From: Thermoplasmata archaeon
Lineage (GTDB): Archaea; Thermoplasmatota; Thermoplasmata; Thermoplasmatales; GCA-001856825
Reading direction: 5' to 3'
DNA: 64,000 bases
Assembly (NCBI GenBank): GCA_021792255.1
Contig: JAJYUZ010000003.1
Location: 137,405-201,404 of the forward strand
The notes under the pieces were generated by a model. The model was not told where the DNA came from, searched no databases, and worked only from the letters and a program-made list of their open reading frames with translations. Both the position numbers and the translations under genes were made by a program. The number at the start of each line of letters is the position of its first letter. Within the stretch, counting starts at the first letter, position 1. Positions 1 through 64,000 of this stretch are shown piece by piece.

Positions 1-512
1 CATCCTGGGCTAAGGCTATCAGCAACGGATACCCTATTTCGGCCATCTCGGGAAAGAAGGAGTACATGGAGCTTATTGGAAACGGAGTGGGGTACGGGGG
101 AACTTATTTCGGCACTCCAATATCACTTGCGGCAAGCATTGCAAATCTAAAAATCCTGGAAACTAACGAGTTTGAAGGGTACAGTCACCTGGGTAGACTT
201 ACTAGGAAAATGGCAAGAGGAATTGAAGAAACTGCTGATGACCTTGACGAACCAGTCTTCGTTAATTACGAGACAGGATTATTGACCTTCGTGTTTACGG
301 AGCAAAAACGGATAACCAATTACAGGGAAAGCATCATCATGGACTGGAACAAATACAAGGGAGTTCAGAAGAAAATGCTCCAGAAGGGAATCTATTACCA
401 TCCGGATGGAGCTGAAAGAATGCCTCTCTCTATGGTCCATACGGAAGCCGATGTGGACGCATTCCTGAGTGCTCTGAGAGACTCAATTAAGGAATATAAT
501 CGCGAGAACTGA
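1..512 (+). CDS. class-III PLP aminotransferase (glutamate-1-semialdehyde aminomutase-like), C-terminal part; the 5' end lies outside the window
   Basis: The frame of ORF 66..512 stays open back to nt 3 (..SWAKAISNGYPISAISGKKEYMEL..). The C-terminal domain pattern fits class-III aminotransferases. Confidence 0.6.
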   Translation, partial: SWAKAISNGYPISAISGKKEYMELIGNGVGYGGTYFGTPISLAASIANLKILETNEFEGYSHLGRLTRKMARGIEETADDLDEPVFVNYETGLLTFVFTEQKRITNYRESIIMDWNKYKGVQKKMLQKGIYYHPDGAERMPLSMVHTEADVDAFLSALRDSIKEYNREN

Positions 513-741
513 TTAGGTGACTTAAGGAAAAATTGATGCACAGACCCAGAGTGTCTAGAGACTTTGATTGGTCGACCATGTTACTCTCAACTCGGGATAG
601 GATTTCACACCCTTAGAAGGAATCGGACGACCAATGGAATAAGTACTGGTTTCTTGGGCGCTATGAGGATACAGGGAAATGTTACGCTGGAGAGATTAGT
701 ATGAATTTCACCTTTTGAACCTTAGTTTAATATAAATTTCT

Positions 742-757
742 ATTCTTTAGAAAGAAT
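742..757. promoter_or_regulatory. candidate operator: 7-bp inverted repeat ATTCTTT-AG-AAAGAAT just downstream of a TATA-like TTTAATATAAAT (726-737), upstream of the 785 aminotransferase gene
   Basis: Perfect palindrome read directly from the sequence. It sits between the TATA-like box and the start codon at 785. Confidence 0.3.
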
Positions 758-784
758 TGAATAGTTCGTATAGTTACTCTGACT

Positions 785-2143
785 ATGGTTGAGAAATATT
801 CCGACCGTTTAAAAGAAACTGCCAAAATTTGCACAAATTTAACATATGGTACTTGGAGGAAACAAGACGGTTGGTCTCCCCTCACCATCGAGAGTGCAGA
901 CGGATCGTATTTTACTGATAATTCCAGAAAGAGATATCTCGATTTTTCGTCGCAGTTGATGTGCTCAAATTTGGGTCACGGCAACAAGAATATCAGAGAG
1001 GCGATCTCTGCCCAGTTGGACAAATTCGAATACGTTCAACCCGGGTATGCAACCGAGGTTAGGGCAAGGGTTGCATTGCTCTTAAGGGAAGTGTTGCCTT
1101 CGTCTCTTACAAAATACTTTTTCGGTTCTTCTGGTACCGAAGCCAATGAGGCCGCTATAAAGACTGTCAGAATGTTCTTTCAGAGGGAGAGGAAGACCAA
1201 GATAATTTCTAACTACAATTCCTATCACGGATCCACGTCAGGGAGCATAAGCCTGACGGGAGATTTCAGGAGAACTCCTGTCGACACGTACTATTCAATT
1301 TCTGGAGTTGTCCATTCCATACCTCCCTACTGCTATAGGTGTCCGCTAAAACTCAAGTTCCCTGAATGCGACTTGGCTTGCGCTGACTACAACCATTATT
1401 TGGTGAAAAACGAAGGCAACATAGGAGGAATGATCGTTGAACCGGTCACGGGAACAAATGGAGTAATCGTCCCTCCCGATGGCTACCTCCAGAGGATAAG
1501 GGAAATTACGAAGGAAAATGACGTTCTCCTAATTGCAGACGAAGTCATGAGTGGCTGGGGTCGAACGGGGGAGTGGTTTGCGGTAGATCACTGGGGGGTG
1601 AAGCCTGACATTCTTACAACTGCAAAGGGCATAACCGGGGCCTATCTTCCGTTGTCGCTCATGGCCACAAATAAGAGAATCGCTGACTACTTTGACGAAA
1701 ACTATTTTGCCCACGGTCACACCTACGAAGCCCATCCGGTTGCACTTGCAGCTGCTAACGCCGCAATAAAAGAGTACAAAGAAATGAATCTGATAGTAAG
1801 ATCGAGAGAGATGGGAAAGAAGCTAGGCAAGAGGCTGGAGGAGATCAAGGAAAGACATAAGTCTGTAGGTGATGTTAGAAGCATAGGTCTGTTTGGAGCA
1901 GTTGAGTTAGTCAAAGATAGGAATAAGAAAACTCCTTTCAACGTGTACGAAGAAAAGTTGGAAGGAAAGACCCTAATGACTGACAGAGTTTCAAGAAAAG
2001 CAATGGAGCAGGGAGTCTATATAAATAACTGGTTAAATCACTTCGTGCTCGCTCCTCCTCTGGTGATAACTGAAGAAGAGCTTTCAAAGGGGCTCGATAC
2101 TCTTGACGCATGCTTGGAAATTTCTGACAGGGAGGTTGAATAG
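785..2143 (+). CDS. class-III omega-amino acid aminotransferase (beta-alanine/beta-aminoisobutyrate:pyruvate type)
   Basis: 452 aa. Motifs: GHGN, SGTEANE, DEVMSGWGRTG, PLP-lysine context ILTTAKG. Directly abuts the next gene (TAG then ATG). Confidence 0.8.
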   Translation: MVEKYSDRLKETAKICTNLTYGTWRKQDGWSPLTIESADGSYFTDNSRKRYLDFSSQLMCSNLGHGNKNIREAISAQLDKFEYVQPGYATEVRARVALLLREVLPSSLTKYFFGSSGTEANEAAIKTVRMFFQRERKTKIISNYNSYHGSTSGSISLTGDFRRTPVDTYYSISGVVHSIPPYCYRCPLKLKFPECDLACADYNHYLVKNEGNIGGMIVEPVTGTNGVIVPPDGYLQRIREITKENDVLLIADEVMSGWGRTGEWFAVDHWGVKPDILTTAKGITGAYLPLSLMATNKRIADYFDENYFAHGHTYEAHPVALAAANAAIKEYKEMNLIVRSREMGKKLGKRLEEIKERHKSVGDVRSIGLFGAVELVKDRNKKTPFNVYEEKLEGKTLMTDRVSRKAMEQGVYINNWLNHFVLAPPLVITEEELSKGLDTLDACLEISDREVE

Positions 2144-3592
2144 ATGAGAACCATAAAGAATTACGTAAACTCAAAATTCGAGGACGGCGAAGGACAGGAG
2201 ATGTACGAAGTGTTCAACCCAGCTTTCGGGAAAAGGATCGCGTACGTCAGAGAGGGAAAGAGAGAAGAGACAAACAGGGCGATTGATGAAGCTCACGATG
2301 CACAGACAAAGTGGCAGCAAGTTCCAGTATCTGACCGTATAAAATTTCTCTTCAGACTTGAGAACCTAATGTGGAACAGGTTGGATCAGATAGCTGAGGT
2401 CACGACAAATGAACACGGGAAGACATTTGAGGAGTCCAAAGGAGATGTGGTGAGAGCAATTCAGAATGTTGAGTCTGCCGCAGCGGCGAGTTATCAGCTA
2501 ATGGGAAGGAACAACAGACAGATCGCTTCTGGAATTGATGAGGAACTCGTTAGGGTCCCGCTAGGCGTGTGTGCAGTGATCTCTCCCTTCAATTTTCCGG
2601 TTATGATTCCATTCTGGTTTTTTCCGTATGCAGTAACTTTGGGGAATACCGTCGTTATCAAGCCATCTGAAAAGACTCCAATGAGCATGGAAATGATAAT
2701 GGACCTGGTCAAAGACTCGGGCTACCCTGACGGAGTCATACAACTCATAAACGGAGGGAAGGAAGTTGTGGACTACATTCTCGAGAATAAGAAAATAGCG
2801 GGAGTGAGTTTTGTCGGATCCACTCCCGTCGCAGAGTACGTCTACAAGAAGGGAACCTCAAACAGGAAGAGAGTTCAAGGAGGAGCATCCGCAAAAAACT
2901 ACATTCTCGTAATGCCTGATGCTGATCTCGATGGAAGCATAGATAACATGATTGGATCCTTCTACGGTAATGCCGGGGAAAGGTGCCTCGCTGGGTCAGT
3001 ACTTGTGACGTTCCCAGAAAATCATGACAGGGTCTTAGACGCATTCAAGAGAAGGGCAAAGGAACTGAAGCTGGGATACGGAATGGAAAAAACGACAGAC
3101 ATGGGTCCTCTAATAAGAAGGGATCATATGGAAAGGGTTGAAAGGTACATTGATGCGGGACGCAATGAAGGGGGGAAAATCGTGCTCGATGGAAGAGACT
3201 CTAGGTGCAGCGAGTACCCAGAAGGTTTCTTCCTAGGACCATCAATCATAGACAATGTGGCGGAAGGAATGACTGTAATGAACGAAGAGATATTTGGACC
3301 GGTTGCATCAGTCCATACTTCTGATTCATTTGAACACGCTCTTGAAGTAATAAACAAAAGCAGATATGGGAATGCATCCTCGATCTATACGACCTCTGGT
3401 AAAAGCGCAAAGAGATTCTCAGAAAGGATAGAGGCAGGTAACATAGGTGTGAATGTGGGAGTAGCTGCTCCCATAGCATTCTATCCGTTCTCTGGAATGA
3501 AAGACTCATTCTTTGGTGACCTGCACCCACAGGGTGGGGACGATGGTATCTCGTTTTTCACTGAGAGAAAGGTGATTATCTCAAAGTGGTAA
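2144..3592 (+). CDS. mmsA: methylmalonate/malonate-semialdehyde dehydrogenase (CoA-acylating ALDH)
   Basis: 482 aa ALDH fold. It has GASAKNYILVMPDAD instead of the ELGGK general-base motif, the catalytic Cys in GERCLAG, and the C-terminal IGVNVGVAAPIAFYPFSGMKDSFFGDLH typical of MMSDH. Confidence 0.75.
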   Translation: MRTIKNYVNSKFEDGEGQEMYEVFNPAFGKRIAYVREGKREETNRAIDEAHDAQTKWQQVPVSDRIKFLFRLENLMWNRLDQIAEVTTNEHGKTFEESKGDVVRAIQNVESAAAASYQLMGRNNRQIASGIDEELVRVPLGVCAVISPFNFPVMIPFWFFPYAVTLGNTVVIKPSEKTPMSMEMIMDLVKDSGYPDGVIQLINGGKEVVDYILENKKIAGVSFVGSTPVAEYVYKKGTSNRKRVQGGASAKNYILVMPDADLDGSIDNMIGSFYGNAGERCLAGSVLVTFPENHDRVLDAFKRRAKELKLGYGMEKTTDMGPLIRRDHMERVERYIDAGRNEGGKIVLDGRDSRCSEYPEGFFLGPSIIDNVAEGMTVMNEEIFGPVASVHTSDSFEHALEVINKSRYGNASSIYTTSGKSAKRFSERIEAGNIGVNVGVAAPIAFYPFSGMKDSFFGDLHPQGGDDGISFFTERKVIISKW

Positions 3593-3712
3593 AACAGTAT
3601 TACCTCTAAATTTCTAATTTTATCTCATTATCTCTGGAAAATTTAGCAAAAATGCATCAAATTTTGAGAATAATAGACGGCAAACTTTAAATTAGGTGAT
3701 TGTTTGTAATGG

Positions 3713-5608
3713 TTGACGGTTAAGATGAAGCGTTCTGTTATAACAATAATTGTGGTGGTAGTGGTATTAATCGTAATTGTTTCCTCATTAGGAGTCTATG
3801 AAATAAATCAAAAGAAATCTAGCACTCCGGACACACTGGTCGTCGAGGAGCCACAACCCTATGACAGTCTCGATCCTGCAGTGACTTTTGCTACGCCTGG
3901 GTGGGAAATAATGAATCAAGTCTATCAGGGATTGGTGGCACCGAATGGAACAAGCGAAACATCTTTTGTCCCAGTACTGGCACAAAACTGGTCGGTCTCT
4001 TCTGATGGAATGAGCTATACTTTCTTCCTCAGACATAACGTCACATTTTCGAATGGAGATCCCTTCAATGCGTACGTAATGTGGTTCTCTCTTTACAGGA
4101 ACATGATGGTGAATCAAGCCCCCGAATTCATTCTTGGACAGAACATGGCCACGAACAATACCGCGACTAATGACACGTTCAATATAACAACCTCATTTCT
4201 GAATGACACTAATTACACGAGCCCTAGTCCTTCTTCGCTCAGCGTAATGAACAATCCAAATCAGTCAGTGCAAGTCATAAATGCCTATGAACTGAAAATA
4301 AACATGGGTTGGGGATACAACGGTTACCTTCCATACAATCAGTTCCTCATGACGCTTACTACTCCTATGGCAGCAGCGGTCGACCCTATCGTAGTACATA
4401 ATCACGGAGGAGTGGTGGCAGGACAGCCCAATTCCTATATGGCAGCCAACGCGAACGGAACTGGATTTTATATGATAAGATCTATTACTCCGGAACAAAG
4501 TGTTACACTAGAGATAAACCCTAATTACTGGGGAGATAAGCTTCCTTCAAACCAGCTCAATGATGCTATCAGTCCTCCTCACATTAAATACATAGTGATA
4601 GAATACAAGCAGACATCCGCCATGATTTCTGATCTCAAGGGTGGCAAGGCTCAAATAGTCCAGCTCCCAGTCACGGATTATGCGAGTGCACAATCAATTT
4701 CAGGAGTTAACGCGAGTCTCCTTCCCATCAAATTTGGTTCATCTGAAAATGCGTACTACGTATTCATGGATCAGAACGTAGCGCCATTTAATGGATCCTC
4801 GGGCATCTACGTCAGAGCGGCCGTAACATACGCACTGAACTATACTGGGTTGATAAATTCCGTTTTCGGTGGCAGGGCCGTTCAATGGATTGGACCTGTG
4901 CCACCGGGATTTGAATACTACAACCGGTCGTTCTCGAGTTTGACACCGTCAGAACTCCAGTACATGCAGTCTCAGGGGTACACTTCTAATGTCACTTCTC
5001 TGAGTCCTTACCAGTACAATGCCTCTCTTGCTGCGGAATATCTCCATATGGCTGGATATCGCGCCGTTTTCCCTAACGGAACCGTACAACAGGGTCCAAA
5101 TGGTAGTCTACCATCCATCAACTTCCTTTACGATTCTGAAGACCCATCGCAAGTCTTAGCTTCTCAAATTATCGTGCAATATCTCGGAGCAATAGGTATC
5201 AACGTCACCCTGAAACCACTCACAAGCACACCTTACACATCGTGGATTTACGGAATTCTTGGGAACACGTCAGACTATCCTATGGGTATCAACTTTTACA
5301 CCGAAGACTATTCTGCAGCAATAGATTACGTTACAAATCTTGCAGCCGGTTACTACAACGGGACGGGTTACTGGAACAACACTGTTTTCAACTGGACAGT
5401 AAATGCCAGTACATCCTTTAACGATAACATAGTCGCACAGAACTTAACGTACATAACTTACGCAATGTATACCAACTACACCATGGCGTGGCTCTACGTA
5501 CCATATTTCCTCCAGGTTCATACCACAGACGTCACGGGAATGATCCCCAATACCGCAGGATCTGGAGCGGGTTACTTTATGTACTATAACACTGTGCAGT
5601 TCACATAA
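3713..5608 (+). CDS. ABC transporter substrate-binding protein, family 5 (peptide/nickel type), membrane-anchored, sequon-rich
   Basis: 631 aa. N-terminal hydrophobic anchor (ITIIVVVVVLIVIVSS) and an SBP_bac_5-like core (YDSLDP, VPVLAQNWSVSSDG..YTFFLR..V.FSNG). 26 N-X-S/T sequons by hand count. The start may be ATG 3725 rather than TTG 3713. Confidence 0.75.
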   Translation: MTVKMKRSVITIIVVVVVLIVIVSSLGVYEINQKKSSTPDTLVVEEPQPYDSLDPAVTFATPGWEIMNQVYQGLVAPNGTSETSFVPVLAQNWSVSSDGMSYTFFLRHNVTFSNGDPFNAYVMWFSLYRNMMVNQAPEFILGQNMATNNTATNDTFNITTSFLNDTNYTSPSPSSLSVMNNPNQSVQVINAYELKINMGWGYNGYLPYNQFLMTLTTPMAAAVDPIVVHNHGGVVAGQPNSYMAANANGTGFYMIRSITPEQSVTLEINPNYWGDKLPSNQLNDAISPPHIKYIVIEYKQTSAMISDLKGGKAQIVQLPVTDYASAQSISGVNASLLPIKFGSSENAYYVFMDQNVAPFNGSSGIYVRAAVTYALNYTGLINSVFGGRAVQWIGPVPPGFEYYNRSFSSLTPSELQYMQSQGYTSNVTSLSPYQYNASLAAEYLHMAGYRAVFPNGTVQQGPNGSLPSINFLYDSEDPSQVLASQIIVQYLGAIGINVTLKPLTSTPYTSWIYGILGNTSDYPMGINFYTEDYSAAIDYVTNLAAGYYNGTGYWNNTVFNWTVNASTSFNDNIVAQNLTYITYAMYTNYTMAWLYVPYFLQVHTTDVTGMIPNTAGSGAGYFMYYNTVQFT

Positions 5609-5617
5609 GGTGATCCA

Positions 5618-6652
5618 TTGGAGGGGAAACAGGAACTGGCGTACTTCATCCTCAGAAGAATTGGTCTGTCAGTACTCGTCATACTGGGGACAATTGTTAT
5701 AATTTTTTTAATTTCTCATTATCTTAGCAAGGATCCTGCAGCTCTATGGGCAGGTCCAAAAGCTAGACCATCAACTATAGCAGCCGTCATCAGGAGGTAC
5801 GACCTCAACAAGCCAATCTGGTTCCAGTTATCTCTATTCATAAAGGATTTCTTTACCGGGAACTTTGGTACCGATCCCGTCACCGGCCTCTCGATAAGCA
5901 ATGAAATATTCTACTACTTCCCAAACACGCTTGAGCTGATCCTCACATCTCTTGTGATAATAGTTTTAACCGGAGTCGGTCTGGGATATATTTCCGCAAT
6001 CAACTTCGGATCAAAGAAGGATGCGTTCATAAGAATTCTCTATACTGCTGCGTGGGCTTCTCCAACTTTTCTCGTTAGTATTCTTGCGATAATTTTGTTC
6101 ACCTCATACATACCCCTATTCCCCTCCAGCGGGATGTATTCCGCGATCATTATTCCGCCACATCGCATTACAGGACTGTTCATACTGGACTCTCTCATCT
6201 CTCTGAATTTCGGAGACTTTACGGACGGAATATATCACATCATTCTTCCAGCCCTATCGCTTGCGTTCCTCAATTTCGGCATAATCACGAGAATAAGCAG
6301 AAATGGAATTCTTGGAGTCAAATGGCTTCCCTACGTAAAATCTGCGAGAGCGAGAGGGCTCGATAATAGGAGTGTTAACAGGAGGCATATACTCAGAAAT
6401 GGACTTGTTGAGAGTAATACCGTTATTGCAGTAATGTTTGGCTGGTTAATCACTGGCGATGTCATTGTTGAAGAAATCTTTGGCTGGCCGGGAATAGGCA
6501 GATTCGCCTATACTACTATCGCAAACGATGATTATCCCGCACTGATATTCATAGTGATTGTTTTTACAATTCTGGTCATCGTAGCCAATCTTGTCGCGGA
6601 TATAATGTACGCAGCACTCGATCCAAGAATAAGGTTGGGTGGTGAGGATTGA
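5618..6652 (+). CDS. ABC transporter permease (DppB/OppB type)
   Basis: 344 aa, multi-TM. C-terminal ANLVADIMYAALDPRIR signature. AAGGTGA Shine-Dalgarno sequence 4 nt before the TTG start. Confidence 0.85.
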   Translation: MEGKQELAYFILRRIGLSVLVILGTIVIIFLISHYLSKDPAALWAGPKARPSTIAAVIRRYDLNKPIWFQLSLFIKDFFTGNFGTDPVTGLSISNEIFYYFPNTLELILTSLVIIVLTGVGLGYISAINFGSKKDAFIRILYTAAWASPTFLVSILAIILFTSYIPLFPSSGMYSAIIIPPHRITGLFILDSLISLNFGDFTDGIYHIILPALSLAFLNFGIITRISRNGILGVKWLPYVKSARARGLDNRSVNRRHILRNGLVESNTVIAVMFGWLITGDVIVEEIFGWPGIGRFAYTTIANDDYPALIFIVIVFTILVIVANLVADIMYAALDPRIRLGGED

Positions 6653-7575
6653 AGCCCGTTCTGAAGAGGCCTCTAGAGATCGTGATGAGCAACAGACTAT
6701 CTGGAAGCGGTTTCATAATTATTGCGGTGTTTGTGCTAATAGGTTTGGCGTACGTCATTTTTGGAAATCATTTGGTTCCGTACAATCCGCTTAAAATCAA
6801 CCTCTCTGACGTCAATGCTCCTCCAACTTTCTCTCACGTCTTTGGAACCGATCAACTGGGGAGAGACATATTCTCCAGAGTGGTCGCCGCCATCCCGATA
6901 GACATAGGGCTATCGATTTTCATTGTCGCTGTTTCTGCCCTCGTCGGTCTATTCTTGGGTACTTTTGCGGGCTATTTCAGAGGGATAGTGGAGGAGGTGA
7001 TAATGCGCCTGACGGACTTGTTCTTTGCCTTTCCACCTCTTGTCATGTCTATGGCCATTGCTGCTACTCTTGGGCCGAGCCTTATCAATGCAGCCTTCTC
7101 AATCATATTCGTGTGGTGGCCTCCGTACGTGAGACTGGTGAGAGGGAGCACACTCCAAGTCTCAGCGAGCGACTTCATAACAATGTCTAAAGTCCTCAAT
7201 ACAAGATTTTTCAAGATAATGTTCAAGGGCATTCTCCCAAACATTATGACAACACTCGTCGTCTACGCTACGATGGATATAGGAACTGCAATGCTGACCC
7301 TTTCATCTCTGGGATTCTTAGGAATTGGGATACCGGTATATCAGCCCGAGCTTGGCCTAATGTCATCAATACTAACCACTAACCTGTATACGGATCCGTT
7401 AGAAGGGCTAATACCTGCGTTATTCCTGTTCATCATAGTGATGGGATTCAGTCTTATGGGAGAGGGACTGGCAGAAATAATTGACCCGAACATCAGGTCT
7501 CATCTGTTCTCTAGAAGAAGAAGATTGGAAGAAATCAAAAAGGCAAGTGAAAAGAAGGCTAAGGTAGCCGACTGA
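6649..7575 (+). CDS. ABC transporter permease (DppC/OppC type)
   Basis: 308 aa, multi-TM. HVFGTDQLGRDIFSRV motif. TTGA start/stop overlap with the preceding permease. Confidence 0.85.
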   Translation: MKPVLKRPLEIVMSNRLSGSGFIIIAVFVLIGLAYVIFGNHLVPYNPLKINLSDVNAPPTFSHVFGTDQLGRDIFSRVVAAIPIDIGLSIFIVAVSALVGLFLGTFAGYFRGIVEEVIMRLTDLFFAFPPLVMSMAIAATLGPSLINAAFSIIFVWWPPYVRLVRGSTLQVSASDFITMSKVLNTRFFKIMFKGILPNIMTTLVVYATMDIGTAMLTLSSLGFLGIGIPVYQPELGLMSSILTTNLYTDPLEGLIPALFLFIIVMGFSLMGEGLAEIIDPNIRSHLFSRRRRLEEIKKASEKKAKVAD

Positions 7576-7584
7576 TCATCTCTT

Positions 7585-8376
7585 TTACTTGTCAGAATTT
7601 TTCTTGGATCTGAATGAGGGGATAGGTACGAAGATGAGAGCAATGATCACAATGATTAGTATGACCATTATCTCATTGCTGGCTTGTGGAATGTATTCTG
7701 TCTGTCCCGTAACCCAAAGCTTGAGGACCCCAAACACTGGCAGATAGCCAACAGCATATCCGACTACCTGAGTTGTATTCACCAGACTACCGTAGTCAAT
7801 GCCGGTATCCTGGTCTGCGGCAATGGTGTAATTTCCGTCAACTCCTCCAATTCTGTTGGCGAAATTGTTATCTCCCATAGTCACGAATCCTTCCTGCCCG
7901 ATCACGTTCTGTAGTTTTACTTCCAGATTTTGGTGAGTGTAACCCACGTCCGTGATGTAGACGTTTGACCCCTGAATCGAGAGCCAGGATGGATTGTTGT
8001 TTCCATAGAGAATGGGAGTTGTTCCAGACCAGCCTTCTACGTAAAAGATGGCCCTGTGAATTACTAGCTCCCTAAGAACGTAATTCTTGTAAACGATTAC
8101 GTTACCGAACTCGCCGTAATTTGATGGAAACCCTCTTTCTCTCGCTAGCAGATACGTCTGCACATCAGTGAACGAACTGACTTTCTTGACCGCTACGATA
8201 TCTCCCGTATTGATCACGCCAAACACGAAATTGTTTCCATGTTGCATCGAACTTGATTCAACGATAACTGCAGGAGGCCAGTTTCCAGTGTAGATGAAGA
8301 GGGATGAGAATACTATAGCCAGTACTGCCAGCATCGTAATTATGCTAATTGTTTCCTTCTTGTACTTAAGGATCAC
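7585..8376 (-). CDS. archaeal-type signal peptidase I (Sec11/S26B)
   Basis: 263 aa. N-terminal TM, Ser box VESSSMQHG, His box LVIHRAIFY, and MGDNN box. A C-terminal TM is also present. Confidence 0.7.
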   Translation of the reverse strand: MILKYKKETISIITMLAVLAIVFSSLFIYTGNWPPAVIVESSSMQHGNNFVFGVINTGDIVAVKKVSSFTDVQTYLLARERGFPSNYGEFGNVIVYKNYVLRELVIHRAIFYVEGWSGTTPILYGNNNPSWLSIQGSNVYITDVGYTHQNLEVKLQNVIGQEGFVTMGDNNFANRIGGVDGNYTIAADQDTGIDYGSLVNTTQVVGYAVGYLPVFGVLKLWVTGQTEYIPQASNEIMVILIIVIIALIFVPIPSFRSKKNSDK

Positions 8377-8479
8377 CGCGGGTTTAGATGATTATCAATT
8401 AAAGTATTTGCTGTCGAGTCTAAGTGGAAAAAATTTATAGACACAATGTTTTATTAATCAGAACTATTTAACTGCTGAA

Positions 8480-8974
8480 ATGAAGGATGGAAAAATTACA
8501 TTAGATCAACTTAATAGCCTCGACAAGAAGATTCTACTTAGCATCTTCGAAACGAGAGAGACAAATCTGAGCGTCATTTCTAAAAAAGTTGGAGTTTCAA
8601 AATCCACAGTTCACAATAGATTGAAGAAAATGAAGAGTAGCAATTTCCTAAAGGGGGTCATACCTCTCATTAATCAAGCGAACCTCGATAGAGGTATCAC
8701 TGCAATTTCCTTGATCAGGTCAAAATATGGCCCAGAATACGGAGAAGCAATGGGAGCTAAAATTGCTAAGATCAGGGGAGTATGGGCCGTCTATTTCGTT
8801 CTAGGAAGCATAGATTTTGTCGCTATGATCCGTGCAAAGAACAAAACAGATCTTGCCGCAATAGTCAACGAACTATCGAAGACTCAGGGAATAGAGAGAA
8901 GCGAGACTATAATGGCACTAAACACTGCTAAGGAAGATTTCCCAGAGTCCCTTAAGCTCATTATAAAGGATTGA
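8480..8974 (+). CDS. Lrp/AsnC family transcriptional regulator
   Basis: 164 aa. N-terminal HTH (LSVISKKVGVSKSTVHNRLKKM) plus a C-terminal RAM/AsnC_trans_reg-like domain. Confidence 0.8.
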   Translation: MKDGKITLDQLNSLDKKILLSIFETRETNLSVISKKVGVSKSTVHNRLKKMKSSNFLKGVIPLINQANLDRGITAISLIRSKYGPEYGEAMGAKIAKIRGVWAVYFVLGSIDFVAMIRAKNKTDLAAIVNELSKTQGIERSETIMALNTAKEDFPESLKLIIKD

Positions 8975-9091
8975 TGACGAATAAAGTATCTAAATCATCT
9001 AATTTAGAGTAATTTTTTTCCATTGTTATCACAACCGGAGAAACTTATCCACGATTAATATACTGGATTTCATTAATATCCGTGATGATAA

Positions 9092-10468
9092 ATGTCAATG
9101 CAAACACCGAGCAGATTGAGTATTGAAAACGCACCCATATTGAAGACAAAGGTTCCTGGACCAAAATCGATGGAATTTCTTGATATTCAAGACACACTTG
9201 AGACATCTAGCAGATCTTACACTAATTTCTTCAAATTTGCCATCGATTATGGAAAGGGATCGACATTAGTGGACGTGGATGGAAATGTCTTCATTGACTG
9301 GTTCGGAGGCGTTTCAGTTCTTAACTTGGGCCATGGACATCCCGCAGTAATGCAAGCTATAAGGACACAACTTGAGAAAATTACCCATATAACAGAAGTT
9401 CCTACCGAGGCTAGGATCAGGTATCTAAAGACCTTGAATTCTGTGTTACCGGGAAAAATGAAGGATAATTCGAAGATAATGATGACCGTCACAGGGGCGG
9501 ATGCCTGTGAGGCAGCAGTATCCCTGGCAAGATTTAATTCAAAGAAACCAACCATTATCTCTTTCACGGGCTCATACCACGGCATCGCTGGCGGAATTGT
9601 AGGAGCCACTTCTAATTATCATTATAGAGATTACGCGGGGTTCTCTTCGCAGAATTATGTGTATGCACCCTACCCGTATCCGTACAGATTTTCTAAAAAA
9701 ACGAAAAAGGAAGACATCTCAAAGGAGGTCGTAGAGAGAATTGAAGACATGATTGGTGATCCGTACTCTGGTATCCCTCCTGTCGGAGGGATTATCGTTG
9801 AGCCTATTCAGGGAGAGGGTGGGTACATCGTGCCACCAGATGATTTTCTACCAATGCTTAGAGAAACTTGTGACAACCACTCCATCCCTCTCATAATAGA
9901 CGAGGTTCAGAGCGGAATAGGAAGAACAGGAAAGATGTGGGCCTCTGAATATCTCAATGTCACTCCTGATATAATGTGCATCTCAAAGAGCATTGGTGGA
10001 GGTATTCCCATTTCCTCTGTAGTCTACAGGAAGGATTTTGACCAGGTACCTAAGGCATTCCATCTGGGAACGTACAGGGGGAATCCACTGGGACTGGCCG
10101 CAGGAGCGGCAATTTTGGACGTGGTAAAGGATGAAAAATTCCTGGAAAGGGTCAGATCTAAGGGAAGATATCTGTTGGACAGATTCCAGGAAATCAAGGA
10201 TCAAACTGAGATCGTTGGGGATGTGAGGGGGAGAGGTTACATGGCAGCGGCCGAGATCGTTAATAGCAGGAATGATAAGACCCCAGGAACCGAGCTTACG
10301 GGAAACATAAGAGAGGCGTTATTCAGGAAGGGACTGCTGATGCACACTTGCGGACATTACGGCAACGCAATGCGGTTCATGGCTCCTCTGACTATAGAAG
10401 ATGATCTTCTCGATAAAGGATTATCTATCTTTGAAGAAACGATCAGGAAAACGGAAGTAAGATCATGA
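9092..10468 (+). CDS. class-III aminotransferase, 4-aminobutyrate (GabT) type
   Basis: 458 aa. Motifs: LGHGHP, VTGADACEAA, DEVQSGIGRTG, PLP-lysine context MCISKSIGGG. Confidence 0.8.
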   Translation: MSMQTPSRLSIENAPILKTKVPGPKSMEFLDIQDTLETSSRSYTNFFKFAIDYGKGSTLVDVDGNVFIDWFGGVSVLNLGHGHPAVMQAIRTQLEKITHITEVPTEARIRYLKTLNSVLPGKMKDNSKIMMTVTGADACEAAVSLARFNSKKPTIISFTGSYHGIAGGIVGATSNYHYRDYAGFSSQNYVYAPYPYPYRFSKKTKKEDISKEVVERIEDMIGDPYSGIPPVGGIIVEPIQGEGGYIVPPDDFLPMLRETCDNHSIPLIIDEVQSGIGRTGKMWASEYLNVTPDIMCISKSIGGGIPISSVVYRKDFDQVPKAFHLGTYRGNPLGLAAGAAILDVVKDEKFLERVRSKGRYLLDRFQEIKDQTEIVGDVRGRGYMAAAEIVNSRNDKTPGTELTGNIREALFRKGLLMHTCGHYGNAMRFMAPLTIEDDLLDKGLSIFEETIRKTEVRS

Positions 10469-11781
10469 ACATCGTGACCAGAGATCCCTATTCTGGAAAG
10501 GTCTTGAAAACTTTTGACGCTGACGATATGGAAACAGCAATAAACAAGATAAGTAGAACAAGGAAGGCTCAGATAGAATGGAAGAAGAGCCTTGAACTGA
10601 GGGTGAATCATTTCAAGGAGATCATCAAACCGAATTTTGAGAAAGGAGCGGATGAGCTAGCTTCCATAATGACCGAAGAAATGGGAAAACCCATTTCACA
10701 AAGCATCGCTGAAGTGAAGAAGAGCATCAAACTTCTTGACTATCTGATAGAGAATGCACAGACTATTTTTTCTGAAGAAGAAATCAAGACCGATGCCTCT
10801 AGAAGTTACATACGATTTGATCCACTCGGAACGATAATGTGTATCGAACCGTGGAACTTTCCGGTGTGGCAGGTGGCGAGGGCGGCCTTCCCAGCAATGA
10901 TTGCAGGAAATGGAGTGGTGCTAAAACATGCAAGCCTCGTTACTGGAGTATCACTCAAACTTCAAGAGTTGATAGATTCGTCAGCCTTCAACAGTCTGAT
11001 AGTAGACGGAAGAACGGCAACTTCTCTGATAAAACACGTCGATGGAATTGCATTCACGGGATCTACAGCAGTAGGGTCCGGAATTGCTGCAGAAGCTGGG
11101 AAAGAACTCAAGCACGTGGTAGCGGAGCTAGGAGGTTCTGATCCTTTCATTATCCTGGACTCGGCTGATCTGAAAGCAGCTGCAAAGGCTGCTACAACCG
11201 GTAGACTTCAGAACAACGGTCAGAGCTGCATTGCATCAAAAAGATTCCTGGTTCAAGATCAGGTGTATGAAGAGTTCAAAGAGCTCACCGCAATTGAATT
11301 TTCCAAAGTCGTTATTGGAGATCCAAAGAAGAAAGATACCTATCTCGGTCCGCTGTCCTCGGAGGAACAGAAACGGCTGGTGGATGGACAAATAAGGTAC
11401 CTTGAAGCCAAGGGAAAAGTCCAGTACCTTGGAGAGGGAGAAGGCAACATCGTACCTCCCATTCTCGCAGAACTCAACGAGAACTATCAGGACGAAATAT
11501 TCGGACCAGTAGCCGTCCTCAGAAAGTTCAAGAACAAAGGGGAAGCCATAAACATCGCAAACGAAACACCATACGGACTCGGAACTTCTATATGGGGTGA
11601 AAAAGAAGATGCAGAGAAGATGGTAGGTGATATTGAAGCAGGGATGGTTTTCATCAACAGCATCGTCTTTTCTGATCCAAGGATCCCCTTCGGTGGAGTT
11701 AAGAAGAGCGGCCTGGGAAGGGAACTTTCTAAATATGGATCTAGGGAATTCACAAACATGAAGACGGTCTGGATCAGTTAG
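10465..11781 (+). CDS. NAD(P)-dependent aldehyde dehydrogenase, succinate-semialdehyde dehydrogenase-like
   Basis: 438 aa ALDH. Motifs: EPWNFP, FTGST, ELGGSDP, NNGQSCIASKR, EIFGPV. ATGA overlap with the upstream aminotransferase. Confidence 0.7.
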   Translation: MNIVTRDPYSGKVLKTFDADDMETAINKISRTRKAQIEWKKSLELRVNHFKEIIKPNFEKGADELASIMTEEMGKPISQSIAEVKKSIKLLDYLIENAQTIFSEEEIKTDASRSYIRFDPLGTIMCIEPWNFPVWQVARAAFPAMIAGNGVVLKHASLVTGVSLKLQELIDSSAFNSLIVDGRTATSLIKHVDGIAFTGSTAVGSGIAAEAGKELKHVVAELGGSDPFIILDSADLKAAAKAATTGRLQNNGQSCIASKRFLVQDQVYEEFKELTAIEFSKVVIGDPKKKDTYLGPLSSEEQKRLVDGQIRYLEAKGKVQYLGEGEGNIVPPILAELNENYQDEIFGPVAVLRKFKNKGEAINIANETPYGLGTSIWGEKEDAEKMVGDIEAGMVFINSIVFSDPRIPFGGVKKSGLGRELSKYGSREFTNMKTVWIS

Positions 11782-12406
11782 TTGAAACCGTTATAGCGTA
11801 ATGTCCCCTATGGAATCTTGAAATGTCCTTTACCTGCTGAACCGAGAACCTCGCCCTTATCTTCTTTATCTCGTCATTGACAGAAAAGTCGCTCCTTAGG
11901 GAGAAAGTCTTGAGCATGAGTATCCCTCTTTGGGACCCGAAATAGTCCATGTTCTTTGCGAAAATATCTATCTGGTTCGGTTGGGAAACGTCCTGATATA
12001 TTATGTCCACTTTATCTACAAACAATCCGTAAGCCTCTGGTTTCTGTGCATCAGAAAGAATGGGAAAGATGTTCTCCTTTATTCCCGAAAGAGAGGCCAA
12101 TTTGATAAAAGGGACCGGCGCAAATTCGACCGCAAATATCGAACCAGTTGAAAGTGAATCGGCGAGGTGAGATGCAGTTGTGCCGGCTCCAGCGCCCAGA
12201 TAAAGCATGTGATCTCCTTTCCTTATATCTGGTCTCAGACCCAGTTTCATTGAAGAGGATAACTTGCTTCGCAGCGGGGAGAAAATTCTAAAGAATTTCC
12301 CCCCTCTGCTTGTAACCTGTTCTCCGTAGATTGAGTTTCCATCTCTTGACTGAGAAAATAGATTTCCCTTGTCTTCGTAAAAATTGGGGACCTGAATTTC
12401 CCTCAT
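11774..12406 (-). CDS. flpA: fibrillarin-like rRNA/tRNA 2'-O-methyltransferase
   Basis: 210 aa. YLGAGAGTTASHLAD SAM motif and IIYQDVSQPNQ. Its start codon shares 1 nt with the PAN stop codon (TGATG). Confidence 0.85.
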   Translation of the reverse strand: MREIQVPNFYEDKGNLFSQSRDGNSIYGEQVTSRGGKFFRIFSPLRSKLSSSMKLGLRPDIRKGDHMLYLGAGAGTTASHLADSLSTGSIFAVEFAPVPFIKLASLSGIKENIFPILSDAQKPEAYGLFVDKVDIIYQDVSQPNQIDIFAKNMDYFGSQRGILMLKTFSLRSDFSVNDEIKKIRARFSVQQVKDISRFHRGHYAITVSTN

Positions 12407-13566
12407 CAGACAAACATCTCTAGGTTTCCTTTTACTTGGGAAGCCTTGTTCCTCTGTACGTTCATCTTTTCGACGCCTTTCATTAGATCTGACTGGATTA
12501 TGTGGTCTCTCCCATCCCTTATCGCAAACATCCCGCTCTCTACCACCGACGCTCTTAGATCTGCGCCAGAGAAACCTTCAGTTATTTCGGTTATCTTCTC
12601 CAGGTTGACCTCTTTTAGATTCATTTTCTTTGTATGAATCTTGAGTATCTCGATTCTCCCTTTCTTGTCAGGGAGGGGAATCTCTATAATTCTGTCAAAT
12701 CTTCCCGGTCTGGTAAGTGCTTCATCTAGTGTATCGGGCCTATTAGTGGCGCCTACTAACTTTATGTTCCCTAATGGTTCAAAGCCATCTATTTCTGCCA
12801 GAAGCTGCATCAATGTTCTCTGCACTTCCCTGTCCCCAGACGTTGAAGAATCGATTCTTCTTGATCCAATTGCGTCAAGCTCATCGATGAAAATGATTGA
12901 GGGTGCCTTCTTTCTCGCAAGATCGAATAACTCTCTTACGAGCCTCGCGCCTTCTCCTATGTACTTCCTTACAAGTTCTGAAGCGACCACCCTAATAAAA
13001 GTCGCATTCGTGTTGTGGGCTACTGCCTTTGCAAGAAGGGTTTTCCCAGTACCTGGAGCCCCCACCAGAAGTACTCCTGTTGGTGGGTCTATCCCCACCT
13101 TCCTGAAAATTTCTGGATTAAGCAAGGGAAGTTCGACCATCTCTTTAATTTCCTTAATCTGTTGCTCTAATGCACCTATGTCGTCGAACATCACGCTCGG
13201 CTTTTCTGATATTTCTGCTGCTACCACGGTTGGATCATACGCCTCTGGAATGACCGATATTACGGAGAGAGTAGCCTTGTTTAGGGCGACCCTCGTTCCT
13301 ACTGTGAGTTTAGAAGTTGGAATGTGCTCCGAAGTATAGACTAAGAAGCTCGGTCCGGTGGAACTCCTGATCACAACTCTTCTCTCATCTATGACGTCCT
13401 CTATCGAACCGATCAGAAGCGGTGGAAGCTTTAACCTGTTCATCTCCTTCTTGAGTCTCTCTATCTCATCCGTCAGCCTCTTGTTCTCAAGCTCTGCATA
13501 TCTCTTCTCCTCCTCAGCCGTTCTGAGTTGCCTGAGAACTTCTTCGACATCGTTGAATTCATCCAC
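12406..13566 (-). CDS. pan: proteasome-activating nucleotidase (AAA+ ATPase)
   Basis: 386 aa. N-terminal coiled coil, OB segment, Walker A GAPGTGKT, Walker B IIFIDELD, second region of homology, GRFDR. Confidence 0.9.
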   Translation of the reverse strand: MDEFNDVEEVLRQLRTAEEEKRYAELENKRLTDEIERLKKEMNRLKLPPLLIGSIEDVIDERRVVIRSSTGPSFLVYTSEHIPTSKLTVGTRVALNKATLSVISVIPEAYDPTVVAAEISEKPSVMFDDIGALEQQIKEIKEMVELPLLNPEIFRKVGIDPPTGVLLVGAPGTGKTLLAKAVAHNTNATFIRVVASELVRKYIGEGARLVRELFDLARKKAPSIIFIDELDAIGSRRIDSSTSGDREVQRTLMQLLAEIDGFEPLGNIKLVGATNRPDTLDEALTRPGRFDRIIEIPLPDKKGRIEILKIHTKKMNLKEVNLEKITEITEGFSGADLRASVVESGMFAIRDGRDHIIQSDLMKGVEKMNVQRNKASQVKGNLEMFV

Positions 13567-13724
13567 GTCGTCGTCTGTCTTCGTCTGCCTTCACCAGCCT
13601 CTAAAACTATCCTCATTATTTAAATGTAATGTATATTCGTTATTTCTGGACCAAATTTTTGCCGCATAATACTGGTTCCTGAAAGACTTTTTGGTTCTTC
13701 AATAACGCAGTGTCGAAGATGTAC

Positions 13725-15071
13725 TCAAGTTCCAGATTTCTTGAGCTGTGATTTTGGAAAGACTTCTCTTTTGGCTGCACTAGTGGCGTAATATAGCACT
13801 GCGGCCACTATAAATCCAATGAAGTAGCTGATATCTATTCCGCCAAGTCCCTTGGATATGAGGAAAGTGTAGTTAAAACTTCCAAGATAAACGTTCATGA
13901 AGGGAACAGAAACTGCCAGACCCACGCAATAAGCGATTATGCCATTCCAATTCAACTTCTTTTCAAAGTTCAGTTTCTGTCTTTTTAGGACTACGAAATC
14001 AATTACTAATATCGCCACCCATGGTGATATCCAATAATCCAGTACTAGAAGGAAAGACTCAAAGAAAGTGTAGAAACCTTTGTAAAATAAAATCGAAAGA
14101 GCCGCTCCCACAACTGCAACTATTCCTACGAACCTTGTCCTGCTCATTTTAATCCCTCCGACCAGACCCGAGAGGGATGCCGAGTAGAGGTTCAGGACGT
14201 TGGCAGCTATCCCGCCGAGTGCTATCGTCATTAGAGATATTTGATAAAAGCGACCAGAGACCGCTATTAGAGATGATGCATAAGAGCCACTGAGGGTTAC
14301 AAATGAAATTACAAGAGCCACGATTTCAACAAAAGTGGTGGAAATAAAAGAGCCTGCAACTGTGCTGGAAAAAACTCTCTTGAGAGAAGTATTTTGAGGC
14401 AAGTAACGGGAATAGTCTGACGCATACGGACCCCAGCTCATCAGGTAGCTGTAAGAAAAGGCTATCATTCCAAAGAAAGAGATGTCAATTTTGGGAAAGG
14501 ACAGAGAAAGTCCAGAAAAATTCTGTAACATCTGATGACTTGGGAAAAATAGGACTTCGACCAGTATTACGAGAAACAGTACCCCAAGGATGTAAGACAG
14601 TACTCTTTCAACCTTGTGAATGAAATTGTAACCGATATATGCCACCACGTAGATGATCAAAACAAATATTGGAATAAGCAGAAGATATGATACCCCGAAA
14701 ATCAAGTACAGTGCCAAAACACTGAGTATGTTGTTCACGATGAACCATCCAACCGTGTTGGATAAATTGATTATTCCAAAAACCCTCATTATGCCATGTC
14801 CCATAGAATTGGTAGTCCCCATCATCTGAGGATAGCCAGTTTTTGGGCCCATTATTGCTGAAAGACCAACTATAATTGCACCAGCAATGTTCCCGATGAC
14901 GATTGAAATAAACGAACTTACAAAGTTCATGCCTAGCGATATCGGGATAAATCCAAGTGCAAAATCAGCAATAGTGAGGTTTGCGGCGAACCAGAGATTA
15001 AAGAGCGAGCTCGATTTGCCGTGCCTAGATTCAGTAGGTATTCTTTGTATCCCGATACTTTCGAGAGTCAC
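13725..15071 (-). CDS. NCS1 family permease (purine/cytosine/hydantoin-type transporter)
   Basis: 448 aa with about 12 TM. The N-terminal ..IPTESRHGKSSSLFNLWFAANL.. pattern is typical of CodB/NCS1. Confidence 0.7.
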   Translation of the reverse strand: MTLESIGIQRIPTESRHGKSSSLFNLWFAANLTIADFALGFIPISLGMNFVSSFISIVIGNIAGAIIVGLSAIMGPKTGYPQMMGTTNSMGHGIMRVFGIINLSNTVGWFIVNNILSVLALYLIFGVSYLLLIPIFVLIIYVVAYIGYNFIHKVERVLSYILGVLFLVILVEVLFFPSHQMLQNFSGLSLSFPKIDISFFGMIAFSYSYLMSWGPYASDYSRYLPQNTSLKRVFSSTVAGSFISTTFVEIVALVISFVTLSGSYASSLIAVSGRFYQISLMTIALGGIAANVLNLYSASLSGLVGGIKMSRTRFVGIVAVVGAALSILFYKGFYTFFESFLLVLDYWISPWVAILVIDFVVLKRQKLNFEKKLNWNGIIAYCVGLAVSVPFMNVYLGSFNYTFLISKGLGGIDISYFIGFIVAAVLYYATSAAKREVFPKSQLKKSGT

Positions 15072-15100
15072 TCTCGAACATATGTTCGTGCTCTAAAAAC

Positions 15101-15499
15101 TTACTCGTTGAGAATAAACCAGGAACCAGTTCCATATGAGCAAAGTTTTCCGTCACCGTCGAATACTTCAACCTTTGCGACGCAAATGTTTCTTCCCTTT
15201 CTTATGACCTGGCCTACCGCCCTTGCTGGTGATTTGACCAGTGGGGACAGGAAGTTGACGTGAAGGTCTGTAGTCACCTGATTTTTTCTAGTCGTCGATA
15301 AAACCGCACTACCTCCGGCCATGTCTATCATCGAACAAATAACACCACCGTTTGCGATATTGCCCAGTCTCATATGCCTTCCTTCCAAATCGAGCGTCGA
15401 CTCTGCTTTCCCTTCTTCAAGGATTTTTGTCTTTATACCAATAGAGGTCATAAATGGGTCTCTGTTTAGCATCTGTTCCATGACTTCCTGTTCATCCAT
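15101..15499 (-). CDS. PaaI/hotdog-fold thioesterase
   Basis: The ORF is open to 15550, but ATG 15499 (MDEQEV..) avoids overlap with the divergent gene. It has a NIANGGVICSMIDMAGG motif and a hotdog-like C-terminus. Confidence 0.6.
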   Translation of the reverse strand: MDEQEVMEQMLNRDPFMTSIGIKTKILEEGKAESTLDLEGRHMRLGNIANGGVICSMIDMAGGSAVLSTTRKNQVTTDLHVNFLSPLVKSPARAVGQVIRKGRNICVAKVEVFDGDGKLCSYGTGSWFILNE

Positions 15500-15535
15500 A
15501 AATCGAAATAGATTACTGCTATATATACAGGATTT

Positions 15536-16153
15536 ATGGGGAAGGAGCAAAAGAAATCGTGGAACAGAGAATACAGGTTGAGAGGAAGGTTGTGGAGAGG
15601 AGAACTAAAAGAAAAGGAAATTTTCGACCAGGCGCTTCTTCCTGGACGGACCCTTGACAACGGTTGCGGAAACGGGAAAGGAACTCCTTCAATAAAGAGT
15701 GTTGTTGGTCTTGACTTCTCCCCTTTTGCACTCTCCTTGTATGGACACGAGCTTAGAGTTCTGGGAGAGATAGTCTCTCTCCCTTTCAAAGACGGGGCAT
15801 TTTCAAATGTACTCTTCATCCACTCTCTGGATCATCTGGACGAGAAAGAAAGGCGAATCGCGCTTGAAGAAGCATCCAGGGTCTTGAGGGAGGATGGTAG
15901 GGTCGTTGCCAGGGTATTCTCAAGGCTCGACTTCAGGTACGGAAAGGGGCGAGAAATCGAAGAAGGCACCTTTCTGCGCGGAAACAAGATCCAGACTCAC
16001 TATTTTGATAAAGAAGAGTTTCTCAATCAACGACATTTTATAATTTCCAAAATCATGGATATAGATTATGACATAATTATACAAAACAGGAAATTTTATA
16101 GGAGAGAGTTTATTATAATTTTGGTTAAATATAAATCAGAAAATATCCAATAA
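15536..16153 (+). CDS. class I SAM-dependent methyltransferase
   Basis: 205 aa. Motif I LDNGCGNGKG, a post-I acidic residue (GLDFS), and a SLPFKDGAFSNVLFIHSLDHL segment. Confidence 0.65.
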   Translation: MGKEQKKSWNREYRLRGRLWRGELKEKEIFDQALLPGRTLDNGCGNGKGTPSIKSVVGLDFSPFALSLYGHELRVLGEIVSLPFKDGAFSNVLFIHSLDHLDEKERRIALEEASRVLREDGRVVARVFSRLDFRYGKGREIEEGTFLRGNKIQTHYFDKEEFLNQRHFIISKIMDIDYDIIIQNRKFYRREFIIILVKYKSENIQ

Positions 16154-16230
16154 TATTGCGTCGAACAGCCTTATAAATGCATCGCCCCCAAATCATATAT
16201 ATATACGTTAAACGTATAGGTTAAGAGGTT

Positions 16231-18228
16231 ATGGAAGACTATACAGCAAAGGACATTGTAGTGCTTGAAGGACTGAAAGCGGTCAGAAAGAGACCAGCCA
16301 TGTATATTGGAAGCACGGACGTACGGGGCCTGCATCAGCTTCTGTACGAGGTTATGGACAATAGTGTCGATGAAGCAATGGGTGGATATTGTAAGAACAT
16401 CTTCGTCACAGTAAAGGGAAAAACTGTCACCATTGAAGACGATGGAAGGGGGATACCTGTAGATATACACCCAAAATACAACAAGTCCGCCCTTGAGATT
16501 GTTCTAACAGAATTGCATTCTGGTGCAAAATTTGAACAAAAAGTCTACAAAGTATCCGGCGGACTCCACGGAGTCGGTGTTCACGTCGTAAATGCCTTAT
16601 CGTCAAGTTTTGAGATATTTGTCAAGAGAGAAGGTTTTGTCTATCATCAGGGTTATTCGAAGGGAGAGAAACTCACCCCAGTCGAAAAAGTTGGAAAGAT
16701 AGAAGACAATAAAGTCAGCTGGACCAGAGCAATAAGTACGAGTTTCCATTTCAATTCTCGAACTGGAACCCTAATAAGTTTCGAGCCCGATGAAACAATA
16801 ATGGAAACAGCTGAATATTCGCTGGAAACTGTCAGGGGAAGAATTGAGGAATTGTCCTATCTGAACAAGGGCCTTACCATCACACTGGATTGGAACGGCG
16901 AGATTGTTACCTATCAGCATCAGGGCGGAATAGAAGAGATGGTCAGGAACATGAACAAGGGCAAGGAGACCCTGCACGATGAAGTGATCTATGGCCAGGT
17001 AAAGTTTAATGGAGAGATGAAGGACGTTTCGAAGAGCAATAAAAACGGCAGCGAGGAATCTAAAGATGGCTTCGAGCATCCCAGCACGTACATCGAGTTT
17101 GCCATTCAGTACAACGAGACCGTCAGCGAGAACCTTCTCGCTTTTGCTAATGATATCAACACCAGGGAGGGAGGAACGCACGTATCTGGATTCAAAGGCG
17201 CTCTGACTAAAGTACTAAACGACGAGGCGAAGAATCAAGAGATAATTCAATCGGATAATTTCTTTAACGGTGAGGACGTGAGGGAGGGACTCACAGCAGT
17301 TATAAGTGTCAAGATACCCGAACCTCAATTCGAAGGACAAACGAAAGAAAAACTCGGAAATAGCAATGTCAAGGGTATGGTCTTCAGTGGTGTCGTCGAC
17401 CACCTGAAGAGATACTTCGAGGACCATCCAAAGGTTTCTGAGATCATCTGTAAGAAAGCCTTCCAGGCTGCAGAAGCGAGGGAAGCAGCGAGGAATGCTA
17501 GAGAGATGGTGAGATCTAGGTCCTCCCTCAATGCCACCCTTCCGGGAAAGTTGGCAGACTGTACGCTAGAAGATCCAGAGAAGACAGAACTATACATCGT
17601 AGAAGGAGACTCGGCTGCAGGACCTGCAAAGCAGGGCAGGGACAGATCATATCAGGCCATATTACCCCTAAGGGGAAAGATTCTGAACGTAGAGAAAGCC
17701 GGGTGGGACAAGATTCTGAAAAACAACGAAGTGAAAAACTTGTTTTCAGCAATTAATATGGGACCGAACGATCCCTATGATCCCAAAAAACTGAGGTATG
17801 GGAAAATCATTTTCATGACCGATGCCGATGTGGATGGAAGTCACATCAGGACTCTCCTGCTCACCTTGTTCTACAGGCATCTTAAGGAGCTGATAGTAAA
17901 CGGTCACGTGTTCATAGCAGTTGTTCCCCTATTCAGGGTTCAAAAAGGAACCACCGTGAAGTACATCTATACGGAAAAGGAAAAAGATGCTTTAGTGAAA
18001 CAGCTGTCAAACCCCATAGTGCAAAGATTCAAGGGACTTGGCGAGATGAATGCCGATCAACTCTGGGAAACGGCAATGAATCCAGAAACCAGGAAACTGG
18101 TAAGAGTGCAGATAGAAGATGCCCAACAAGCAGATTCCCTGTTCACTCTGCTGATGGGTGAGCAAGTAGAGCCTAGAAGGGATTACATAATGGCTCACGC
18201 AACTGAAGCTCAGAACATCGATGTGTGA
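16231..18228 (+). CDS. gyrB: DNA gyrase subunit B
   Basis: 665 aa. GHKL ATPase ([32 protein letters not shown]), Toprim ([25 protein letters not shown]), and [10 protein letters not shown]. Confidence 0.95.
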
Positions 18229-20606
18229 TTTTCATGATTGAAAACAGAGCTATTGAAAAGGAGATGAAAGACTCCTACCTGGATTACGCGATGAGCGTGA
18301 TTCTTGCCAGAGCGATACCCGATGTAAGGGACGGGCTAAAGCCCGTGCAAAGAAGAATTCTTTACTCGATGTACGAGATGGGGGTCACCTTTGACAAGCC
18401 TTACAGGAAGTCCGCAAGGATCGTTGGAGAGGTCATGGGTAAGTATCATCCTCACGGCGATTCGGCAATTTATTCTGCGCTGGCTAGAATGGCACAAGAT
18501 TTCTCTCTGCGTTACACGTTAGTAGAGGGTCAAGGCAACTGGGGCTCGCGCGACGGGGATCCACCGGCCGCCATGAGGTACACCGAAGCTAGATTGAGTA
18601 AGATATCAAACGAAATGCTAGCTGATATCGAGTACGAAACCGTAGATTTCTCTTTGACCTTCGACGGAACACTCAAGGAACCGTTATGCCTCCCCTCCAA
18701 GATCCCTAACATTCTGTTGAACGGAACCTCGGGAATTGCGGTCGGTATGGCGACAAACATGCCTCCTCACAATTTAGGGGAAATAGTAGATGGATTGATA
18801 CTGCTGATCAAAAACAAAGAGGCTGGGATCGAGGATCTCTTGAAGATAGTTAATGGCCCGGATTTTCCTACCGGAGGGATTATTCTAGGCAAGAAGGGAA
18901 TTATCGATGCATACAGCACCGGAAGGGGCAAGTTTGACCTAAGAGCCAAGGCAGAGATAGAAAAGAACGAGATAATTTTCTCCGAAGTTCCTTACGAGGT
19001 CAACAAGTCCGAACTGCTGAGCAAGATTGCCGAACTTTCGAAGAACGACGTGATCGATGGTATATCTAACATAAAAGATGAGAGCAACAAGGATGGAATC
19101 AGGATCGTAGTAAAAGTCAAGAATGACTTCAACCCAGAGATCACTTTGAATCAGATATATGAGCATACCCAGGCTCAGGTATCGTACGGAATCATCAACC
19201 TCGTTCTCGTGAACAACGTTCCCAGAACCATGGGACTCAAGGAAATGATGGTCGAGTATCTGAACCACAGGGAGCTGGTCGTAAGAAGGAGAACCGAATT
19301 CTTTCTAAAAAAGGCCAGAGAAAGAGAGCACATCCTGGAAGCTCTTCTCAAGGCTCTGAATGCAATCGATCTTACCATAAAGATTATCAGGTCATCCAAG
19401 GAAGTGAAGGACGCGAGAGAGGGGCTGAAGAAACAGTTCTCACTGGACGATCTACAAGCAAATGCTATCCTCGACACGAAATTGCAAAAGTTGACTGGAA
19501 TGGAGATTGCCGATCTCAAGAATGAGATGAAGGAGATTGAGGACAAAATAAAGCACTACATCGATCTCCTAAAGAATGAGGACAAAAGATGGGATCTGAT
19601 AATCGAAGAGTTGGAAGAAGTCAAAGAAAAATATGGGGACTCCAGAAAGACAGAAATCACTGAGTCTTACGTCGAAACTACAGAAGAGGAGCTTATTCCT
19701 CACGAAACTGATACCATCGTTCTTACCGAAGACAACAGGATAAGTCGTATTGAAGCAGATACCTTCTCCGCTCAGAAGAGGGGAGGCAAGGGTGTGTTCA
19801 CTGGCTCTTCCGAGAGTGAGATCAAACAACTGATAACTTGTGACTCCCACGACAGGGTATTCTTCTTCTCTGACAACGGTAAGGTGTTCCAAATGAAAGC
19901 TTACACCATTCCCAAAGGGGAGAGAAGATCAAGGGCGAAACTGATCTCCGCCGTTTTCGATAACATGAAGGGGAGAATTGTTTTCATAATGAGTGAGAAG
20001 GGGGGAGAAGGCAAGAAATATCTTCTCTTTGTGACCGAAAGAGGGAGGGTAAAGAAGACCGAGATTTCTCAGTTTATGAACATCAGGTCAAATGGCCTGA
20101 TCGCCCTGAAGCTTAGACCGGGAGATCTGCTGAAGGACGTGTTCGTCACCTCTGGCGATGAAAAAATCGCACTGCTCTCGACGGACGGAAGATTGGTCCT
20201 GGTCGAGGAGCGGGAATTCAGATCGATGGGCAGGGCAGCCTCTGGGGTCACTGGTATAAGATTCAAGGGAGAAAACAAGGTCGCAAGCGATGCAACAATA
20301 ACCACAGAAGACATGATCGTGATAGCCGAAAGAGGACTTGGAAAGAGAGTGAACGTAGGAGACTTTTCGATGAGACACCGCGGCGCTAAGGGAATGAGGG
20401 CTATCAAGATTACTGAAAGAACTGGAAGGCCAATTTATGTCTCATCCATTGAAGATACTGACGAGCTCTTGATCATTACCAGGAACGGAAAAACAATTCG
20501 CACGGCAGTGGCTTCTATTCCACAGAAGGGAAGGAACGCCCAGGGAGTCAAGCTTATAGGTCTGGATGAGGGAGATCTGGTGGCTTCTGTCACTCGGATC
20601 TCTTGA
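18225..20606 (+). CDS. gyrA: DNA gyrase subunit A
   Basis: 793 aa. [16 protein letters not shown], active-site context AMRYTEARL, and C-terminal beta-pinwheel repeats. GTGA overlap with gyrB; an alternative ATG lies at 18234. Confidence 0.95.
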
Positions 20607-21474
20607 ATATACCCGCACTAGTGGTAGAGGTATCGAATACCATTACGTTCATTTCCTTCAATTTCTTTATGAGTTTCTCCTTTTCTCTTGGAATTATGAC
20701 TACTGCTCCCCCTCCCCCTGCGCCGGTGAGCTTCGCACCATAGCCATACTCCCTTCCGACTGAAACTATTCTTTCGATTTGGTCCGTGGATATTCCGAAT
20801 ACCTTGAGTTCGGAGTGGTTCTCGTTCATCAATTCCCCAATATTTGCTGCATCCCCTTTCATTACCGCTTTTACCCCGTCCTCCGTTATGCTGCCTATCC
20901 TGTTCATTATGTCCTTCGCGAACTTGCCCCGCTCGTAGAACTTTCTCACCTTAGCTACTTGCTCCTTCGTCGATCCCTTTGAACCGGAGTACACGATCAC
21001 CATTTCGGTGTTTCTCGTCGGGACACTGGAAAAATTCCAAGAAATTCCGTTCTTTTCTATCTTCCACAGTGGAACTCCCTCTTTTCCGTTTGTCAAGACA
21101 AATCCTCCGGCCGCTATTGTGGTAGTATCAATTGGGGAGCCCAGACCCTGAGTTTCGTATTCGATGTTGAATGCCTCGTTGGCCAACTTTTCCTTTGTGT
21201 AATCTCTCTCACTGAGCAGTATGCTTGTTATGATCATTGAAGAGGTTCCGAGCCCCGATCCCGAAGGAACGTTCGTTTCCACCTTAACGTAAACATTACT
21301 CAGACCAAGATAAGACAGGGTTTTCTGAACGAATGGCGTGTACTGGAGCCCGCTCCTGCTGGGAACGAGATAGATTTTGGCGAAGAGGTCTACTGTAGCA
21401 GATAGTGCGGGGTAACCGTACACTACTGCGTGTTCACCGAATAAAATTACCTTGTGCGGCGAGTAAACTACCAT
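20590..21474 (-). CDS. mvk: mevalonate kinase (GHMP kinase family)
   Basis: 294 aa. Motifs: [32 protein letters not shown]. The 3' end overlaps the gyrA 3' end by 17 nt (convergent). Confidence 0.75.
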
Positions 21475-21478
21475 TAGC

Positions 21479-21865
21479 TCATTTAAGAGATACTGGTTGA
21501 CTTTGACTATCGTCCTTCTGGGCTACGACCGCCGTTCCATATGCTAAAACTTCTGACATCGTTTGTCCGATCTCTGATGAATCGAATCTCACTTCGATGA
21601 CCGCATTAGCACCAAGACTCTTCGCGTGTTGTTTGAGCCTTTCGAGCGCTTCGAACCTGCTCTGGTCGAGCATTTCTGTGTATTCCTTAATTTCTCCACC
21701 CGCAATCGTCCTAAGTCCAGCAATGACATTACCTCCCAGTCCTCTGGATCTGACTATCAGCCCCCATGTGAACCCTATAACGCTCGTTATTTTGTATCCA
21801 GGTATGTAGGGAGTACTTACGACTACCAAGTCAGCTGTTGAAGGATTGTAGCTTCCACTGAACAT
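21479..21865 (-). CDS. YbjQ/UPF0145 family protein
   Basis: 128 aa with a typical YbjQ pattern (..GGNVIAGLRTIAGGEIKEYTEML..AR..A...L...A..LGANAVI.VRFD). Located 4 nt upstream of mvk. Confidence 0.65.
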   Translation of the reverse strand: MFSGSYNPSTADLVVVSTPYIPGYKITSVIGFTWGLIVRSRGLGGNVIAGLRTIAGGEIKEYTEMLDQSRFEALERLKQHAKSLGANAVIEVRFDSSEIGQTMSEVLAYGTAVVAQKDDSQSQPVSLK

Positions 21866-22033
21866 GAAGAAGTCAGAAATAGAAGATATAAAACGGTTAC
21901 GTCAGAATTGTATTTACTTGAAGAATCAGAGGAAAGGAATCCGTCGTACGCTAACGTGCTCACAGTGGATCGATGAAAGAGGAGATAAGAATATAAAAAG
22001 AAAATTAAGGAATGGAATGATGGTTACGATTGC

Positions 22034-23659
22034 TTAGTCTTCATCACCACCGGGTCTTCCTCCCGGCGGTCTTGGAGCTCCACCGCTAGTGGCTTTCGTC
22101 GCAATTACATCGTCGATCCTGAGAATCATAACCGCTGCGTCGGTAGCGCTGTCGATTGCCTGTCTTCCTACCCTGATCGGTTCAATAACTCCCAGATTTA
22201 ACATATCTATTGGTTTTCCCTTTATGACGTCTACGCCCGCATTCTTTTTTCCATCAGCGTGTTCTTTTTTCAGGGAGATTAGTATTCCTATCGAGTCGAG
22301 ACCTGCATTTTCAGATAGGGTTCTCGGAACGATTTCCATTGCTTCCGCGAACTTCTCGATTGCGAGCTGTTCCCTTCCGCCAACGGATGCGCTGTATTCC
22401 CTGAGTTTCATTGCAATTTCTACGGCTGCCGCCCCGCCACCCGGAATAATCTTTCCATCCTGCAGTGCTGCAGCGACCACGTGCAGCGAGTCGACAATGC
22501 TTCTCTCAATTTCGTCAACAACGTGTTCCGTTCCACCCCTTACGAGTATGGAAACTGCCTTTGGATTCTTGCAACCGGTCACAAAGGTAAGATGGTCCTC
22601 TCCGATCTTGACTTCCTCAACCCTCTCTGCGTTTCCAAGGTCTTTGGCGGTCAGGTCGTCCATGTTCGTGATAATTTCTCCATCGATGGCCTTTGCGAGC
22701 TTTTCGATATCGCTCTTCTTCACTCTTCTCGCCGCATAAATTCCTTCCTTTGAGAGATATGCCATCGCTAGATCGTCAATTCCCTTCTGTGTAAGAACAA
22801 CGTTTGCTCCAGTTGCCTTAATCTTTTCTACCATTCCACGAAGAATACTCTCTTCCTGTTTCTTGAATTTAGTAATAGATTCCGGGTCCTCGATCCTTAT
22901 CGAAGTGTCGAACTCCGGTTTCTTGATTTCGAGTGCTGTATTGAGCAGTGCTATCTTTGCCTTGTTGACCAAGACGGGCATTCCTGGATGGACTCTCTCC
23001 TTGTCAACTATGACTCCCTGAATCAACCGAGTGTCGTCGACAGAACCTCCCTGCTTCTTTACCAGCTGGATGTCATCGAAATCGACAAAGCTCTTGTCGC
23101 CCCTCTCTTGGGCAACCTGCAAAACGGACTTTACCGCTATATCAGCAAGCTTGGTCTTTGACGTTGAAGCTCCCTTGGAGTTAAGTGCAGTGTTGGCAAT
23201 CTTTAGAAGCACTTTCTCGTCCTTCCCTACTGGTGTGGAAATGTCGTTCAGAACTTCTTTCGCTTTCTCTGCAGCCATCCTATAACCGGACGCTATCACC
23301 GTCGGATGGACGTTCTGGTTAAGCAGATCTTCTGCCTTCCTCAGGAATTCTCCAGCAAGAATTGCGGCCGTTGTCGTACCATCTCCAACTTCCTGATCCT
23401 GTGTCTTGGAGACTTCGACCATCATCTTTGCTGCCGGGTGATCGATATCCATTTCCTTTAGAATTGTCACACCGTCGTTCGTAATAACGATATCACCGAG
23501 TGAATCGACAAGCATCTTGTCCATTCCTCTTGGACCCAGCGTTGTTTTTACAGCATCGGCAATCGCCTTTGCAGCACTGATATTGTTTTGCATTGCATTC
23601 TTTCCAGATTCTCTCTTTGCTCCTTCTTTTAGAATAAATATTGGCTGTCCTGGCATCAT
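22034..23659 (-). CDS. ths: thermosome subunit (group II chaperonin)
   Basis: 541 aa. Motifs: [36 protein letters not shown]-rich C-terminal tail. Confidence 0.95.
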
Positions 23660-23695
23660 TTAACTGGACACCTCTGTTTCCGTATTTTATTCTTC

Positions 23696-23703
23696 TATAT
23701 AAA
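23696..23703 (-). promoter_or_regulatory. TATA-box candidate (TTTATATA on the minus strand) for the thermosome gene
   Basis: Lies 37 nt upstream of ATG 23659. A GAGGTG Shine-Dalgarno-like element sits between the box and the start. Confidence 0.4.
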
Positions 23704-23814
23704 TGTGTTTGAACGAAGAAATTCAACACATTCAGGAAACTTTGACACAGAGCCGTTTTCTCAGCGCTTTGCCCAATGGAAATCAAGATATATAGAATAA
23801 AGATTAGCTGTAAC

Positions 23815-23887
23815 GCCACCGTGGCTCAGTCGGTAGAGCAGCTGATTCGTAATCAGCAGGTCGGGGGTCCGAATCCCTCCGGTGGCT
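23815..23887 (+). tRNA. tRNA-Thr (anticodon CGU)
   Basis: Hand-folded cloverleaf: acceptor GCCACCG/CGGTGGC, D stem GCTC/GAGC, anticodon stem GCTGA/TCAGC with loop TTCGTAA, T arm GGGGG-TCCGAAT-CCCTC. No encoded CCA. Confidence 0.9.
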
Positions 23888-23917
23888 TGACCAATCGAGT
23901 TGAAGGGCTCTTTTTCG

Positions 23918-25078
23918 TTAGACCTTTTCTAGCGCGGATGAGATGTCTTCTAGGAGATCCTCTTTATCCTCTATCCCCACCGATAACCTTACAAGATCGT
24001 CGGTCACTCCGACCTTTTCTCTCACTTCCCTTGGAATTCCTGAGTGGGTCATAAGGGAAGGCACTTCTATTAGCGACTCCACTCCACCTAGACTCTCTGC
24101 AAGTGATATATAGCGCAGATTCCCAACAAATCTCTTGACACCATCTAGATCTGAATTCAGTCTGAACGAAAGCATTCCACCATATCCTCTCATCTGCTTA
24201 CGGGCAACTTCGTGATTCTCGTGATCTTTCAGTCCGGGATAGTAGATTTTTTTTACCTTCTTGCTGTCTTTTAAAAGCGATATCACTTCACCTGCATTTT
24301 TTTCGTGTTCTTTCATCCTTATGGCAAGAGTCTTGATTCCCCTCATCGTCAGATAGCTATCGAACGGTGAAAGTACTGCACCTATTGCATTCTGGTTGTA
24401 TTTCAACGTGTGGTAATGCTCATCGTTGTTCGTGATGAGTGCTCCTCCCAGAGAGTCGCTGTGTCCGTTAATGTACTTTGTTGTGCTGTGAACCACAACA
24501 TCTGCCCCTAGGTCTAACGGGTTCTGAAAATAAGGTGACGCAAACGTGTTGTCCACAACAGCCATTAGACCGTTCTTCTTCGCCTTCATAGACACCTCCC
24601 TTATGTCTACTATCCGCAGGAGCGGATTAGAGGGGGTTTCAAAGTATATCATCTTGGTCCTATCTGGGATCGAGTCCAGCGACGATGTATCCGTAAGGTC
24701 ACGAAGCTCATAGGAGATTCCCGCATTCGAAAGTACCCTGCGCAGAAGTCTTTCCGTCCCACCATACAGGTCATCCGCTGCTATTATGTGATCACCGACC
24801 TTCAGGAGCGACAGAAACATTGTAGTTTCCGCGGCAAGGCCAGATGCAAACAGGAGCCCGTACTTACCATTCTCAATTGAAGCAATCTTCTTTTCCAGAG
24901 AAAGTCTGGTGGGATTACCTGTCCTCGTGTAGTCATATCCTTTAGTAGGCTCTAGAGGATCATTTCTTGCAAATGTAGTAGTGAGATGGATTGGAGAGAC
25001 CACATCACCTGTCCCCCTGTCTTTGTCAGGTTCCTCTCCTACGTGAATTGACTTTGTTGAAAATCTCATAGAAACCAC
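23918..25078 (-). CDS. cystathionine gamma-lyase/gamma-synthase family PLP enzyme
   Basis: 386 aa, Cys/Met-metabolism PLP family (VVHSTTKYINGHSD PLP-lysine motif, ESLGGVESL). Confidence 0.8.
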   Translation of the reverse strand: MVSMRFSTKSIHVGEEPDKDRGTGDVVSPIHLTTTFARNDPLEPTKGYDYTRTGNPTRLSLEKKIASIENGKYGLLFASGLAAETTMFLSLLKVGDHIIAADDLYGGTERLLRRVLSNAGISYELRDLTDTSSLDSIPDRTKMIYFETPSNPLLRIVDIREVSMKAKKNGLMAVVDNTFASPYFQNPLDLGADVVVHSTTKYINGHSDSLGGALITNNDEHYHTLKYNQNAIGAVLSPFDSYLTMRGIKTLAIRMKEHEKNAGEVISLLKDSKKVKKIYYPGLKDHENHEVARKQMRGYGGMLSFRLNSDLDGVKRFVGNLRYISLAESLGGVESLIEVPSLMTHSGIPREVREKVGVTDDLVRLSVGIEDKEDLLEDISSALEKV

Positions 25079-26040
25079 TAGATGAATCCGTTGTCCCTCA
25101 TCCAGTTATCGTTGTAAATTTTGCTCAGATATCGATAACCCGAGTCGGGAAACAGGACCACAATGTTCATCCCGTCGAATTTCTCGGCAACCCTCATTGC
25201 GGCCACCATCGCAGCCCCAGACGATCCTCCGGCAAAGATTCCCTCCTCTCTTGCAAGTTTCCTTGTCATTAGGAAACTCTCCCTGTCGTCTACCCGTATG
25301 ATGTCATCAATGATGGAGAAATCCACTGCCTTCACGAGATAGTCTTCTCCTATGCCCTCCACTTTGTACACGTGGGGTTCCTGAAGCTTTCCCGTTTTGA
25401 AATAATCGTAGAATACGGAGCCCATCGGGTCGACGCCTATGATTTTCACTTTTGAGTTCTTCTCCTTGAGAAATTTCCCTACACCAGAAATGGTCCCTCC
25501 TGTACCTATTCCTGCTACGAACACGTCTATCTGGCCATCCATCTGCTCCCATATTTCGGGACCCGTTGATATATAGTGCGCCTCAATGTTGTCAAGATTG
25601 TTGTACTGATCCGGATAGAATGCTCCCCTCTCTCTCGCCACCCTGCTTGCGACGCTGTAATAACTTTCTGGAGAGTCGTGGGTCACATCGGTTCTCGTGA
25701 CTAGCACCTCGGAGCCATAAGCCTTCATAAGGTTGATTTTTTCTTCGCTCATCTTGTCAGGTATCGTGATCAAACACGAATATCCCTTCACTGCCGAGAT
25801 CATGGCTAAAGATGCTCCGGTGTTGCCCGATGAGTTCTCTACAATACTGTCTCTGAACGAGCCTGATTTCCTAGCTTTCTCAAGAATGTGTTTTGCCATT
25901 CTGTCTTTGACGCTCCCGCCTGGATTGAAAAACTCCAGTTTCCCATAGAAGCTGTTGCGTTTGTCTACGACCTTGTTTATTCTAACGATAGGGGTGTTCC
26001 CAATTGTTTCGAGAATGGTATCATAAATTTTCATTTTCAA
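25078..26040 (-). CDS. cystathionine beta-synthase / cysteine synthase family (fold-type II PLP), no CBS-pair domain
   Basis: 320 aa. Motifs: IGNTPIVRIN, NPGGSVKDR, SSGNTG, GTGGTISG, and the CBS-like segment YKVEGIGEDYL. Confidence 0.8.
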   Translation of the reverse strand: MKMKIYDTILETIGNTPIVRINKVVDKRNSFYGKLEFFNPGGSVKDRMAKHILEKARKSGSFRDSIVENSSGNTGASLAMISAVKGYSCLITIPDKMSEEKINLMKAYGSEVLVTRTDVTHDSPESYYSVASRVARERGAFYPDQYNNLDNIEAHYISTGPEIWEQMDGQIDVFVAGIGTGGTISGVGKFLKEKNSKVKIIGVDPMGSVFYDYFKTGKLQEPHVYKVEGIGEDYLVKAVDFSIIDDIIRVDDRESFLMTRKLAREEGIFAGGSSGAAMVAAMRVAEKFDGMNIVVLFPDSGYRYLSKIYNDNWMRDNGFI

Positions 26041-26317
26041 CTTCCTGTCAACAATCCAAATCTATCTTATAATTCCTCTGCGACCTCACTAAAGAAATAT
26101 GTGGCATCACCAATTTAATTCTAGGATGTATTAGTGTGCCTCCCGTTCTCGCATTTTTTCTCGAACCTGGTGCATTCCGTAAGTCCCCGAATGAACCCCT
26201 CGCCCTCTAAAAGAACCGTGATTTTTGCACCTGACTGCTGGAGCCTTTTCAAAATCTATAATCTTCAGTTGCCTTTTGAAATGAAATTGGAAAAAATAAA
26301 AAAAAAGGAAAGGTAGA

Positions 26318-27856
26318 CTACTTCTTGCCACCTGCTCCGGGGGCAGTCACTTTCTGAGGCCTAGCTACGCCCACAACCGCCGAACCTACCACTGTGACTA
26401 ATAAATTCACCACTAGCGCAATGAGCCCGACATACAAGAATCCGAGAGGTGTGTTGAATTTGAAGAAAGTAGTAGCTAGTGAAGTAAATTTGAACTGCAC
26501 GAAGTTTGCATAGAGAAGCATTGTCAGTCCCGTTATCATTCCTGCTGCCCATCCCACTCCAACCGACCACTTTTCTAGTTTCTTAGTGTACAATGCAAGG
26601 AATATTGCTGGAAGGGTTTGCAGGACGATGATACCTCCGACCAACTGCAGCTGCAAAGAATACGTAGCCTGAATTAAAAAGATGAATGCCAGTGCGATGA
26701 ATTTGAACATTACCGAAAAGTACTTCGACATTCTTGCTTCTGTTTTTGCTGTCATTTTTGAATAATATGGCTTTATGACGTTCCTGGTCAGCAGATTCGC
26801 CTGAGAAATGGCCATTATCGAAGCGGGTACAAGTCCACCGATGAATATTCCCAGGAATGCAAATCCCACAAACCATGGAGGGAAATATGCATAAATCAGT
26901 GACGGAACTGCGGTAACGACGCCATACATATGAACTAGTGCTAGAGCTTTAGAGGAGCCATATACCAGTAAACCAAACAGTGCGAGCAGTGCCAGCCCCA
27001 CTCCATAGATGGGTAGAAGGGCCGTGCTCATTCTCAGTTTCTTCGTGCTGCTAGTGCTGAGAACTCCGTTGATCGCGTGCGGATACAGGTACAGCGCGAG
27101 AGCACTCATTATAGATAGACTGACGAAACCATTAAGATACAGAGGAGCAAGGGTGGCACCACCTGTAGGAAGCTTTGGTAGAGAAGAAATGGCGTGACCA
27201 AAACCACCTATGTAAATCGGGACGAGAACTATTACGACAATGACCGTGGTAAAAATGATGACATCCTTCATGACAGCTGTTACCACCGCTCCCCTGAGCC
27301 CGCTGGTAAAAGTGAAAGCTGCAAGTATTATGAACGCTATGATCAGAGATATTTCTGTCAAAGTAGCGGCATTGCTAGTCACTAACTGACCTATCATTAC
27401 AGTAAGTACTGCCTGCATACCGTAAATCTGAAGTGCAATGTACGGCAGCTCAGCGACTATTCCCGTCAGTGCGATGATAAGTGCAAGGGTTCTGCTGTTG
27501 AACTTGTCCCTTACCATGTCGACCGCTGTTACGTAGTTGTTAGTCTTTGCCATTTTCCATAGGCGAGGCATCGTGACCATTGCAACTCCAAACGTCATTC
27601 CAACGTAAGGAACTGCATAGTAGAAGACCGCTCCCTTTAGGAATACCGACTCTGGGATAGCTATGAAAGTATAGGCGGTATAGAGGTCAGCGCCTATCAA
27701 GAACCAGGCGAGATAACTACCAAGTCTGCGACCGGCTAATGCCCACTCTCCAAGATCGCTCAGGTCACCTTTCCTAAATCTGGAAGACCAGAATCCAAGG
27801 GCTACGAAAAGAACGAACAGACTTACGAATACTAAAACGACCTCAATGTTGTTCAT
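26318..27856 (-). CDS. sodium:solute symporter (SSS) family transporter
   Basis: 512 aa with about 13 TM. The N-terminal GRRLGSYLAWFLIGADLYTAYTFIA pattern is typical of the SSS family. Confidence 0.75.
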   Translation of the reverse strand: MNNIEVVLVFVSLFVLFVALGFWSSRFRKGDLSDLGEWALAGRRLGSYLAWFLIGADLYTAYTFIAIPESVFLKGAVFYYAVPYVGMTFGVAMVTMPRLWKMAKTNNYVTAVDMVRDKFNSRTLALIIALTGIVAELPYIALQIYGMQAVLTVMIGQLVTSNAATLTEISLIIAFIILAAFTFTSGLRGAVVTAVMKDVIIFTTVIVVIVLVPIYIGGFGHAISSLPKLPTGGATLAPLYLNGFVSLSIMSALALYLYPHAINGVLSTSSTKKLRMSTALLPIYGVGLALLALFGLLVYGSSKALALVHMYGVVTAVPSLIYAYFPPWFVGFAFLGIFIGGLVPASIMAISQANLLTRNVIKPYYSKMTAKTEARMSKYFSVMFKFIALAFIFLIQATYSLQLQLVGGIIVLQTLPAIFLALYTKKLEKWSVGVGWAAGMITGLTMLLYANFVQFKFTSLATTFFKFNTPLGFLYVGLIALVVNLLVTVVGSAVVGVARPQKVTAPGAGGKK

Positions 27857-28170
27857 TTCTTTCCTGCCTCCATCTTATTCAGCATAAACGCAGCACACGT
27901 GTAGAAAGCAGCCGTAACAAAAAGCCAAAGGACCTCGAACCAGTAAAAGAACGTCAATCCGAACAGCCTCGGACCGGCCTGGTTGTAGAGTGGCGTCAGA
28001 GCAAAGACGACTATTGGGATAAGCAAAAGAAGCGCCACTACAGTTTTCTGTGCGGTTGTCCCTTTGACCTCAAGTGACAGTTCGTCAACACTTACTTCAC
28101 TCGTTGTCATTTTTAACCGATATGTGCTATGAAGATGGTCGTATTTATATTTGTTTGAATTTAGTGTCAT
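27853..28170 (-). CDS. small 2-TM membrane protein, translationally coupled to the SSS transporter
   Basis: 105 aa or shorter (internal Met available). Two hydrophobic helices. 4-nt overlap with the downstream symporter start. Confidence 0.5.
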   Translation of the reverse strand: MTLNSNKYKYDHLHSTYRLKMTTSEVSVDELSLEVKGTTAQKTVVALLLLIPIVVFALTPLYNQAGPRLFGLTFFYWFEVLWLFVTAAFYTCAAFMLNKMEAGKK

Positions 28171-28235
28171 TGTAACTGTTTAAGTGTTCTGCAAACGTGG
28201 GTCAAGACTGATAAATTATTAATCTCGAGACTGAC

Positions 28236-29672
28236 TTGCGTGAAGTGGAGTACAAGTGGACGGTTCTTTCCAATACCACACTCGGTACTTTGATGGCTTC
28301 TCTCGATTCAAACATAGTACTGATATCTCTTCCTACAATTGCCAGAAGCCTTCCAGACACCACAATTCTTGATCTGCTCTGGATACTCATGGGGTACACC
28401 CTGGTCACGGCTGCTGTACTGGTGAACTTCGGTAGACTCTCAGATATGTTTGGAAGAGTCAGACTGTACACAATCGGTTTTGCAGTGTTCACGGCTGGAT
28501 CAGCTCTCTGCAGCTTATCACAGATTGGACCGGAACTGATCGCATTCAGACTGGTTCAGGGAGTTGGAGCAGCATTTCTTTTTTCAAACAGCGGGGCAAT
28601 TATCACGGACGCTTTTCCGGAAAAAGAGAGGGGAGAAGCGCTGGGAATCAATCAAGTTGCGATAGTTGCTGGCTCTGTCTCCGGTCTCGTGCTCGGAGGG
28701 TTGCTCACGTATACTATCGGTTGGAGGTCCATATTCTATGTTAACATCCCCATAGGAATAATCGCGACTATCTGGGCTCACCACAACCTAAAGGAACTCG
28801 CAGTCATAAAGAGAGGTCAGAAGATCGATATCGTTGGAAATGTTTCATTTGCAGGCGGCATAGGATTGATTCTCACTGGAATCACATTTTATGCGACCGC
28901 ATCTGCCGGTCTGAAAACGGTCATTGCAATGATCGTTGGCGGAATCATCATCTTCTTATCTTTCATAGCGTTTGAGCTGAGAACAGATCATCCCATGTTC
29001 GATCTAAAATTGTTCAGAATTCGATTGTTTGCCGCTGGTAATTTTGCTATATTTCTTAATGCCTTGGCTAGAGGAGCAGTAACTTTTGTGCTGGTATTTT
29101 ATCTCCAGGGTCCCACAATGAAATTGAATCCTTTCGCTGCAGGTCTTTTCTTGGTTCCAACTTCAATTTCACTCTCTTTCTTTGGTCCGATAAGCGGCTG
29201 GTTTTCAGATAAGTACGGCGCCAGACTCATCTCGACTATTGGGCTAATCGTTTCGGCCATAGGATTCCTGTTTCTGACTCGTTTGGGACCGATCACCACC
29301 TTCAACAGCCTTCTATTACCACTGGTCCTGGTAGGAAGCGGGATGGGCATCTTTGCTTCTCCAAATAGGGCATCTATAATGAATTCCTGTCCCTCTCCCG
29401 AAAGAGGGATTGCTTCAGGAATGAGTTCCACGCTAGTAAATGTCGGGAGCATATTCAGTATGGGAATGGCGTTCTATGTCATGTCGTTAGCAGTACCAAT
29501 GACAAGTCTTGCGGGCATTTTTCTCGGAACCTCACGTAGTGGAATTTCTGGCCCTTTGATACAATCATTCATCGGTTCTATCCATTCTCTCTTTTTCATA
29601 TCAGCCGTAATTCTGGCCATAGCAATTGCACCATCCGTCCTGAGGGGAAAGAAGAGCCTGGTCTCTCAATGA
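28236..29672 (+). CDS. MFS transporter, 14-TM DHA2 (EmrB/QacA)-like
   Basis: 478 aa. Motifs: LDSNIVLISLPTIA, GRLSDMFGRVRLY, and 14 hydrophobic segments. TTG/GTG start is uncertain. Confidence 0.75.
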   Translation: MREVEYKWTVLSNTTLGTLMASLDSNIVLISLPTIARSLPDTTILDLLWILMGYTLVTAAVLVNFGRLSDMFGRVRLYTIGFAVFTAGSALCSLSQIGPELIAFRLVQGVGAAFLFSNSGAIITDAFPEKERGEALGINQVAIVAGSVSGLVLGGLLTYTIGWRSIFYVNIPIGIIATIWAHHNLKELAVIKRGQKIDIVGNVSFAGGIGLILTGITFYATASAGLKTVIAMIVGGIIIFLSFIAFELRTDHPMFDLKLFRIRLFAAGNFAIFLNALARGAVTFVLVFYLQGPTMKLNPFAAGLFLVPTSISLSFFGPISGWFSDKYGARLISTIGLIVSAIGFLFLTRLGPITTFNSLLLPLVLVGSGMGIFASPNRASIMNSCPSPERGIASGMSSTLVNVGSIFSMGMAFYVMSLAVPMTSLAGIFLGTSRSGISGPLIQSFIGSIHSLFFISAVILAIAIAPSVLRGKKSLVSQ

Positions 29673-29751
29673 ACTGTCGAATAGAAACCCATTTGTTGAT
29701 TCAAATTTAATCGTACCGAAAATTTTTAAAACTCTAATCAACTTTCAAGTA

Positions 29752-30594
29752 ATGCATCCCGATTATGCGAAGATTAAACTCCCTACTGGAGAGACTTTTT
29801 TCGACACAAAGAAGGAAGTCGATTCGCTGAATTTGCACACGGTGTGCGAGGAAGCAAGATGCCCCAATAAGGGAGAGTGCTGGAGTGATGGAACCGCGAC
29901 CTTCATGGTCCTCGGTAAGAACTGCTCTAGGACATGCAGTTTCTGTTCAGTCACTCACGGTTTCGTTCAACCGCTAGATCCTCTAGAACCTCTCAATGTT
30001 GCGACCGCCGTAAGGGAAATGGGGTTGAAGTACGTGGTGATAACTTCAGTCGATCGAGATGACCTTTCAGATCAGGGAGCGCATCATTTTGCAAATGTCA
30101 TAAGAGAAGTCAAGAAGACTGGAGCAAGCGTCGAAGTGCTAATCCCTGATTTCAGGGGAAACAAGGATTGCATTGACGAAATTTTGAACGAAACCCCCGT
30201 AGTGCTTGCCCACAACGTCGAGACGGTCAGAAGGCTCTCACCGACCGTAAGAGATCACCGTGCAAGTTACGACCAGTCTCTAGAAGTTCTCAGGCACGCA
30301 GCATCCAAAGGCTTCGTTACGAAATCGTCAATAATGCTTGGACTCGGAGAAACTGACGAAGAAGTTACTGAAACAATGAGGGACCTGAGGAATGTTGCTG
30401 TCAGCCTCCTCACGATTGGTCAGTACCTCAGACCATCCAGGGTCCAGTTACCGGTTGTGGAGTACAGCAGACCAGGAAGATTTGAAAAATTGAAGGAAAT
30501 TGGATACGAACTAGGTTTTCAGTACGTTGCTTCTGGACCCCTTGTCAGAACATCCTATAAGGCCGCAGAGGCGTGGACTATGCGGAGGCACTGA
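29752..30594 (+). CDS. lipA: lipoyl synthase (radical SAM)
   Basis: 280 aa. Auxiliary cluster motif CEEARCPNKGEC and radical-SAM motif CSRTCSFC. Confidence 0.9.
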   Translation: MHPDYAKIKLPTGETFFDTKKEVDSLNLHTVCEEARCPNKGECWSDGTATFMVLGKNCSRTCSFCSVTHGFVQPLDPLEPLNVATAVREMGLKYVVITSVDRDDLSDQGAHHFANVIREVKKTGASVEVLIPDFRGNKDCIDEILNETPVVLAHNVETVRRLSPTVRDHRASYDQSLEVLRHAASKGFVTKSSIMLGLGETDEEVTETMRDLRNVAVSLLTIGQYLRPSRVQLPVVEYSRPGRFEKLKEIGYELGFQYVASGPLVRTSYKAAEAWTMRRH

Positions 30595-31613
30595 ATATGG
30601 GTATTGTGGGAAATCTTTCAAACGAGCAGACAATTTCGGCCTATAAGACGGCTGTCCTCGCGCGTACTCTCGACATAAAGATAATAAATGCACAGAGGCA
30701 GGGAATCATAGGATTTCACGTCCCCAATCAGGGGCAAGAAATGATACAGATTGCTATCGGAATGCTTTCTGAAAAGGACGACTTTATTTTCAATTACTAT
30801 CGTGATTTGGCCCTTTTGCTTCAGAGAGGTGTACCCCTTTCGCTCATTTTCGATCAGATGCTGTCAAACAGCAACGATCTTCAGAAAGGGCGACAGATGC
30901 CAGACCACTTCTCGTTCAAAGAGTTCAACTTTACTACTGTGCAGAGCCCAGTTGGAGCCCACCTCCCTCTGGCAGTGGGGGCTGCATATTCAATCAAGTA
31001 CACCAAGAAGAAAGGAATCGTGATTGCTACATTCGGCGATGGCGCGACATCTACCTCGGATTTCCACGCTGCGCTGAACCTCGCCTCGGTCTACAATCTG
31101 AGCGTACTCTTTGTTTGCGAGAACAATGGCTGGGCAATATCGCTTCCATCGAGCAAACAGACAAAAGCAGAGATCTACAAGAAGGGAGCCGCGTACAATA
31201 TTCCCGGTAAGAGAGTCGATGGAAACGATCTAATCTCATCCCTCTTGGGCCTTCAAGAAGCTCTAAACTATGTCAGGGATGGAAAAGGACCGTATCTCGT
31301 TGAGGCAACGACGTATAGGATAGGACCTCATTCCACATCAGACGATCCAAAAAAGTACAGGTCAGATGAGATAACAGATGGCAGCGAAAACGATCCGATC
31401 AGGAGACTGGAGAATCTGATGCTTAAAATGGGGGTAGTTGATCCCAGTTTCATTCAATCGGTCAAGGCGCAGGCTAAAGAAGAGATCGACAAGACCATGG
31501 ACGAAAGGATGACCATTCCTCCAGTGGACCCCTCCACAATGTTCGATGATGTCTACGAGTCGCCGTCCTGGATCCAGGAAGAAGAGAGGAGGGAAATGAA
31601 TGACTCAGATTAA
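30573..31613 (+). CDS. 2-oxoacid dehydrogenase E1 alpha subunit (ThDP-dependent)
   Basis: 346 aa. GDGATSTSDFHAALN...CENNGWAIS ThDP-binding motif. An alternative start at ATG 30597 would remove the overlap with lipA. Confidence 0.85.
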   Translation: MDYAEALNMGIVGNLSNEQTISAYKTAVLARTLDIKIINAQRQGIIGFHVPNQGQEMIQIAIGMLSEKDDFIFNYYRDLALLLQRGVPLSLIFDQMLSNSNDLQKGRQMPDHFSFKEFNFTTVQSPVGAHLPLAVGAAYSIKYTKKKGIVIATFGDGATSTSDFHAALNLASVYNLSVLFVCENNGWAISLPSSKQTKAEIYKKGAAYNIPGKRVDGNDLISSLLGLQEALNYVRDGKGPYLVEATTYRIGPHSTSDDPKKYRSDEITDGSENDPIRRLENLMLKMGVVDPSFIQSVKAQAKEEIDKTMDERMTIPPVDPSTMFDDVYESPSWIQEEERREMNDSD

Positions 31614-32565
31614 CATGGTCCAGTCGTTAAATAAGTCCCTAGACCAGCTCATGGCAGAGGACGAGAGAGTGATAGTTCTCGGTGAGGACGTAGGAAGGGA
31701 TGGAGGAGTGTTCAGAGTGACTGATACTCTTTTGAACAAGTACGGTGAAGAGAGGGTGATCGATACGCCGTTGAGTGAGCTGGGCATAATTGGGATGGCT
31801 GCAGGAATGGCAATGCACGGATTGAAACCTATTGCAGAAATCCAGTTCCAGGATTTCATCTACCCTGCATTCGATCAGATAGTCAACAACATCTCAAAGA
31901 TAAGATACAGAACCGGTGGCAGATACAGCATTCCTTTGGTCATCAGAACGCCCTATGGTGGCGGAGTCAGGGGCGGTCTGTACCACTCTCAGAGTGGAGA
32001 GTCATATTTCGTGCACACCGCCGGTCTTACCGTGATCACGCCCTCAAATCCTTACGATGCAAAGGGCCTCCTGGTATCGGCCTACAAGAGGAACGATCCA
32101 GTAATTTTTCTAGAGCCAAAAAGACTATACAGATCTGTCAAGGCCGAGGTACCGGACGGACTTTTTGAAATCGAAATCGGAAAGGCAGCCAAGTTGAAGG
32201 AAGGGGACGAAGTATCGATCATCACATATGGTAGCATGGTTCCAACCGTGATGAATACCGTTGAGAAGAATGGGATAAACGCTGATGTAATAGATCTCCG
32301 GACGCTCCTGCCTATGGACATTGATGCCATAATTAAAACAGCCAAGAAGACTGGCAGGGTCATCACCGTTCACGAAGCCCCGAGAACCCTGGGAGTCGGA
32401 GCGGAGATATCGGCCCTAATTGCTGAGAGGGCACTTGATTCCCTTCTAGCTCCAATAGTGAGGGTCGCGGGATACGACATTCCTTTTTCGTATTCTCACG
32501 AAGACCTGAACATTCCCAGTGAGAAGAGAATAATGAGTGCCATTAATAGGGTTCTAGAGTATTGA
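31600..32565 (+). CDS. 2-oxoacid dehydrogenase E1 beta subunit
   Basis: 321 aa. Motifs: GEDVGRDGGVFRVT, DTPLSE, EIQFQDF, and a C-terminal transketolase-C domain. Confidence 0.9.
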   Translation: MTQINMVQSLNKSLDQLMAEDERVIVLGEDVGRDGGVFRVTDTLLNKYGEERVIDTPLSELGIIGMAAGMAMHGLKPIAEIQFQDFIYPAFDQIVNNISKIRYRTGGRYSIPLVIRTPYGGGVRGGLYHSQSGESYFVHTAGLTVITPSNPYDAKGLLVSAYKRNDPVIFLEPKRLYRSVKAEVPDGLFEIEIGKAAKLKEGDEVSIITYGSMVPTVMNTVEKNGINADVIDLRTLLPMDIDAIIKTAKKTGRVITVHEAPRTLGVGAEISALIAERALDSLLAPIVRVAGYDIPFSYSHEDLNIPSEKRIMSAINRVLEY

Positions 32566-32574
32566 GGAGTTGAC

Positions 32575-33714
32575 ATGCCTACATTTAAATTGCCAGACAT
32601 AGGGGAAGGAGTTCAGGAAGGGGAGATCGTAAAATGGAATGTGAAGCAGGGAGACAAGGTACACAAGGACGACATATTAGTGGAGGTTATGACCGACAAA
32701 GTAACCGTGCAAATACCCTCGCCCTTCGAAGGGGAAGTTACAAAGCTGTACTACAAAGAAGGAGAGATCGCGAAGGTCGGCTCTTCGCTGTTGGACATTG
32801 GAGGAGCAAGTGCTACTACCACTCAAGAACAGGCACCTGCAGAAACTGCAGTCAAGACTTCAATCAATGAGGAATCAGTAGAGAAACAATCAATTCTTGC
32901 ACCTCCGGCTGTCAGAAAACTAGCGAAAGAAAAGGGGATAGATCTTTCGAGAATCAGGGGTTCGGGACCGGGAGGGAGAATCACCGTAAAAGACGTCGAG
33001 CTGTTTACCGTCGAACCCGAAGTGACGACGGAAACTAAACCACTTAGAAATGAGCCCGTTGAAAGGAAAGTGATAGAACTTAGAGGACTGAGAAGGCTCA
33101 TTTCGGAAAAGATGACAAAGTCGAAACACAACATTCCTCACTATGCAGTTGCCGAAGAAGTAAAAATGCAGGAACTTATAGATTTCAAGGAGAAACTCAA
33201 GAACCAGGGGGTCAACCTGAGTTTCACACCTTTCTTCGTGAAAGCTGCGGTCGCGGCCCTGAAAGAATTTCCTTATCTAAATGCACGTTCGCAGGAGGAT
33301 GGAAATTTCGAGATACTCGATTACTATAATGTCGGGATAGCTGTCGACACCGTCGAGGGTCTAACTGTTGCAGTCGTGAAACACGCCGACAAGAAAACGT
33401 TGACGGAACTTTCGGCCGAGATTGAGGATCTTGCCAAGAGGGCAAGAGAGGGCAAACTCAAGCTCGATGAGGTCAAGGATTCGACGTTTACTGTCACAAA
33501 CGTCGGGAGCATCGGTGGGATCTTTTCCACACCAATCATCAACTATCCGGAAGTTGCGATCATGGGCGTGCATAGAATAATGGAAAATCCGCTTGGCAAA
33601 TTCATGTATGTGACTCTGTCTGCGGACCATCGACTGATCGATGGAGCGATGGCGGCCAGGTTCATCGCCAGGGTCAAAAGATATTTAGAGGCTCCAGCTA
33701 CACTGCTGGTGTGA
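32575..33714 (+). CDS. dihydrolipoamide acyltransferase E2 (one lipoyl domain)
   Basis: 379 aa. Lipoyl-lysine context VMTDKVTV, a PSBD (APPAVRKLAKEKGIDLSRIRGSGPGGRI), and the catalytic DHRLIDGA motif. Confidence 0.9.
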   Translation: MPTFKLPDIGEGVQEGEIVKWNVKQGDKVHKDDILVEVMTDKVTVQIPSPFEGEVTKLYYKEGEIAKVGSSLLDIGGASATTTQEQAPAETAVKTSINEESVEKQSILAPPAVRKLAKEKGIDLSRIRGSGPGGRITVKDVELFTVEPEVTTETKPLRNEPVERKVIELRGLRRLISEKMTKSKHNIPHYAVAEEVKMQELIDFKEKLKNQGVNLSFTPFFVKAAVAALKEFPYLNARSQEDGNFEILDYYNVGIAVDTVEGLTVAVVKHADKKTLTELSAEIEDLAKRAREGKLKLDEVKDSTFTVTNVGSIGGIFSTPIINYPEVAIMGVHRIMENPLGKFMYVTLSADHRLIDGAMAARFIARVKRYLEAPATLLV

Positions 33715-33717
33715 AAA

Positions 33718-35037
33718 ATGGAACTGGATTCCATAATTCTTGGAGGAGGACCAGGAGGTTACTCTACCGCAATCAGACTTGGTCAGAACGGAAAGAAGGC
33801 GTTGGTAATCGAGGAAAACAAGATCGGAGGAGAGTGCCTGAATTATGGGTGCATACCTAGCAAGGCCATTATTGAACTGGCGGATGCAATCTCTTATCTG
33901 AAGGAAATGCCCGGAGTCTCTTCCTCGGTTTCTATTGATATGAAGAAATGGCAAGAGTGGAAGTGGGGAATGATAAACAAGCTCACCTCAGGAGTTGAGA
34001 AACTGGTAACATCCTATGGCGGAGAAGTTGTCAAGGGAAAGGGTATCATCGAAAACAGCAACTCCATAAGGGTGAACAACGAAACATTTGACGCAAAGAG
34101 TCTCGTAATTGCAACGGGTTCAGTCCCTTCAAAGATAAAGGGTATTGAGGACGTATTTTACAACAAGGATATCCTCGATGCTGACCACATTCCGAAATCC
34201 CTAGTAGTAATTGGCGGAGGTTATATTGGTATCGAACTGGGTACTGCGTTTTCAAAACTGGGGAGCGAGGTGACCATAGTCGAAATGATGCCAAATATTC
34301 TGCCAGGTACAGATACCGACCTCAGCAAATTCGTCGAGAGAAGAATGAACACACTGGGAATAAAAACATTCGTCGGAGCCAAAGTGGAGAAGGTCACGAA
34401 GTCGGGAGAATTCAGCGTCAGTCTCGCTGACGGAAACGTCTTGAAATCGGAGCTAGTCCTGATGACTGTTGGACGCCAACCGAACACACAGGGATTCGGC
34501 TTGGAGAACATAAACCCTGAGATGGAAGGAAAATTCATCAAGACGGACAAGAGGAAAATGACGAGCGTAAAGGGCGTCTACGCAGTAGGTGATGTGAGTG
34601 GTCAGCCGATGCTGGCTCACAAGGCTTTCTATGATGCAGAAATCGCTTCGGAAAACATATCGGGAAAGAATTCAGAAGTGGATTACAGGGCAATGCCCTT
34701 CGTCATCTATTCAGACCCTGAGATTGTGACAACGGGATCAAAGACAGACAAGTTCAACAACATACCCTTAGCGACTAACGGAAGAGCATTGGGTATGAAC
34801 TCCAACCAGGGCGTGTTCAGGATTTACGTTGACAACGATTACGTCATTAAGGGAGGGGCGTTTGTTGCCCCACGTGCTTCAGAACTAATCAGCGAAATTT
34901 CTTTGGCGGTGGAGGCAGGGCTCACTTCAAAAGACCTGGGAATGACCGTTCATCCTCATCCCACCCTTTCAGAGGGGGCAAAGGAGGCAGCGGAGGCAAC
35001 CTATGGCAAATCGTTACACTACAAATCCAGTCGCTGA
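33718..35037 (+). CDS. lpdA: dihydrolipoamide dehydrogenase E3
   Basis: 439 aa. GGGPGGY FAD motif, redox disulfide CLNYGCIPSK, a second dinucleotide fold (VIGGGYIGIE), and HPHPTLSE. Confidence 0.9.
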   Translation: MELDSIILGGGPGGYSTAIRLGQNGKKALVIEENKIGGECLNYGCIPSKAIIELADAISYLKEMPGVSSSVSIDMKKWQEWKWGMINKLTSGVEKLVTSYGGEVVKGKGIIENSNSIRVNNETFDAKSLVIATGSVPSKIKGIEDVFYNKDILDADHIPKSLVVIGGGYIGIELGTAFSKLGSEVTIVEMMPNILPGTDTDLSKFVERRMNTLGIKTFVGAKVEKVTKSGEFSVSLADGNVLKSELVLMTVGRQPNTQGFGLENINPEMEGKFIKTDKRKMTSVKGVYAVGDVSGQPMLAHKAFYDAEIASENISGKNSEVDYRAMPFVIYSDPEIVTTGSKTDKFNNIPLATNGRALGMNSNQGVFRIYVDNDYVIKGGAFVAPRASELISEISLAVEAGLTSKDLGMTVHPHPTLSEGAKEAAEATYGKSLHYKSSR

Positions 35038-35647
35038 TCTTGGAACCGTAGATTACTCGGATTCGCTTGTTCTTCAAAGGAAGTTGGTAGAACTCGTCAA
35101 GAAGGGCGAGATAGGAGACGTCCTGCTGATTCTCGATCACCCACCAGTCTTCACGGTGGGCAGAGGAAAGAAACCTGAAAATTACTCTGGAGTGGAGGTT
35201 GTGGAAACTGAGAGAGGAGGAGATGTGACATATCACGGTCCTGGGCAACTGGTTGTCTACCCTATCATCGACCTTGAGAAAAACGAGATCGGTGGTGCGA
35301 GAAAACTTGTTCGCCTGATCGAAGAAGTTGCCATCACTTCGATCGGCAAGTTCGGTTATACGGTCAGAGCGGGGGATGAGCCAGGCATATGGTTCGACGA
35401 CAAAAAAGTAGCCTCAATTGGACTGGCGATCAGGGGCAACGTATCATTTCATGGCATTTCGATCAATATATCCGAAGAAGTACTGGGCGGGTTTGCCAAG
35501 ATCAATCCTTGCGGACTCGACCCCGAAAAGATAGGCTTTGTGAGGATCGATAGAAGTGCAATAAAGAGAGAACTGATAGACAATTTTGAAAAGTTGATCC
35601 ATCCGTTTGAAGAGGTGGATGCTAGTTTCTTTGACGGTATGATATGA
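35003..35647 (+). CDS. lipB: octanoyl/lipoyl transferase
   Basis: 214 aa. Motifs: HPPVFTVGRG, ERGGDVTYHGPGQLVVYPI, KVASIG. Confidence 0.85.
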   Translation: MANRYTTNPVADLGTVDYSDSLVLQRKLVELVKKGEIGDVLLILDHPPVFTVGRGKKPENYSGVEVVETERGGDVTYHGPGQLVVYPIIDLEKNEIGGARKLVRLIEEVAITSIGKFGYTVRAGDEPGIWFDDKKVASIGLAIRGNVSFHGISINISEEVLGGFAKINPCGLDPEKIGFVRIDRSAIKRELIDNFEKLIHPFEEVDASFFDGMI

Positions 35648-35749
35648 CGTGGTGTCACTGAACAGCTTCACTTGCTGCTTTTCTGCTTCTCAGAATCACA
35701 TTCGTATTTTAATTCATAACTTTCAATACCTTCTCGGTGATGTTGGAAG

Positions 35750-38440
35750 GTGATAGCAAATTCGGGTATTGTGCTCAAGGACGGAAGCCTTGTCGTTGTC
35801 AGGGAATTCAACAGATCCGATCTATCCAAATTCAAGGAATTTATCTACTCCCTTTCAGATTCTGCCATTCAAGGCAGATTTATGCAAAATATTCCAAGAG
35901 ATGCTGCCATCGAGCTTCTTCTAGCTAAGGGAGTGACTTCGGTGGTGGCAGTCAGAGATGATAAGATAATCGCCCACGGAGCACTTTATGAAAATGTGAA
36001 AGAGACTTCTGAAATGGGAATCCTCGTGGACGACAAGTATCAGTCTCTCGGTCTCGGGACGGCCATGCTCGGATTACTCGCAGAGCATGCGGTGAGATCG
36101 GGTGCTGGTGAGATTAGAGCGTATGTTTCTCCAGAGAACTATAAGATGATCGCTGCGGTCAAGAATCTGGGATTTGCGGTCGAATCTTCTGCAAGACCCG
36201 GAGCTCTGGAGGTCAGATTTTCTCCCTCCTCTCTTCCCGAGGCAATAAACAATTTCGAGAACAGAGACGCCATATCTGCGGTCAATGCAGTTAAAATTTT
36301 CCTAGAGCCAAAGAGCGTTGCAGTCATAGGAGCTTCTTCGAACAGATCATCAATTGGTGGACAACTTTTCTTCAACCTGCTCGAGAGCAACTTCAATGGT
36401 CAGATATTCCCTGTCAACCCTTCCCACGACTTCGTGCAGGGAATTCGGACCTACAGGTCAGTAAAGGAAATAGATTACCCCGTAGGATTGGCAATCATAG
36501 TCGTTCCCGCAGAGCAATCCCTAAGAGTAATAGAAGAGTGCGGAGAGAAGGGAGTGAAGGGACTGGTGATAATCACATCTGGCTTCTCCGAGATAGGAGG
36601 AATCGGAAACGAGAGACAGGAACAACTCTCGAAGATCTGTGATAAGTATGGTATGAGGGTAATCGGACCTAACTGTATGGGCGTAGTGAACAATTCTGAT
36701 ATAGTGAACCTCAATGGCCAGTTTTCTCCGTTCAAGCCGGTGAAGGGCAGGGTGTCTTTCCTTTCTCAATCCGGAGCCCTAGGGATCGCGGTCTTTGACA
36801 TTACTACAAAACTCGGACTGGGGCTGAGCTCTTTTGTTTCAGTTGGGAACAAAATGGACATTTCTAGCAACGACCTGATACAGTACTGGGAAAATGACAA
36901 AAACACTGACGTCATCCTGCTCTATCTGGAATCCTTCGGGAATCCCATAAAATTCTCGAGACTAGCTAGAAGAGTAACGAAGAAGAAACCCATAATAGTA
37001 GTCAAGAGCGGGAGAGGTTCTGCTGGATTCAGGGCTACCCAATCTCACACAGCTGCATTGCTTTCCACTTCCGATGTCACCGTCGATGCCCTCTTCAAGC
37101 AGAGCGGAATAATCAGGACGGATACTCTGGACCAGATGTTCGATGTCACTTCCGTGCTCGCCCATCAGCCCGTCCCAAGGGGTGACAGGGTTGCGATACT
37201 GACAAATGCTGGTGGCGCTGGCATATTGGCAGCCGATGCTTGTGAGTCCCATGGCCTAATCGTTCCTGATCTCCCAGAAGAAGCTAAAGAAAAACTCAGG
37301 AAACTTCTTCCCGCGATTGCAAGCGTGAGGAATCCGGTAGATATGACTGCTGGAACGGGACCTGAAGCATATGAAAAAGCGCTGGAAATACTGGGTTCGG
37401 TCGATGAGATCGATTCCATAATTGTCATCTTCATCCTCCCTACCGTACTGGATCCAAACGACGTCGCGAGGAACATTATTGCTGGAACCGAGAAAATAAA
37501 CAATTCCAAGACCATAGTGTCCGTTTTCATGGGTACGAAGGGAGTTTCACAGGTATTGAAGGGAGAGAAGGTAAGTATCCCATCCTTCACTTTCCCCGAA
37601 GACGCTGCAATTTCGCTCTCAAAAGCCGTGGAGTATGGCAGATGGAAGTATGCACCTGTCAGAACTATTGGGGAAAAAGAGGACATTGACAAAGATATGG
37701 TCAAGGCAATCATATCAGGAACCCTGAGAGAGGGAAGAGAGTGGTTGACTTATGATGAGTGCAACGCTGTTCTTAACACGTATAAGATCCAAACCGTAAA
37801 GACTGCAACCGCTATGAACAAGGAAGAGGTCAGAATAAAGACTCAGGGATGGTTGGGAAAGGTGGCGATCAAGGCTTATGGGCCTAAGCTCATTCACAAG
37901 AGCGACGTTGGTGCCGTAAAGTTGAATGTGCCAGTTCCTGACGCAGCGTACGAGGCAGGTCAAATGATCTCGATGCTCAGCGCTAAGGGCTTAGAAGTTG
38001 AATATCTGGCCATCCAGGAGATGGTTCCAGAGGGGATTGAGATGATAGCTGGATCAACTCACGATCCAGCATTTGGCCCGATCATAGTCGCGGGTATGGG
38101 AGGAAAGCTCGTAGAACTCCTGAAGGATATTTCCACCAGACTTGCGCCGATCGAGAAGGAAGACGCAGACCAAATGATCGCTGAACTCAGGACCGCACAG
38201 ATATTGAGAGGTTATCGAGGCGGTATAGTCGCAGACGAGGATTCCTACAAGGATGTCATCGTGAGAGTATCCCGACTCGTCTTCGATAATCCAGAAATAT
38301 TAGAGCTAGACCTAAACCCAGTTCTGGTTCTTGAAAAGGGAAAGGGCTCGAAAACAGTCGACTTTAGGATCAGGGTTGGCAATCTCCCACAGAACAGTCT
38401 GCCTTTCGTGGCAAAGAGCATAATCAAGAGCACTCCCTGA
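35750..38440 (+). CDS. fusion protein: N-terminal GNAT acetyltransferase domain plus ADP-forming acyl-CoA synthetase (CoA-binding, ligase-CoA and ATP-grasp domains)
   Basis: 896 aa. About aa 1-165 are GNAT (QSLGLGTAML acetyl-CoA loop). These are followed by PKSVAVIGAS CoA-binding, IGPNCMG, SQSGALG, the phosphohistidine context ATQSHTAAL (His codon 37046-37048), and a C-terminal ATP-grasp. Confidence 0.8.
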   Translation: MIANSGIVLKDGSLVVVREFNRSDLSKFKEFIYSLSDSAIQGRFMQNIPRDAAIELLLAKGVTSVVAVRDDKIIAHGALYENVKETSEMGILVDDKYQSLGLGTAMLGLLAEHAVRSGAGEIRAYVSPENYKMIAAVKNLGFAVESSARPGALEVRFSPSSLPEAINNFENRDAISAVNAVKIFLEPKSVAVIGASSNRSSIGGQLFFNLLESNFNGQIFPVNPSHDFVQGIRTYRSVKEIDYPVGLAIIVVPAEQSLRVIEECGEKGVKGLVIITSGFSEIGGIGNERQEQLSKICDKYGMRVIGPNCMGVVNNSDIVNLNGQFSPFKPVKGRVSFLSQSGALGIAVFDITTKLGLGLSSFVSVGNKMDISSNDLIQYWENDKNTDVILLYLESFGNPIKFSRLARRVTKKKPIIVVKSGRGSAGFRATQSHTAALLSTSDVTVDALFKQSGIIRTDTLDQMFDVTSVLAHQPVPRGDRVAILTNAGGAGILAADACESHGLIVPDLPEEAKEKLRKLLPAIASVRNPVDMTAGTGPEAYEKALEILGSVDEIDSIIVIFILPTVLDPNDVARNIIAGTEKINNSKTIVSVFMGTKGVSQVLKGEKVSIPSFTFPEDAAISLSKAVEYGRWKYAPVRTIGEKEDIDKDMVKAIISGTLREGREWLTYDECNAVLNTYKIQTVKTATAMNKEEVRIKTQGWLGKVAIKAYGPKLIHKSDVGAVKLNVPVPDAAYEAGQMISMLSAKGLEVEYLAIQEMVPEGIEMIAGSTHDPAFGPIIVAGMGGKLVELLKDISTRLAPIEKEDADQMIAELRTAQILRGYRGGIVADEDSYKDVIVRVSRLVFDNPEILELDLNPVLVLEKGKGSKTVDFRIRVGNLPQNSLPFVAKSIIKSTP

Positions 38441-38634
38441 AGAACGGTTCGTTCAATAAATGAGCAGTTGAGAATGATCAAAGAACTCCTTCCCAGCCGT
38501 AGTGAGTTTAGGCGTCCAATGGAGTGTTTGGTTTAGTCAGCTGCACGGTCTCGACTCCGCAACTTGAACTTGCTCTCTTTCTCCTAACTTTTTTATAAGG
38601 CGTCAAACTATCGACAATAACGGTGATATGAGTA

Positions 38635-39027
38635 ATGGTTACCATGAGGGCTGTAATCTCTACCTCTGACGGGAAGACAAGGCAACTTGAAGTACCGGAA
38701 GACAGGCAGAGTGCCCTGTACGGAAAGAAGATAGGAGAAGTGCTAGATGGCTCTCTGTTGGGGTTCAGCAACACTAAGCTCAAGATAACTGGTGGAAGCG
38801 ACAAGGATGGTTTCCCGATGAGGAACGACTTCCCAGGGATGAGGAGGAAAAGAGTACTGCTGACGGGAGGAGTCGGCTTTCATCCAAAGAGGGAAGGTCT
38901 CAGAAAAAAGAAAAACATCAGGGGAAACACTGTAGGAGAGGACATTTCTCAAATCAATTTCTTTGTAGTAGAGGGAGAGATAGAAGAGACGAAAGGAGAA
39001 ACGAATGAAGCTGCCAAAACCACCTGA
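38635..39027 (+). CDS. rps6e: 30S ribosomal protein S6e
   Basis: 130 aa. KITGGSDKDGFPMR and RKRVLL motifs. The start may be ATG 38644. Confidence 0.9.
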   Translation: MVTMRAVISTSDGKTRQLEVPEDRQSALYGKKIGEVLDGSLLGFSNTKLKITGGSDKDGFPMRNDFPGMRRKRVLLTGGVGFHPKREGLRKKKNIRGNTVGEDISQINFFVVEGEIEETKGETNEAAKTT

Positions 39028-40228
39028 AGTCAACATAGGCATGGTTGGCCATGTGGATCATGGCAAGAGTACTCTGACAAAACTTCTCACTGGCGTGAAA
39101 ACTGACTATTTTTCGGAGGAGATAAAGAGGGGAATTTCCATCAAACTCGGTTATGCGGATACTCCCGTCTACAGATGCCCCGAGGGATGGCCAACTAGAT
39201 ACTCGATAAACCCTTCGGACTGCGGAAAAGGAGGAGTTCTTGAAAGAGTGGTGAGTTTTGTGGACTCGCCCGGACACGAAAGCCTGATGGCTACTATGCT
39301 GTCTGGTGCAGCAATCATGGATGGGGCAATAATGGTCATTGCATCAAACGAAAAATGCCCTAAGCCTCAGACGAGGGAGCACCTGATGGCTCTCAATTTT
39401 CTTGGAATTAGAAACATAGTTATCGTTCAGAACAAGATCGATCTCGTCACGGAAGAGAGAGCTATGGAAAGCTACAACGAGATCAAGGAGTTTGTGAAAG
39501 GGACCGTCGCCGAGCACGCTCCGGTAATACCCATGAGTGCTCTCGACAACGCAAATCTAGATTCACTTCTCGACGCAATCGAGCATTCCATTCCTACCAG
39601 GAAGTTTGAGACGAACGGCAATGCGATGATGTACATTGCGAGAAGCTTTGACGTCAACAAGCCAGGAACAATTCCAGATTCACTTCAAGGTGGGGTGGTA
39701 GGCGGATCAATTATGTCTGGAAAATTCAAAACAGATGATGAAATTGAAATTTCTCCTGGGATCGCTTTCACCAAGGGTGGAAAAAAGAGCTGGACCCCCG
39801 TTCAAACGCAAATTTCATCAATCATATCTGGCAGTATAACTCTCGACGAAAAGGGACCAGGCGGACTGGTCGGAATTGGCACCAAACTGGATCCATTCTT
39901 GACGAAAGGGGACAGCCTAGTCGGGATGGTGGTTGGACTGAAAGGAACTCTGCCCAAACCAGTTTTCAAGATTTCACTGAAGACAAACATCCTGAGCAAA
40001 GTAGTCGGAAGCTCAGAAGAACTCAATGTTGATCGGATAATAAAGAGCGAAACTCTTCTCCTGAACGTTGCAACAGCCGTGACAGTTGCAGTCGTAACTC
40101 AGGCAAAGGGGGACGTTATGGAAGCAGACCTGAAATATCCTATAATAGCTCTTCCTGGACAAAACGTAGCCATAAGTAGGAAGATTCAGAACAGGTGGAG
40201 ACTTATAGGCAGCGGAATAGTTAGTTAG
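39005..40228 (+). CDS. eif2g: translation initiation factor aIF2 gamma subunit
   Basis: 407 aa. GTPase motifs: G1 GHVDHGKST, G3 DSPGHE, G4 NKID. Conserved S6e-aIF2gamma adjacency, with a 23-nt overlap. Confidence 0.9.
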   Translation: MKLPKPPEVNIGMVGHVDHGKSTLTKLLTGVKTDYFSEEIKRGISIKLGYADTPVYRCPEGWPTRYSINPSDCGKGGVLERVVSFVDSPGHESLMATMLSGAAIMDGAIMVIASNEKCPKPQTREHLMALNFLGIRNIVIVQNKIDLVTEERAMESYNEIKEFVKGTVAEHAPVIPMSALDNANLDSLLDAIEHSIPTRKFETNGNAMMYIARSFDVNKPGTIPDSLQGGVVGGSIMSGKFKTDDEIEISPGIAFTKGGKKSWTPVQTQISSIISGSITLDEKGPGGLVGIGTKLDPFLTKGDSLVGMVVGLKGTLPKPVFKISLKTNILSKVVGSSEELNVDRIIKSETLLLNVATAVTVAVVTQAKGDVMEADLKYPIIALPGQNVAISRKIQNRWRLIGSGIVS

Positions 40229-40441
40229 TCTACGGTTTCTTTTTAGAACTGATTTTGCCGCGGTTTGCTCCTAGGGAGTAAGCTTTGCGATCTAGGATCT
40301 TTCTGTACTTTTTTTGCAGTGTCGGTTTACGAATACGTGAGGCCACGTGAGTCAGATGGATGCTTCGTCATCTAGAATTAATGTTGCAGAAACGGAAGTT
40401 ATTCTCTTGTTGTGTTGACCTTGTCTGAGAATCCCTTGCTC

Positions 40442-41509
40442 CTATTTCTTGGCCGAACTGGCTCTTCCCTCTCTAAGTGCCTGTTTGCCTTTCCTTATGC
40501 TCTCTATGAATCTAGGCACTATTTCGTACGCATCGCCTATGAGGGCCACATCGGAGTACTTTACAATTGGAGCAGCCGCGTCCTTATTAATGGATATAAT
40601 GTATTCCGAAGATTTCATTCCTGCGATGTGTTGAATGGCTCCTGATACTCCGACAGCAATGTAGAGTTTTGGATGAACTGTTTTTCCGGTCTGCCCGACC
40701 TGCCTGTCCCTCGTGATCCATCCTGCGTCTACCGTTGGTCTAGAAGCCGCAACTATTCCGCCGAGTTCGTTCGCAAGATCTTCCAGAATCTTGAACCCCT
40801 CCTTCTTTCCCAGTCCCATTCCACCGCATACAACTACATCTGCGGTAGTTATGTCGACTTCCTCTCTTGTCACGATCTGGAGTAGCTTTGTGACTACGTC
40901 CTCTTCCTTGATGCTGTTCTCTACTCTCTCTATCTCTCCCTTTCGTCCTACTACCCTATCTACGGGCTTGAATATACCTGGTCTTGCACTTGCCATCTGC
41001 GGTCGATGCCTGCTGCACAGTATATTTGCAAGGATTGCTCCGCCGAAAGCGGGTCTCCTCGCTTCCAGCAGTTTCTTGGATGGATCTATATCTATTTCGG
41101 TACAGTCCGCTGTTATTCCTGTGTTGACTCTGACCGCAATTCTTGACGCCAGATCACGTCCGTTGTGGGTTGCACCAATGACGAAGTAGTTTGGCTTCTT
41201 TTCCACTATTAGTGAAGCTATCGCGTCGGCATATGGCCTCGTTCTGTAGTGTCGATAGACCTGATTCTTGACAAAAATAACCCTATCTACGCCATACTCT
41301 ATCGCCTCTTGAGCCATTCTTTCTCCGTTCTCATCTGCCAGGAGAATACCGACCAATTTTTCGTTGTATTTATCGGCCAGCTTTCTGCCTATACCGGCCA
41401 TCTCGAGTGAAATCCTGGACAGCTCTCCGTCGTTCTGTTCCAACCAGATCCAGAGGTCCTTGTATATCTCTACATTCGCTGGTGGGGTCGCGCATCTATT
41501 CTTTATCAT
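40442..41509 (-). CDS. etfA: electron transfer flavoprotein alpha subunit (EtfA/FixB)
   Basis: 355 aa with a C-terminal FAD-binding ETF-alpha pattern (PKLYIAVGVSGAIQHIAGM..INKD..API). Confidence 0.85.
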   Translation of the reverse strand: MIKNRCATPPANVEIYKDLWIWLEQNDGELSRISLEMAGIGRKLADKYNEKLVGILLADENGERMAQEAIEYGVDRVIFVKNQVYRHYRTRPYADAIASLIVEKKPNYFVIGATHNGRDLASRIAVRVNTGITADCTEIDIDPSKKLLEARRPAFGGAILANILCSRHRPQMASARPGIFKPVDRVVGRKGEIERVENSIKEEDVVTKLLQIVTREEVDITTADVVVCGGMGLGKKEGFKILEDLANELGGIVAASRPTVDAGWITRDRQVGQTGKTVHPKLYIAVGVSGAIQHIAGMKSSEYIISINKDAAAPIVKYSDVALIGDAYEIVPRFIESIRKGKQALREGRASSAKK

Positions 41510-42288
41510 TTCACTATCCCCCTCTCAATCAGGACTGAAACTATCTTGTCCAATTCTTCGATGCCTGGTTTCGACGGATTCTTCACAGGGTCAGGAACGG
41601 TCTTCATATCCTTGACGATCGTCGGTGAACCCTTCAGGCCTATGCAAGCTGGATCCAGCTGCAATTCCTTGTTTGTTACCAGCTTCACTCCCTTCTTGTA
41701 GGCCGCAATTTTTCTCTTGAGCGTTGGATTTCTGGGATCGTTGGCGTTGAGAGTTATTGTTATCACTGCTGGCTTCCCTATCTTTATAGTTTCCTCAGCT
41801 CCTTCGATGTCTCTGACCACTACGAAAAATCCGTTTTCGTACTCCACCTTGTGTACATAGGTGGCCTGTTCATAACCCATGAATTCTGCAATTCCTGGGC
41901 CAACGTGCCCCGTAGATGAGTCCGTGGTCTCCTCCCCGCAGAGTATCACGTCAAATCCCCCAAGGTAGTCCGCGACAGACGCAAGCGTGAAAGCGGTTGG
42001 CCACGTATCTGCACCGGCAAAAACTCTGTCTGTGACGAGTACTCCGTTGTCTGCCCCCATTCCCATCAACTGCAACAGAGCAGAATCTGCCATCGGTGGT
42101 CCCATCGTAATCACCGTAATCTCTCCTCCATACCTGTCTTTGAGCTGTACGGCCGCTTCAGTGGCATTGACGTCCGGGGGATTGACCACATTTCTAGCCA
42201 TGCTCCTGTTCAAGGTCTTCGTGACTGGATCTATACTTATGTCCTGACTATCAGGAACTTGTTTTATCATAACTGCAATCTTCAACAT
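41506..42288 (-). CDS. etfB: electron transfer flavoprotein beta subunit (EtfB/FixA)
   Basis: 260 aa. MKQVPD.. N-terminus and ILCGEETTDSSTGHVGP motif. 4-nt overlap with etfA. Confidence 0.85.
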   Translation of the reverse strand: MLKIAVMIKQVPDSQDISIDPVTKTLNRSMARNVVNPPDVNATEAAVQLKDRYGGEITVITMGPPMADSALLQLMGMGADNGVLVTDRVFAGADTWPTAFTLASVADYLGGFDVILCGEETTDSSTGHVGPGIAEFMGYEQATYVHKVEYENGFFVVVRDIEGAEETIKIGKPAVITITLNANDPRNPTLKRKIAAYKKGVKLVTNKELQLDPACIGLKGSPTIVKDMKTVPDPVKNPSKPGIEELDKIVSVLIERGIVK

Positions 42289-42294
42289 TTACCA

Positions 42295-42573
42295 TCACCC
42301 GTACTTGTAAATGACTCCCTTACCGGCCTTTGGAAAGGTCCACTTTACAGACCCCTGATCACACGCAATGGAACACGTTCCACATTCGACACAATCTTCG
42401 TACTGGAAGTTGAGTTTTCCATCCTGAATCGTGTAACACTGTGCTGGGCACGCCATGACACAGAAATGATGCGGACACTTCTCACATATGCTTTCGTCCA
42501 CAGTTATGTGAGCGTATGATTTGTCGACATCGTACTTTGTCTTTCCCAGTCGCTCCTTTATATCCACTGTCAC
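42295..42573 (-). CDS. fixX: FixX-type ferredoxin-like protein
   Basis: 92 aa. Cys pattern C..C....C..CP ... C.EC.TC typical of FixX. Confidence 0.8.
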   Translation of the reverse strand: MTVDIKERLGKTKYDVDKSYAHITVDESICEKCPHHFCVMACPAQCYTIQDGKLNFQYEDCVECGTCSIACDQGSVKWTFPKAGKGVIYKYG

Positions 42574-43859
42574 ATCCTCCGGTACATGTAATAGAAATCT
42601 GTTGCGGTCTTCAGCTTGCCCACGTTCAGATCAGCGGCGCAGGAACCAAGTATTTCCCTGATCTTCTTCTTAGGCTGACCCCTTTCCCACAGCATTTCCA
42701 AGAGGATGCTCTCTAACATTTTCGGATAAGTCGTATACATGCTCCTGTTTCCGGTGACCTTCCTGATGTCCTTGAACGTTTTCAGGTCCTTGAGCACATA
42801 GGTCTTTTCCAGTTTCTGTCTGTAGAGTGCAAGAGAATCCGAGGAAAAATTATTCCTTCCCTTCGCTTCTGCTGCCGTTTCTCCTGCGAGTATTCCGGAG
42901 AGGAACGCGTAGTTCATTCCCTGGAGGACCAATCCATTGCTGAACCCAAAACCAGCCGCATCTCCCACTATCATGTAACCATCTCCGTAAAGTTTAGGAA
43001 CCATGCCCAGTCCCCCTTCTGGAATCATGTGTGCACCATACTCCGCAACGGTTCCTCCCTCAATGAGAGGAGCGATGGATGGATGCTCTTTGAATTGTTC
43101 GATTATGTCATATGTGTGCGTAATCCCGTTTTCCCTTAGCTGCTCCATCGGGGCAACTATTCCGAGGGAAATACTGTCCTTGTTGGTATAGAAGAATGCA
43201 CCGACATTCAATTCCTCCAGATTTCCCATTATATATTCGGAAGCCATTCCAGAATTGGGGGTCAGGTTGAACCTGTCCTCTATTTTCTGTGGACTGAGTT
43301 TTATTATCTCTTTGACACCGACGGAAACTTCCCAATCCTGGAGCGGCTCCCTTAGACCGGCTTCAATCGAAAGCCTTGGGTTGATTCCCTCTGCAAGTAT
43401 TACCACATCCGCTGTGATAACGTCCCCAGACTCTTCCACTCCGATAATCTTGCCATCCTTCTTTGCGAGGGATTCGACTGTTATTCCAGGTATGACCACG
43501 GCGCCAGCTTCCTTGGCTTTCTTTGCAAGCCACGGATCGAATTTTGAACGCAAGACCGTATGCCCCACTTTGTTGTCTTCGAAAATCTTTGTTTTGAAAT
43601 CAATTATGATCGAAGACTTGTCAGTTAGAAATCCTATCTTTTTGTCTTGAATAAATCGTTCGAGTGGAGCTTCATTCTGCCACTTAGGTAGTATTTGCGC
43701 CAAATCATTTCCCCAGAGAACTCCTCCGGAAAGATTCTTTGCACCTGGTGGGTCGGACCGATCTACGAGCAAGACGCTCAGCCCTTTTGAAGCCATCGTG
43801 ATTGCTGCAGCTGATCCAGCATTTCCGGCACCAACAACTATAGCGTCATAATCTGGCAT
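42570..43859 (-). CDS. fixC: FixC / ETF:quinone oxidoreductase-like FAD-dependent oxidoreductase
   Basis: 429 aa. N-terminal YDAIVVGAGNAGSAAA dinucleotide fold and GDAAGF motif. 4-nt overlap with fixX. Confidence 0.85.
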   Translation of the reverse strand: MPDYDAIVVGAGNAGSAAAITMASKGLSVLLVDRSDPPGAKNLSGGVLWGNDLAQILPKWQNEAPLERFIQDKKIGFLTDKSSIIIDFKTKIFEDNKVGHTVLRSKFDPWLAKKAKEAGAVVIPGITVESLAKKDGKIIGVEESGDVITADVVILAEGINPRLSIEAGLREPLQDWEVSVGVKEIIKLSPQKIEDRFNLTPNSGMASEYIMGNLEELNVGAFFYTNKDSISLGIVAPMEQLRENGITHTYDIIEQFKEHPSIAPLIEGGTVAEYGAHMIPEGGLGMVPKLYGDGYMIVGDAAGFGFSNGLVLQGMNYAFLSGILAGETAAEAKGRNNFSSDSLALYRQKLEKTYVLKDLKTFKDIRKVTGNRSMYTTYPKMLESILLEMLWERGQPKKKIREILGSCAADLNVGKLKTATDFYYMYRRM

Positions 43860-43948
43860 CTTTTTGAGAGCACTTCAAAAGTATTTACGTTTTCGATTAT
43901 TCTGTTCATAAAAAGAATTTTAAGGACGTAGTAATCACAAGGAGAAAT

Positions 43949-44023
43949 GCCACCGTAGCACAGCCTGGTACGTGCGCGTGCTTGGTAAGCACGAGGTCGC
44001 GGGTCCAAATCCCGTCGGTGGCT
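43949..44023 (+). tRNA. tRNA-Thr (anticodon GGU)
   Basis: Hand-folded cloverleaf: acceptor GCCACCG/CGGTGGC, D stem GCAC/GTGC, anticodon stem CGTGC/GCACG with loop TTGGTAA, T arm GCGGG-TCCAAAT-CCCGT. Confidence 0.9.
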
Positions 44024-44347
44024 TCTCAAATTAGGTCAGAGCTACTACTTCATTTTTTAACCAAATAACTTTGGGTGTGGGCTATAAGAGTTCATTTCAA
44101 ACATGTTGCTCGGCCGACCTTAAACATTCCTTCAAAATTGTTTCGCCGTACCGTATAATGACCCATTACAAACATCAGTATGGATTGGAAATTCACAACC
44201 AATGACCCCTATAAGTTCAGATACCTCTTACATCTTTAGTTCCCACTTTCTCTTGGAAATAGAAGTTCTCTATCTGTTGAAATGAAGTCATCTCTCCAGA
44301 ATTAGAACACCGCGAAATTAGAAGTGAATTTATTAAGTCGTTAGGAA

Positions 44348-45475
44348 TTGTCTCACGTGCGCTCTCCTGCTGAACGCATTATTCCTATCTTCTTCATATC
44401 AGTCGGAGCGCTAGCGGTTGCTCTCTTATTTTATTATCAGATACTTGAATATGCATCTATCGGAGTAATCAATCTAGGCAGTTACTTTCTTTATGAGGGA
44501 ATTTTTCTGCTGGCTCTGGTCCCAATTACGATTCCAGTACTTCATTTTTTTAGAGAACGTTCAACAGAGGATTATGACGAGCCATCACCCAGGAAATTCT
44601 TGAGAAAGTCGTTTGGCATTTTGTGGATTTTTGATGGTATACTTCAAATGCAACTTCCCTTTCTTACTCTCTTCGTCCAATATAACTTGATCCCTCTTCT
44701 AGGATCTGAACCAATAGTGACATTCCTTACTGGACACGCAATCACTCTTTGGAACGTTAACCCCCCACTAATGGACGTTATTGCATCCCTCTTACAGGTA
44801 TATCTTGGTATATTTTTCCTGACCTACAAGAGGGGGTTCGTTTTCAGGCTTGCCCAGGTATCTGCAATCTCTTGGAGTCTGGTTATTTGGATGTTCGCGG
44901 AAGGACTTGGCGGCATTCTATCTCCAAGCGCAACATTGCTCACCGGTTCCCCGGGCTCTGCTCTTTTTTACGCAATTGCTTCGTTCCTCTTGCTGATATA
45001 TGAACAAGAATCTTCATCAGGAAGGGCCCGCACAGTGACGAGGGTGACAATGAGCGTCACTTTCTTAGGATTTGCCATTTCTCAAATCTTGCCGTCCAAT
45101 GGATTCTGGGCTGCTCTTCCGATTTCATCCTTTCCGTCTCCGTTTGCATTACTGAACAACCTGACATTCATCACCTTGCTCATAAGTCAGCACGCCTCCA
45201 TTTTGAATGCCGTATACGTTCTTGTGATGTTCGCAATAGGCGTCTCTTGGCTTGTGCTTCCCCGGTTCGCTGGTTTTCCAACGTTGTTGTGGGGCTTCTT
45301 CACTTGGTACATTTATCAGGGATTCGGTATCTTTGGCATGACCAGTAGCACTGACCCGAACACTGGCTTGCCACTAATATTTATTTCTTTGACCTTCCTT
45401 CTAATTACCAGGTCGACTGATGTCATTCAAAATTACAAATTTGCTTTCTACCGTAGAAAAAAGAGCTTGGTGTAG
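44348..45475 (+). CDS. polytopic membrane protein, unknown function
   Basis: 375 aa with 9 or more hydrophobic segments. TTG (44348) or GTG (44357) start. I recognise no family signature. Confidence 0.55.
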   Translation: MSHVRSPAERIIPIFFISVGALAVALLFYYQILEYASIGVINLGSYFLYEGIFLLALVPITIPVLHFFRERSTEDYDEPSPRKFLRKSFGILWIFDGILQMQLPFLTLFVQYNLIPLLGSEPIVTFLTGHAITLWNVNPPLMDVIASLLQVYLGIFFLTYKRGFVFRLAQVSAISWSLVIWMFAEGLGGILSPSATLLTGSPGSALFYAIASFLLLIYEQESSSGRARTVTRVTMSVTFLGFAISQILPSNGFWAALPISSFPSPFALLNNLTFITLLISQHASILNAVYVLVMFAIGVSWLVLPRFAGFPTLLWGFFTWYIYQGFGIFGMTSSTDPNTGLPLIFISLTFLLITRSTDVIQNYKFAFYRRKKSLV

Positions 45476-45657
45476 CACGGTAAGATCGGTTGTAGCAAAA
45501 TGTTTCGTGTCTTGTGGTTGTTTCCTAATACTTGGATGTTTGCCTCTTTTGGAATAACTATTTTTAGAAATGGCGATGGACTGGAATTGTGCGAAATTAT
45601 TTTTGAAGTCTTTTTACCTCATTTTCGCCCACTATGACAAGCCGTAGATTTACCAAA

Positions 45658-45680
45658 AAATCGGCTATAGCAGCCGATTT
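45658..45680. promoter_or_regulatory. candidate operator: perfect 9-bp inverted repeat AAATCGGCT-ATAGC-AGCCGATTT immediately upstream of a TATA-like ATTATATA (45688-45695)
   Basis: Read directly from the sequence. It lies about 47-69 nt upstream of the ALDH start at 45727. Confidence 0.35.
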
Positions 45681-45726
45681 CCAAACCATTATATAGACGA
45701 AAAAGCATTCGCATCTTAGTGATAGT

Positions 45727-47220
45727 ATGACCTATCAAATGTTTGTTAACGGGGAGTGGAAAGATTCCTCGGATGAACAGAAGATCTCGGTTATAAATCC
45801 TGCGACTGGATCAATAATTGCTGAAGTCCCAAGCGCCAGTTCAGAGGATGTTGCACTCGCAGCTGAATCTGCGAAAGAATCTTTCTTTGAAGGTACTTGG
45901 AGCAGAATTAGTCCTGGTGAAAGGGCGACCGTTCTCCTCAAAGTAGCACAAATAATGGAAGACAGGACGCAGGAGCTGGCGAAGCTGGAAACTCAGATAT
46001 CCGGTAAATCTATCAAACAGTCATCGGGGTACGATCTGCCATACACGGTAGACAACGTTAGATTCATCGCTGGAGCTGCGAGAATTCTCGAAGGAAAGGC
46101 GATGGGTGAATATGTACAGGATGGCACAAGTGCAATCAGGAGAGAGCCTATCGGTGTGGTAGGAGTGATAACACCATGGAACTATCCGCTGATGATGGTC
46201 GTTTGGCGGGCATTTCCCGCTCTCGCGATGGGAAACAGCGTGGTGGTAAAACCCGCAAGCTACACTCCTTTGACGACCCTTGAACTTGCAAAAATTATGG
46301 AAAAGGCCGGCGTTCCCAAGGGTGTTTTCAATGTTATCACAGGACCTGGGGGAAAGGTAGGAGAAGAACTAGCTGGAAACAAGAACATAGACATGATCGC
46401 GTTTACGGGAAGCACAGAGGTTGGCAAGAGACTATCAGAACTCGGATCTTCCACTCTCAAGAAAGTTTCTCTTGAGCTTGGTGGTAAGGCTCCTTTCATC
46501 GTTTTTAGAGATGCGGACCTTGATGCTGCGACAGAGGGTGCTGTAGTCGGTGGCCTTGTCAACAATGGCCAGGATTGTGCAAACGCTACCAGATATTATG
46601 TGCACGAATCCGTAAAGGACAAGTTTGTCGATCTTCTATTAAAAAAGCTTAAGAAAGTCAAAGTTGGAGATCCTACTGACCCCAGTACTGACATTGGACC
46701 GCTCATATCCAGCTCACACAGGGACAGAGTCGAGGGGTATATCGAGAGGGGAGTGAAACAGGGAGGAAAACTTCTGGAAGGAGGTAGTAGACCCAAACTG
46801 AAAGGAATGGAGAATGGATTCTTCCTCAATCCGACGGTGATCTATACTGAAAACCAGAAATCTGACATTGTTCAGGAAGAAATATTCGGTCCCGTTTTCA
46901 GTGTGCTTCCGTTTTCGACGTACGATGAAGCAATCGCCAATAGCAATGACGTGGTCTATGGACTGGGTGCCTCGGTCTGGACGAAGGACGTCACAACGTC
47001 GATGAGAGCGGTAAGGGACCTGAGATTTGGGACCGTGTGGGTCAACGAACACATTCCAGTACCATCAGAGATGCCATGGGCGGGTTATAAACAGAGTGGC
47101 CACGGTGCCTCTCTTTCGCCCTACAGCCTAGAGGAATTCACTTACATCAAGCACGTTTATTTTGATCTGACGGGCGGAGTAAGAAAGAGCTGGTACTACC
47201 AGATTTATGGAGGGCAGTAG
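45727..47220 (+). CDS. NAD(P)-dependent aldehyde dehydrogenase (betaine-/aminobutyr-aldehyde dehydrogenase-like)
   Basis: 497 aa. Motifs: ITPWNYP, FTGSTEVG, LELGGKAP, NNGQDCANATR, EEIFGPV. Confidence 0.8.
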   Translation: MTYQMFVNGEWKDSSDEQKISVINPATGSIIAEVPSASSEDVALAAESAKESFFEGTWSRISPGERATVLLKVAQIMEDRTQELAKLETQISGKSIKQSSGYDLPYTVDNVRFIAGAARILEGKAMGEYVQDGTSAIRREPIGVVGVITPWNYPLMMVVWRAFPALAMGNSVVVKPASYTPLTTLELAKIMEKAGVPKGVFNVITGPGGKVGEELAGNKNIDMIAFTGSTEVGKRLSELGSSTLKKVSLELGGKAPFIVFRDADLDAATEGAVVGGLVNNGQDCANATRYYVHESVKDKFVDLLLKKLKKVKVGDPTDPSTDIGPLISSSHRDRVEGYIERGVKQGGKLLEGGSRPKLKGMENGFFLNPTVIYTENQKSDIVQEEIFGPVFSVLPFSTYDEAIANSNDVVYGLGASVWTKDVTTSMRAVRDLRFGTVWVNEHIPVPSEMPWAGYKQSGHGASLSPYSLEEFTYIKHVYFDLTGGVRKSWYYQIYGGQ

Positions 47221-48513
47221 GTGATCAAAATGAACTCTGATGGATATAATCCTTTGAAAGTGAATACAAACCTGGACTTCGGAAACCCATCGAGAGTAGT
47301 TTTTGGATTGGGTGCTGCGTACAACAGTTTGCCAGGACTCATAAAGGAGCTCAACCCGAAAAAAACCGTCCTGGTGAGCGATGAAATAGTTTCCAAGACA
47401 GGTGCTCTGGAAAAAATAGAATCGTCTCTCAAGGCGGCGGATTTGAAATTTGAGGAGCTGCTGATCCCGGTCGGCGAGCCGACGACAGAGATGACAAGAG
47501 ACCTTGTAGATAGAGCCCGTAAAGATAGACCAGAGATGTACGTAGGGATAGGTGGAGGAAGCGTACTTGATATGACAAAGTTGATGTCGATAATGGTGAC
47601 AAATCACGGAGAGCCAAAGAATTATTACGCACTACCTCCGGATCCCTGGTCCGATAAAGTTACCAACGTCGGAGTAAGGAAAATTCTAATTTCGACTACC
47701 GCAGGTACAGGCAGTGAGACCTCTAACACTCTTGTAGTGACAGAAGGTGGTTACAAAACGTGGATAACGAGTTCAAAGGTCACTGCAAACGTATCGCTCA
47801 TCGATCCATCGTTGACTTTTACCTTGCCCCCGGTCGCTACGAGAAACACTGGAATGGATGCACTAAGCCACTTGATCGAGGGAGTGCTGACAAACATGCC
47901 AAACCCCGTATCAGATGGAATGATCCAACAGGGAGTCCATCTAGTTTCCAAGTATCTCGTTAGGGCATACAACAACGGAAATGATGAAGAAGCGAGAGTG
48001 AACATGTCTTTTGCCGCGATGATGGGAGGCTGGGTGATTGCGTTCCCATGGGTCGGTGGCCCCGCAACTATTGGGCACTGCATGTCAGAGGCTCTGGGTC
48101 CGAAATTTGGTATCCCCCATGGATTCGCGTGCGCGATAATGTTGCCTCACGCTATGGACTTTAACCTTCCACTGGTCGCGCCTAGACTCAGATCAGTCGC
48201 AGAAGCGTTTGGGGTGGATACGTACGGACTTTCTGATATAGAAGCTGCCTCCGAAGCCATAAATTCCGTAGTATCACTAATGAAGAGTCTGGAGATGCCA
48301 GTTGCCCTGAAGAATGCTTCTAAATTCAAAAAGGACAGGCTTGCAGAGATGTTCGATTATGTGCTGAACGAAAGGCAGTACATTTACAACCTCCCTGTCT
48401 ACAATCCGAGGAGACTGACCAGAGAGAATTTGTCAGAATTGTTTGATGATGTCTGGGAGGGCAAGTTCACCACGGCTTCAAAGCTGGCAGAGGGTAGCGT
48501 GAAAACTTTTTAA
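47221..48513 (+). CDS. iron-containing (group III) alcohol dehydrogenase
   Basis: 430 aa. GIGGGSVLDMTK and metal-ligand His contexts (DALSHLIE, HCMSEALG..GIPHG). GTG 47221 directly follows the ALDH stop; an alternative ATG lies at 47230. Confidence 0.8.
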   Translation: MIKMNSDGYNPLKVNTNLDFGNPSRVVFGLGAAYNSLPGLIKELNPKKTVLVSDEIVSKTGALEKIESSLKAADLKFEELLIPVGEPTTEMTRDLVDRARKDRPEMYVGIGGGSVLDMTKLMSIMVTNHGEPKNYYALPPDPWSDKVTNVGVRKILISTTAGTGSETSNTLVVTEGGYKTWITSSKVTANVSLIDPSLTFTLPPVATRNTGMDALSHLIEGVLTNMPNPVSDGMIQQGVHLVSKYLVRAYNNGNDEEARVNMSFAAMMGGWVIAFPWVGGPATIGHCMSEALGPKFGIPHGFACAIMLPHAMDFNLPLVAPRLRSVAEAFGVDTYGLSDIEAASEAINSVVSLMKSLEMPVALKNASKFKKDRLAEMFDYVLNERQYIYNLPVYNPRRLTRENLSELFDDVWEGKFTTASKLAEGSVKTF

Positions 48514-48564
48514 GTCCTCTCCTCACTACATCAAAACTAAATACAGAGCTTAGCTTTTACTCGA

Positions 48565-48694
48565 ATGTCACTGAAGGTCGGAGATAGAGCCCCAGACTTT
48601 GACAGATTGACGGACGTCAGTGAAAAAATCCATGAGTGCAAAACTAAAGAACGACTCCATCTTCTATCCAAAGAACACTTCTAAGATGTTCTGA
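48565..48694 (+). pseudogene. bcp: orphan 5' fragment of a Bcp-type peroxiredoxin gene (frameshifted and truncated, no catalytic Cys)
   Basis: ATG 48565 encodes MSLKVGDRAPDFDRLTDVSEK. After a shift in the A6 run at 48623-48628, the reading continues KSMSAKLKNDSIFYPKNTSKMF* and ends without the TPGC motif. Confidence 0.55.
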
Positions 48695-49022
48695 AGCTTA
48701 TTTCTGCCTATTTTAGTCTAAATACCTCGAGCATTTGAAACGCACCTTAATATCGATACTGAAACTAATGCTAGATCAAGACAATCGGAGTACATAAAAA
48801 AAACCAATATTATTTTTTCAAGGAAATAGAGTCGTCTGTATCTTGTGCTTTTATTTGCGATCCAGTCAGTGGCTCTACAAATTGGGCTTGTGTTCCAAGA
48901 CGTCACTTATCTAATTGATCGATATTCTTAGTTTGCAGTATACTTGTAGATAGCAAGAATGAAAAGTAAGAATAAGGGGTTGGTTCAATTAACATTTAAT
49001 ATTAAAAAATCCCTATGCTATT

Positions 49023-50366
49023 GTGTATAGAATCGGCATAGAAGAACACGATAGCACCTTCTATGCGATAGTTCTGACAAATAATGACAAAGTTCTATGG
49101 AAGGGAAAAAACAAAGATCTGACTGAACTTCTGAACCTTCTCGACGAAAGTGAAGCGCTGAAAGGGCATGATATCGAGTATGCAGCATTTTCAACCGATA
49201 TTGTAAACAGCATTTCTCCAGTTATGAAAAGAACTTCCCCCATTGTTCTGATAAAAGTGGGAGGATCCAAAGATAACTTTTCTTATGTGTCTACAGAGAG
49301 GAATTCTCGCCCCTTCAAGGGATTGGAAATTCATAATTACTTTATTAAGGGTGCAATGAAACCATATGGAGAAGAAGAATCGCCTTTAGATTCCAAGGAA
49401 ATCAAAAAAATAGCCAAAATACTCAACGAAGACAAAAGTGTTAAGGGAGTTGGGATCATAGGTCAATTCTCAAACTTTTTACCTCAGCATGAAGAAAAGA
49501 TCGCAAGAGAGCTGAATAAGACTATTGAGAGAAAGATTTCAATTTGTTTGTCCTCATTGGTGTCCCACAGGAGCCTGGTGTACAGGGAAAGACTCCTCGT
49601 TATGAACCTAATTTTGGCAATTTCAGCCAGTCAGCATCTGATATTCATAGCAGAAAAGTTGAAAGAGTACCTAGGGCGTTCAAGACTCTATTTCTTAGGT
49701 TCTGATGGTTCACTAGTGCCAAACGAGACGGCACTTAATTACCCAGTGCTGCTGAATGGGTCGTCATACGTGTCGAAAATTGTTGGGCTTGGTGCAACCA
49801 CTGATTTGAAAGACCTCAACTTGATTACCAAGCTCGGAAAGAAGATTGTCCTCATGTCGTCATTCGATGGCGAGCCAGTATTAAAGAGGAAGGAGGATAC
49901 CTTTAAGAAAGGAATCAACGTTTTTTCTTCTGGAGTCATGAGACCGCTGAGTGGCAGATCAGAAGAGATTGAGCTCGTAATAAGAAATCTTAAAAAGAAA
50001 GATGAAACAACTACCGTGATAGACAAGAGTATCTTTCAAGAGTACCCCAAGCTTAATACCTGCGGTGCCAGATTGCAAAAGGTAGACGGATACCTAGGGG
50101 CTATGGGAGCAGTCTCAGCACCAATAAGGTTGACAATGGATTTCCTAGGCTCTATCCAGTTCAGTGGGAGGAAAGAAATATTGGAATCCTTCAAGAACAT
50201 TGTCAGGGAAAAAATCATAGAGGTGGGAGCAAAAACTGAGTCGGTAAGAGTCGTTCAAGTGGAAGAGATCCCTCTAAGTTATTTACCATGGGATAGCCTA
50301 AGAATCAGGATTTCAGTTGAAGGAAGACCGGGAGGCAGCCCCACATCTGGAGGCAAGCGGAAGTGA
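49023..50366 (+). CDS. hydantoinase-A/oxoprolinase-like (ASKHA) paralogue with degenerate nucleotide-binding motifs
   Basis: 447 aa, GTG start. It can be aligned along its length with the 55409 product (for example ..VRVVQVEEIPLSYLPWDSLRIRISVEG vs ..IEVKEVEEVSMPYLPGNSVKISVKVVG). However, the phosphate-1 motif is RIGIEEHDSTFYA instead of RIGIDVGSTNTDG, and the FDVGGATTNVG equivalent is missing. Confidence 0.6.
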   Translation: MYRIGIEEHDSTFYAIVLTNNDKVLWKGKNKDLTELLNLLDESEALKGHDIEYAAFSTDIVNSISPVMKRTSPIVLIKVGGSKDNFSYVSTERNSRPFKGLEIHNYFIKGAMKPYGEEESPLDSKEIKKIAKILNEDKSVKGVGIIGQFSNFLPQHEEKIARELNKTIERKISICLSSLVSHRSLVYRERLLVMNLILAISASQHLIFIAEKLKEYLGRSRLYFLGSDGSLVPNETALNYPVLLNGSSYVSKIVGLGATTDLKDLNLITKLGKKIVLMSSFDGEPVLKRKEDTFKKGINVFSSGVMRPLSGRSEEIELVIRNLKKKDETTTVIDKSIFQEYPKLNTCGARLQKVDGYLGAMGAVSAPIRLTMDFLGSIQFSGRKEILESFKNIVREKIIEVGAKTESVRVVQVEEIPLSYLPWDSLRIRISVEGRPGGSPTSGGKRK

Positions 50367-50865
50367 GTTTGATTTGATTGAAAGGGGAGAGACTAAACAA
50401 GAAGAGCACCTGGACGAGATAGACATAGGCATAATTAATATCTTGCTGGAAGACGGAACCAAGAATTTGAGTCAAATTGCCTCTGTACTTAAAGTGGGAA
50501 TAGCCACCGTTCACAGAAGGCTAAGGAAACTTAGGGATGAGGGTGTTATTGAGGGTTATACCCTTCTAGTGAACCCGAAGAAGTTGGGTCTTAATGTGAT
50601 TGCAATTACTTCCCTGAAAGTCGTGTCAGGCAGAGAACAAGAGATTCTCAAAGAGGTCGAAAAGATTAGAGATGTAACTGAGATATACAAGATCTCCGGC
50701 CAATTCGAGATAATCTTGAAGATAAAGGCAGGAGATCTTGGGGAACTGAACAAGATTCTAGACAGGATCAAGATAGTAAACGGAATTCAAGAGATAAACA
50801 CGAGCGTGGTTCTTGAAGTCCTTCGGGATCAACCCATACACCCTATCGGTGGTGAGACCAAATGA
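50317..50865 (+). CDS. Lrp/AsnC family transcriptional regulator
   Basis: 182 aa from ATG 50317, which overlaps the upstream gene by 50 nt; an alternative TTG lies at 50374. HTH LSQIASVLKVGIATVHRRLRKL plus a RAM domain. Confidence 0.75.
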   Translation: MKEDREAAPHLEASGSEFDLIERGETKQEEHLDEIDIGIINILLEDGTKNLSQIASVLKVGIATVHRRLRKLRDEGVIEGYTLLVNPKKLGLNVIAITSLKVVSGREQEILKEVEKIRDVTEIYKISGQFEIILKIKAGDLGELNKILDRIKIVNGIQEINTSVVLEVLRDQPIHPIGGETK

Positions 50866-51896
50866 AGATAGGAAGGAGAGAGCTCGAATCCCTCTCTTGT
50901 GGCTCGGAGATAATTGGAGGGGGAGGAGGTGGGAATACCTTTCCTGTAAGATCTGTCCTGAATTACTATCTGAGGGAAAATCATCCTCCAGTAACCATCG
51001 GAATTGATGACATTTCAGATTCAGCATTGGTAATGGGCGTAGCCTATCTTGGCTCTACTATGGTGATTGAAGAGAGGCTTCCGCAGGGACGGAATCTTAT
51101 TTCTTCAATTAAGACTCTCGAGAATTTCATAGGAGAGAAAACATCGGCAATAATTCCAATAGAGGGGGCAGGCGTGAATGCTTTAATTCCTCTCTTGGCC
51201 TCAGTAAATTCAAAAACACCAGTGATAGATGCTGACGGCATGGGACGCGCATTCCCTGAACTTTCTATGACTACATTCTCCATAAATGGAATATCTGCTT
51301 CCCCTCTCACAATTTCAGACGATCGAGGGAATGTGGTGGTTGTAGAGGAGCTTGAAGAAAAGCTGACAGAAGAAATGGTCAGAGGGATTGCTCTTATATA
51401 TGGAGGTGGCGCATGGCTAACTGCCTTTCCCATGACCGGAGCGGAAGCAAGAAAGTTCAGCATAAAAGGGACTATTTCAAGGAACATTCGGATAGGAGAC
51501 GTACTCTTGGAAAACACATCACCAAAGGAGAAAATCAAGAAGTTAGAGAGAGAATTCAACGTGAGATTGGTTGGTGAGGGCTACGTAAAAGAGATCTTTA
51601 GATACAGGGAAGGAAAGTTCTCGAAGGGTGACCTGTTCATAAAATGTTATGATGACAGATTTCTAAAGGTATCTTTTCAGAACGAATACCTGATGATCAC
51701 TGAACAAGATGAAGTAATAGCCAGTGTTCCCACCATAATCACACTAATTGACGCATATACCCTCAGACCCATAAGGACTGACGAGGTTACAACGGAAGAC
51801 GAAGTATTAGCTATATGTATTCCAGAGCCTGATGAACTCAGAACCAATAAAGCTCTCAACAAGGTCGGGCCGAGAGTCTTTGGATACAAAATATGA
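50862..51896 (+). CDS. DUF917-like protein, paralogue a
   Basis: 344 aa. Motifs: IIGGGGGGNT, IEGAGVNALIPL, IDADGMGRAFPELSM, FQNEYL, VGPRVFGY. ATGA overlap with the Lrp gene. Confidence 0.6.
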   Translation: MKIGRRELESLSCGSEIIGGGGGGNTFPVRSVLNYYLRENHPPVTIGIDDISDSALVMGVAYLGSTMVIEERLPQGRNLISSIKTLENFIGEKTSAIIPIEGAGVNALIPLLASVNSKTPVIDADGMGRAFPELSMTTFSINGISASPLTISDDRGNVVVVEELEEKLTEEMVRGIALIYGGGAWLTAFPMTGAEARKFSIKGTISRNIRIGDVLLENTSPKEKIKKLEREFNVRLVGEGYVKEIFRYREGKFSKGDLFIKCYDDRFLKVSFQNEYLMITEQDEVIASVPTIITLIDAYTLRPIRTDEVTTEDEVLAICIPEPDELRTNKALNKVGPRVFGYKI

Positions 51897-52040
51897 ATAG
51901 ATCCTGTTCAGTCTTTCTTTAACAACCTCTTGACACTTGCGTGCCAGAGCTCTTAAATAAGAAGCTAGGAGATAGTGGACTAATCTTGATGGCTTTCATT
52001 TCTTATGAATTAAAATACCAAAAAAAAATATATAAAATAC

Positions 52041-52442
52041 TTAGTCCAGAAAGTATATCTTCTTTCTCGCCACGTCAACAATCATAAACACTGCCAACAG
52101 AGATATGACTGTCAGAAGTACCACCTGTATCGCTACTGTCGCCGCGTTATCTGCGAAGTACTTTCCGAACAACAACGACAACACCGCGGTGGTAACGGAA
52201 AACGTAAGCCAAGAATGCTGTGCTCCAATCTTGCCAAATTTTTCAGAGCCCTCAGGACCATGCTCTTTCACAGTAGTCACCCGTACTAGTCCAAATACTG
52301 CAGACAGAACATTGACCAGTGCAAGTATCTCGAGCTCTATAGACGTAGCCTTGTTTGATGCGGTCAGTACTGCCACCAAAGTCACGAGGGACAGCACTGC
52401 AAAGAGTGCCAGCGTTAAATTGACCGTCTTCTTTAGATCCAT
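52041..52442 (-). CDS. small 4-TM membrane protein downstream of the NCS1 permease
   Basis: 133 aa with four hydrophobic helices. It begins 2 nt after the permease stop. Confidence 0.5.
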   Translation of the reverse strand: MDLKKTVNLTLALFAVLSLVTLVAVLTASNKATSIELEILALVNVLSAVFGLVRVTTVKEHGPEGSEKFGKIGAQHSWLTFSVTTAVLSLLFGKYFADNAATVAIQVVLLTVISLLAVFMIVDVARKKIYFLD

Positions 52443-52444
52443 GA

Positions 52445-53887
52445 CTATTCCTTCCCTCCTGAGGACTTGGGAGATTCTCCTATTGCGGCCAACAGTTTCC
52501 TATGTTCATACTCACCAAACTCATATCTAATATTCAGCGCCTTGCATACGTAAGCGATGATTATGTAGGCAACTATCCCCACAACGAATGCATTAACGGC
52601 GGCAATACCGATGTGTAAAAATAGTCCAGTTGCAGCGCCTATCGCGAAACTTAATATGCCGTTTACGTTTATTTCAGGATACTTACCTTCCGTGGTAAAT
52701 TTGTACCGGTCTTCAAATCTCCGTATCCCCTTGACGTATCTGTGAACTATATAGAAATCAGCAATGACAACACCAGCAGCTGCTGGCAGCAAATCTCCAA
52801 GCACGGTTATAAAATTCTCAAACGGAGCTATGGATGCACCGGAAGTGTATCCTATCCATGCAGCTATCCCAACTCCTATGACGCCGTTTATGATTGCAGC
52901 AGTTCCACGTTTCATCTTCCAGAGATTTACGAGCGAAAGAGAGCCCGAATAGAGGTTAACTGCGTTTATGCATAGTTGCCCGAGAATTATGATCAGGAGT
53001 ACCGCTATCCCCATCCCAACGCTTAACATGGCTTCCGTAACGAGGTATGTACCAGTTACAAGAACAAGTGCCACGCCACCCAGTATGAGGAATGGATAGA
53101 TGGCAAACATGTGAGTAGTCCAAGAGACCCAAGCGATTGTGCCTGATTTCGAGAACCTCGCTAGGTCACCTGCAATGAGTGCACCCGCTATGTACAATCC
53201 GACAGCAGCTGTAATTCCCTCCGCCATTGAATAGGGATGGAGCGGTCGGAGAGTCAATAGATTACCGCCCCCATGCACCAGAGAGAGGGCGATAATAAAA
53301 CCTACGCCAATCAACCATATGTGCTGCGGAAGCGCTATGTAAGTGAGGAACGATAGTGCCCTGTAACCTATGTACGTTGCAAGAACCATCAGTGCACCCC
53401 CCCAGAGAGAATCAAAGACTATGTTGTGAAGCAGACCAGTTGCAAACATCTCAGACATGACTATTCCAAACAACCATGTTTCTACAGCGTACCATCCTAT
53501 GCCTGTCGTGACCATTATGAGCACGACTCCAAATATTCCAGCCGGTATTCTACCAAAAGAATATCTCCAGTTCAGATAGGTGGAGCCTCCACTCTTGGCA
53601 GACATGAAACCGGTTAAGGAGCCAATTATGGCTAGTATGGTGCTTGCTGCAAACACAGCTATTACTGCACCTACAAAAGTCAGACCGTATCCAAGCGCTC
53701 CTCCTCCCCACACGACAGCAATCGCTGCGAACGAAGCATTCATCACCATGAACAGGTTGAAAAATCCTCTTCTGGATTTCCTTGGAACTTCTTTAAGTGA
53801 GAAGTCGTCAACTATGTCTCCAAGCTTGTTTTTAGAAGGATTTTTTGACATCTGCCCGGTCGGAGCGTTCTCTCCAGCCATGGTCAA
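52445..53887 (-). CDS. NCS1 family permease (cytosine/hydantoin/allantoin-type)
   Basis: 480 aa with about 12 TM. N-terminal ..EVPRKSRRGFFNLFMVMNAS.. and ..SGGSTYLNWRYSFGRIPAG...GIGWYAVETW.. patterns are typical of CodB/NCS1. Confidence 0.75.
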   Translation of the reverse strand: MTMAGENAPTGQMSKNPSKNKLGDIVDDFSLKEVPRKSRRGFFNLFMVMNASFAAIAVVWGGGALGYGLTFVGAVIAVFAASTILAIIGSLTGFMSAKSGGSTYLNWRYSFGRIPAGIFGVVLIMVTTGIGWYAVETWLFGIVMSEMFATGLLHNIVFDSLWGGALMVLATYIGYRALSFLTYIALPQHIWLIGVGFIIALSLVHGGGNLLTLRPLHPYSMAEGITAAVGLYIAGALIAGDLARFSKSGTIAWVSWTTHMFAIYPFLILGGVALVLVTGTYLVTEAMLSVGMGIAVLLIIILGQLCINAVNLYSGSLSLVNLWKMKRGTAAIINGVIGVGIAAWIGYTSGASIAPFENFITVLGDLLPAAAGVVIADFYIVHRYVKGIRRFEDRYKFTTEGKYPEINVNGILSFAIGAATGLFLHIGIAAVNAFVVGIVAYIIIAYVCKALNIRYEFGEYEHRKLLAAIGESPKSSGGKE

Positions 53888-54216
53888 CCCTCCTTTTTAG
53901 TCGTTAGAAAAAGTACTTCAGTAGGGTAAAAACTCACTGCTAACATGTTACTTCACATTTGTACGCATTCAAAGTATTTAATTTTTTCACAATTCTCACT
54001 TTTTACAAAAAAAAATATCATAGGCATAGGACTTGTATCCTGATAGTTCATTATGAATTATTCAATTATCTTAAGGACTATATGGACTGAGTCTGATGTT
54101 TTCTCTTTTGTTTGTTATCAATCGAATTACTTTCGTAAAAAAAAAATTCTGAGAAATGGTGATAAAATGGAAAATAAGAATCTTTAATATGAGCAAGCTA
54201 ATGAGAGTTCGATAGA

Positions 54217-54339
54217 ATGAGTTATCGGTTGGCACTTGACGATAAGGATTTCTTGAGGAGATTTGTAAAATTTGCGGTGTCGTCTCATCATCTCGAGATT
54301 GATAGAAACACCCTTCCATTGGAGAGGGAATTGACGTGA
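54217..54339 (+). CDS. possible 40-codon upstream ORF coupled (GTGA) to the DUF917-like gene b
   Basis: ATG 54217 to TGA 54337-54339 encodes MSYRLALDDKDFLRRFVKFAVSSHHLEIDRNTLPLERELT. Its stop overlaps GTG start 54336. I see no recognisable family and only a weak Shine-Dalgarno sequence. Confidence 0.2.
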   Translation: MSYRLALDDKDFLRRFVKFAVSSHHLEIDRNTLPLERELT

Positions 54340-55412
54340 GAGATTTAAACGTCCAGGATTTGGAGAATCTCGAGGTGGGGGCTGGCATCCTTGGAACCGG
54401 TGGAGGTGGGGACCCCTATATAGGAAAACTCCTCGCAAGGGAACAACTCCTAAGGGGGAAGAAAATCACACTCGTAGATCCAAAGGAGGTAGATTCTGAG
54501 TCCGAAATACTCCCAGTAGCGATGATGGGAGCTCCCGTGATTATGATCGAGAAAGTTCCAGGAGGCAAGGAAGTTGTAAAATCTCTAGAGTATTTCGAAA
54601 AGAATCTCAAAGAGAGTATTGATTTCATCACTCCTATTGAGATTGGGGGAGTAAATTCAACTGTACCTTTGGCAGTGGCGGGCATGACGGGTAAACCCGT
54701 AGTTGATGGCGATGGTGAGGGAAGGGCCTTCCCGGAGCTCCAGATGGTCACTTTCCACTTAGGAGATATCCAGGCGTCTCCAGTCGCAATGTTTGATGAA
54801 CGCGGAAACAACAACATTGTAATGGCCACGGATAATGTCTGGGCGGAGCGCATAGCTAGATCTGTCACGGTCAGATTTGGTGGGAGCGCGTACGTCGCCC
54901 TCTATCACATGAAAGGGATAGACTACAAAAAGTGGGCAGTTCTGAATACCATTACAAAATGCATAGACATAGGCGATGCTATTATGGACGCTAAGAGATC
55001 TGGTAGAAATGTTTTTGACGCCCTCCTTGACGAGACAGGAGGGGTTATGATCTTTTCAGGAAAAATCATCGAAGTGAAAAGGGAAGTGGAGAGAGGATTT
55101 GCGAGGGGTTCCACTGTTATAGAAGGCTCTGGGGAATTCAGGAACAAACATATGAGGATAGACTTCCAGAACGAGAACCTTATGGCCAGTATAGATGGCG
55201 AAATCATCACCAGCGTGCCCGATCTCATAACCATCCTAGACAGCGAAACTTCAGTTGCAATAACCACAGAGCACCTAAAATATGGGTTTCGTGTAAACGT
55301 GATGGTAATGAAATGCGACGAGAGATGGAGAACAGCTAAGGGACTGGAGACAGTTGGCCCCAGATACTTTGGGTATGACATAGAATACAGACCGATGGAG
55401 GAATTAATTTGA
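54336..55412 (+). CDS. DUF917-like protein, paralogue b
   Basis: 358 aa, GTG start. Motifs: ILGTGGGGDPYIG, IEIGGVNSTVPL, VDGDGEGRAFPELQM, FQNENL, VGPRYFGY. Confidence 0.6.
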   Translation: MRDLNVQDLENLEVGAGILGTGGGGDPYIGKLLAREQLLRGKKITLVDPKEVDSESEILPVAMMGAPVIMIEKVPGGKEVVKSLEYFEKNLKESIDFITPIEIGGVNSTVPLAVAGMTGKPVVDGDGEGRAFPELQMVTFHLGDIQASPVAMFDERGNNNIVMATDNVWAERIARSVTVRFGGSAYVALYHMKGIDYKKWAVLNTITKCIDIGDAIMDAKRSGRNVFDALLDETGGVMIFSGKIIEVKREVERGFARGSTVIEGSGEFRNKHMRIDFQNENLMASIDGEIITSVPDLITILDSETSVAITTEHLKYGFRVNVMVMKCDERWRTAKGLETVGPRYFGYDIEYRPMEELI

Positions 55413-56959
55413 AGGTAAGAATTGGGATTGATGTCGGTAGCACAAACACGGATGGGGTGGCCCTTGATGAAAACAACAACGTGCTCACCAAAGAAAAGTT
55501 CCAGACTACGGAAGACATTTCCACAGGTCTTTTCAACACCCTTAGAAAGGTCATTCAGAATCTCGGCAATTCGAAAGGATATATTGGAAGTGTAATGATT
55601 GGAACCACTCATGGATTAAATGCCATTACATCTCGGGTAGGGCTTACAGAGGTTCTAGCGATCAGGATAGGTCTGCCTGCCGGAGAGGGGATTCCTCCCC
55701 TGTCAGATTGGCCAGAGGAACTGAAGGAGGCCATAGGAAACCATATCCTTATGGTAAGGGGAGGACACGAATATACTGGAGAAGAGATAGTTAAATTCGA
55801 CGAAAATGGTCTGAGAAATTACCTTGCAAATTATAGGGGAAAGATTAAGTCTGTTGCCATCACTTCGATCTTTTCGTTCGTAAACCCAGAACACGAACTC
55901 AAAGCAGAATCCATAGTGAAAGAAGTATTAGGGGAGGAAGTCTTAGTAACACTCTCCAACAAGATCAGCAGTCTCGGTCTACTTGAAAGGGAGAACTCTA
56001 CGATTCTCAACGCAAGCATAAGACCACTAATGATGAGAATTATTGTGTCAATAGAAGAGATACTCAAGAATCTTGAACTGGGAGATGTAAAACTGTATTT
56101 TGCACAGAATGATGGAACCGTCGCCTCAGAAGACTTTGTGCGGAAATTTCCGATTTTCACCGTAGCAGGACCAATATCAAACAGCATCAGGGGTGCATTT
56201 GTACTCACAGGAATCGAAAATGCCGTTGTCTTTGATGTAGGGGGTGCCACTACCAACGTGGGGGCACTGACAAACGGTTATCCGAGAGAGTCCAGCAATC
56301 CTGTCATAATAGGGGGTGTCAGGACGAATTTCAGGATGCCTGACATCTTATCCATACCGCTTGCGGGTGGGACTATAGTCAGGGATAAGATAGGACCTGA
56401 TACGCTCGGTTTCAGGTTGACAAAAGAGGCAATATCATTTGGAGGAGATGTATTGACGGCTACAGACATTGCGCTGAACGCGCTGAAGATTGATCTTCCT
56501 GGAGCCGAAAGGTCTAGGGTTTTGAAAAAGTTTGACAATGATTTCATAACAAGTAAATATGTGACGATGAGAAATATGTGGGAAAATTGCCTTGATAAGA
56601 TAAAGACAAAAGCCGGGGATGTCAGGCTTGTGACCGTGGGTGGTGGCGCCTTCATGATACACAGCAAGCTTCGAGGTTCGTCAGACGTGATAAGACCGGA
56701 AAGTGCACAGTATGCTAATGCAATTGGGGCAGCAACAGCCCTTATTGGTGCAAGGATTGACAGAGCATATTCTTACGAGGCTGTGAAGAGGGAAAAGGCC
56801 ATAGAGGAATCAATTGAGCAGGCAAAATCTATCTCTGTAGAGGCGGGGGCAGTACCGTCGACCATAGAAGTGAAGGAAGTGGAAGAGGTGTCTATGCCTT
56901 ACCTCCCGGGTAATTCTGTCAAGATATCAGTAAAGGTAGTGGGAAAAATGGCACAATGA
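55409..56959 (+). CDS. hydantoinase-A/oxoprolinase family protein (ASKHA fold, motifs intact)
   Basis: 516 aa, TTG start in a TTGA overlap. Motifs: RIGIDVGSTNTDGV, LLERENSTILNASIRPLM, VFDVGGATTNVG, TVGGGAF. Confidence 0.7.
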   Translation: MKVRIGIDVGSTNTDGVALDENNNVLTKEKFQTTEDISTGLFNTLRKVIQNLGNSKGYIGSVMIGTTHGLNAITSRVGLTEVLAIRIGLPAGEGIPPLSDWPEELKEAIGNHILMVRGGHEYTGEEIVKFDENGLRNYLANYRGKIKSVAITSIFSFVNPEHELKAESIVKEVLGEEVLVTLSNKISSLGLLERENSTILNASIRPLMMRIIVSIEEILKNLELGDVKLYFAQNDGTVASEDFVRKFPIFTVAGPISNSIRGAFVLTGIENAVVFDVGGATTNVGALTNGYPRESSNPVIIGGVRTNFRMPDILSIPLAGGTIVRDKIGPDTLGFRLTKEAISFGGDVLTATDIALNALKIDLPGAERSRVLKKFDNDFITSKYVTMRNMWENCLDKIKTKAGDVRLVTVGGGAFMIHSKLRGSSDVIRPESAQYANAIGAATALIGARIDRAYSYEAVKREKAIEESIEQAKSISVEAGAVPSTIEVKEVEEVSMPYLPGNSVKISVKVVGKMAQ

Positions 56960-58026
56960 CGTGGAGACTGAGGCACGAAGACATCGACATATTGACTCTT
57001 GGAAGTTCTCTCCTGGGTTCAGGCGGAGGAGGAAACCCATACATTGGAGGCCTCTTGCTAAAGAAGTCGATGGAGAAATTAGGCATAGATGGGATAGAAG
57101 TTATCGCCCCCGATAGTATTAATGACGATGCTACAATAATCGCTTCTGCAGGGATGGGCTCTCCGACAATTGGATCTGAAAAATTGCCGAATGGTGAAGA
57201 GTATGCCCGGTCGTTGTCGAGACTTGAGAAAGATATGGAAATTGAATTTGAATACGTGACGCCTTCGGAGATTGGAGGGGCCAACTCGGTCGTACCCTTC
57301 ATAGCTGCTCTGTTTAGGGGCCTTCCAGTGCTTGATGGCGATGGTGAGGGAAGGGCCTTCCCGGAGCTCCAGATGACGACCTTCAATCTGTACGGTATCT
57401 CTTCCACTCCAATGTGTCTTGCGGACGAGAGAGGAAACGAACTGATCATCAACTCGGTTGATAATCTCTGGGCAGAAAGCATTGCAAGGTCTGTGACCGC
57501 ACGTTTTGGGGGAAGGGGATACGTGGCCAATTACCCAATGAGTGGAAAGGACTACAAGAAGTCGGCAGTAAAGAATTCAGTGAGTAGAGCAAGAGATCTC
57601 GGAGAGCTCCTCTCCAGGGGGATGAGGAACAATTCGGTTGAAGATGTGCTGACAAAAGAAGCAGGCGCCAGCGAGCTTTTCGATGGCAAATTGACAGATC
57701 TTGTAAGAGAAAACAATGGTGGTTTTTCCATAGGCTATGCGATTTTCCGGTCGACAGAAGGAGAGAAGACCTCAAGAATTAGATTTCAGAACGAGTATCT
57801 GTTCTTTGATGAGAAAATCGAAGGAGATATGATAGAGATTGTTACTACTCCCGAGATTATCTGCATACTCGATAGGGAAACATACATGCCAATAACAACG
57901 GATAGGCTACGATACGGCCAGAGGTGCAAGGTATTTAGTCTTCCAGTTGGCGAAAAGTGGAACCATCCACTTGCGGATGATCTGGTAGGTAGAAGAGTAT
58001 TTTCGGTTTTGAAACACTTTCAGTAG
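56956..58026 (+). CDS. DUF917-like protein, paralogue c
   Basis: 356 aa, ATGA overlap. Motifs: LLGSGGGGNPYIG, SEIGGANSVVPF, LDGDGEGRAFPELQM, FQNEYL. The C-terminal VGRRVFSV is diverged. Confidence 0.6.
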   Translation: MTWRLRHEDIDILTLGSSLLGSGGGGNPYIGGLLLKKSMEKLGIDGIEVIAPDSINDDATIIASAGMGSPTIGSEKLPNGEEYARSLSRLEKDMEIEFEYVTPSEIGGANSVVPFIAALFRGLPVLDGDGEGRAFPELQMTTFNLYGISSTPMCLADERGNELIINSVDNLWAESIARSVTARFGGRGYVANYPMSGKDYKKSAVKNSVSRARDLGELLSRGMRNNSVEDVLTKEAGASELFDGKLTDLVRENNGGFSIGYAIFRSTEGEKTSRIRFQNEYLFFDEKIEGDMIEIVTTPEIICILDRETYMPITTDRLRYGQRCKVFSLPVGEKWNHPLADDLVGRRVFSVLKHFQ

Positions 58027-58429
58027 GGTAGACTTACTTGTGCCAAAGAAGGGTGTTCCCCGAAGAGACCCATAGTTCATCCGGAGCAAGGTTTCGCACT
58101 GATTTATCACCACCTGTCTTGGAAACCATAAGTAATCTGTGTTGACCCACAGCTTCGTTTGGAAGATAGTCGGTTAAACATATTCTTTTGGGAAATGTTT
58201 TCGGTGGGACCCACTTGACCGGTTCTTTAATCAATAATGGCACTTACTGGTGACTCACCATGACCAATTATACAGAAGTGGGGCGACTCTTGACTTCAAT
58301 TCGTAACTTCCTTTGTAGCTCCCGCTGGGCTTCGTGACGTCATGACACTTCATCATTATCTTGAGTTGAGATGGAAAATTGGTTTCTCCCTTACAAGAGG
58401 ACTAAATAAGGAACTTGATTTTTGACTAC

Positions 58430-58880
58430 ATGAAATTTAAAACAGACGATCGAGGACTAGATTTTGGGGTCTGACTGACAGTGGAGAGAGAATTACACTG
58501 AGTGAAAAATTGAAAGAAGGACCAGTCCTCTTGTACTTCTATCCGGAGGATGAAACTCCTGGATGTACTACAGAGACGTGCTCATTCAGAGACAACTGGG
58601 ATGAGATAAAGAAGGTGAGAGCGACTGTGCTGGGAGTGAGCTTTGACTCAGTTGATTCCCATAAGAATTTTAAATCGAACCGGCCCCTACAGTTCATCCT
58701 CGTTTCTGATGAGAGTAAGGCGATCAGAGAAGCATATGGAGCTACTGGTCTACTGATACCCCACGTATAGCTTTTGTGATAGACAAAGGCGGAACGATAA
58801 AGGAAGTCTATAGTTCTCAGCTCAATGCGACCAACCACGCTGATGTAGCACTGAAAACATTGAAATCTGTTAGGCAGTAA
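58430..58880 (+). pseudogene. bcp: Bcp-type peroxiredoxin gene interrupted by two 1-nt frameshifts (or by sequencing errors)
   Basis: Three frames join into a full-length Bcp of about 150 aa: MKFKTDDRGLDF / LTDSGERITLSEKLKEGPVLLYFYPEDETPGCTTETCSFRD...LLIP / RIAFVIDKGGTIKEVY...KSVRQ*. The shifts fall in the T4G4 run (58462-58469) and the C4 run (58759-58762). Confidence 0.7.
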
Positions 58881-58943
58881 TTGCCGGGGACTACGTAGAA
58901 AGAATTCAAGAGCGGTGAAGCGACCTGATATAGTAGATCTCAG

Positions 58944-59693
58944 TCATTCTGCGAGCTTTCGTTGCAGGACTGCTCGTTCCAGTTTTATTAGGGCACCTGC
59001 AGTCTCCCCCTTCTTTTTGGATTGATCGGAAACAGGGTCATTCAGGAATCTCCTAGCCCTCTCCAGGTGAGCCTGTGTCTCCTTCATATCTTTCATTGAA
59101 AAATACATGTTAGCAAGAGATAATTCCGTCCTTGCATCATCTATAACGTCATCCGGAGATTTTGTCGCGACAGCATACTCGGTTCTTGAGTACCTTGGGT
59201 CTGGAGGCTGACTCGAAACGTACTCCTTCTTCACTTGCTTGAGGTAGTACGAATTCACTATACTAGTTGCCACGATGCTGCTTATAAAGACCACAAATAT
59301 GGCTGCAAAGAAAACGATGTATGAGATGGCTCTGAGGAAATAAGCTGCATAAGAAGCAACGTATCCTATTAGCAGAATTATGGGGCTTAAGTATCTTAGA
59401 ACTACGGGAAGCTGAACAATTGGAGGAGCCGTAGGGTTGTTTATGCAGAAAGATATCGTGCCAAGCAGATTGACAGCCTTCTTATCTTTCTTGCACTCGG
59501 GATTTTGGACTGTAGTAAATGCGTCATTAAGCATCTCTCTTGCTTTCGACGGTGCACCCGACAATTTGTAGAGTTGGGAAAGTTCGAATTGCGTAAATCC
59601 AATTTTATAATAGTTATGGCCCTGTCTGTTTGCTGCAGTCTCTCTTTTCAACAGTTTCTCAAGCTGAGAAATCCTCCGCTCAGCTGTTGTCAT
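58944..59693 (-). CDS. hypothetical membrane protein (helical N- and C-terminal domains flanking 2-3 TM segments)
   Basis: 249 aa with central hydrophobic segments (LSPIILLIGYVASYAAYFL, IVFFAAIFVVFISSIVATSIV). I recognise no family. Confidence 0.45.
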   Translation of the reverse strand: MTTAERRISQLEKLLKRETAANRQGHNYYKIGFTQFELSQLYKLSGAPSKAREMLNDAFTTVQNPECKKDKKAVNLLGTISFCINNPTAPPIVQLPVVLRYLSPIILLIGYVASYAAYFLRAISYIVFFAAIFVVFISSIVATSIVNSYYLKQVKKEYVSSQPPDPRYSRTEYAVATKSPDDVIDDARTELSLANMYFSMKDMKETQAHLERARRFLNDPVSDQSKKKGETAGALIKLERAVLQRKLAE

Positions 59694-59976
59694 TTACACT
59701 GAACCTCTTTGCACCTTCCCTTTCGGGAACTGCTGATACTTAATCGAAATTTAACTTAAAAATTTAATGAAAGTATTTTCTTCTTTTGGCATCTCAAATA
59801 TAGCAATTTTTTCCTGATACTTCCTCATTCTGGAATGAATTTGGTTTGCAATCAGATAACTACCTGTGAATTCGTCAATGCTCGATACAGTGATATGAAT
59901 AGAAAGTGCTGGACACCCAAGTGATCTGGCATTTGCAAAAACCACCCAGGACCATTGATCTTGTAGAGTGGTAAGA

Positions 59977-61167
59977 TCAAAGCTTGCTCTTTACAAAATC
60001 TATGAAGACCTCTGCATCTCCGAAAACATTGGACAGTTTGGCATACTCATTGGGCATGTGTTCAGTTTCATCAAGAGTGCCCCATACTATTGTGTCTAGC
60101 CCTTTGTTCCTAAAGAATGCTCCGCAGGTCCCTCCACCTATTCCAACTCTGTTGACTTCAATCCCCCTGATCTTCTTGATACTGTTTATGAATTTCTGAA
60201 CAAATTCCTTTCCTTCTGGAGTATTGGAAGATGGGTTTGCCCTGTTGATAAATTCAAGCTGAACTTCCACTCCAAATTCCTCCTTAAATTCGTTAGTCAC
60301 TTTCTCCACTTCTTTGAAAACTTCATCAATTGAGTATCTCGGAAGAATCCTCATATCGAAATAGAAGCTCTCTTTACCGGGGATGATGTTTATCGATGTC
60401 GTCCCGGGTTCCACTTTTGTAGGTTCAAACGTGCTCATAGGAACAGTGAATTCTGAATCGGTCGCGTTGAATTTTGAATGGAGATCTTTGTCCAACCTCA
60501 ACTCCAGCTCCCTTGCTAATCTATGGGCGTTCTTTCCAGCATCCGGGGTCGATGCGTGACATTGCTGCCCCACGACGCTTATCTTGAGCCATATCAATCC
60601 CTTTTCCGCTATCTCCACCGAGTCCCCTTCCGGAGTGCCAAAATCAGGAACTACGAATTTGTCGTTTTTACTGAATTTCTTGTTACGAAGAACGTAGTCT
60701 ATACCGAAGGTGCTTCCAGCCTCCTCGTCTGAAACAAATATTACGCCTATGTTGTTCTGCAATTCCTCTGGACACTCCAAGAAGTACTTTAGTGCGATCA
60801 GGGAAGAAATTCCTCCTTGTCCGTTATCGCACGTCCCTCTTCCATAAATTTTATCTCCATCGATTGTGGCCTGGAAAGGGGGATATTTCCATAGACTTAG
60901 GTCGCCCTCACTTACTGTGTCCATGTGCGCGACAAACCAAACAGTCTTCTCCTTTCCCTTGTCCAGTAGAAACAGGAGGTTCGGTCTCTTGATTCCATCG
61001 GATACCGCTACATACTCTTCGAATTTCAAGCCCTTGTTCCAGCTCAGTATCTCCCTCTTAAGGAATTCGGCTCTCTTTTCTTCCCCTCTTCCTCCACCGG
61101 CAGGGTTAACTGCATTTATTTCAATCATCTTTGAGTACAAGTCTAAGAAGTAGTCCCTATCACTCAT
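59977..61167 (-). CDS. M20 family metallohydrolase (ArgE/DapE/LysK-like deacylase)
   Basis: 396 aa. Motifs: AHMDTV, GRGTCDNGQG, SDEEAGS, plus a C-terminal HMPNEY. Confidence 0.8.
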   Translation of the reverse strand: MSDRDYFLDLYSKMIEINAVNPAGGGRGEEKRAEFLKREILSWNKGLKFEEYVAVSDGIKRPNLLFLLDKGKEKTVWFVAHMDTVSEGDLSLWKYPPFQATIDGDKIYGRGTCDNGQGGISSLIALKYFLECPEELQNNIGVIFVSDEEAGSTFGIDYVLRNKKFSKNDKFVVPDFGTPEGDSVEIAEKGLIWLKISVVGQQCHASTPDAGKNAHRLARELELRLDKDLHSKFNATDSEFTVPMSTFEPTKVEPGTTSINIIPGKESFYFDMRILPRYSIDEVFKEVEKVTNEFKEEFGVEVQLEFINRANPSSNTPEGKEFVQKFINSIKKIRGIEVNRVGIGGGTCGAFFRNKGLDTIVWGTLDETEHMPNEYAKLSNVFGDAEVFIDFVKSKL

Positions 61168-61335
61168 GCGAATCGTTCGTTAATTGACTGCAACGAGATA
61201 AGCTTTGATGAGCTACGTTGAGCGCGCTTATGATACTGCTCGCTATCCTTAAATTATCTCTTGAGTAAGTCTGTGGTTCATGAAGCAGTTTACCATTACG
61301 TAATGAAATAGGAACCGAATTATATTTCGTGACCC

Positions 61336-63354
61336 TTGATTTTATTGGGGGGCCAAGAGATGTATATTCGCAAAGAAAGGAAAATTATAATTTCTTTACT
61401 GGCAATAATTATCGTACTGGGAAGTTTTGAACTCTTGTTCGATGAGCAGAACACCGTTAATACTGAAGCACAGCATGCGGCTTCAGCGAGCCTGAATCTG
61501 ATACCTTCAACGGATCTTTCTTCTATTTCTCTTAGTTCGGTTCAGACCGGACCGATGAACGCTTTTCCTGGGCAATTGATTAATGAGTCCTACTATCTGG
61601 GAACAACGGATCCTTCTGCGTCATACTATGAAGTTACTGTCACTCTCAACAATTCATCATATGAAACATTGGATGTATTTCCTACTGGCACAAGCGCTCT
61701 AACTCCTAGCGGGTACTATCTTCTTTTTTCTTTTGAGATGCCAAACGATCAACCCGGTATGTGGTGGACCGTGGGATATCATATTTTACCCGTTACGGTT
61801 TCTACTATTCAAGAAGGAGAACAGACCATACTAACAACAGAAGGAAGCCAAGTTTGGATGCAGTATTCAACTGAATCCATGGCAGGTAATTACATGATTA
61901 AGGGTACCGCAAATTTTTCTTTTACAAGCAACTGTACAGAAGTTCAGTTGTATCCGTCTAATCCTCAAGGCACAATAATAGTATCTTCACAAGTAAATTA
62001 TTGGAATTTTGGATCAGGAGTTATTAAAGTTGACTTTTCCCTTTATGAAAATATTGGAAACTCGAATGGGCTCACAACTCCACCATTGGTGTCTGCCTCA
62101 ATTGACTATGATGTCCCTTCGTCCTTGGCAACATCTGGGAGTTTGATATCCGGGTCAGATTACAGAATTACTTTGATTCAAGGAAACGGAGCATATATAA
62201 TGGGAATAACTTCAGGACAAATTGCCGAAATTACTGATGCTATGAACCAGACTCTTTCCATACCTATTTCGCAGTTGAATGCAGCAGTTGTATCAATAAA
62301 CGGAGACGTCGCGACCTTACAAACATCATTCGGAACAATGCTGACAGATCTCAGTTCAATAAACGCTTCTATCTCAACAATAAGATCGGGAGTTGCTTAT
62401 CTGAACACTTCCATCGGGCAAGTCAAGACTTCTCTATCATCCATAAACGCTACCATCGTGACCATAAAAGATGACACGATCACCCTAGAAACTTCTCTAG
62501 GGACCATATACACAAATCTTAATGCCGTGAACGCGACTGTTTCAAGCATCAAGAATGATCAGGCTACGATAACTACAGCAATAGGAAATGTTCAGGTCTC
62601 TCTGAGCAGTATCAATGCGATAATTCTTTCTATTGAGAATGGTGAAGCCAGTATAATTACCGACATGGGATTAATTGAAACTTCTCTCTTTAATCTCAAC
62701 GCGACCCTCGTCTCTGTAAGTTCGGGAGAGGCCAAAATTTCTACCGATATTGGAGATATAAACACGTCTATCCGTTCGCTGAATGCTTCATTTGATGGAA
62801 TTAGTGGAACGGCAGCGGTAATTCAGACAGATATAGGGATAATAGAGACTTCACTGAACTCAATTAACGCCACTATCTTCTCGATTCACCTAGGAATTGT
62901 GGGATTGAATACTTCGATCGGTAAAATAGAGGTTTCATTGAAATCTCTAAATGCTTCGATAATTGGACTCTCGGGAGACACGGCTAAAATCATGACGATA
63001 GCTGGAGAGGTCAACGCATCCTTGAGTGACCTGAATACGACCATTTTTGTTTCAGGAAGCGGCACTTCTTGGTTCAATGACACTTACGCAACTATAGAAA
63101 CGTGTTTAGGAAACATAACTGGAACAGTCACAAAGGTCTCTAACGATACCGCGACAATCGAGACCAATCTTGGTGTTGTCACGGCATCTGTGAATAGCAT
63201 AAAGACGATGAACGGTCAAGACCTGAGTGGAGATTCTTTTTCCCTTTTCGATATCATTGTCATTGCGTTGTTGGGGGCATTGATTATCATTGCATCCCTA
63301 GCAATGCTAAGCTCCAGAAGCACACTCAAGATAATGGGAGATAGAGTGAAATGA
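61336..63354 (+). CDS. membrane-anchored, sequon-rich surface protein with 28-residue tandem repeats
   Basis: 672 aa. N-terminal signal/anchor (IIISLLAIIIVLGSF), a globular region of about 300 aa, nine 28-aa repeats, a degenerate repeat tail, a C-terminal TM (LFDIIVIALLGALIIIASLAMLS) and a basic tail. At least 21 N-X-S/T sequons by hand count. Confidence 0.75.
   Translation: MILLGGQEMYIRKERKIIISLLAIIIVLGSFELLFDEQNTVNTEAQHAASASLNLIPSTDLSSISLSSVQTGPMNAFPGQLINESYYLGTTDPSASYYEVTVTLNNSSYETLDVFPTGTSALTPSGYYLLFSFEMPNDQPGMWWTVGYHILPVTVSTIQEGEQTILTTEGSQVWMQYSTESMAGNYMIKGTANFSFTSNCTEVQLYPSNPQGTIIVSSQVNYWNFGSGVIKVDFSLYENIGNSNGLTTPPLVSASIDYDVPSSLATSGSLISGSDYRITLIQGNGAYIMGITSGQIAEITDAMNQTLSIPISQLNAAVVSINGDVATLQTSFGTMLTDLSSINASISTIRSGVAYLNTSIGQVKTSLSSINATIVTIKDDTITLETSLGTIYTNLNAVNATVSSIKNDQATITTAIGNVQVSLSSINAIILSIENGEASIITDMGLIETSLFNLNATLVSVSSGEAKISTDIGDINTSIRSLNASFDGISGTAAVIQTDIGIIETSLNSINATIFSIHLGIVGLNTSIGKIEVSLKSLNASIIGLSGDTAKIMTIAGEVNASLSDLNTTIFVSGSGTSWFNDTYATIETCLGNITGTVTKVSNDTATIETNLGVVTASVNSIKTMNGQDLSGDSFSLFDIIVIALLGALIIIASLAMLSSRSTLKIMGDRVK
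62266..63021 (+). repeat. nine in-frame 84-nt (28-codon) tandem repeats inside the surface-protein gene
   Basis: Units begin ISQLNAAVV, LSSINASIS, LSSINATIV, LNAVNATVS, LSSINAIIL, LFNLNATLV, IRSLNASFD, LNSINATIF, LKSLNASII. Consensus: L-x-S-(I/L)-N-A-(T/S)-I-x-(S/T)-I-x-x-G/D-x-A-x-I/L-x-T-S/D-I-G-x-I/V-x-T-S. The repeats are diverged at the DNA level. Confidence 0.85.
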
Positions 63355-63540
63355 CGAGAGGAGAGTTTAGAGTTGAAGCTCAACTCAATAATCTTCTCTT
63401 TTTTCACAAAATTAAGAATGTTTAATATCACATAGTCCATTAACAAATTTACCAATGAACTCGCACGCGCCAGAAATAAAGACAGAACTGGAGAGATGCG
63501 TTGATGCACTTTCTAGAATAGATTACAGGAGGAATGAAAA

Positions 63541-64000
63541 TTGGAACTAATTTCTTTACTTTATGGGATATATCCAAGATCGGAGAATCTTAGACGTTCT
63601 TATGGAAAATGGGAAAAAGGACAATTGAATACCAAGGAAATTTCTGATAAGATACAGGAGGAATCTTCGATTTACTACGAGCTAGTGAAAGAAGCGGCGT
63701 TGAATTACTTCACGGATCCCCTGTTCAACTGGTACGATTTACTTCGTCCGATCGCGCTGTCAGTGGAGGGGATAAGGCTAGGTTCCCTTACTAGATACAA
63801 AGAAACGAACACCTTCTACAGGCAACCAGAAATAGATGCTATTGGAAAACTTAGGGAGGTGAAAGGCTTCAAAGAATTAGAGGAGAATCCTCCTTTCCCG
63901 ATGTACCACGAACTAGAGAATGAATCATATCTACATTTCCTACCGGGAATCAATTCATTCGTAAGAATGAGCAAGGTCTCTGGAGACTTTTCAAAGGTCA
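63541..64000 (+). CDS. cobalamin-independent methionine synthase N-terminal-domain-like protein (Meth_synt_1-like); the 3' end lies outside the window
   Basis: The open frame runs from 63538 to the window end. A TTG at 63541 lies 8 nt after AGGAGG (63527-63532). It encodes ..LLYGIYPRSENLRR..FTDPLFNWYDLLRP..LTRYKETNTFYRQPEI.., which resembles the MetE N-domain motifs (..FSxYD.., ..KWFDTNYHYxVPE). Confidence 0.5.
   Translation, partial: MELISLLYGIYPRSENLRRSYGKWEKGQLNTKEISDKIQEESSIYYELVKEAALNYFTDPLFNWYDLLRPIALSVEGIRLGSLTRYKETNTFYRQPEIDAIGKLREVKGFKELEENPPFPMYHELENESYLHFLPGINSFVRMSKVSGDFSKV

What the first reader, a model, noticed from the sequence alone, without database searches (positions are those of the whole stretch)
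49023..58026. Uncharacterised transporter-linked cluster: 3 DUF917-like + 2 hydantoinase-A-like + NCS1 permease + Lrp, with no hydantoinase-B partner
Seen in the sequence: eight consecutive genes are ordered as follows. Degenerate HyuA-like (49023-50366), Lrp/AsnC (50317-50865) and DUF917-like a (50862-51896) run forward. A 4-TM protein (52041-52442) and an NCS1 permease (52445-53887) run in reverse. DUF917-like b (54336-55412), intact HyuA-like (55409-56959) and DUF917-like c (56956-58026) run forward. The three DUF917-like proteins share GGGG(N/D)(P/T) near the N-terminus, D(A/G)DGxGRAFPEL and FQNE(Y/N)L; a and b also share VGPRxFGY, diverged to VGRRVFSV in c. Established knowledge: NCS1 carriers import hydantoins, allantoin, nucleobases and related heterocycles. 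The characterised ATP-dependent hydantoinase, 5-oxoprolinase, caprolactamase and acetone-carboxylase-type enzymes pair an ASKHA 'A' subunit with a 'B' subunit. No B-type gene is present here. Inference: the DUF917-like proteins may substitute for the B component, and the cluster may import and then open or modify a cyclic amide/ureide-type compound under Lrp control. From memory only and unverified: one bacterial DUF917 member has been linked to desulfurisation of a thiohydantoin intermediate in ergothioneine catabolism. I know of no description of an archaeal triple-paralogue arrangement like this.
Basis: partly seen in the sequence, partly recalled or inferred. Interest (0 to 1): 0.8.

Follow-up and report, generated by a model that had tools for sequence, protein, structure and literature searches.

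The report
HyuA-like/DUF917 transporter-linked enzyme cluster
An archaeal gene cluster pairs a short ATP-binding hydantoinase-A-like protein with DUF917 proteins instead of the usual B subunit; the same uncharacterised partnership occurs from archaea and bacteria to animals, where the two are fused, so it probably marks a widespread enzyme of unknown substrate.

Summary
All eight genes are real and sit at the stated coordinates. HMM searches give the predicted families: three DUF917 (PF06032+PF20906), one intact and one degenerate HyuA-like protein, a CodB-like NCS1 permease and an Lrp/AsnC regulator. No HyuB is present in the 64-kb window.

The core is not special to this genome. In 76 of 80 species sampled, the b-type DUF917 lies next to a short (~516 aa) HyuA-like gene, usually overlapping by 1-8 nt. 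NCS1 is linked in 47 of 80 loci, and 43 of 80 carry two or more DUF917 genes. HyuB is rare nearby and then has its own long HyuA. Single-chain HyuA-like::DUF917 fusions are widespread in eukaryotes, and an AlphaFold model of one has pTM 0.87.

So DUF917, not HyuB, is the partner. It shows no HyuB fold, and the chemistry and substrate remain unknown. The three DUF917 proteins are not ergothioneine-type desulfurase equivalogs.

The new observation is the second module: a HyuA-like protein that has lost its nucleotide-binding motifs, co-operonic with the regulator and DUF917a. Firmicutes show a parallel arrangement with a sigma-54 activator. I found no experimental characterisation.

Verdict: a real, widespread, uncharacterised variant of the ATP-dependent hydantoinase type. 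Interest is moderate to high.

The parts
48995..49002 (+). TATA-like box TTTAATAT, 21 nt upstream of the GTG start of the degenerate HyuA-like gene; a possible promoter for a leaderless transcript
   Evidence: A similar ATTTAATAT element lies at the same place upstream of the orthologues in L010-L012. The evidence is weak: the octamer occurs 5 times in the window against 2.7 expected.
49023..50366 (+). Degenerate short HyuA-like protein (447 aa), an ASKHA pseudo-ATPase
   Evidence: Hydant_A_N scores 28.5 bits. hhalign against the intact short HyuA family gives E=8e-32 over the full length. It has lost phosphate-1 (DVGSTNTD becomes EEHDSTFY), phosphate-2 (DVGGAT becomes TKLGKK), the ~100-aa RTNFRMPD...TATD insert and the VGGG motif. 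It keeps the middle domain and the C-terminal E-E-I-P-L-x-Y-L-P barrel. Orthologues at 43-46% identity share its synteny. Only 4 proteins reach E<1e-30 among 1.8 billion representatives.
50317..50865 (+). Lrp/AsnC-family regulator (HTH plus RAM ligand domain), lying between the degenerate HyuA-like gene and DUF917a
   Evidence: PF13412/PF13404 plus PF01037. All NCBIfam equivalog hits fall below cutoff. The same position is conserved in L010-L012. Its stop overlaps the DUF917a start by 4 nt. The TTG start at 50317 is uncertain, because the orthologues are 163-175 aa.
50862..51896 (+). DUF917 paralogue a (344 aa), divergent
   Evidence: PF06032 159.7 bits and PF20906 136.7 bits. It is 31% identical to b, 68% to its orthologues in L010-L012 and at most 36% to any other DUF917 sampled. 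It retains the family-invariant residues.
52041..52442 (-). Small membrane protein (133 aa, 3-4 TM segments) immediately downstream of the permease
   Evidence: No Pfam or NCBIfam hit. Hydropathy analysis. A small gene sits in the same position in L011, L012, L093, L094, Caldivirga L005 and archaeal MAG L056. Sequence similarity to the Caldivirga protein is weak (E=0.015).
52445..53887 (-). NCS1 permease of the CodB-like subgroup
   Evidence: PF02133 66.6 bits. The best NCBIfam hit is cytosine permease at 190 bits, below the cutoff of 326. The only PDB match is CodB 7qoa at E=5e-26; no Mhp1 match was found.
53888..54335 (.). AT-rich divergent intergenic region between the permease operon and the DUF917b operon; presumed promoters
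   Evidence: Sequence. A GGAGAGGG Shine-Dalgarno-like element lies 7 nt before the GTG at 54336. No operator motif shared with the other promoters was found.
54336..55412 (+). DUF917 paralogue b (358 aa), the widely conserved HyuA-coupled type
   Evidence: PF20906 238 bits and PF06032 183.8 bits. Orthologues are 42-59% identical across archaea and bacteria. The AF2 model has pLDDT 89 and matches 2o3i at TM 0.80.
55409..56959 (+). Intact short HyuA-like ASKHA protein (516 aa), a putative ATPase or kinase subunit
   Evidence: Hydant_A_N plus a partial Hydantoinase_A match. It retains D8/D15, QNDGT, D276-G-G-x-T and VGGG, all invariant in the family. Asp8 and Asp276 align with the phosphate-1 and phosphate-2 Asp residues of CapA (D11, D295), whose mutation significantly reduced caprolactamase product formation (PMC8453981). 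PDB similarity covers only N-methylhydantoinase residues 2-384 and CapA 5-385.
56956..58026 (+). DUF917 paralogue c (356 aa), a diverged copy of the b type
   Evidence: PF06032 176.4 bits and PF20906 150.8 bits. It is 42% identical to b and 45% to the Caldivirga b-type protein. Its orthologue in L093 is 67% identical and shares the altered C-terminus. The b-HyuA-c order is conserved in L093 and L094.
59977..61167 (-). M20 metallo-hydrolase of the ArgE/DapE type; a possible, unproven pathway member
   Evidence: NF010589 scores 479 bits against a cutoff of 333. A 77%-identical orthologue lies directly upstream of the degenerate HyuA-like gene in L010 and L011. It is not of the carbamoylase/allantoate-amidohydrolase type.

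Best explanation
The region holds two linked modules of a widespread but uncharacterised system.

Module 1 comprises the permease operon (52041-53887, minus strand) and the divergent operon DUF917b, short HyuA-like, DUF917c (54336-58026). I read it as an uptake-plus-conversion unit. A CodB-like NCS1 carrier, with a small membrane partner, imports a small N-heterocycle such as a cyclic ureide, hydantoin, pyrimidine-like compound or lactam. The short HyuA-like ASKHA protein binds ATP and activates either the substrate or its partner. DUF917 proteins, rather than HyuB, carry out the second half-reaction in a physical complex with it. DUF917c is probably a specialised second DUF917 subunit.

Module 2 (49023-51896) encodes a HyuA-like protein that has lost nucleotide binding, an Lrp/AsnC regulator and the divergent DUF917a. 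It most likely forms an ATP-independent DUF917 complex. That complex would either make or sense the effector for the regulator, or catalyse an adjacent step that needs no ATP.

Shown: the gene content, the partnership between HyuA-like and DUF917, the absence of HyuB, the loss of motifs, and conservation under selection.

Inferred: ATP use, the kind of chemistry, the substrate class, the regulatory wiring and the role of module 2.
For: Partnership between DUF917 and the short HyuA-like protein:
- In 80 loci from different species, the b-type DUF917 is adjacent on the same strand to a short HyuA-like gene in 76. The other 4 are truncated or frameshifted. Junction gaps are mostly -8, -4 or -1 nt, and both gene orders occur.
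- Natural fusions exist as HyuA-like::DUF917 and as DUF917::HyuA-like. The first type is widespread in protists, animals, algae and fungi.
- The AF2 model of a fusion has pTM 0.87 despite a 65-residue disordered linker, which implies a defined interface between the two modules.

HyuB is not the partner:
- HyuB is absent from the window.
- It occurs in only 4 of 145 nearest neighbours, each time beside its own 670-690-aa HyuA.
- The short HyuA resembles CapA and N-methylhydantoinase only up to about residue 385. This excludes the CapA segments reported to contact CapB (helix N at 418-438 and the omega loop at 553-560; PMC8453981).

Nucleotide binding: the ASKHA motifs are intact and invariant in the short HyuA family.

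Transport link: NCS1 is present in 47 of 80 loci, and oligopeptide-type ABC systems occur in others.

Substrate hints:
- Asp/Glu/hydantoin-racemase-like genes occur in 13 of 80 loci and in L012, L007 and L009.
- AroM and DUF1177 accompany the module in Caldivirga.
- PucR-type regulators appear in 13-15 of 145 neighbours.
- CDO-like nitroreductases appear among the neighbours.
- A carbamoylase-family amidase lies 3.3 kb from the module in relative L093.

Co-regulation: the triad changes together in a C. difficile hcpR mutant (PMC12915319).

Module 2:
- Synteny is conserved in L010-L012.
- The motif losses are shown.
- The b-HyuA-c unit occurs without module 2 next to it in L093 and L094.
- Firmicutes carry an operon of sigma-54 activator, DUF917 and degenerate HyuA-like. 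In 5 of 6 of these loci a TGGCAC-N5-TTGC promoter precedes the NCS1-DUF917-HyuA operon.
Against: - No biochemical data were found for any HyuA-coupled DUF917.
- DUF917 shows no detectable fold similarity to HyuB, and no His or Cys is among its invariant residues. Equivalence to the Zn-dependent B subunit is therefore an analogy only.
- The characterised DUF917 reactions, as named by NCBIfam, displace a leaving group at C2 of an imidazolone. Transferred literally to a phospho-lactim, that chemistry would be a futile ATPase cycle, so a different outcome must be assumed.
- The permease subgroup (CodB-like) does not point specifically to hydantoins.
- The window's M20 enzyme is ArgE/DapE-like, not a carbamoylase.
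- pTM is only an indirect measure of an interface, and the model is of a eukaryotic fusion, not the archaeal proteins.
- The 80 loci were selected as the best matches to paralogue b. They describe that orthologous group, not all DUF917 proteins.
Confidence: 0.6

Rival explanations
1. The DUF917 proteins are stand-alone (S-methyl)thiohydantoin desulfurases, as in bacterial ergothioneine catabolism, and the cluster degrades ergothioneine-type thio-imidazoles.
For: Pfam now names the family S-Me-THD-like. The only NCBIfam hits for a, b and c are thiohydantoin desulfurase NF058529 and S-methyl thiohydantoin desulfurase NF058532. A relative (L093) carries an amidase resembling ErtE (363 bits) 3.3 kb away.
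Against: Scores are 62-85 bits against equivalog cutoffs of 440-450. No ammonia-lyase or urocanase-like gene was seen in the 21 kb annotated around the cluster. The proteins belong to the clade that is almost always coupled to a HyuA-like ATPase, which this pathway is not known to need. The ErtE-like hit is itself below its cutoff of 520.
Confidence: 0.07
2. The short HyuA-like protein does not act on the substrate. It is an ATP-dependent activase or chaperone for DUF917, in the manner of GlmL/MutL reactivases or the BcrAD/HgdC-type activators, and DUF917 is the sole catalyst.
For: There are weak hits to MutL/GlmL, BcrAD_BadFG and acyl-CoA dehydratase activase models. Foldseek finds 2-hydroxyacyl-CoA dehydratase activators among distant ASKHA matches. 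Characterised DUF917 enzymes appear to work without a partner, judging from their NCBIfam names. Module 2 retains DUF917a while its ASKHA partner has lost ATP binding.
Against: Similarity to the substrate-phosphorylating HyuA subunits is far stronger: N-methylhydantoinase at E=1e-43 against 1e-6 or worse for activases. The GlmL model scores 26 bits against a cutoff of 475. No Fe-S or B12 signature is present. Stoichiometric fusion in eukaryotes fits a catalytic partner better than a repair factor.
Confidence: 0.15
3. A canonical HyuB is encoded elsewhere in the genome and pairs with the 516-aa HyuA-like protein, and the DUF917 genes catalyse separate steps.
For: Only 64 kb of the genome could be examined. 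Canonical HyuA and HyuB lie beside the DUF917 module in 5 of 80 loci, for example archaeal MAG L056.
Against: In those loci HyuB is always next to its own long HyuA, which matches the full Hydantoinase_A profile. The short form lacks detectable similarity beyond CapA residue 385, the region that contacts CapB (PMC8453981). The pairing with DUF917 is near-universal, and the two are fused in eukaryotes.
Confidence: 0.05
4. Module 2 (degenerate HyuA-like plus DUF917a) is decaying duplicate DNA with no function.
For: Catalytic motifs are lost and a ~100-aa segment is deleted. The family is very small.
Against: The reading frames are intact. Orthologues at 43-46% identity (degenerate HyuA-like) and 68% (DUF917a) sit in conserved synteny in at least three other organisms, and 118 columns are invariant among the four sequences. 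DUF917a keeps all family-invariant residues. A comparable degenerate pair persists in several Firmicutes.
Confidence: 0.05

Closest known systems
[quoted passage not shown]
   Same: The 516-aa protein shares the Hydant_A_N/ASKHA core and its catalytic Asp residues with the A subunits. It forms a two-component arrangement with a tightly coupled or fused partner. It is linked to a transporter for small heterocycles.
   Different: The partner is DUF917, which has a different fold and no conserved His-rich metal site, not HyuB (PF02538). The A-type protein is about 180 aa shorter and has no detectable counterpart of the CapA segments that contact CapB. No activity has been demonstrated.
DUF917 / S-Me-THD-like desulfurases of ergothioneine catabolism (NCBIfam NF058529, NF058532) and the structural-genomics protein CV_3147 (PDB 2o3i)
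   Same: Both share the two-domain fold (TM 0.80 to 2o3i) and the motifs GGGG, DxDGxGRAxP and FQNE.
   Different: Scores are far below the equivalog cutoffs. The proteins here belong to a clade obligatorily paired with a HyuA-like ATPase. The window carries three paralogues. No ergothioneine-pathway context was seen.
Classical ATP-independent hydantoin-utilisation clusters (NCS1 permease Mhp1/HyuP, hydantoin racemase, amidohydrolase-superfamily hydantoinase, carbamoylase)
   Same: The overall logic matches: an NCS1 importer and, in related loci, an Asp/Glu/hydantoin-racemase-like gene and a carbamoylase-family amidase.
   Different: No TIM-barrel hydantoinase is present. The permease is CodB-like rather than Mhp1-like. 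The window itself has no racemase and no carbamoylase-type M20.
Eukaryotic single-chain 'hydantoinase' proteins with Hydant_A_N, Hydantoinase_A and DUF917 domains (for example in Branchiostoma, Trichoplax, molluscs, corals, green algae and basidiomycetes)
   Same: They carry the same two modules and the same invariant residues in both halves. They appear to be the fused equivalent of the b-plus-HyuA pair.
   Different: They are fused in one chain and come from eukaryotes, so no operon context with a transporter or regulator is available for them. They are also uncharacterised.

Membership tests
DUF917 / S-Me-THD-like (PF06032 + PF20906) | Both Pfam domains score above the gathering threshold, in N-to-C order | tested here: met
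   a scores 159.7/136.7 bits, b 183.8/238.0 and c 176.4/150.8, against cutoffs of 27.
DUF917 / S-Me-THD-like (PF06032 + PF20906) | Fold as in 2o3i, and the conserved motifs GGGG, DxDGxGRAFPE and FQNE | tested here: met
   The AF2 model of b (pLDDT 89) matches 2o3i at E=6e-22 and TM 0.80. The invariant columns include all three paralogues.
Thiohydantoin desulfurase / S-methyl thiohydantoin desulfurase equivalogs (NF058529, NF058532) | Score at or above the curated equivalog cutoff (440 / 450 bits) | tested here: not met
   scores are 62-85 bits for a, b and c.
Thiohydantoin desulfurase / S-methyl thiohydantoin desulfurase equivalogs (NF058529, NF058532) | Neighbourhood containing other ergothioneine-catabolic genes (ergothionase, thiourocanate hydratase, ErtD, ErtE) | tested here: not met
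   None of these appears among the genes annotated within about 10 kb on either side or among the large window ORFs. Not every small ORF of the window was scanned.
ATP-dependent hydantoinase/oxoprolinase, A subunit (HyuA; PF05378 + PF01968) | Hydant_A_N and Hydantoinase_A domains, with the ASKHA phosphate-binding Asp residues | tested here: met
   For 55409-56959, Pfam gives 127.8 and 67.3 bits, and D8 and D276 are invariant. Hydantoinase_A is matched only over positions 1-170 of 291. For 49023-50366, only a marginal Hydant_A_N hit is found and the Asp motifs are lost.
ATP-dependent hydantoinase/oxoprolinase holoenzyme (HyuA + HyuB) | A HyuB (PF02538) partner, adjacent or fused | tested here: not met
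   No PF02538 hit in the window. Only 4 of 145 neighbours in related loci are HyuB, and each accompanies a separate long HyuA. The rest of the genome is not available.
ATP-dependent hydantoinase/oxoprolinase holoenzyme (HyuA + HyuB) | A full-length A subunit (~650-730 aa) including the alpha+beta domain and helix that contact B | tested here: not met
   The protein is 516 aa. Profile similarity to CapA and N-methylhydantoinase ends at about residue 385. The contact elements are described in PMC8453981.
ATP-dependent hydantoinase/oxoprolinase holoenzyme (HyuA + HyuB) | ATP-dependent hydrolysis of a cyclic amide | not testable with these tools
   This requires enzyme assays.
NCS1 transporters (PF02133) | The Pfam domain spans the protein | tested here: met
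   66.6 bits over residues 41-441. CodB 7qoa matches at E=5e-26.
Cytosine permease CodB equivalog (NF008241) | Score at or above 326 bits | tested here: not met
   190.2 bits.
Lrp/AsnC (FFRP) regulators | An N-terminal winged HTH plus a C-terminal RAM/AsnC_trans_reg domain | tested here: met
   PF13412/PF13404 plus PF01037. No equivalog cutoff is reached.
GlmL/MutL-type ASKHA reactivases | Match to the GlmL family models above cutoff | tested here: not met
   NF040745 scores 26 bits against 475, and TIGR01319 scores 15 against 204.

The most novel reading that the evidence does not exclude
The degenerate HyuA-like protein and DUF917a form a pseudo-enzyme pair that has lost ATP turnover and now acts as the ligand sensor, or inducer-generating unit, for the regulator encoded between them. 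Evolution appears to have reached the same solution separately in Firmicutes. There, a sigma-54 activator, a DUF917 and a degenerate HyuA-like protein form an operon that drives a sigma-54 promoter in front of the NCS1-DUF917-HyuA operon. Together with module 1, this would define a new, cross-domain class of ATP-dependent heterocycle-converting enzyme (HyuA-like/DUF917) with its own dedicated sensing derivative.
Probability: 0.2. Interest if true: 0.8.

Novelty: new variant of a known kind. Interest (0 to 1): 0.62.

Why it matters
The HyuA/HyuB enzymes are the textbook way in which cells spend ATP to open stable cyclic amides such as 5-oxoproline, N-methylhydantoin and caprolactam. This analysis points to a second, very widespread solution: a shortened A-type ATPase works with an unrelated partner, DUF917.

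The pair is found in archaea, many bacteria (including Enterococcus faecalis, Clostridioides difficile and Lacticaseibacillus rhamnosus) and, as a single fused chain, in animals, algae, fungi and protists. I found no assigned substrate or reaction for it.

Identifying the substrate would annotate thousands of genes. It might also reveal a general salvage or repair route for a common heterocycle. The degenerate pair wedged around a regulator offers a possible example of an enzyme complex turned into a sensor. The thermophile and archaeal versions could interest biocatalysis of lactams and hydantoins.

Tried and rejected
- Literature searches for DUF917, thiohydantoin desulfurase, ergothioneine with thiohydantoin, COG3535/IPR010318/PF20906, and hydantoinase with cytosine permease found no functional study of the HyuA-coupled system. 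They returned only incidental mentions.
- A direct BLASTP of the archaeal degenerate HyuA-like protein against the Thermoanaerobacter 402-aa protein was not significant. Profile comparison showed both are derived from the short HyuA family, but each is closer to the intact family than to the other (8e-32 and 1e-28 against 8e-14). I therefore do not claim a single ancient degenerate clade.
- A search for an operator motif shared by the cluster's promoters and those of related loci found only A/T runs and a TATA-like octamer of weak significance.
- I considered the window's M20 hydrolase as an L-carbamoylase. It is ArgE/DapE-type, and it is unrelated (21% identity) to the carbamoylase-family M20 near the module in L093.
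- The organism could not be named. An archaeal origin is inferred from the thermosome and the Lrp type. A Thermoplasma-like affiliation is suggested only by a Ta1207-family gene in relative L093.

Full report

Pfam assigns the following:
- 50862-51896 (a), 54336-55412 (b) and 56956-58026 (c) match PF06032+PF20906. This family was formerly DUF917 and is now named S-Me-THD-like.
- 55409-56959 matches Hydant_A_N plus the first 170 of 291 positions of Hydantoinase_A.
- 49023-50366 gives only a marginal Hydant_A_N hit.
- 50317-50865 matches an AsnC-type HTH plus the ligand domain.
- 52445-53887 matches NCS1.

All quoted motifs are in the translations. The 133-aa protein has three strong hydrophobic segments and one weaker one. 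The junctions b/HyuA, HyuA/c and AsnC/a each overlap by 4 nt.

No HyuB was found. There is no PF02538 hit among the large ORFs. An HMM built from four Pfam-verified HyuB proteins has no hit in any window ORF of 70 aa or more at E<=10.

**What the proteins are not.** NCBIfam's thiohydantoin desulfurase and S-methyl-thiohydantoin desulfurase models are the only named hits for a, b and c. They score 62-85 bits against cutoffs of 440-450, so these proteins are relatives, not equivalogs.

The permease resembles CodB (190 bits, cutoff 326; PDB 7qoa at E=5e-26). It gives no Mhp1 match.

The intact HyuA-like protein is closest to N-methylhydantoinase, CapA, and the acetophenone and acetone carboxylase A-type subunits. 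Sequence similarity stops at about residue 385 of those 650-730-aa proteins. According to the caprolactamase structure paper, CapA contacts CapB through helix 418-438 and an omega loop at 553-560. In the same study, mutating D11 or D295 in the ATP-binding site significantly reduced product formation (PMC8453981). The window protein keeps the matching Asp8 and Asp276, as well as QNDGT and VGGG. All of these are invariant in an alignment of 12 short HyuA-like proteins.

**The partnership.** Orthologues of paralogue b are 42-59% identical across Thermoproteota, Thermococcus, Haloferax, Bacillota, Chloroflexota, Actinomycetota and other groups.

I took 80 loci from different species and labelled their ORFs with HMMs built here:
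- DUF917 is adjacent on the same strand to a 510-530-aa HyuA-like gene in 76 of 80 loci. The remaining 4 are truncated or frameshifted.
- The junction is most often -8, -4 or -1 nt.
- Both gene orders occur (53 and 31 instances).
- NCS1 is present in 47 of 80 loci.
- A racemase-like gene is present in 13 of 80.
- Two or more DUF917 genes are present in 43 of 80, and three or more in 15 of 80. Chloroflexota carry up to six. Kribbella and Haloferax also have multi-copy loci.

Individual look-ups show the same triad in Caldivirga (with AroM and DUF1177), in Thermococcus (with an AsnC regulator and a racemase) and in Thermoanaerobacter. Published tables list the triad in C. difficile, where the three genes change together in an hcpR mutant, and in L. 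rhamnosus (PMC12915319, PMC7513527).

A Pfam census of the 145 nearest unassigned neighbours found:
- PucR-type regulators: 13-15
- sigma-54 activators: 9
- ABC or oligopeptide transport components: 6-8
- TetR regulators: 6
- CDO-like nitroreductase plus DUF6092: 5 each
- Hydantoinase_B: 4

Each of the four HyuB proteins sits beside its own long HyuA, which matches the full Hydantoinase_A profile.

**Rosetta-stone evidence.** An exhaustive profile search, started from the degenerate protein, recovered the short HyuA family and many proteins of 880-1020 aa. Pfam shows these to be HyuA-like::DUF917 fusions, and one is a DUF917::HyuA-like fusion.

Searching with one fusion showed that the fused form is widespread in eukaryotes. 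It occurs in Anaeramoeba, Balamuthia, amphioxus, Trichoplax, echinoderms, cnidarians, molluscs, green algae and basidiomycetes. All are annotated as uncharacterised or generically as 'hydantoinase'.

An AlphaFold2 model of a fusion, built from a 36-sequence alignment, has pLDDT 86.8 and pTM 0.87, although residues 526-591 form a disordered linker. A pTM that high for a protein of 525+385 residues implies a confidently placed interface between the two modules.

Foldseek aligns the N-terminal half to the A-type subunits over 610-650 columns. It aligns the C-terminal half only to 2o3i. Nothing aligns to the HyuB half of N-methylhydantoinase 9h03. The stand-alone model of paralogue b likewise matches only 2o3i.

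**Two modules in the window.** Relatives of this organism separate the cluster into two parts.
- L093 and L094 carry small-TM, NCS1, then the divergent b-HyuA-c operon, with no degenerate gene beside it. Identities to the window proteins in L093 are b 73%, HyuA 76% and c 67%. The altered C-terminus of c is conserved.
- L010, L011 and L012 carry [M20]-degenerate HyuA-like-AsnC-DUF917a. L012 adds a racemase-like gene. In L011 and L012 this trio is followed by small-TM and NCS1.

Paralogue c is a diverged b-type copy: 42% identical to b and 45% to the Caldivirga b-type protein. Paralogue a is at most 36% identical to anything outside its own lineage, where its orthologues are 68% identical. All three keep the family-invariant residues.

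**The degenerate HyuA-like protein.** It is homologous to the intact family over its full length (hhalign E=8e-32; BLASTP segments). It has lost:
- phosphate-1 (DVGSTNTD becomes EEHDSTFY)
- phosphate-2
- a ~100-aa segment (RTNFRMPD...GYR...TATD)
- the VGGG motif

It keeps the middle domain and the C-terminal E-E-I-P-L-x-Y-L-P element.

It is not a pseudogene. Four orthologues at 43-46% identity share 118 invariant columns and conserved synteny. The family is tiny: 4 proteins reach E<1e-30 among 1.8 billion representatives.

**A parallel in Firmicutes.** Thermoanaerobacter and five loci from the scan (L020, L021, L040, L086, L092) carry an operon of sigma-54 activator, DUF917 and a 374-449-aa degenerate HyuA-like protein. 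It runs divergently from NCS1-DUF917-HyuA(-racemase). Their degenerate proteins lack the same motifs and the same segment.

In 5 of these 6 loci, a TGGCAC-N5-TTGC sigma-54 promoter lies upstream of the NCS1 operon. The background frequency is 0.015 per kb.

Profile comparisons place each degenerate group closer to the intact family than to the other group (8e-32 and 1e-28 against 8e-14). They are therefore probably independent or fast-diverging derivatives.

Two unrelated regulator types are each co-operonic with a DUF917 plus a nucleotide-blind HyuA-like protein. This is the most unexpected feature, and it prompts the sensor or inducer-maker hypothesis.

**Mechanism proposed.** Some steps are shown and others are inferred.
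- Shown: the gene content, the partnership, the absence of HyuB, the retention or loss of ASKHA motifs, and selection on all members.
- Inferred from the HyuA/HyuB precedent (PMC8453981): the short HyuA-like protein uses ATP to activate a cyclic amide or ureide, probably as a phospho-lactim, and a bound DUF917 then processes it.
- Inferred from the names of the characterised DUF917 enzymes (NCBIfam) and from my own memory of the ergothioneine pathway, which I could not verify in the paper library: DUF917 catalyses water attack on an activated C2 of an imidazolone-type ring.
- The analogy is imperfect. Simple displacement of phosphate would be futile, so ring opening or another nucleophile has to be assumed.

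Substrate class is suggested only by context. The hints are the CodB-like NCS1 or peptide-type ABC importers, racemase-like, AroM and DUF1177 genes, PucR regulators, CDO-like nitroreductases, occasional neighbouring canonical HyuAB, and a carbamoylase-family amidase near the module in L093. The window's own M20 enzyme is ArgE/DapE-like.

**Comparison with known systems, and novelty.** The system works most like the ATP-dependent HyuA/HyuB enzymes, but it fails two of that family's defining tests: it has no HyuB and its A subunit is truncated. It belongs to the DUF917 family but not to the characterised desulfurase equivalogs.

One preprint states that DUF917 proteins are uncharacterised and enriched beside hydantoin racemases and AroM in some cyclodipeptide-oxidase clusters (10.1101/2023.09.25.559410). 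I found no paper that describes the HyuA-like/DUF917 partnership, its eukaryotic fusions or the degenerate regulatory-operon pairs.

The finding is therefore a real instance of a widespread, unstudied variant of a known enzyme type. The window is not unique for the core module. Its lineage-specific module 2 is the distinctive part.

Noticed in passing
window 52041-52442 (-); also L005 12381-12749, L011 4928-5329, L012 4055-4456, L056 7569-7949, L093 3269-3658, L094 828-1220: A small (122-135 aa) multi-pass membrane protein with no family assignment always follows the NCS1 permease gene in the archaeal versions of the cluster. It may be an accessory subunit of the carrier. Bacterial loci in the sample lack it.
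   Followed up: partly
L007 2340-6246, L020 4096-8262, L021 4066-8205, L040 4294-8391, L086 4477-8371, L092 461-4378: Firmicute loci carry an operon of sigma-54 activator, DUF917 and a nucleotide-blind HyuA-like protein. In 5 of 6 of these loci a -24/-12 promoter precedes the divergent NCS1-DUF917-HyuA operon. The activators' N-terminal ~210-255 residues match no Pfam family.
   Followed up: partly
proteins P0131, P0278, P0283, P0294, P0338, P0362 and others: Single-chain HyuA-like::DUF917 proteins of about 950-1100 aa are encoded by many animals (amphioxus, echinoderms, molluscs, cnidarians, Trichoplax), green algae, basidiomycetes and protists. All are annotated as uncharacterised. Several Haliotis and Gigantopelta species have multiple copies.
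   Followed up: partly
window 58510-58770 (+): A short ORF (79-86 aa) matches AhpC-TSA/Redoxin. It looks like a truncated peroxiredoxin fragment just downstream of DUF917c.
   Followed up: no
window 45727-48513 (+): An aldehyde dehydrogenase (aminobutyraldehyde/betaine-aldehyde dehydrogenase-like, 590 bits, just below the subfamily cutoff of 615) is directly abutted by an Fe-type alcohol dehydrogenase, immediately upstream of the cluster. Any relation to the cluster is unknown.
   Followed up: no
window 59977-61167 (-); L010 2992-4182; L011 146-1336: An ArgE/DapE-type M20 hydrolase lies 2 kb from the cluster in the window. Its 77%-identical orthologue directly precedes the degenerate HyuA-like gene in relatives. 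In L010 an S9 peptidase (Dpp5-like) lies further upstream.
   Followed up: partly
window 16231-20606 (+) and 22034-23659 (-): DNA gyrase B and A genes and a thermosome subunit occur in the same window. This is consistent with a gyrase-bearing archaeon. A relative's contig (L093) carries a Ta1207-family gene, which hints at a Thermoplasma-like lineage.
   Followed up: no
window 13725-15071 (-) and 8480-8974 (+): A second, distant NCS1-like permease (72 bits to the session HMM) and a second AsnC-like regulator lie elsewhere in the window. They are not linked to DUF917 genes.
   Followed up: no
window 35750-38440 (+): An 896-aa protein combines an N-terminal GNAT acetyltransferase with CoA-binding, succinyl-CoA-ligase-like and ATP-grasp domains. 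This is the architecture of Pat-type protein acetyltransferases and ADP-forming acyl-CoA synthetases.
   Followed up: no
L056 1541-11174 (archaeal MAG JAFMDM010000046.1): One archaeal locus places a canonical HyuB and long HyuA pair divergently beside AsnC-NCS1-small TM-DUF917-short HyuA. This is the closest overall match to the window's architecture, and the two hydantoinase-type systems may act on related substrates.
   Followed up: partly

What the first reader, a model, noticed from the sequence alone, without database searches (positions are those of the whole stretch)
54336..58026. DUF917-like / HyuA-like / DUF917-like triad with 4-nt start-stop overlaps suggests a heteromeric enzyme
Seen: the three genes are chained by overlapping stop/start tetranucleotides, TTGA at 55409-55412 and ATGA at 56956-59. 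The first gene starts at a GTG that overlaps the stop of a possible 40-codon uORF (GTGA, 54336-39). Two different DUF917-like paralogues sandwich the one HyuA-like protein that retains intact ASKHA phosphate-binding motifs (DVGSTNTD, DVGGATTN). Inference: tight translational coupling of this kind often accompanies stoichiometric complexes. A b:HyuA:c assembly would be a new subunit composition for the hydantoinase/oxoprolinase superfamily.
Basis: partly seen in the sequence, partly recalled or inferred. Interest (0 to 1): 0.65.

Follow-up and report, generated by a model that had tools for sequence, protein, structure and literature searches.

The report
DUF917–short hydantoinase–DUF917 operon
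Three tightly packed archaeal genes encode a short ATP-binding hydantoinase-type protein flanked by two DUF917 hydrolase-like proteins; the ATPase–DUF917 partnership is real, very widespread, fused into one protein in eukaryotes and still biochemically uncharacterised, but the "two different DUF917 around one ATPase" layout is a lineage-specific extra rather than the rule.

Summary
There are three ORFs at 54336-55412, 55409-56959 and 56956-58026. Both 4-nt stop/start overlaps are present, and the ASKHA motifs are intact in the middle protein. The flanking proteins are DUF917 (now Pfam S-Me-THD_N/C) paralogues, 44% identical.

- **The ATPase (H) plus DUF917 (D) partnership is strongly supported.** 75 of the 80 best genome loci have a D gene in the same-strand run directly beside H. 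Natural H-D fusion proteins exist in both orders. An AlphaFold2 model of one fusion has pTM 0.87. D is not a HyuB homologue, so this composition differs from HyuA/HyuB.
- **The specific b:H:c trimer is not general.** 59 of 80 loci have exactly one D. Multi-D loci vary from two to five D. Exact D-H-D was seen only in Thermoplasmatota relatives and one Conexivisphaerales MAG. dufC-like genes also occur away from H.
- **The 40-codon uORF is not conserved.**
- **4-nt overlaps are common in this window** (8 of 39 same-strand neighbour pairs).

Best reading: an NCS1-permease-linked operon for an ATP-dependent hydrolase of a cyclic amide or ureide. dufA is the canonical partner of H and dufC is an additional intact paralogue. 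Interest is moderate.

The parts
54336..55412 (+). dufA: DUF917 / S-Me-THD-like protein (358 aa), the canonical partner of the ATPase
   Evidence: Pfam S-Me-THD_N and S-Me-THD_C at E 3e-54 and 6.5e-71. It groups with the D gene found directly upstream of H in Acidiplasma, Acidianus, Caldivirga, Thermococcus and Archaeoglobus. It is closer than dufC to the D domain of the fusion protein P0123, 35% against 29%. It keeps all 25 invariant family columns. AF2 gives pLDDT 92 and pTM 0.90, and the only PDB fold neighbour is 2o3i.
55409..56959 (+). H: short HyuA-type ASKHA ATPase (516 aa, TTG start) with no Hydant_A_C domain detected
   Evidence: Hydant_A_N at E 4.8e-37. Hydantoinase_A is matched only over profile positions 1-170 of 291. 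Sequence matches to N-methylhydantoinase 7hk5 and to 6yra chain A (named 5-oxoprolinase; the caprolactamase entry) cover residues 4-325 only. The phosphate-1, phosphate-2 and GGG motifs lie in invariant columns. An SD-like GGAGGA sits 7-12 nt before the TTG.
56956..58026 (+). dufC: second DUF917 paralogue (356 aa), lineage-restricted clade
   Evidence: Pfam E 5.5e-52 and 3.6e-44. It is 44% identical to dufA. It forms its own clade with the downstream D of L081 and L084 and the minus-strand D of Acidianus L083. About 33 database clusters share at least 46% identity with it. It keeps all invariant family columns.
52445..53887 (-). NCS1-family permease (cytosine/hydantoin/allantoin type), divergently transcribed
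   Evidence: Pfam Transp_cyt_pur. The best NCBIfam match is cytosine permease, below its cut-off. A homologue is present in 43 of about 87 D-H loci and in every close archaeal relative examined.
52041..52442 (-). 133-aa hydrophobic protein encoded next to the permease
   Evidence: No Pfam or NCBIfam match. The sequence looks hydrophobic and helical. A gene of 126-135 aa occupies the same position beside the permease in L081, L083, L084, L090 and L091.
53888..54335 (.). Divergent intergenic region, including the unsupported 40-codon ORF at 54217-54339
   Evidence: No Rfam match. It is not alignable with the Acidiplasma upstream region. The uORF peptide has no homologue. The equivalent spacer in L091 is only 110 nt.
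50862..51896 (+). D3: third DUF917 paralogue (344 aa), coupled by an ATGA overlap to the regulator gene
   Evidence: Pfam E 7.7e-47 and 7.8e-40. The overlap is read. It groups with the extra D of Archaeoglobus L014, which also follows an AsnC gene.
50317..50865 (+). AsnC/Lrp-family transcriptional regulator
   Evidence: Pfam AsnC_trans_reg and HTH_24. An AsnC-type regulator lies next to the D-H cluster in L083, L084, L085 and L014.
49023..50366 (+). H': degenerate HyuA-like protein (447 aa) with the phosphate-binding motifs lost
   Evidence: Weak Hydant_A_N match. It is 25-30% identical to H in the middle and C-terminal parts. The N-terminus reads IGIEEHDSTFY where H has IGIDVGSTNTD. It is a rare family, with only 4 representatives at E<=1e-30 among 1.84 billion.

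Best explanation
The three genes form one operon for a non-canonical two-component enzyme of the hydantoinase/oxoprolinase kind.

The middle protein (H) is a shortened HyuA-type ASKHA ATPase. Its partner is not HyuB but a DUF917 / S-Me-THD-like hydrolase (D), an unrelated fold.

Proposed mechanism, which is inferred and not shown:
1. A cyclic amide or ureide (hydantoin-, dihydropyrimidine- or diketopiperazine-like) is taken up by the divergently encoded NCS1 permease.
2. H uses ATP to phosphorylate a ring carbonyl oxygen, as HyuA-type subunits are thought to do.
3. D, bound to H, adds water to the activated carbon. This is the same kind of carbon that stand-alone DUF917 enzymes attack in thio- or S-methyl-activated hydantoins.

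dufA is the ancestral, canonical partner of H. dufC is an extra paralogue that looks catalytically intact. It was gained in a few thermoacidophilic archaeal lineages and is co-translated with H. It may join the same assembly, for example as a mixed D oligomer, or it may give the ATPase a second specificity.

What is shown: co-location, fusion, intact motifs, and the distinct fold of D. What is inferred: physical contact in the unfused proteins, ATP-dependent ring opening, and substrate class. What remains unproven: that dufA, H and dufC sit in a single complex.
For: **Gene linkage.** H homologues were found in at least 593 species genomes. In the best 80 loci, 75 have D in the same-strand run directly beside H, with a median apparent gap of 29 nt (D then H) or 21 nt (H then D).

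**Fusions.** P0123-P0128 carry all four Pfam domains in one chain of 950-1052 aa, and they include a sea-cucumber protein. At least 22 of the top 150 hits in an unrelated search are 835-1057 aa long. Seven of seven tested are H-D fusions, six in the order H then D and one D then H.

**Structure prediction.** AF2 on fusion P0123 gives pLDDT 87 and pTM 0.87 with the linker 550-576 disordered. I read that value as too high for two freely hinged modules of roughly 530 and 370 residues.

**H is ATPase-competent by motif**. Structurally it resembles the nucleotide-binding subunits of acetone carboxylase, N-methylhydantoinase, acetophenone carboxylase and caprolactamase.

**D is not HyuB.** Its only PDB neighbour is 2o3i.

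**All three window D proteins keep the family-invariant residues**: GxGGGG, ExxGxN, DGDGxGRAFPE, QNE.

**Context.** An NCS1 permease is present in 43 of about 87 loci and a hydantoin-racemase-like gene in 11.

**Triad conservation.** The D-H-D triad is conserved in L091 (78% identity, both 4-nt overlaps), Acidiplasma, a Thermoplasmatota MAG and a Conexivisphaerales MAG.
Against: - No biochemical data were found for any D-H pair. The held literature calls DUF917 uncharacterised.
- The NCBIfam equivalogs thiohydantoin desulfurase and S-methyl thiohydantoin desulfurase are missed by a wide margin, at 74-85 bits against cut-offs of 440-450. The chemistry of D here is therefore unknown.
- To my knowledge, which was not checked here, those characterised DUF917 enzymes need no ATPase.
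- A simple water-for-phosphate exchange at the activated carbon would be a futile cycle, so ring opening has to be assumed.
- Only pTM and pLDDT could be read from the fusion model. There were no coordinates or PAE, and some D rows in its alignment had stray N-terminal residues.
- Against a fixed three-subunit complex: one D per H is the norm, D copy number per H ranges from 1 to 5, and dufC-like genes occur unlinked to H.
Confidence: 0.55

Rival explanations
1. Obligate three-subunit enzyme. dufA, H and dufC assemble stoichiometrically into one complex, for example a dufA/dufC heterodimer flanked by H, and both D subunits are needed for activity.
For: Both junctions overlap by 4 nt, and both overlaps are kept in the 78% relative L091. 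D-H-D order is kept in four independent archaeal lineages. dufC orthologues form a clade of their own and keep all invariant residues, so they are under selection. The only solved family member, 2o3i, has two chains in the entry, which would fit D dimers.
Against: 59 of 80 loci have a single D. Fusion proteins are 1:1 H:D. In Acidianus the dufC orthologue is convergent on the other strand. dufC-like genes at 50% identity stand alone. Multi-D loci have two to five D, with no fixed number. 4-nt overlaps are frequent in this genome.
Confidence: 0.2
2. One shared ATPase with alternative catalytic partners. dufA:H and dufC:H are separate isoenzymes with different substrate or enantiomer specificity. 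Extra D genes, including D3, widen the substrate range.
For: D copy number per H varies from 1 to 5, and the extra copies belong to old, divergent clades rather than recent duplicates. All D keep the catalytic-looking invariant residues. dufC-like D occur in other contexts, beside peptide ABC transporter, nitroreductase and deacetylase genes. Archaeoglobus pairs a D3-type copy with its own AsnC regulator.
Against: No specificity-determining residues could be defined without an active-site structure with ligand. No direct evidence shows that dufC contacts H.
Confidence: 0.3
3. H is not a substrate kinase but an ATP-dependent activase or maintenance factor for D. It would be comparable to the GlmL/MutL accessory proteins or the BcrAD/HgdC-type activators, and would service one or several D enzymes.
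For: H gives weak matches to MutL/GlmL (PF13941), BcrAD_BadFG and the GlmL NCBIfam models. Structural neighbours beyond the hydantoinases include dehydratase activators and reactivases. A variable D:H ratio fits a servicing role. The window also keeps a motif-dead H' next to another D.
Against: The best matches by far are the hydantoinase/oxoprolinase nucleotide-binding subunits. Stable 1:1 fusions are more typical of catalytic partners than of transient activators. Nothing here points to a radical or metal cofactor in D that would need reactivation.
Confidence: 0.12
4. The three proteins act in one pathway without physical association. They would catalyse consecutive steps, for example ring opening followed by removal of a carbamoyl group by a second D. 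The overlaps would simply reflect compact operon structure.
For: 4-nt overlaps are common here. No carbamoylase gene is conserved in the cluster: the M20 hydrolase at 59977-61167 has no homologue in the related loci, which leaves room for a D to do that step.
Against: Recurrent fusions in both orders and a confident fusion model argue for contact between H and at least one D.
Confidence: 0.1

Closest known systems
HyuA/HyuB-type ATP-dependent amidohydrolases: N-methylhydantoinase (PDB 7hk5/9h03), 5-oxoprolinase, caprolactamase (PDB 6yra)
   Same: H shares the Hydant_A_N and Hydantoinase_A domains, the ASKHA nucleotide-binding motifs and the overall fold of the alpha (HyuA) part. Gene context (NCS1 permease, hydantoin racemase in some loci) points to cyclic amide or ureide substrates.
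   Different: H is about 170 residues shorter. The Pfam scan returned no Hydant_A_C match, and H aligns to HyuA only over residues 4-325. No HyuB gene adjoins it. Its constant neighbour and fusion partner is DUF917, whose fold is unrelated to HyuB by Foldseek.
Acetone carboxylase and acetophenone carboxylase (PDB 5svc/5m45, 5l9w)
   Same: Their nucleotide-binding subunits are the best structural matches of the H module, at Foldseek E 4.5e-28 to 1.7e-21. They are multi-subunit enzymes built around a HyuA-like ATPase.
   Different: Those enzymes use HyuB-like and small gamma subunits and carboxylate ketones. No such subunits and no carboxylase context were seen in the genes examined around this operon.
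Thiohydantoin desulfurase and S-methyl thiohydantoin desulfurase (NCBIfam NF058529, NF058532; the name-giving members of Pfam S-Me-THD)
   Same: Same two-domain family as dufA, dufC and D3.
   Different: The window proteins score 62-85 bits against equivalog cut-offs of 440-450, so they are not those enzymes. To my knowledge (not verified here) those enzymes act alone on sulfur-activated hydantoins without an ATPase.
CV_3147 of Chromobacterium violaceum (PDB 2o3i), a structural-genomics DUF917 protein
   Same: It is the only solved structure with the D fold (TM 0.81, E 1e-22). It shares the GxGGGG, DxDGxGRAxP and QNE motifs.
   Different: It is about 22% identical, has no assigned function, and is not solved with any partner.
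Eukaryotic and bacterial single-chain H-D fusion proteins (e.g. P0123, P0124 of Apostichopus japonicus, P0254, P0292)
   Same: They have the same two modules as H plus dufA, 34-36% identical over 98-99% of a concatenated H+dufA query.
   Different: They are one polypeptide, 1:1, with a 50-90 residue linker and no second D module in the chain. The window has split genes and an additional D.

Membership tests
Hydantoinase/oxoprolinase family, HyuA (alpha) subunit | Hydant_A_N (PF05378) and Hydantoinase_A (PF01968) domains above Pfam gathering scores | tested here: met
   127.8 bits against 25.2 and 67.3 bits against 22.9. Hydantoinase_A is matched only over profile positions 1-170 of 291.
Hydantoinase/oxoprolinase family, HyuA (alpha) subunit | Intact ASKHA phosphate-1, phosphate-2 and adenosine motifs | tested here: met
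   D8-G10-T12-T14-D15, D276-G278-G279-T281 and G411-G413 are invariant columns in 13 homologues including the window protein.
Hydantoinase/oxoprolinase family, HyuA (alpha) subunit | C-terminal Hydant_A_C domain (PF19278) as in the ~690-aa HyuA proteins | tested here: not met
   No PF19278 match at E<=0.01. PDB homologues align only to residues 4-325. The canonical 683-aa HyuA next door in Acidianus does carry it.
Hydantoinase/oxoprolinase family, HyuA (alpha) subunit | Partnered with a HyuB (PF02538) subunit, adjacent or fused | tested here: not met
   The genes flanking H are DUF917 on both sides. Neighbours within about 10 kb carry no Hydantoinase_B match. In the 80 related loci the adjacent partner is DUF917.
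Hydantoinase/oxoprolinase family, HyuA (alpha) subunit | ATP-dependent hydrolysis or carboxylation of a carbonyl substrate | not testable with these tools
   Needs an enzyme assay.
DUF917 / S-Me-THD-like family (PF06032 + PF20906) | Both Pfam domains above gathering score | tested here: met
   dufA 183.8 and 238 bits, dufC 176.4 and 150.8 bits, D3 159.7 and 136.7 bits, against a cut-off of 27.
DUF917 / S-Me-THD-like family (PF06032 + PF20906) | Family-invariant residues (GxGGGG, ExxGxN, DGDGxGRAFPE, QNE) and the 2o3i fold | tested here: met
   25 invariant columns across 118 sequences that include all three window paralogues. The motifs are shared with 2o3i. The AF2 model of dufA matches 2o3i at TM 0.81.
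Thiohydantoin desulfurase / S-methyl thiohydantoin desulfurase (NCBIfam equivalogs) | Score above the curated equivalog cut-off (440 / 450 bits) | tested here: not met
   dufA 84.7 and 83 bits, dufC 80.5 and 74.1 bits, D3 65.4 and 62.3 bits.
Conserved DUF917 + short-HyuA gene pair (uncharacterised module) | D gene directly adjacent to H on the same strand | tested here: met
   Window: 4-nt overlaps on both sides of H. 75 of 80 related loci have D in the same-strand run beside H.
Conserved DUF917 + short-HyuA gene pair (uncharacterised module) | Association with an NCS1-family permease | tested here: met
   Window permease at 52445-53887. A homologue is present in 43 of about 87 loci.
   Kept in L091, L081, L084 and L090. 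Absent in Thermococcus, Caldivirga and most of the 80 loci. The dufC orthologue is on the other strand in Acidianus and unlinked in L088/L089.
Only the natural single-chain H-D fusion could be modelled.

The most novel reading that the evidence does not exclude
The short HyuA-type ATPase plus DUF917 is a distinct, very widespread class of ATP-dependent ring-opening hydrolase in which DUF917 replaces HyuB as the hydrolytic subunit. In this archaeal lineage the enzyme has become a hetero-oligomer with two different catalytic DUF917 subunits on one ATPase. That would be a subunit composition not described for the hydantoinase/oxoprolinase superfamily, and it would give a function to the eukaryotic H-DUF917 fusion proteins.
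Probability: 0.25. Interest if true: 0.7.

Novelty: new variant of a known kind. Interest (0 to 1): 0.45.

Why it matters
DUF917 and the roughly 515-residue hydantoinase-like proteins are annotated in many genomes of Bacteria and Archaea. This study found at least 593 species genomes with the ATPase, and fused forms occur in eukaryotes. No paper in the searched library assigns the pair a function.

If the pair is an ATP-driven hydrolase that uses a partner unrelated to HyuB, three things follow. It would add a second architectural solution to the hydantoinase/oxoprolinase superfamily. It would explain a common permease-linked catabolic operon. It could also supply new biocatalysts for opening stable cyclic amides, hydantoins or diketopiperazines.

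The triad in this window offers a compact, thermostable system in which one ATPase can be tested against two or three natural partners. The present evidence is comparative only. The window itself is one ordinary instance of the module with a lineage-specific extra copy, so the value lies in the family rather than in this locus.

Tried and rejected
- **Two-chain prediction.** I tried to pass H and dufA as two chains joined by a colon to the structure tool.
- **uORF.** I checked the peptide by tblastn against all loci, aligned the upstream DNA with Acidiplasma, and inspected L091. It is not conserved, so I rejected it as a feature.
- **Leader region.** There is no Rfam match in the 450-nt leader. 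The sigma-70 and terminator scans gave nothing above the shuffle expectation and do not apply to archaea anyway.
- **Literature.** Searches for DUF917, PF06032, COG3535, 2O3I, thiohydantoin desulfurase, and ergothioneine or thiourocanate catabolism found no characterisation of the D-H pair. They found one statement that DUF917 is uncharacterised and enriched in cyclodipeptide-oxidase clusters, and one C. difficile transcriptome table listing a permease-DUF917-hydantoinase operon.
- **M20 hydrolase as pathway carbamoylase.** I considered the M20 hydrolase at 59977-61167. It is a generic ArgE/DapE-type M20 and has no homologue in the related loci, so I rejected it as part of the system.
- **Racemase hypothesis.** I considered whether a second D substitutes for a hydantoin racemase. 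Racemase-like genes occur in 11 loci, including some multi-D loci, so there is no clean pattern and I did not pursue it.
- **Suspect fusions.** Fusions P0121 and P0122 look like frameshift artefacts at the junction, because the conserved C-terminal motif is replaced by Arg/Gly-rich sequence. I did not use them as evidence.
- **H' in Archaeoglobus.** I tested whether H' has a counterpart upstream of AsnC-D3 in Archaeoglobus. The gene there is an MR/MLE enolase-superfamily protein, not H'.

Full report
**1. The observation**

The + strand carries three ORFs: 54336-55412 (358 aa, GTG start), 55409-56959 (516 aa, TTG start) and 56956-58026 (356 aa, ATG start). The stop/start tetranucleotides TTGA at 55409-55412 and ATGA at 56956-56959 can be read directly.

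The two outer proteins match Pfam S-Me-THD_N plus S-Me-THD_C, the current names for DUF917, with E-values from 1e-44 to 1e-71. The middle protein matches Hydant_A_N and the first 170 of 291 positions of Hydantoinase_A. The outer proteins are 44% identical to each other. They fall in columns that are invariant in an alignment of 13 homologues, as does a GGG adenosine-type motif.

Two qualifications apply.
- The 40-codon ORF 54217-54339 exists. It has no counterpart upstream of the orthologous gene in Acidiplasma and no homologue in any related locus. It cannot exist in the 78%-identical relative L091, where the spacer is only 110 nt. I treat it as a chance ORF.
- 4-nt overlaps are ordinary in this genome. 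Eight of 39 same-strand neighbouring ORF pairs in the window have one.

**2. Surroundings**

The window comes from a Candidatus Thermoplasmatota MAG (record DAHWPY010000016.1). It is chromosomal, with gyrase, thermosome and eIF2-gamma genes.

Divergently transcribed from the triad are an NCS1-family permease (52445-53887) and a 133-aa hydrophobic protein (52041-52442).

Further upstream lies a second, partly degenerate set:
- a 447-aa HyuA-like protein whose phosphate-binding motifs are lost (49023-50366; the N-terminus reads IGIEEHDSTFY);
- an AsnC/Lrp regulator (50317-50865);
- a third DUF917 gene (50862-51896) joined to the regulator by an ATGA overlap.

**3. Is the ATPase–DUF917 link real?**

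An alignment-based scan of one genome per species found at least 593 loci encoding a relative of the 516-aa protein (H). They span Bacteria and Archaea.

In the best 80 loci the layouts around H were as follows.

| Layout | Loci |
|---|---|
| D-H | 49 |
| H-D | 10 |
| H-D-D | 7 |
| D-H-D-D | 4 |
| H-D-H-D | 2 |
| D-H-D-H | 1 |
| H-D-D-D | 1 |
| D-H-D-D-D-D | 1 |
| No D within 300 nt | 5 |

So 75 of 80 loci have a DUF917 gene (D) in the same-strand run next to H, with median apparent gaps of 21-29 nt.

Natural fusion proteins carry all four Pfam domains in one chain. P0123-P0128 are 950-1052 aa, and one is from the sea cucumber Apostichopus japonicus. In an unrelated search at least 22 of the top 150 representatives were 835-1057 aa long. 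All seven that I scanned were H-D fusions, six in the order H then D and one D then H.

An AF2 model of fusion P0123 has mean pLDDT 87 and pTM 0.87, although the linker 550-576 is disordered. I read such a value as difficult to reach unless the two modules are placed confidently against each other. This is an inference, because neither coordinates nor PAE were available.

Together these results make a physical and functional H:D partnership likely.

**4. Is this a different composition from HyuA/HyuB?**

Yes, as far as could be tested.
- H aligns to N-methylhydantoinase and to 6yra chain A (named 5-oxoprolinase in the sequence table; the caprolactamase entry) only over residues 4-325, and the Pfam scan returned no Hydant_A_C match.
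- The H module of the fusion model resembles the nucleotide-binding subunits of acetone carboxylase, N-methylhydantoinase, acetophenone carboxylase and caprolactamase.
- The D model (pLDDT 92, pTM 0.90) matches only PDB 2o3i, a structural-genomics protein of unknown function. It matches nothing HyuB-like, and no PDB entry spans both modules.
- The D proteins score far below the NCBIfam equivalog cut-offs for thiohydantoin desulfurase and S-methyl thiohydantoin desulfurase, so they are relatives and not members of those enzyme groups.

**5. Is the two-DUF917 sandwich general?**

No. One D per H is the rule (59 of 80 loci), and fusions are 1:1.

Exact D-H-D was seen in four relatives:
- L091 (78% identity, both 4-nt overlaps kept);
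- Acidiplasma L081 (4-nt and 1-nt overlaps);
- a Thermoplasmatota MAG, L084;
- a Conexivisphaerales MAG, L090.

A neighbour-joining tree of 128 D sequences is crude and has no support values. It places dufA with the D found upstream of H in Acidiplasma, Acidianus, Caldivirga, Thermococcus and Archaeoglobus. It places dufC in a clade of its own with the downstream D of L081 and L084 and with a D of Acidianus that lies on the opposite strand. dufA is also closer than dufC to the D module of the fusion (35% against 29%).

dufC-like proteins at 50% identity are encoded alone, next to peptide ABC transporter, nitroreductase or deacetylase genes, with a D-H pair elsewhere.

All three D paralogues of the window keep the 25 columns that are invariant in 118 family members (GxGGGG, ExxGxN, DGDGxGRAFPE, QNE). 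The same motifs are seen in 2o3i. None of the three looks like a dead scaffold.

**6. Most likely mechanism**

I propose an operon for an ATP-dependent hydrolase of a cyclic amide or ureide. The substrate enters through the NCS1 permease, a homologue of which is found in 43 of about 87 loci. Some loci add a hydantoin racemase. H activates a ring carbonyl with ATP in the way proposed for HyuA-type subunits (established knowledge of the family, not tested here). D, docked on H, performs the hydrolytic step in place of HyuB.

The named members of the D family hydrolyse a sulfur-activated ring carbon of thiohydantoins (family names; details from my own knowledge). A phosphorylated carbonyl would be the oxygen analogue of that substrate.

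dufA is the canonical partner. dufC either joins the same assembly or provides a second specificity.

My confidence is as follows.

| Claim | Confidence |
|---|---|
| H and a D form a complex | about 0.8 |
| The chemistry is ATP-dependent ring opening | about 0.5 |
| All three proteins form one obligate complex | about 0.2 |

Rival readings are given in the report sections: shared ATPase with alternative partners, H as an activase, and a pathway without contact.

**7. Comparison with what is known, and novelty**

The literature search found no characterisation of a D-H pair.
- A 2023 preprint states that DUF917 proteins are uncharacterised and enriched in cyclodipeptide-oxidase clusters (10.1101/2023.09.25.559410).
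- A C. difficile study lists a permease-DUF917-hydantoinase operon only as differentially expressed genes (PMC12915319).

The library lacks most subscription papers, so an existing characterisation cannot be excluded.

Relative to HyuA/HyuB enzymes this is a new variant of a known kind. Relative to the many genomes that carry the pair, the window is one ordinary instance with a lineage-specific extra D.

**8. Verdict**

The heteromeric-enzyme idea is supported for H plus DUF917 and unproven for the three-subunit form. The uORF is rejected. Interest is moderate (0.45). The family-level question is genuine and directly testable, but the feature that attracted attention, two D genes around H with overlaps, is neither general nor by itself evidence of a trimeric complex.

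Noticed in passing
window 49023-51896: A second, partly degenerate set lies upstream of the triad. It comprises a 447-aa HyuA-like protein with lost phosphate-binding motifs, an AsnC/Lrp regulator, and a third DUF917 gene joined by an ATGA overlap. The degenerate protein belongs to a very small family, with 4 representatives at E<=1e-30 among 1.84 billion proteins. An AsnC-DUF917 pair of the same D clade also occurs in Archaeoglobus (L014 11236-12834).
   Followed up: partly
window 52041-52442 (-): A 133-aa hydrophobic protein with no family match is encoded next to the NCS1 permease. A gene of 126-135 aa holds the same position in L081, L083, L084, L090 and L091. It may be an accessory membrane subunit of the permease.
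   Followed up: partly
P0123-P0128, P0254, P0259, P0292, P0305, P0343, P0371, P0376: Single-chain fusions of the short hydantoinase-like ATPase with DUF917 are numerous. They occur in both domain orders and include an echinoderm protein (Apostichopus japonicus). Their function appears to be unknown.
   Followed up: partly
P0121 and P0122 (metagenome proteins): These two apparent fusions lose the conserved C-terminal motif of the first module just before the junction, where an Arg/Gly-rich stretch replaces it. They look like frameshift or gene-calling artefacts in high-GC contigs.
   Followed up: no
window 58510-58770 (+): An 86-aa ORF matches only positions 26-101 of the 124-position AhpC/TSA profile. 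It is probably a truncated peroxiredoxin remnant or a mis-started gene.
   Followed up: no
L088 and L089 (loci of dufC-like proteins P0153, P0145); L014 9140-11105: Stand-alone dufC-like genes sit beside peptide ABC transporter (SBP_bac_5/Opp), nitroreductase, DUF6092 and polysaccharide-deacetylase genes. The Archaeoglobus locus adds a nitroreductase and an MR/MLE-type enzyme. Together with the reported enrichment of DUF917 in cyclodipeptide-oxidase clusters, this hints at diketopiperazine or peptide-derived substrates.
   Followed up: no
L083 271-2322 and upstream (Acidianus manzaensis): A canonical HyuA (683 aa, with Hydant_A_C) and a HyuB gene lie immediately next to the AsnC-permease-D-H cluster. 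Both architectures therefore coexist in one genome neighbourhood.
   Followed up: no
window 785-3592, 9092-11781, 13725-15071: There are two class-III aminotransferase plus aldehyde dehydrogenase gene pairs, one of them with a 4-nt overlap, and a second NCS1 permease. This gene set is reminiscent of omega-amino acid (beta-alanine/GABA-type) catabolism. A link to the D-H operon was not tested.
   Followed up: no
window 16231-20606 and 40442-42288: gyrB/gyrA and the two ETF subunit genes also overlap by 4 nt. This shows that such overlaps are the usual operon packing in this genome, including for known heteromers.
   Followed up: yes

What the first reader, a model, noticed from the sequence alone, without database searches (positions are those of the whole stretch)
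61336..63354. Surface protein with nine exact-length 28-residue repeats, each carrying an N-A-(T/S) sequon
Seen: residues encoded by 62266-63021 form nine contiguous 28-aa units with no length variation. The consensus is L-x-S-(I/L)-N-A-(T/S)-I-x-(S/T)-I-x-x-(G/D)-x-A-x-(I/L)-x-T-(S/D)-I-G-x-(I/V)-x-T-S. Degenerate copies follow up to about 63210, then a C-terminal TM anchor. Hydrophobic residues fall at unit positions 1, 4, 8, 11, 18, 22 and 25. This is a continuous 3-4 heptad spacing over 36 heptads, with one polar 'a' position per unit, an invariant Asn sequon at positions 5-7 and a near-invariant Gly at 23. Inference: it could be a long glycosylated coiled-coil stalk, roughly 37 nm if fully helical at 0.148 nm per residue. 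Given the I/T/S/N/G-rich composition, it could instead be a beta-solenoid. In a probably wall-less or S-layer-poor Thermoplasmata-like cell, this could be a major envelope or adhesion component. I do not recognise the repeat as a named family.
Basis: partly seen in the sequence, partly recalled or inferred. Interest (0 to 1): 0.6.

Follow-up and report, generated by a model that had tools for sequence, protein, structure and literature searches.

The report
Archaeal surface glycoprotein with repeat stalk
This gene encodes a membrane-anchored, probably sugar-coated cell-surface protein of an acid-loving archaeon whose long stalk is built from 28-residue repeats that look like a coiled coil on paper but are predicted with high confidence to fold as a rod of short beta strands unlike any solved structure.

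Summary
The repeat is real. Nine exact 28-residue units (62266-63021) plus two degenerate ones lie between an Ig-like head and a C-terminal membrane anchor. Only 7 of the 9 units carry an N-A-(S/T) sequon, not all of them. The gene most likely starts at ATG 61360 (664 aa).

It has about 25 full-length orthologues in uncultured Thermoplasmatales-like genomes. The neck, repeat stalk and anchor also form the C-terminus of hundreds of larger archaeal surface proteins with other heads, including two paralogues in this genome and proteins of Aciduliprofundum. All are annotated hypothetical or misnamed.

The coiled-coil reading is not supported as stated. Each unit is four heptads, and only coiled-coil families match, all below threshold. 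Against this:
- AlphaFold2 with two alignments gives three 6-residue strands and a short helical turn per unit (pLDDT up to 95).
- The most conserved positions (Gly23 99%, Thr20 95%, Ala6, Ala16) sit at heptad b/f.
- Conservation has no 3.5-residue period.
- Sequon Asn residues fall on the predicted exposed face.

No solved or viral predicted structure matches the rod.

My reading: a glycosylated beta-rich pedestal, SlaB-like in role but not in sequence (about 0.6); an alpha-helical coiled coil remains possible (about 0.25). The scan earlier noted sequon-bearing heptad stalks in other archaea, read there as coiled coils.

The parts
61360..63354 (+). Whole gene, 664 aa plus stop. An in-frame TTG at 61336 would add 8 residues but is probably not the start.
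   Evidence: ORF list. All 23 orthologues in A1 begin at the Met that aligns with 61360.
61360..61449 (+). N-terminal basic stretch plus hydrophobic helix (aa 1-30): a Sec signal peptide or an uncleaved signal anchor.
   Evidence: Sequence. AF2 helix 5-30. Cleavage could not be tested with these tools.
61450..61551 (+). Poorly conserved linker, predicted disordered (aa 31-64).
   Evidence: pLDDT below 50 for residues 21-64. Variable columns in A1.
61555..62175 (+). Head: Ig-like beta-sandwich domain (aa 66-272) with invariant F-P-G and P-N-D..G.W-W motifs.
   Evidence: AF2 strands 66-272. VIA-align: best Z 7.9, rmsd 3.2, 97 aligned (9rkt_A), tied with many Ig-like domains, so only a generic sandwich. 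Invariant columns F69 P70 G71 P128 N129 D130 G133 W135 W136.
62176..62265 (+). Neck (aa 273-302). It is the most conserved stretch of the superfamily (L-x-x-G-N-G-A...G-I-T-S-x-Q-I-A-x-I) and includes a short helix.
   Evidence: Invariant and near-invariant columns 272-310. Most superfamily matches begin at query residues 263-278. AF2 helix at aa 285-294.
62266..63021 (+). Nine exact 28-residue repeat units (aa 303-554). Each is four heptads of the form h-x-[ST]-I-[NQ]-x-x. Each is predicted as a 4-residue helical turn, then N-A, then three 6-residue strands joined by 2-residue turns.
   Evidence: repeat and profile. (AF2; pLDDT 80-87 and 92-96).
63022..63189 (+). Two degenerate units (aa 555-610), predicted to form a small SH3/Tudor-like beta cap. 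In many relatives a conserved 21-residue unit lies at this point of the stalk.
   Evidence: AF2 strands. VIA-align Z 5.6, rmsd 2.3, 50 aligned, for model residues 305-354 only. A 21-residue spacing at the last unit in relatives.
63190..63237 (+). Short variable spacer before the membrane (aa 611-626).
   Evidence: pLDDT below 50 for residues 618-629. Variable columns in A1.
63238..63315 (+). C-terminal transmembrane helix (aa 627-652).
   Evidence: 26 hydrophobic residues. AF2 helix 629-660.
63316..63351 (+). Conserved basic cytoplasmic tail R-S-T-L-K-I-M-G-D-[KR]-V-K (aa 653-664).
   Evidence: R653, L656, K657, I658 and K664 are at least 90% conserved in A1.

Best explanation
The gene encodes a cell-surface glycoprotein of an acidophilic Thermoplasmatales-like archaeon.

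Layout: a signal sequence takes the chain across the membrane. A C-terminal helix with a basic tail anchors it. Between them lie an Ig-like head, a conserved neck and a rod of eleven 28-residue units.

I read the rod as a beta-rich repeat, not a canonical coiled coil. Each unit would form three short strands joined by tight Gly-containing turns, plus a one-turn helical linker that carries the main N-glycosylation sequon. A conserved face of alternating large (Ile/Leu/Val) and small (Ala/Thr/Gly) residues would be buried. The variable face and the linker would be exposed and carry the glycans.

The rod would act as a stiff, protease- and acid-resistant, sugar-coated pedestal that holds the head away from the membrane. 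The same neck-rod-anchor cassette is reused under many different heads, so it would be a general mounting device for envelope proteins in these archaea. Its role resembles that of the SlaB stalk of Sulfolobales.

Shown: the repeat, its conservation, the family and its modular spread, and the predicted secondary structure.
Inferred: surface location, glycosylation, burial pattern, pedestal role, oligomeric state and length.
For: Architecture:
- N-terminal hydrophobic helix, beta-sandwich at 66-272, repeats, C-terminal helix with a basic tail.

Fold:
- AF2 on 24 orthologues: the repeat region is all strands, pLDDT 80-87.
- AF2 on 83 wider relatives: mean pLDDT 86.6, pTM 0.70, 270 of 364 residues at 90 or above. 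The same three strands plus a 4-residue helix appear per unit, and all five models score 84.8-86.6.

Conservation over 852 distinct units from 197 proteins:
- G23 99%, T20 95%, A6 77%, A16 70%. These are heptad b/f positions.
- Positions 13/14 are G/N/D-rich.
- The conservation profile has 1% of its variance at period 3.5 and 34% at 2.33.
- Hydropathy power in the window's stalk is 406 at 2.334 residues and 214 at 3.50. A pure a/d pattern would give the reverse ratio; that expectation is my own calculation.

Composition: Ile+Val+Thr 37%, Ser+Thr+Asn+Gly 44%, charged residues 10%.

Sequons: 914 in 859 units. None lies at positions 1, 4, 6, 8, 11, 16, 18, 20, 22, 23, 25 or 27, which are the conserved positions. 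Of the 914, 424 lie at linker position 5.

Glycosylation capacity: an STT3/AglB match of 43.9 bits (cut-off 24.5) in the same genome.

Modularity:
- 754 proteins match at E<=1e-3.
- A stalk profile hits 200 of the 202 retrieved proteins, nearly always with 30-65 residues left after it.
- Heads include Beta_helix/NosD, PKD, MG2 and a prenyltransferase-like toroid.
- There are two paralogues in this genome.

Distribution: 18 of 18 genomes of the same genus, 22 of 25 of the family and 43 of 169 of the order.
Against: Heptad character:
- The unit is four heptads, and insertions and deletions are heptad-quantised. Distances between successive units are 28 (578 cases), 56 (67), 21 (41), 49 (14), 63 (12) and 35 (7).
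- The span of the array is a multiple of 7 in 172 of 197 proteins.
- Large hydrophobic residues sit at a/d throughout, and side-chain volume has 62% of its variance at period 3.5.
- Proline is 0.1% of unit residues.

Sequence matches all point to alpha-helical coiled coils:
- DUF1664 matches in 24 of 24 orthologues, with FlaC, Laminin_II and NPV_P10 also matching.
- In the PDB: a GCN4-SadA fusion at E 4e-6, a designed coiled coil, and the reovirus sigma-1 tail.

Weak or missing support for the beta model:
- Covariation among units is weak and only partly fits hairpins. The B-C hairpin antidiagonal is positive and the A-B one is not.
- No solved or viral predicted structure resembles the predicted rod, so the model has no experimental precedent.
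- The coordinates could not be inspected, so the packing of units and the length are my inference.

Not shown: surface exposure, glycosylation and expression.
Confidence: 0.6

Rival explanations
1. The stalk is an alpha-helical coiled coil, trimeric or tetramer-like given Leu/Val at a and Ile at d. It would be about 45 nm long for 308 residues, with Asn/Gln at e and small residues at b, c and f because acid-exposed proteins avoid charge. On this reading AlphaFold2 is misled by the low helix propensity of the sequence.
For: - Uninterrupted heptad phase over 44 heptads, with heptad-quantised length changes.
- Side-chain volume period of 3.5.
- Almost no proline.
- Every sequence match is to a coiled-coil family or structure, including the Ser/Thr/Gly-containing reovirus sigma-1 tail.
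- Pfam describes the related DUF7310 as a coiled coil.
- Earlier notes of this scan read similar I-N-x-T heptad stalks of other archaea as coiled coils (not checked here).
- The SlaB and tetrabrachion precedent (recalled).
Against: - Two AF2 runs give no helix in the units beyond four residues each.
- The strongest conservation is at b/f positions: G23 99%, T20 95%, A6 and A16. The conservation profile has 1% of its variance at period 3.5.
- There are about two Gly per 28 residues, with N-G-like dipeptides at positions 12-14.
- Hydropathy is stronger at 2.33 than at 3.5.
- 688 of 914 sequon Asn residues lie at e, a position flanking the core, and only 127 at b/c/f.
- All the Pfam matches of the window's protein are below their cut-offs and spread over many unrelated coiled-coil families. 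That pattern fits shared periodicity rather than kinship.
Confidence: 0.25
2. The strands are real, but the monomeric meander is an artefact of folding one chain. On this reading three chains interdigitate into a fibre such as a triple beta-helix or beta-spiral, as in phage and adenovirus/reovirus fibres. Gly would sit at the corners and the small and large residues in a shared core.
For: - Both faces of the predicted strands carry some hydrophobic residues.
- Three strand-plus-turn segments of 8-9 residues per unit, with an invariant Gly.
- Weak sequence matches to fibre proteins: sigma-1 at E 0.05, and adenovirus fibre at E 0.07 for the head region only.
- Orthologues differ by blocks of exactly three units.
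Against: - No Foldseek or VIA match to any fibre, tailspike or beta-helix structure.
- The monomer model is already very confident, with pTM 0.70.
- The three-unit blocks amount to only two events among the 24 sequences.
Confidence: 0.1
3. The N-terminal helix is not cleaved, so the protein is tied to the membrane at both ends. It would then lie on the membrane as part of a glycoprotein coat rather than standing up as a stalk with a distal head.
For: The N-terminal hydrophobic segment is long, with an AF2 helix at 5-30, and no clear small-x-small cleavage motif follows it. Only about 35 disordered residues link it to the head.
Against: In the larger relatives the same cassette sits at the C-terminus below up to 1500 residues of extracellular domains, which fits a pedestal. 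The N-terminal region is poorly conserved apart from its charge and hydrophobicity, as signal peptides are.
Confidence: 0.1

Closest known systems
SlaB, the membrane-anchored stalk protein of the Sulfolobales S-layer. Its architecture is recalled from memory and named in earlier scan notes (PDB 8QOX). A passage of bioRxiv 10.1101/2021.04.28.441871 cites Veith 2009 for the stalk role.
   Same: Signal sequence, beta-sandwich domain(s), a long sequon-rich rod, a single C-terminal transmembrane helix, and a role as a pedestal in the envelope of an acidophile.
   Different: No SlaB chain appeared in either PDB sequence search at E<=1 or E<=10. SlaB's rod is a trimeric alpha-helical coiled coil, whereas this rod is predicted as beta. 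Here the cassette also sits directly under large heads within one polypeptide.
Pfam PF23991 DUF7310, 'coiled-coil region of unknown function', and PF07889 DUF1664
   Same: DUF7310 (83 positions, about three units) is matched above its 40-bit cut-off by 5 of 26 larger relatives that carry the same repeat: P0072 69.4, P0088 48.0, P0092 41.4, P0077 40.3 and P0099 94.7. DUF1664 is matched at E<=0.01 by 24 of 24 orthologues.
   Different: The window's protein scores 28 bits on DUF1664, below the 34.6 cut-off. It has no DUF7310 match at E<=1. Both families have unknown function, and their 'coiled-coil' label disagrees with the AF2 models made here.
Polar, Ser/Thr/Asn-rich trimeric coiled-coil stalks: the reovirus sigma-1 tail (6gaj, 6gao, 6gap) and trimeric autotransporter adhesin stalks (2yny, 2wpr)
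   Same: Heptad pattern with aliphatic a/d positions, polar uncharged outer positions and occasional h-G-x-h motifs. These are the best sequence matches in the PDB: E 4e-6 for 2yny with the orthologue profile and E 0.05 for 6gaj with the single protein.
   Different: The matches are weak and partly to the GCN4 adaptor of the fusion construct. These proteins have no strict 28-residue unit and no invariant Gly/Thr/Ala positions. They are solved as helices, whereas this rod is predicted as strands.
Beta-propeller blades (BamB, WD40) and beta-hairpin repeat rods such as choline-binding or clostridial toxin repeats (the latter recalled)
   Same: Foldseek's best hits for both models are beta-propellers, E about 1e-5 and probability up to 0.9. 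This indicates a local likeness to runs of antiparallel meanders with tight turns.
   Different: TM-scores are about 0.1 and rmsd about 30 A, so the overall shape is not a closed propeller. VIA-align finds nothing above Z 5.6, and that only for the C-terminal cap. Hairpin-repeat rods were not among the listed matches.

Membership tests
Canonical alpha-helical coiled coil | Unbroken heptad spacing of hydrophobic a/d positions | tested here: met
   Large aliphatic residues lie at unit positions 1, 4, 8, 11, 15, 18, 22 and 25. Side-chain volume has 62% of its variance at period 3.5. Array spans are multiples of 7 in 172 of 197 proteins.
Canonical alpha-helical coiled coil | Conservation concentrated at core (a/d) positions, with free b/c/f positions | tested here: not met
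   The conservation profile has 1% of its variance at period 3.5. Four of the six most conserved positions are b or f: G23, T20, A6 and A16.
Canonical alpha-helical coiled coil | Predicted helical secondary structure | tested here: not met
   AF2 with two alignments gives three strands per unit and only 4-residue helices. This is a prediction, not a measurement.
SlaB (Sulfolobales S-layer stalk protein) | Detectable sequence kinship with SlaB | tested here: inconclusive
   No SlaB chain was listed in the PDB sequence searches, with the single protein at E<=1 or with the orthologue profile at E<=10. Distant kinship cannot be excluded by sequence alone.
SlaB (Sulfolobales S-layer stalk protein) | Architecture: signal, beta-sandwich domain(s), rod, C-terminal transmembrane helix | tested here: met
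SlaB (Sulfolobales S-layer stalk protein) | Partner canopy protein (SlaA-like) and lattice formation | not testable with these tools
   No SlaA-like neighbour was seen. The conserved neighbours are an M20 peptidase and a TPR membrane protein.
Pfam DUF7310 (PF23991) | Score at or above the curated cut-off of 40 bits | tested here: not met
   The window's protein has no match at E<=1. Four of 24 orthologues match at E<=0.01, best 3e-5. Five of 26 larger relatives pass the cut-off.
Pfam DUF1664 (PF07889) | Score at or above the curated cut-off of 34.6 bits | tested here: not met
   27.8-28.0 bits.
Parallel beta-helix / beta-solenoid | Structural likeness to solved beta-helices | tested here: inconclusive
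   No beta-helix chain was among the rows shown by Foldseek (top 50) or VIA-align for either model. The listed hits are antiparallel folds.
N-glycosylated archaeal surface protein | Conserved N-x-S/T sequons on an extracellular domain, and an oligosaccharyltransferase in the genome | tested here: met
   21 sequons against 12.2 +/- 2.8 expected. There are 18-27 per protein in all 24 orthologues. Position 5 is a sequon in 49% of 859 units. STT3 scores 43.9 bits in the genome. Actual glycosylation is not testable here.

The most novel reading that the evidence does not exclude
The 28-residue unit is a fold type not yet solved: a heptad-derived beta rod in which three of every four heptads form a strand plus a tight turn, and the fourth forms a glycan-bearing linker. 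It would serve as the standard membrane pedestal for the envelope proteins of acidophilic Thermoplasmatota and of the DPANN archaea that live with them. If so, database labels such as 'coiled-coil region' (DUF7310), 'prefoldin subunit' and 'methyl-accepting chemotaxis protein' for hundreds of archaeal proteins are wrong. Heptad periodicity alone would then be an unsafe guide to coiled coils in acid-exposed proteins.
Probability: 0.4. Interest if true: 0.75.

Novelty: new variant of a known kind. Interest (0 to 1): 0.55.

Why it matters
The envelope proteins of Thermoplasmatales-like archaea are largely unknown. Passages of PMC10354927 say the proteins behind the only S-layers visualised in the order (Picrophilus) are unidentified.

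This cassette gives a concrete, widespread candidate for how such cells mount proteins on a single membrane at very low pH. It is present in 18 of 18 genomes of the genus. It also occurs in cultured Aciduliprofundum, where experiments are possible.

It is also a sharp test case for structure prediction. The sequence has textbook heptad periodicity, yet AlphaFold2 gives a confident beta model with no solved counterpart. One CD spectrum or one structure would show whether this is a new repeat fold or a systematic prediction error. Either result bears on how the many sequon-bearing archaeal stalks are read.

Tried and rejected
- Complex prediction with three copies of aa 268-600: no verdict. The score was 0.00, the chain's own fold was uncertain and the controls were not run. 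It says nothing either way about oligomerisation.
- The look-up of sequencing runs for RNA: no RNA holder was listed. Expression is untested.
- ESM Atlas: no model held, and no feature hit at or above 0.9.
- Foldseek on the PDB and on BFVD, and VIA-align wide and second-look, on the stalk model: nothing matches the rod. The best result is Z 5.6 for the 50-residue cap only.
- On the whole model, only generic Ig-like matches to the head, Z <= 7.9.
- First hydropathy spectrum: its 'no power near 2.33' came from a grid too coarse for a 308-residue array. The fine grid replaces it.
- Mean-field covariation on 852 units and 532 unit pairs: noisy. Odd separations (3, 5, 7) score above even ones (4, 6, 8), and the antidiagonal of the second hairpin is positive, but the first hairpin is not seen. 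I give this little weight.
- A 120-row alignment was too large for structure prediction, so a smaller one was used.
- Micrarchaeum S-layer protein (passages of bioRxiv 10.1101/2021.04.28.441871): a different family (TIGR01564-type), so not this protein.
- S-layer survey (bioRxiv 10.1101/2024.05.28.596244, passages for six search terms): no mention of this module in the passages seen.
- Supplement file 3 of PMC3750248 lists two I-plasma 'S-layer protein P. torridus' homologues by gene number. I could not map them to the orthologue found here. Files 9, 13 and 14 of that paper were not searched.
- Papers searched for a description of this repeat or cassette: none found among the listed titles and the passages read.
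Full report
**The observation**

The frame 61336..63354 (+) is open and gives 672 aa from a TTG. All 23 orthologues aligned in A1 begin at the Met encoded at 61360, so the protein is most likely 664 aa. Residue numbers below use the 664-aa form.

Nucleotides 62266-63021 encode nine contiguous 28-residue units with no insertion or deletion. Two degenerate units, a 26-residue hydrophobic segment and a basic tail follow.
- Residue identity at lag 28 is 0.406. The highest value at any lag in 2000 shuffles was 0.193.
- The units are 29-54% identical as protein and 46% on average as DNA. Tandem Repeats Finder sees nothing. The array is therefore old and kept by selection on the protein.
- One detail does not hold: only 7 of the 9 units have N-A-(S/T). 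Units 1 and 5 read N-A-A and N-A-I.
- The ectodomain has 21 sequons, against 12.2 +/- 2.8 expected from composition.

**Family and spread**

A word-indexed search found 63 relatives. About 25 of them are full-length orthologues of 568-740 aa, at 37-90% identity. Where named, they come from uncultured Thermoplasmatales or Thermoplasmatota genomes. The closest named one (62%) is a 'PKD protein' of 'Thermoplasmatales archaeon I-plasma'. Other source names are 'prefoldin subunit 5' and 'methyl-accepting chemotaxis protein'.

Orthologues differ by blocks of exactly 84 residues, that is three units. The forms have 8, 11 or 14 units.

An exhaustive HMMER search found 754 proteins at E<=1e-3 and 320 at E<=1e-10. 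Most are 900-2000 aa and match only query residues from about 265 onward.

A profile of the neck plus rod hits 200 of the 202 proteins retrieved, nearly always with 30-65 residues left after it. So the neck, rod and anchor form a C-terminal cassette.

Heads above the cassette include Beta_helix/NosD, PKD, MG2, Big_6 and a prenyltransferase-like toroid.
- Some relatives place a copy of the window protein's own head domain directly before the cassette.
- Named sources include Micrarchaeaceae and Parvarchaeota.

This genome (1.59 Mb, 93.6% complete) has two more carriers, of 1175 and 1376 aa, on another contig.

In the same order, 43 of 169 genomes have a match at E<=1e-5. That includes 18 of 18 of the genus and 22 of 25 of the family, but only 5 of 103 of the largest family. 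One carrier, a 1408-aa ORF in a complete genome, is identical to hypothetical protein AciM339_0912 of Aciduliprofundum sp. MAR08-339.

**What the curated libraries say**

No Pfam or NCBIfam model reaches its cut-off on the window's protein.
- The best is DUF1664, at 28 bits against a cut-off of 34.6.
- All 24 orthologues give weak hits to a scatter of unrelated coiled-coil families: DUF1664 24, COG6_N 19, Laminin_II 18, FlaC 18, and so on. That is the signature of shared periodicity, not of kinship.
- Five of 26 larger relatives pass the cut-off of DUF7310, 'coiled-coil region of unknown function'.
- PDB sequence searches return only helical coiled coils. These include a GCN4-SadA fusion at E 4e-6 with the orthologue profile, a designed coiled coil, and the reovirus sigma-1 tail.

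**Coiled coil or beta**

The case for a coiled coil is real.
- The unit is four heptads of the form h-x-[ST]-I-[NQ]-x-x.
- Unit-to-unit distances other than 28 are almost all multiples of 7.
- Array spans are multiples of 7 in 172 of 197 proteins.
- Proline is 0.1% of unit residues.
- Side-chain volume has 62% of its variance at period 3.5.

Five results point the other way.

(i) Structure prediction.
- AlphaFold2 on the 24 orthologues gives strands throughout the repeats, with pLDDT 80-87.
- With an independent 83-row alignment of wider relatives, mean pLDDT is 86.6, pTM is 0.70 and 270 of 364 residues are at 90 or above. All five models agree.
- Each unit reads: a 4-residue helix (positions 1-4), N-A, strand 7-12, a two-residue turn, strand 15-20, a two-residue turn, strand 23-28.

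(ii) Conserved positions. Over 852 distinct units, the most conserved positions are G23 (99%), T20 (95%), A6, L1, A16 and I18. Four of these six are heptad b or f positions, which are the freest positions in a coiled coil. The conservation profile has 1% of its variance at 3.5 residues and 34% at 2.33.

(iii) Turn positions. Positions 12-14 are N/G/D-rich, and G23 follows T-[DS]-h. From memory, these resemble classic hairpin turns (N-G type I', and a type I turn with a Gly bulge). That comparison is recalled, not tested.

(iv) Hydropathy. On a fine grid, power is 406 at 2.334 residues and 214 at 3.50. A bare a/d pattern would give about twice as much at 3.5 as at 2.33 (my calculation). An earlier coarse-grid run that seemed to show no 2.33 signal was an artefact.

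(v) Sequon positions. Of 914 sequons in 859 units, none falls on the conserved positions. 424 fall on linker position 5. 688 fall on heptad e positions (5, 12, 19, 26), which in the AF2 model are the linker, a strand end and the variable face.

In the beta model the conserved face alternates large and small residues: A16-I18-T20, G23-I25-T27, I4-A6-V8. That places large residues 3-4 apart and so produces the apparent heptad. The common 21-residue unit is one conserved feature at the end of the array, where the linker is missing and two strands fuse. The rarer 35-residue units lengthen the linker by seven residues.

Covariation among units is weak and only partly supports hairpins.

**Fold comparison**

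For both models, Foldseek's best PDB hits are beta-propellers and Ig arrays. TM-scores are about 0.1 and rmsd about 30 A. This means local meander likeness only.
- VIA-align against 48,161 representative chains gives at most Z 5.6 (rmsd 2.3, 50 aligned). Those matches cover only the last 50 residues, a small SH3/Tudor-like cap.
- BFVD gives nothing with TM above 0.16.
- The head is a generic Ig-like sandwich: Z 7.9, rmsd 3.2, 97 aligned, tied with many others.

So the rod is either a fold with no solved counterpart or a confident misprediction. I could not inspect coordinates. The packing of units, the oligomeric state and the length are therefore inference. The geometric estimates are roughly 11-16 nm for a beta rod and about 45 nm for a helix.

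**Context**

The divergent M20 peptidase and a TPR membrane protein are conserved neighbours in 11 of 13 related loci examined. They give no functional link. An STT3/AglB homologue is present in the genome.

Passages of PMC3750248 report surface layers on acid-mine Thermoplasmatales-like cells by cryo-EM. They also report S-layer gene candidates in I-plasma. Its supplement file 3 names two, which I could not map to this orthologue.

Passages of PMC10354927 state that the proteins behind the Picrophilus S-layer are unidentified.

I found no paper describing this repeat or cassette in four searches. This judgement rests on the listed titles and the passages read.

Earlier notes of this scan describe sequon-bearing heptad stalks in other archaea, read there as coiled coils with SlaB as the closest known. 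None shares sequence words with this one. I did not check those notes.

**Verdict**

The protein is a membrane-anchored, very probably N-glycosylated envelope protein. It is the smallest bearer of a widespread, uncharacterised archaeal neck-rod-anchor cassette. In role it resembles SlaB-type pedestals, but it is not a demonstrable member of that family.

I put the beta-rod reading at about 0.6, a true alpha-helical coiled coil at about 0.25, and an intertwined trimeric beta fibre at about 0.1. Separately, I put the chance that the N-terminal helix stays uncleaved, leaving the protein tied to the membrane at both ends, at about 0.1. One CD spectrum of the recombinant rod would decide between the first two.

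Noticed in passing
window 3725-5608 (+): A 627-aa ORF with an N-terminal hydrophobic anchor has the highest sequon density in the window: 41.5 per 1000 aa, against a median of 3.4. It is probably another heavily glycosylated extracellular protein.
   Followed up: no
own genome G000:C7:11190-11975 (outside the window): The only STT3/AglB match of the genome lies in an open frame of 2041 aa, far longer than usual for AglB. An earlier scan note (e1-4450601) describes giant AglB fusions in another archaeal lineage.
   Followed up: no
L021 2662-6189 (+) and L022 2338-6468 (+), own genome contig 9: These are two large paralogues (1175 and 1376 aa) with the same C-terminal neck-rod-anchor cassette. 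The first has no Pfam match at all, and a 778-aa thermopsin-family protease gene lies next to it, convergently oriented (L021 6334-8670, minus strand).
   Followed up: partly
L023 822-4910 (-) and L024 629-4855 (+): In two complete genomes of the same order, 1362- and 1408-aa surface proteins end in the same cassette. L023 has three consecutive units that are identical letter for letter, which indicates recent unit duplication. Their cytoplasmic tails are acidic (E-rich), not basic as here.
   Followed up: partly
alignment A1, columns 369-536: Orthologues differ in length by blocks of exactly 84 residues (three units), giving 8-, 11- and 14-unit forms. Lag-56 similarity slightly exceeds lag-28 in many proteins, which hints at a two-unit super-repeat.
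   Followed up: partly
window 58944-59693 (-) and 59977-61167 (-): A 249-aa TPR protein with predicted membrane segments and an M20 peptidase lie upstream of the orthologue in 11 of 13 related loci. No functional link is evident.
   Followed up: partly
P0099 (2716 aa): A 'membrane associated protein' of Bodo saltans virus matches the stalk in 11 stretches. It has a 7-residue rather than a 28-residue main period and scores 119 bits on NPV_P10 and 95 bits on DUF7310. It is probably a true heptad protein that is picked up through shared periodicity.
   Followed up: no
window aa 653-664 (63316-63351): The 12-residue cytoplasmic tail is almost invariant across orthologues (R-S-T-L-K-I-M-G-D-K-V-K). 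That is unusual for a mere stop-transfer signal and may mark a cytoplasmic partner or a sorting signal.
   Followed up: no
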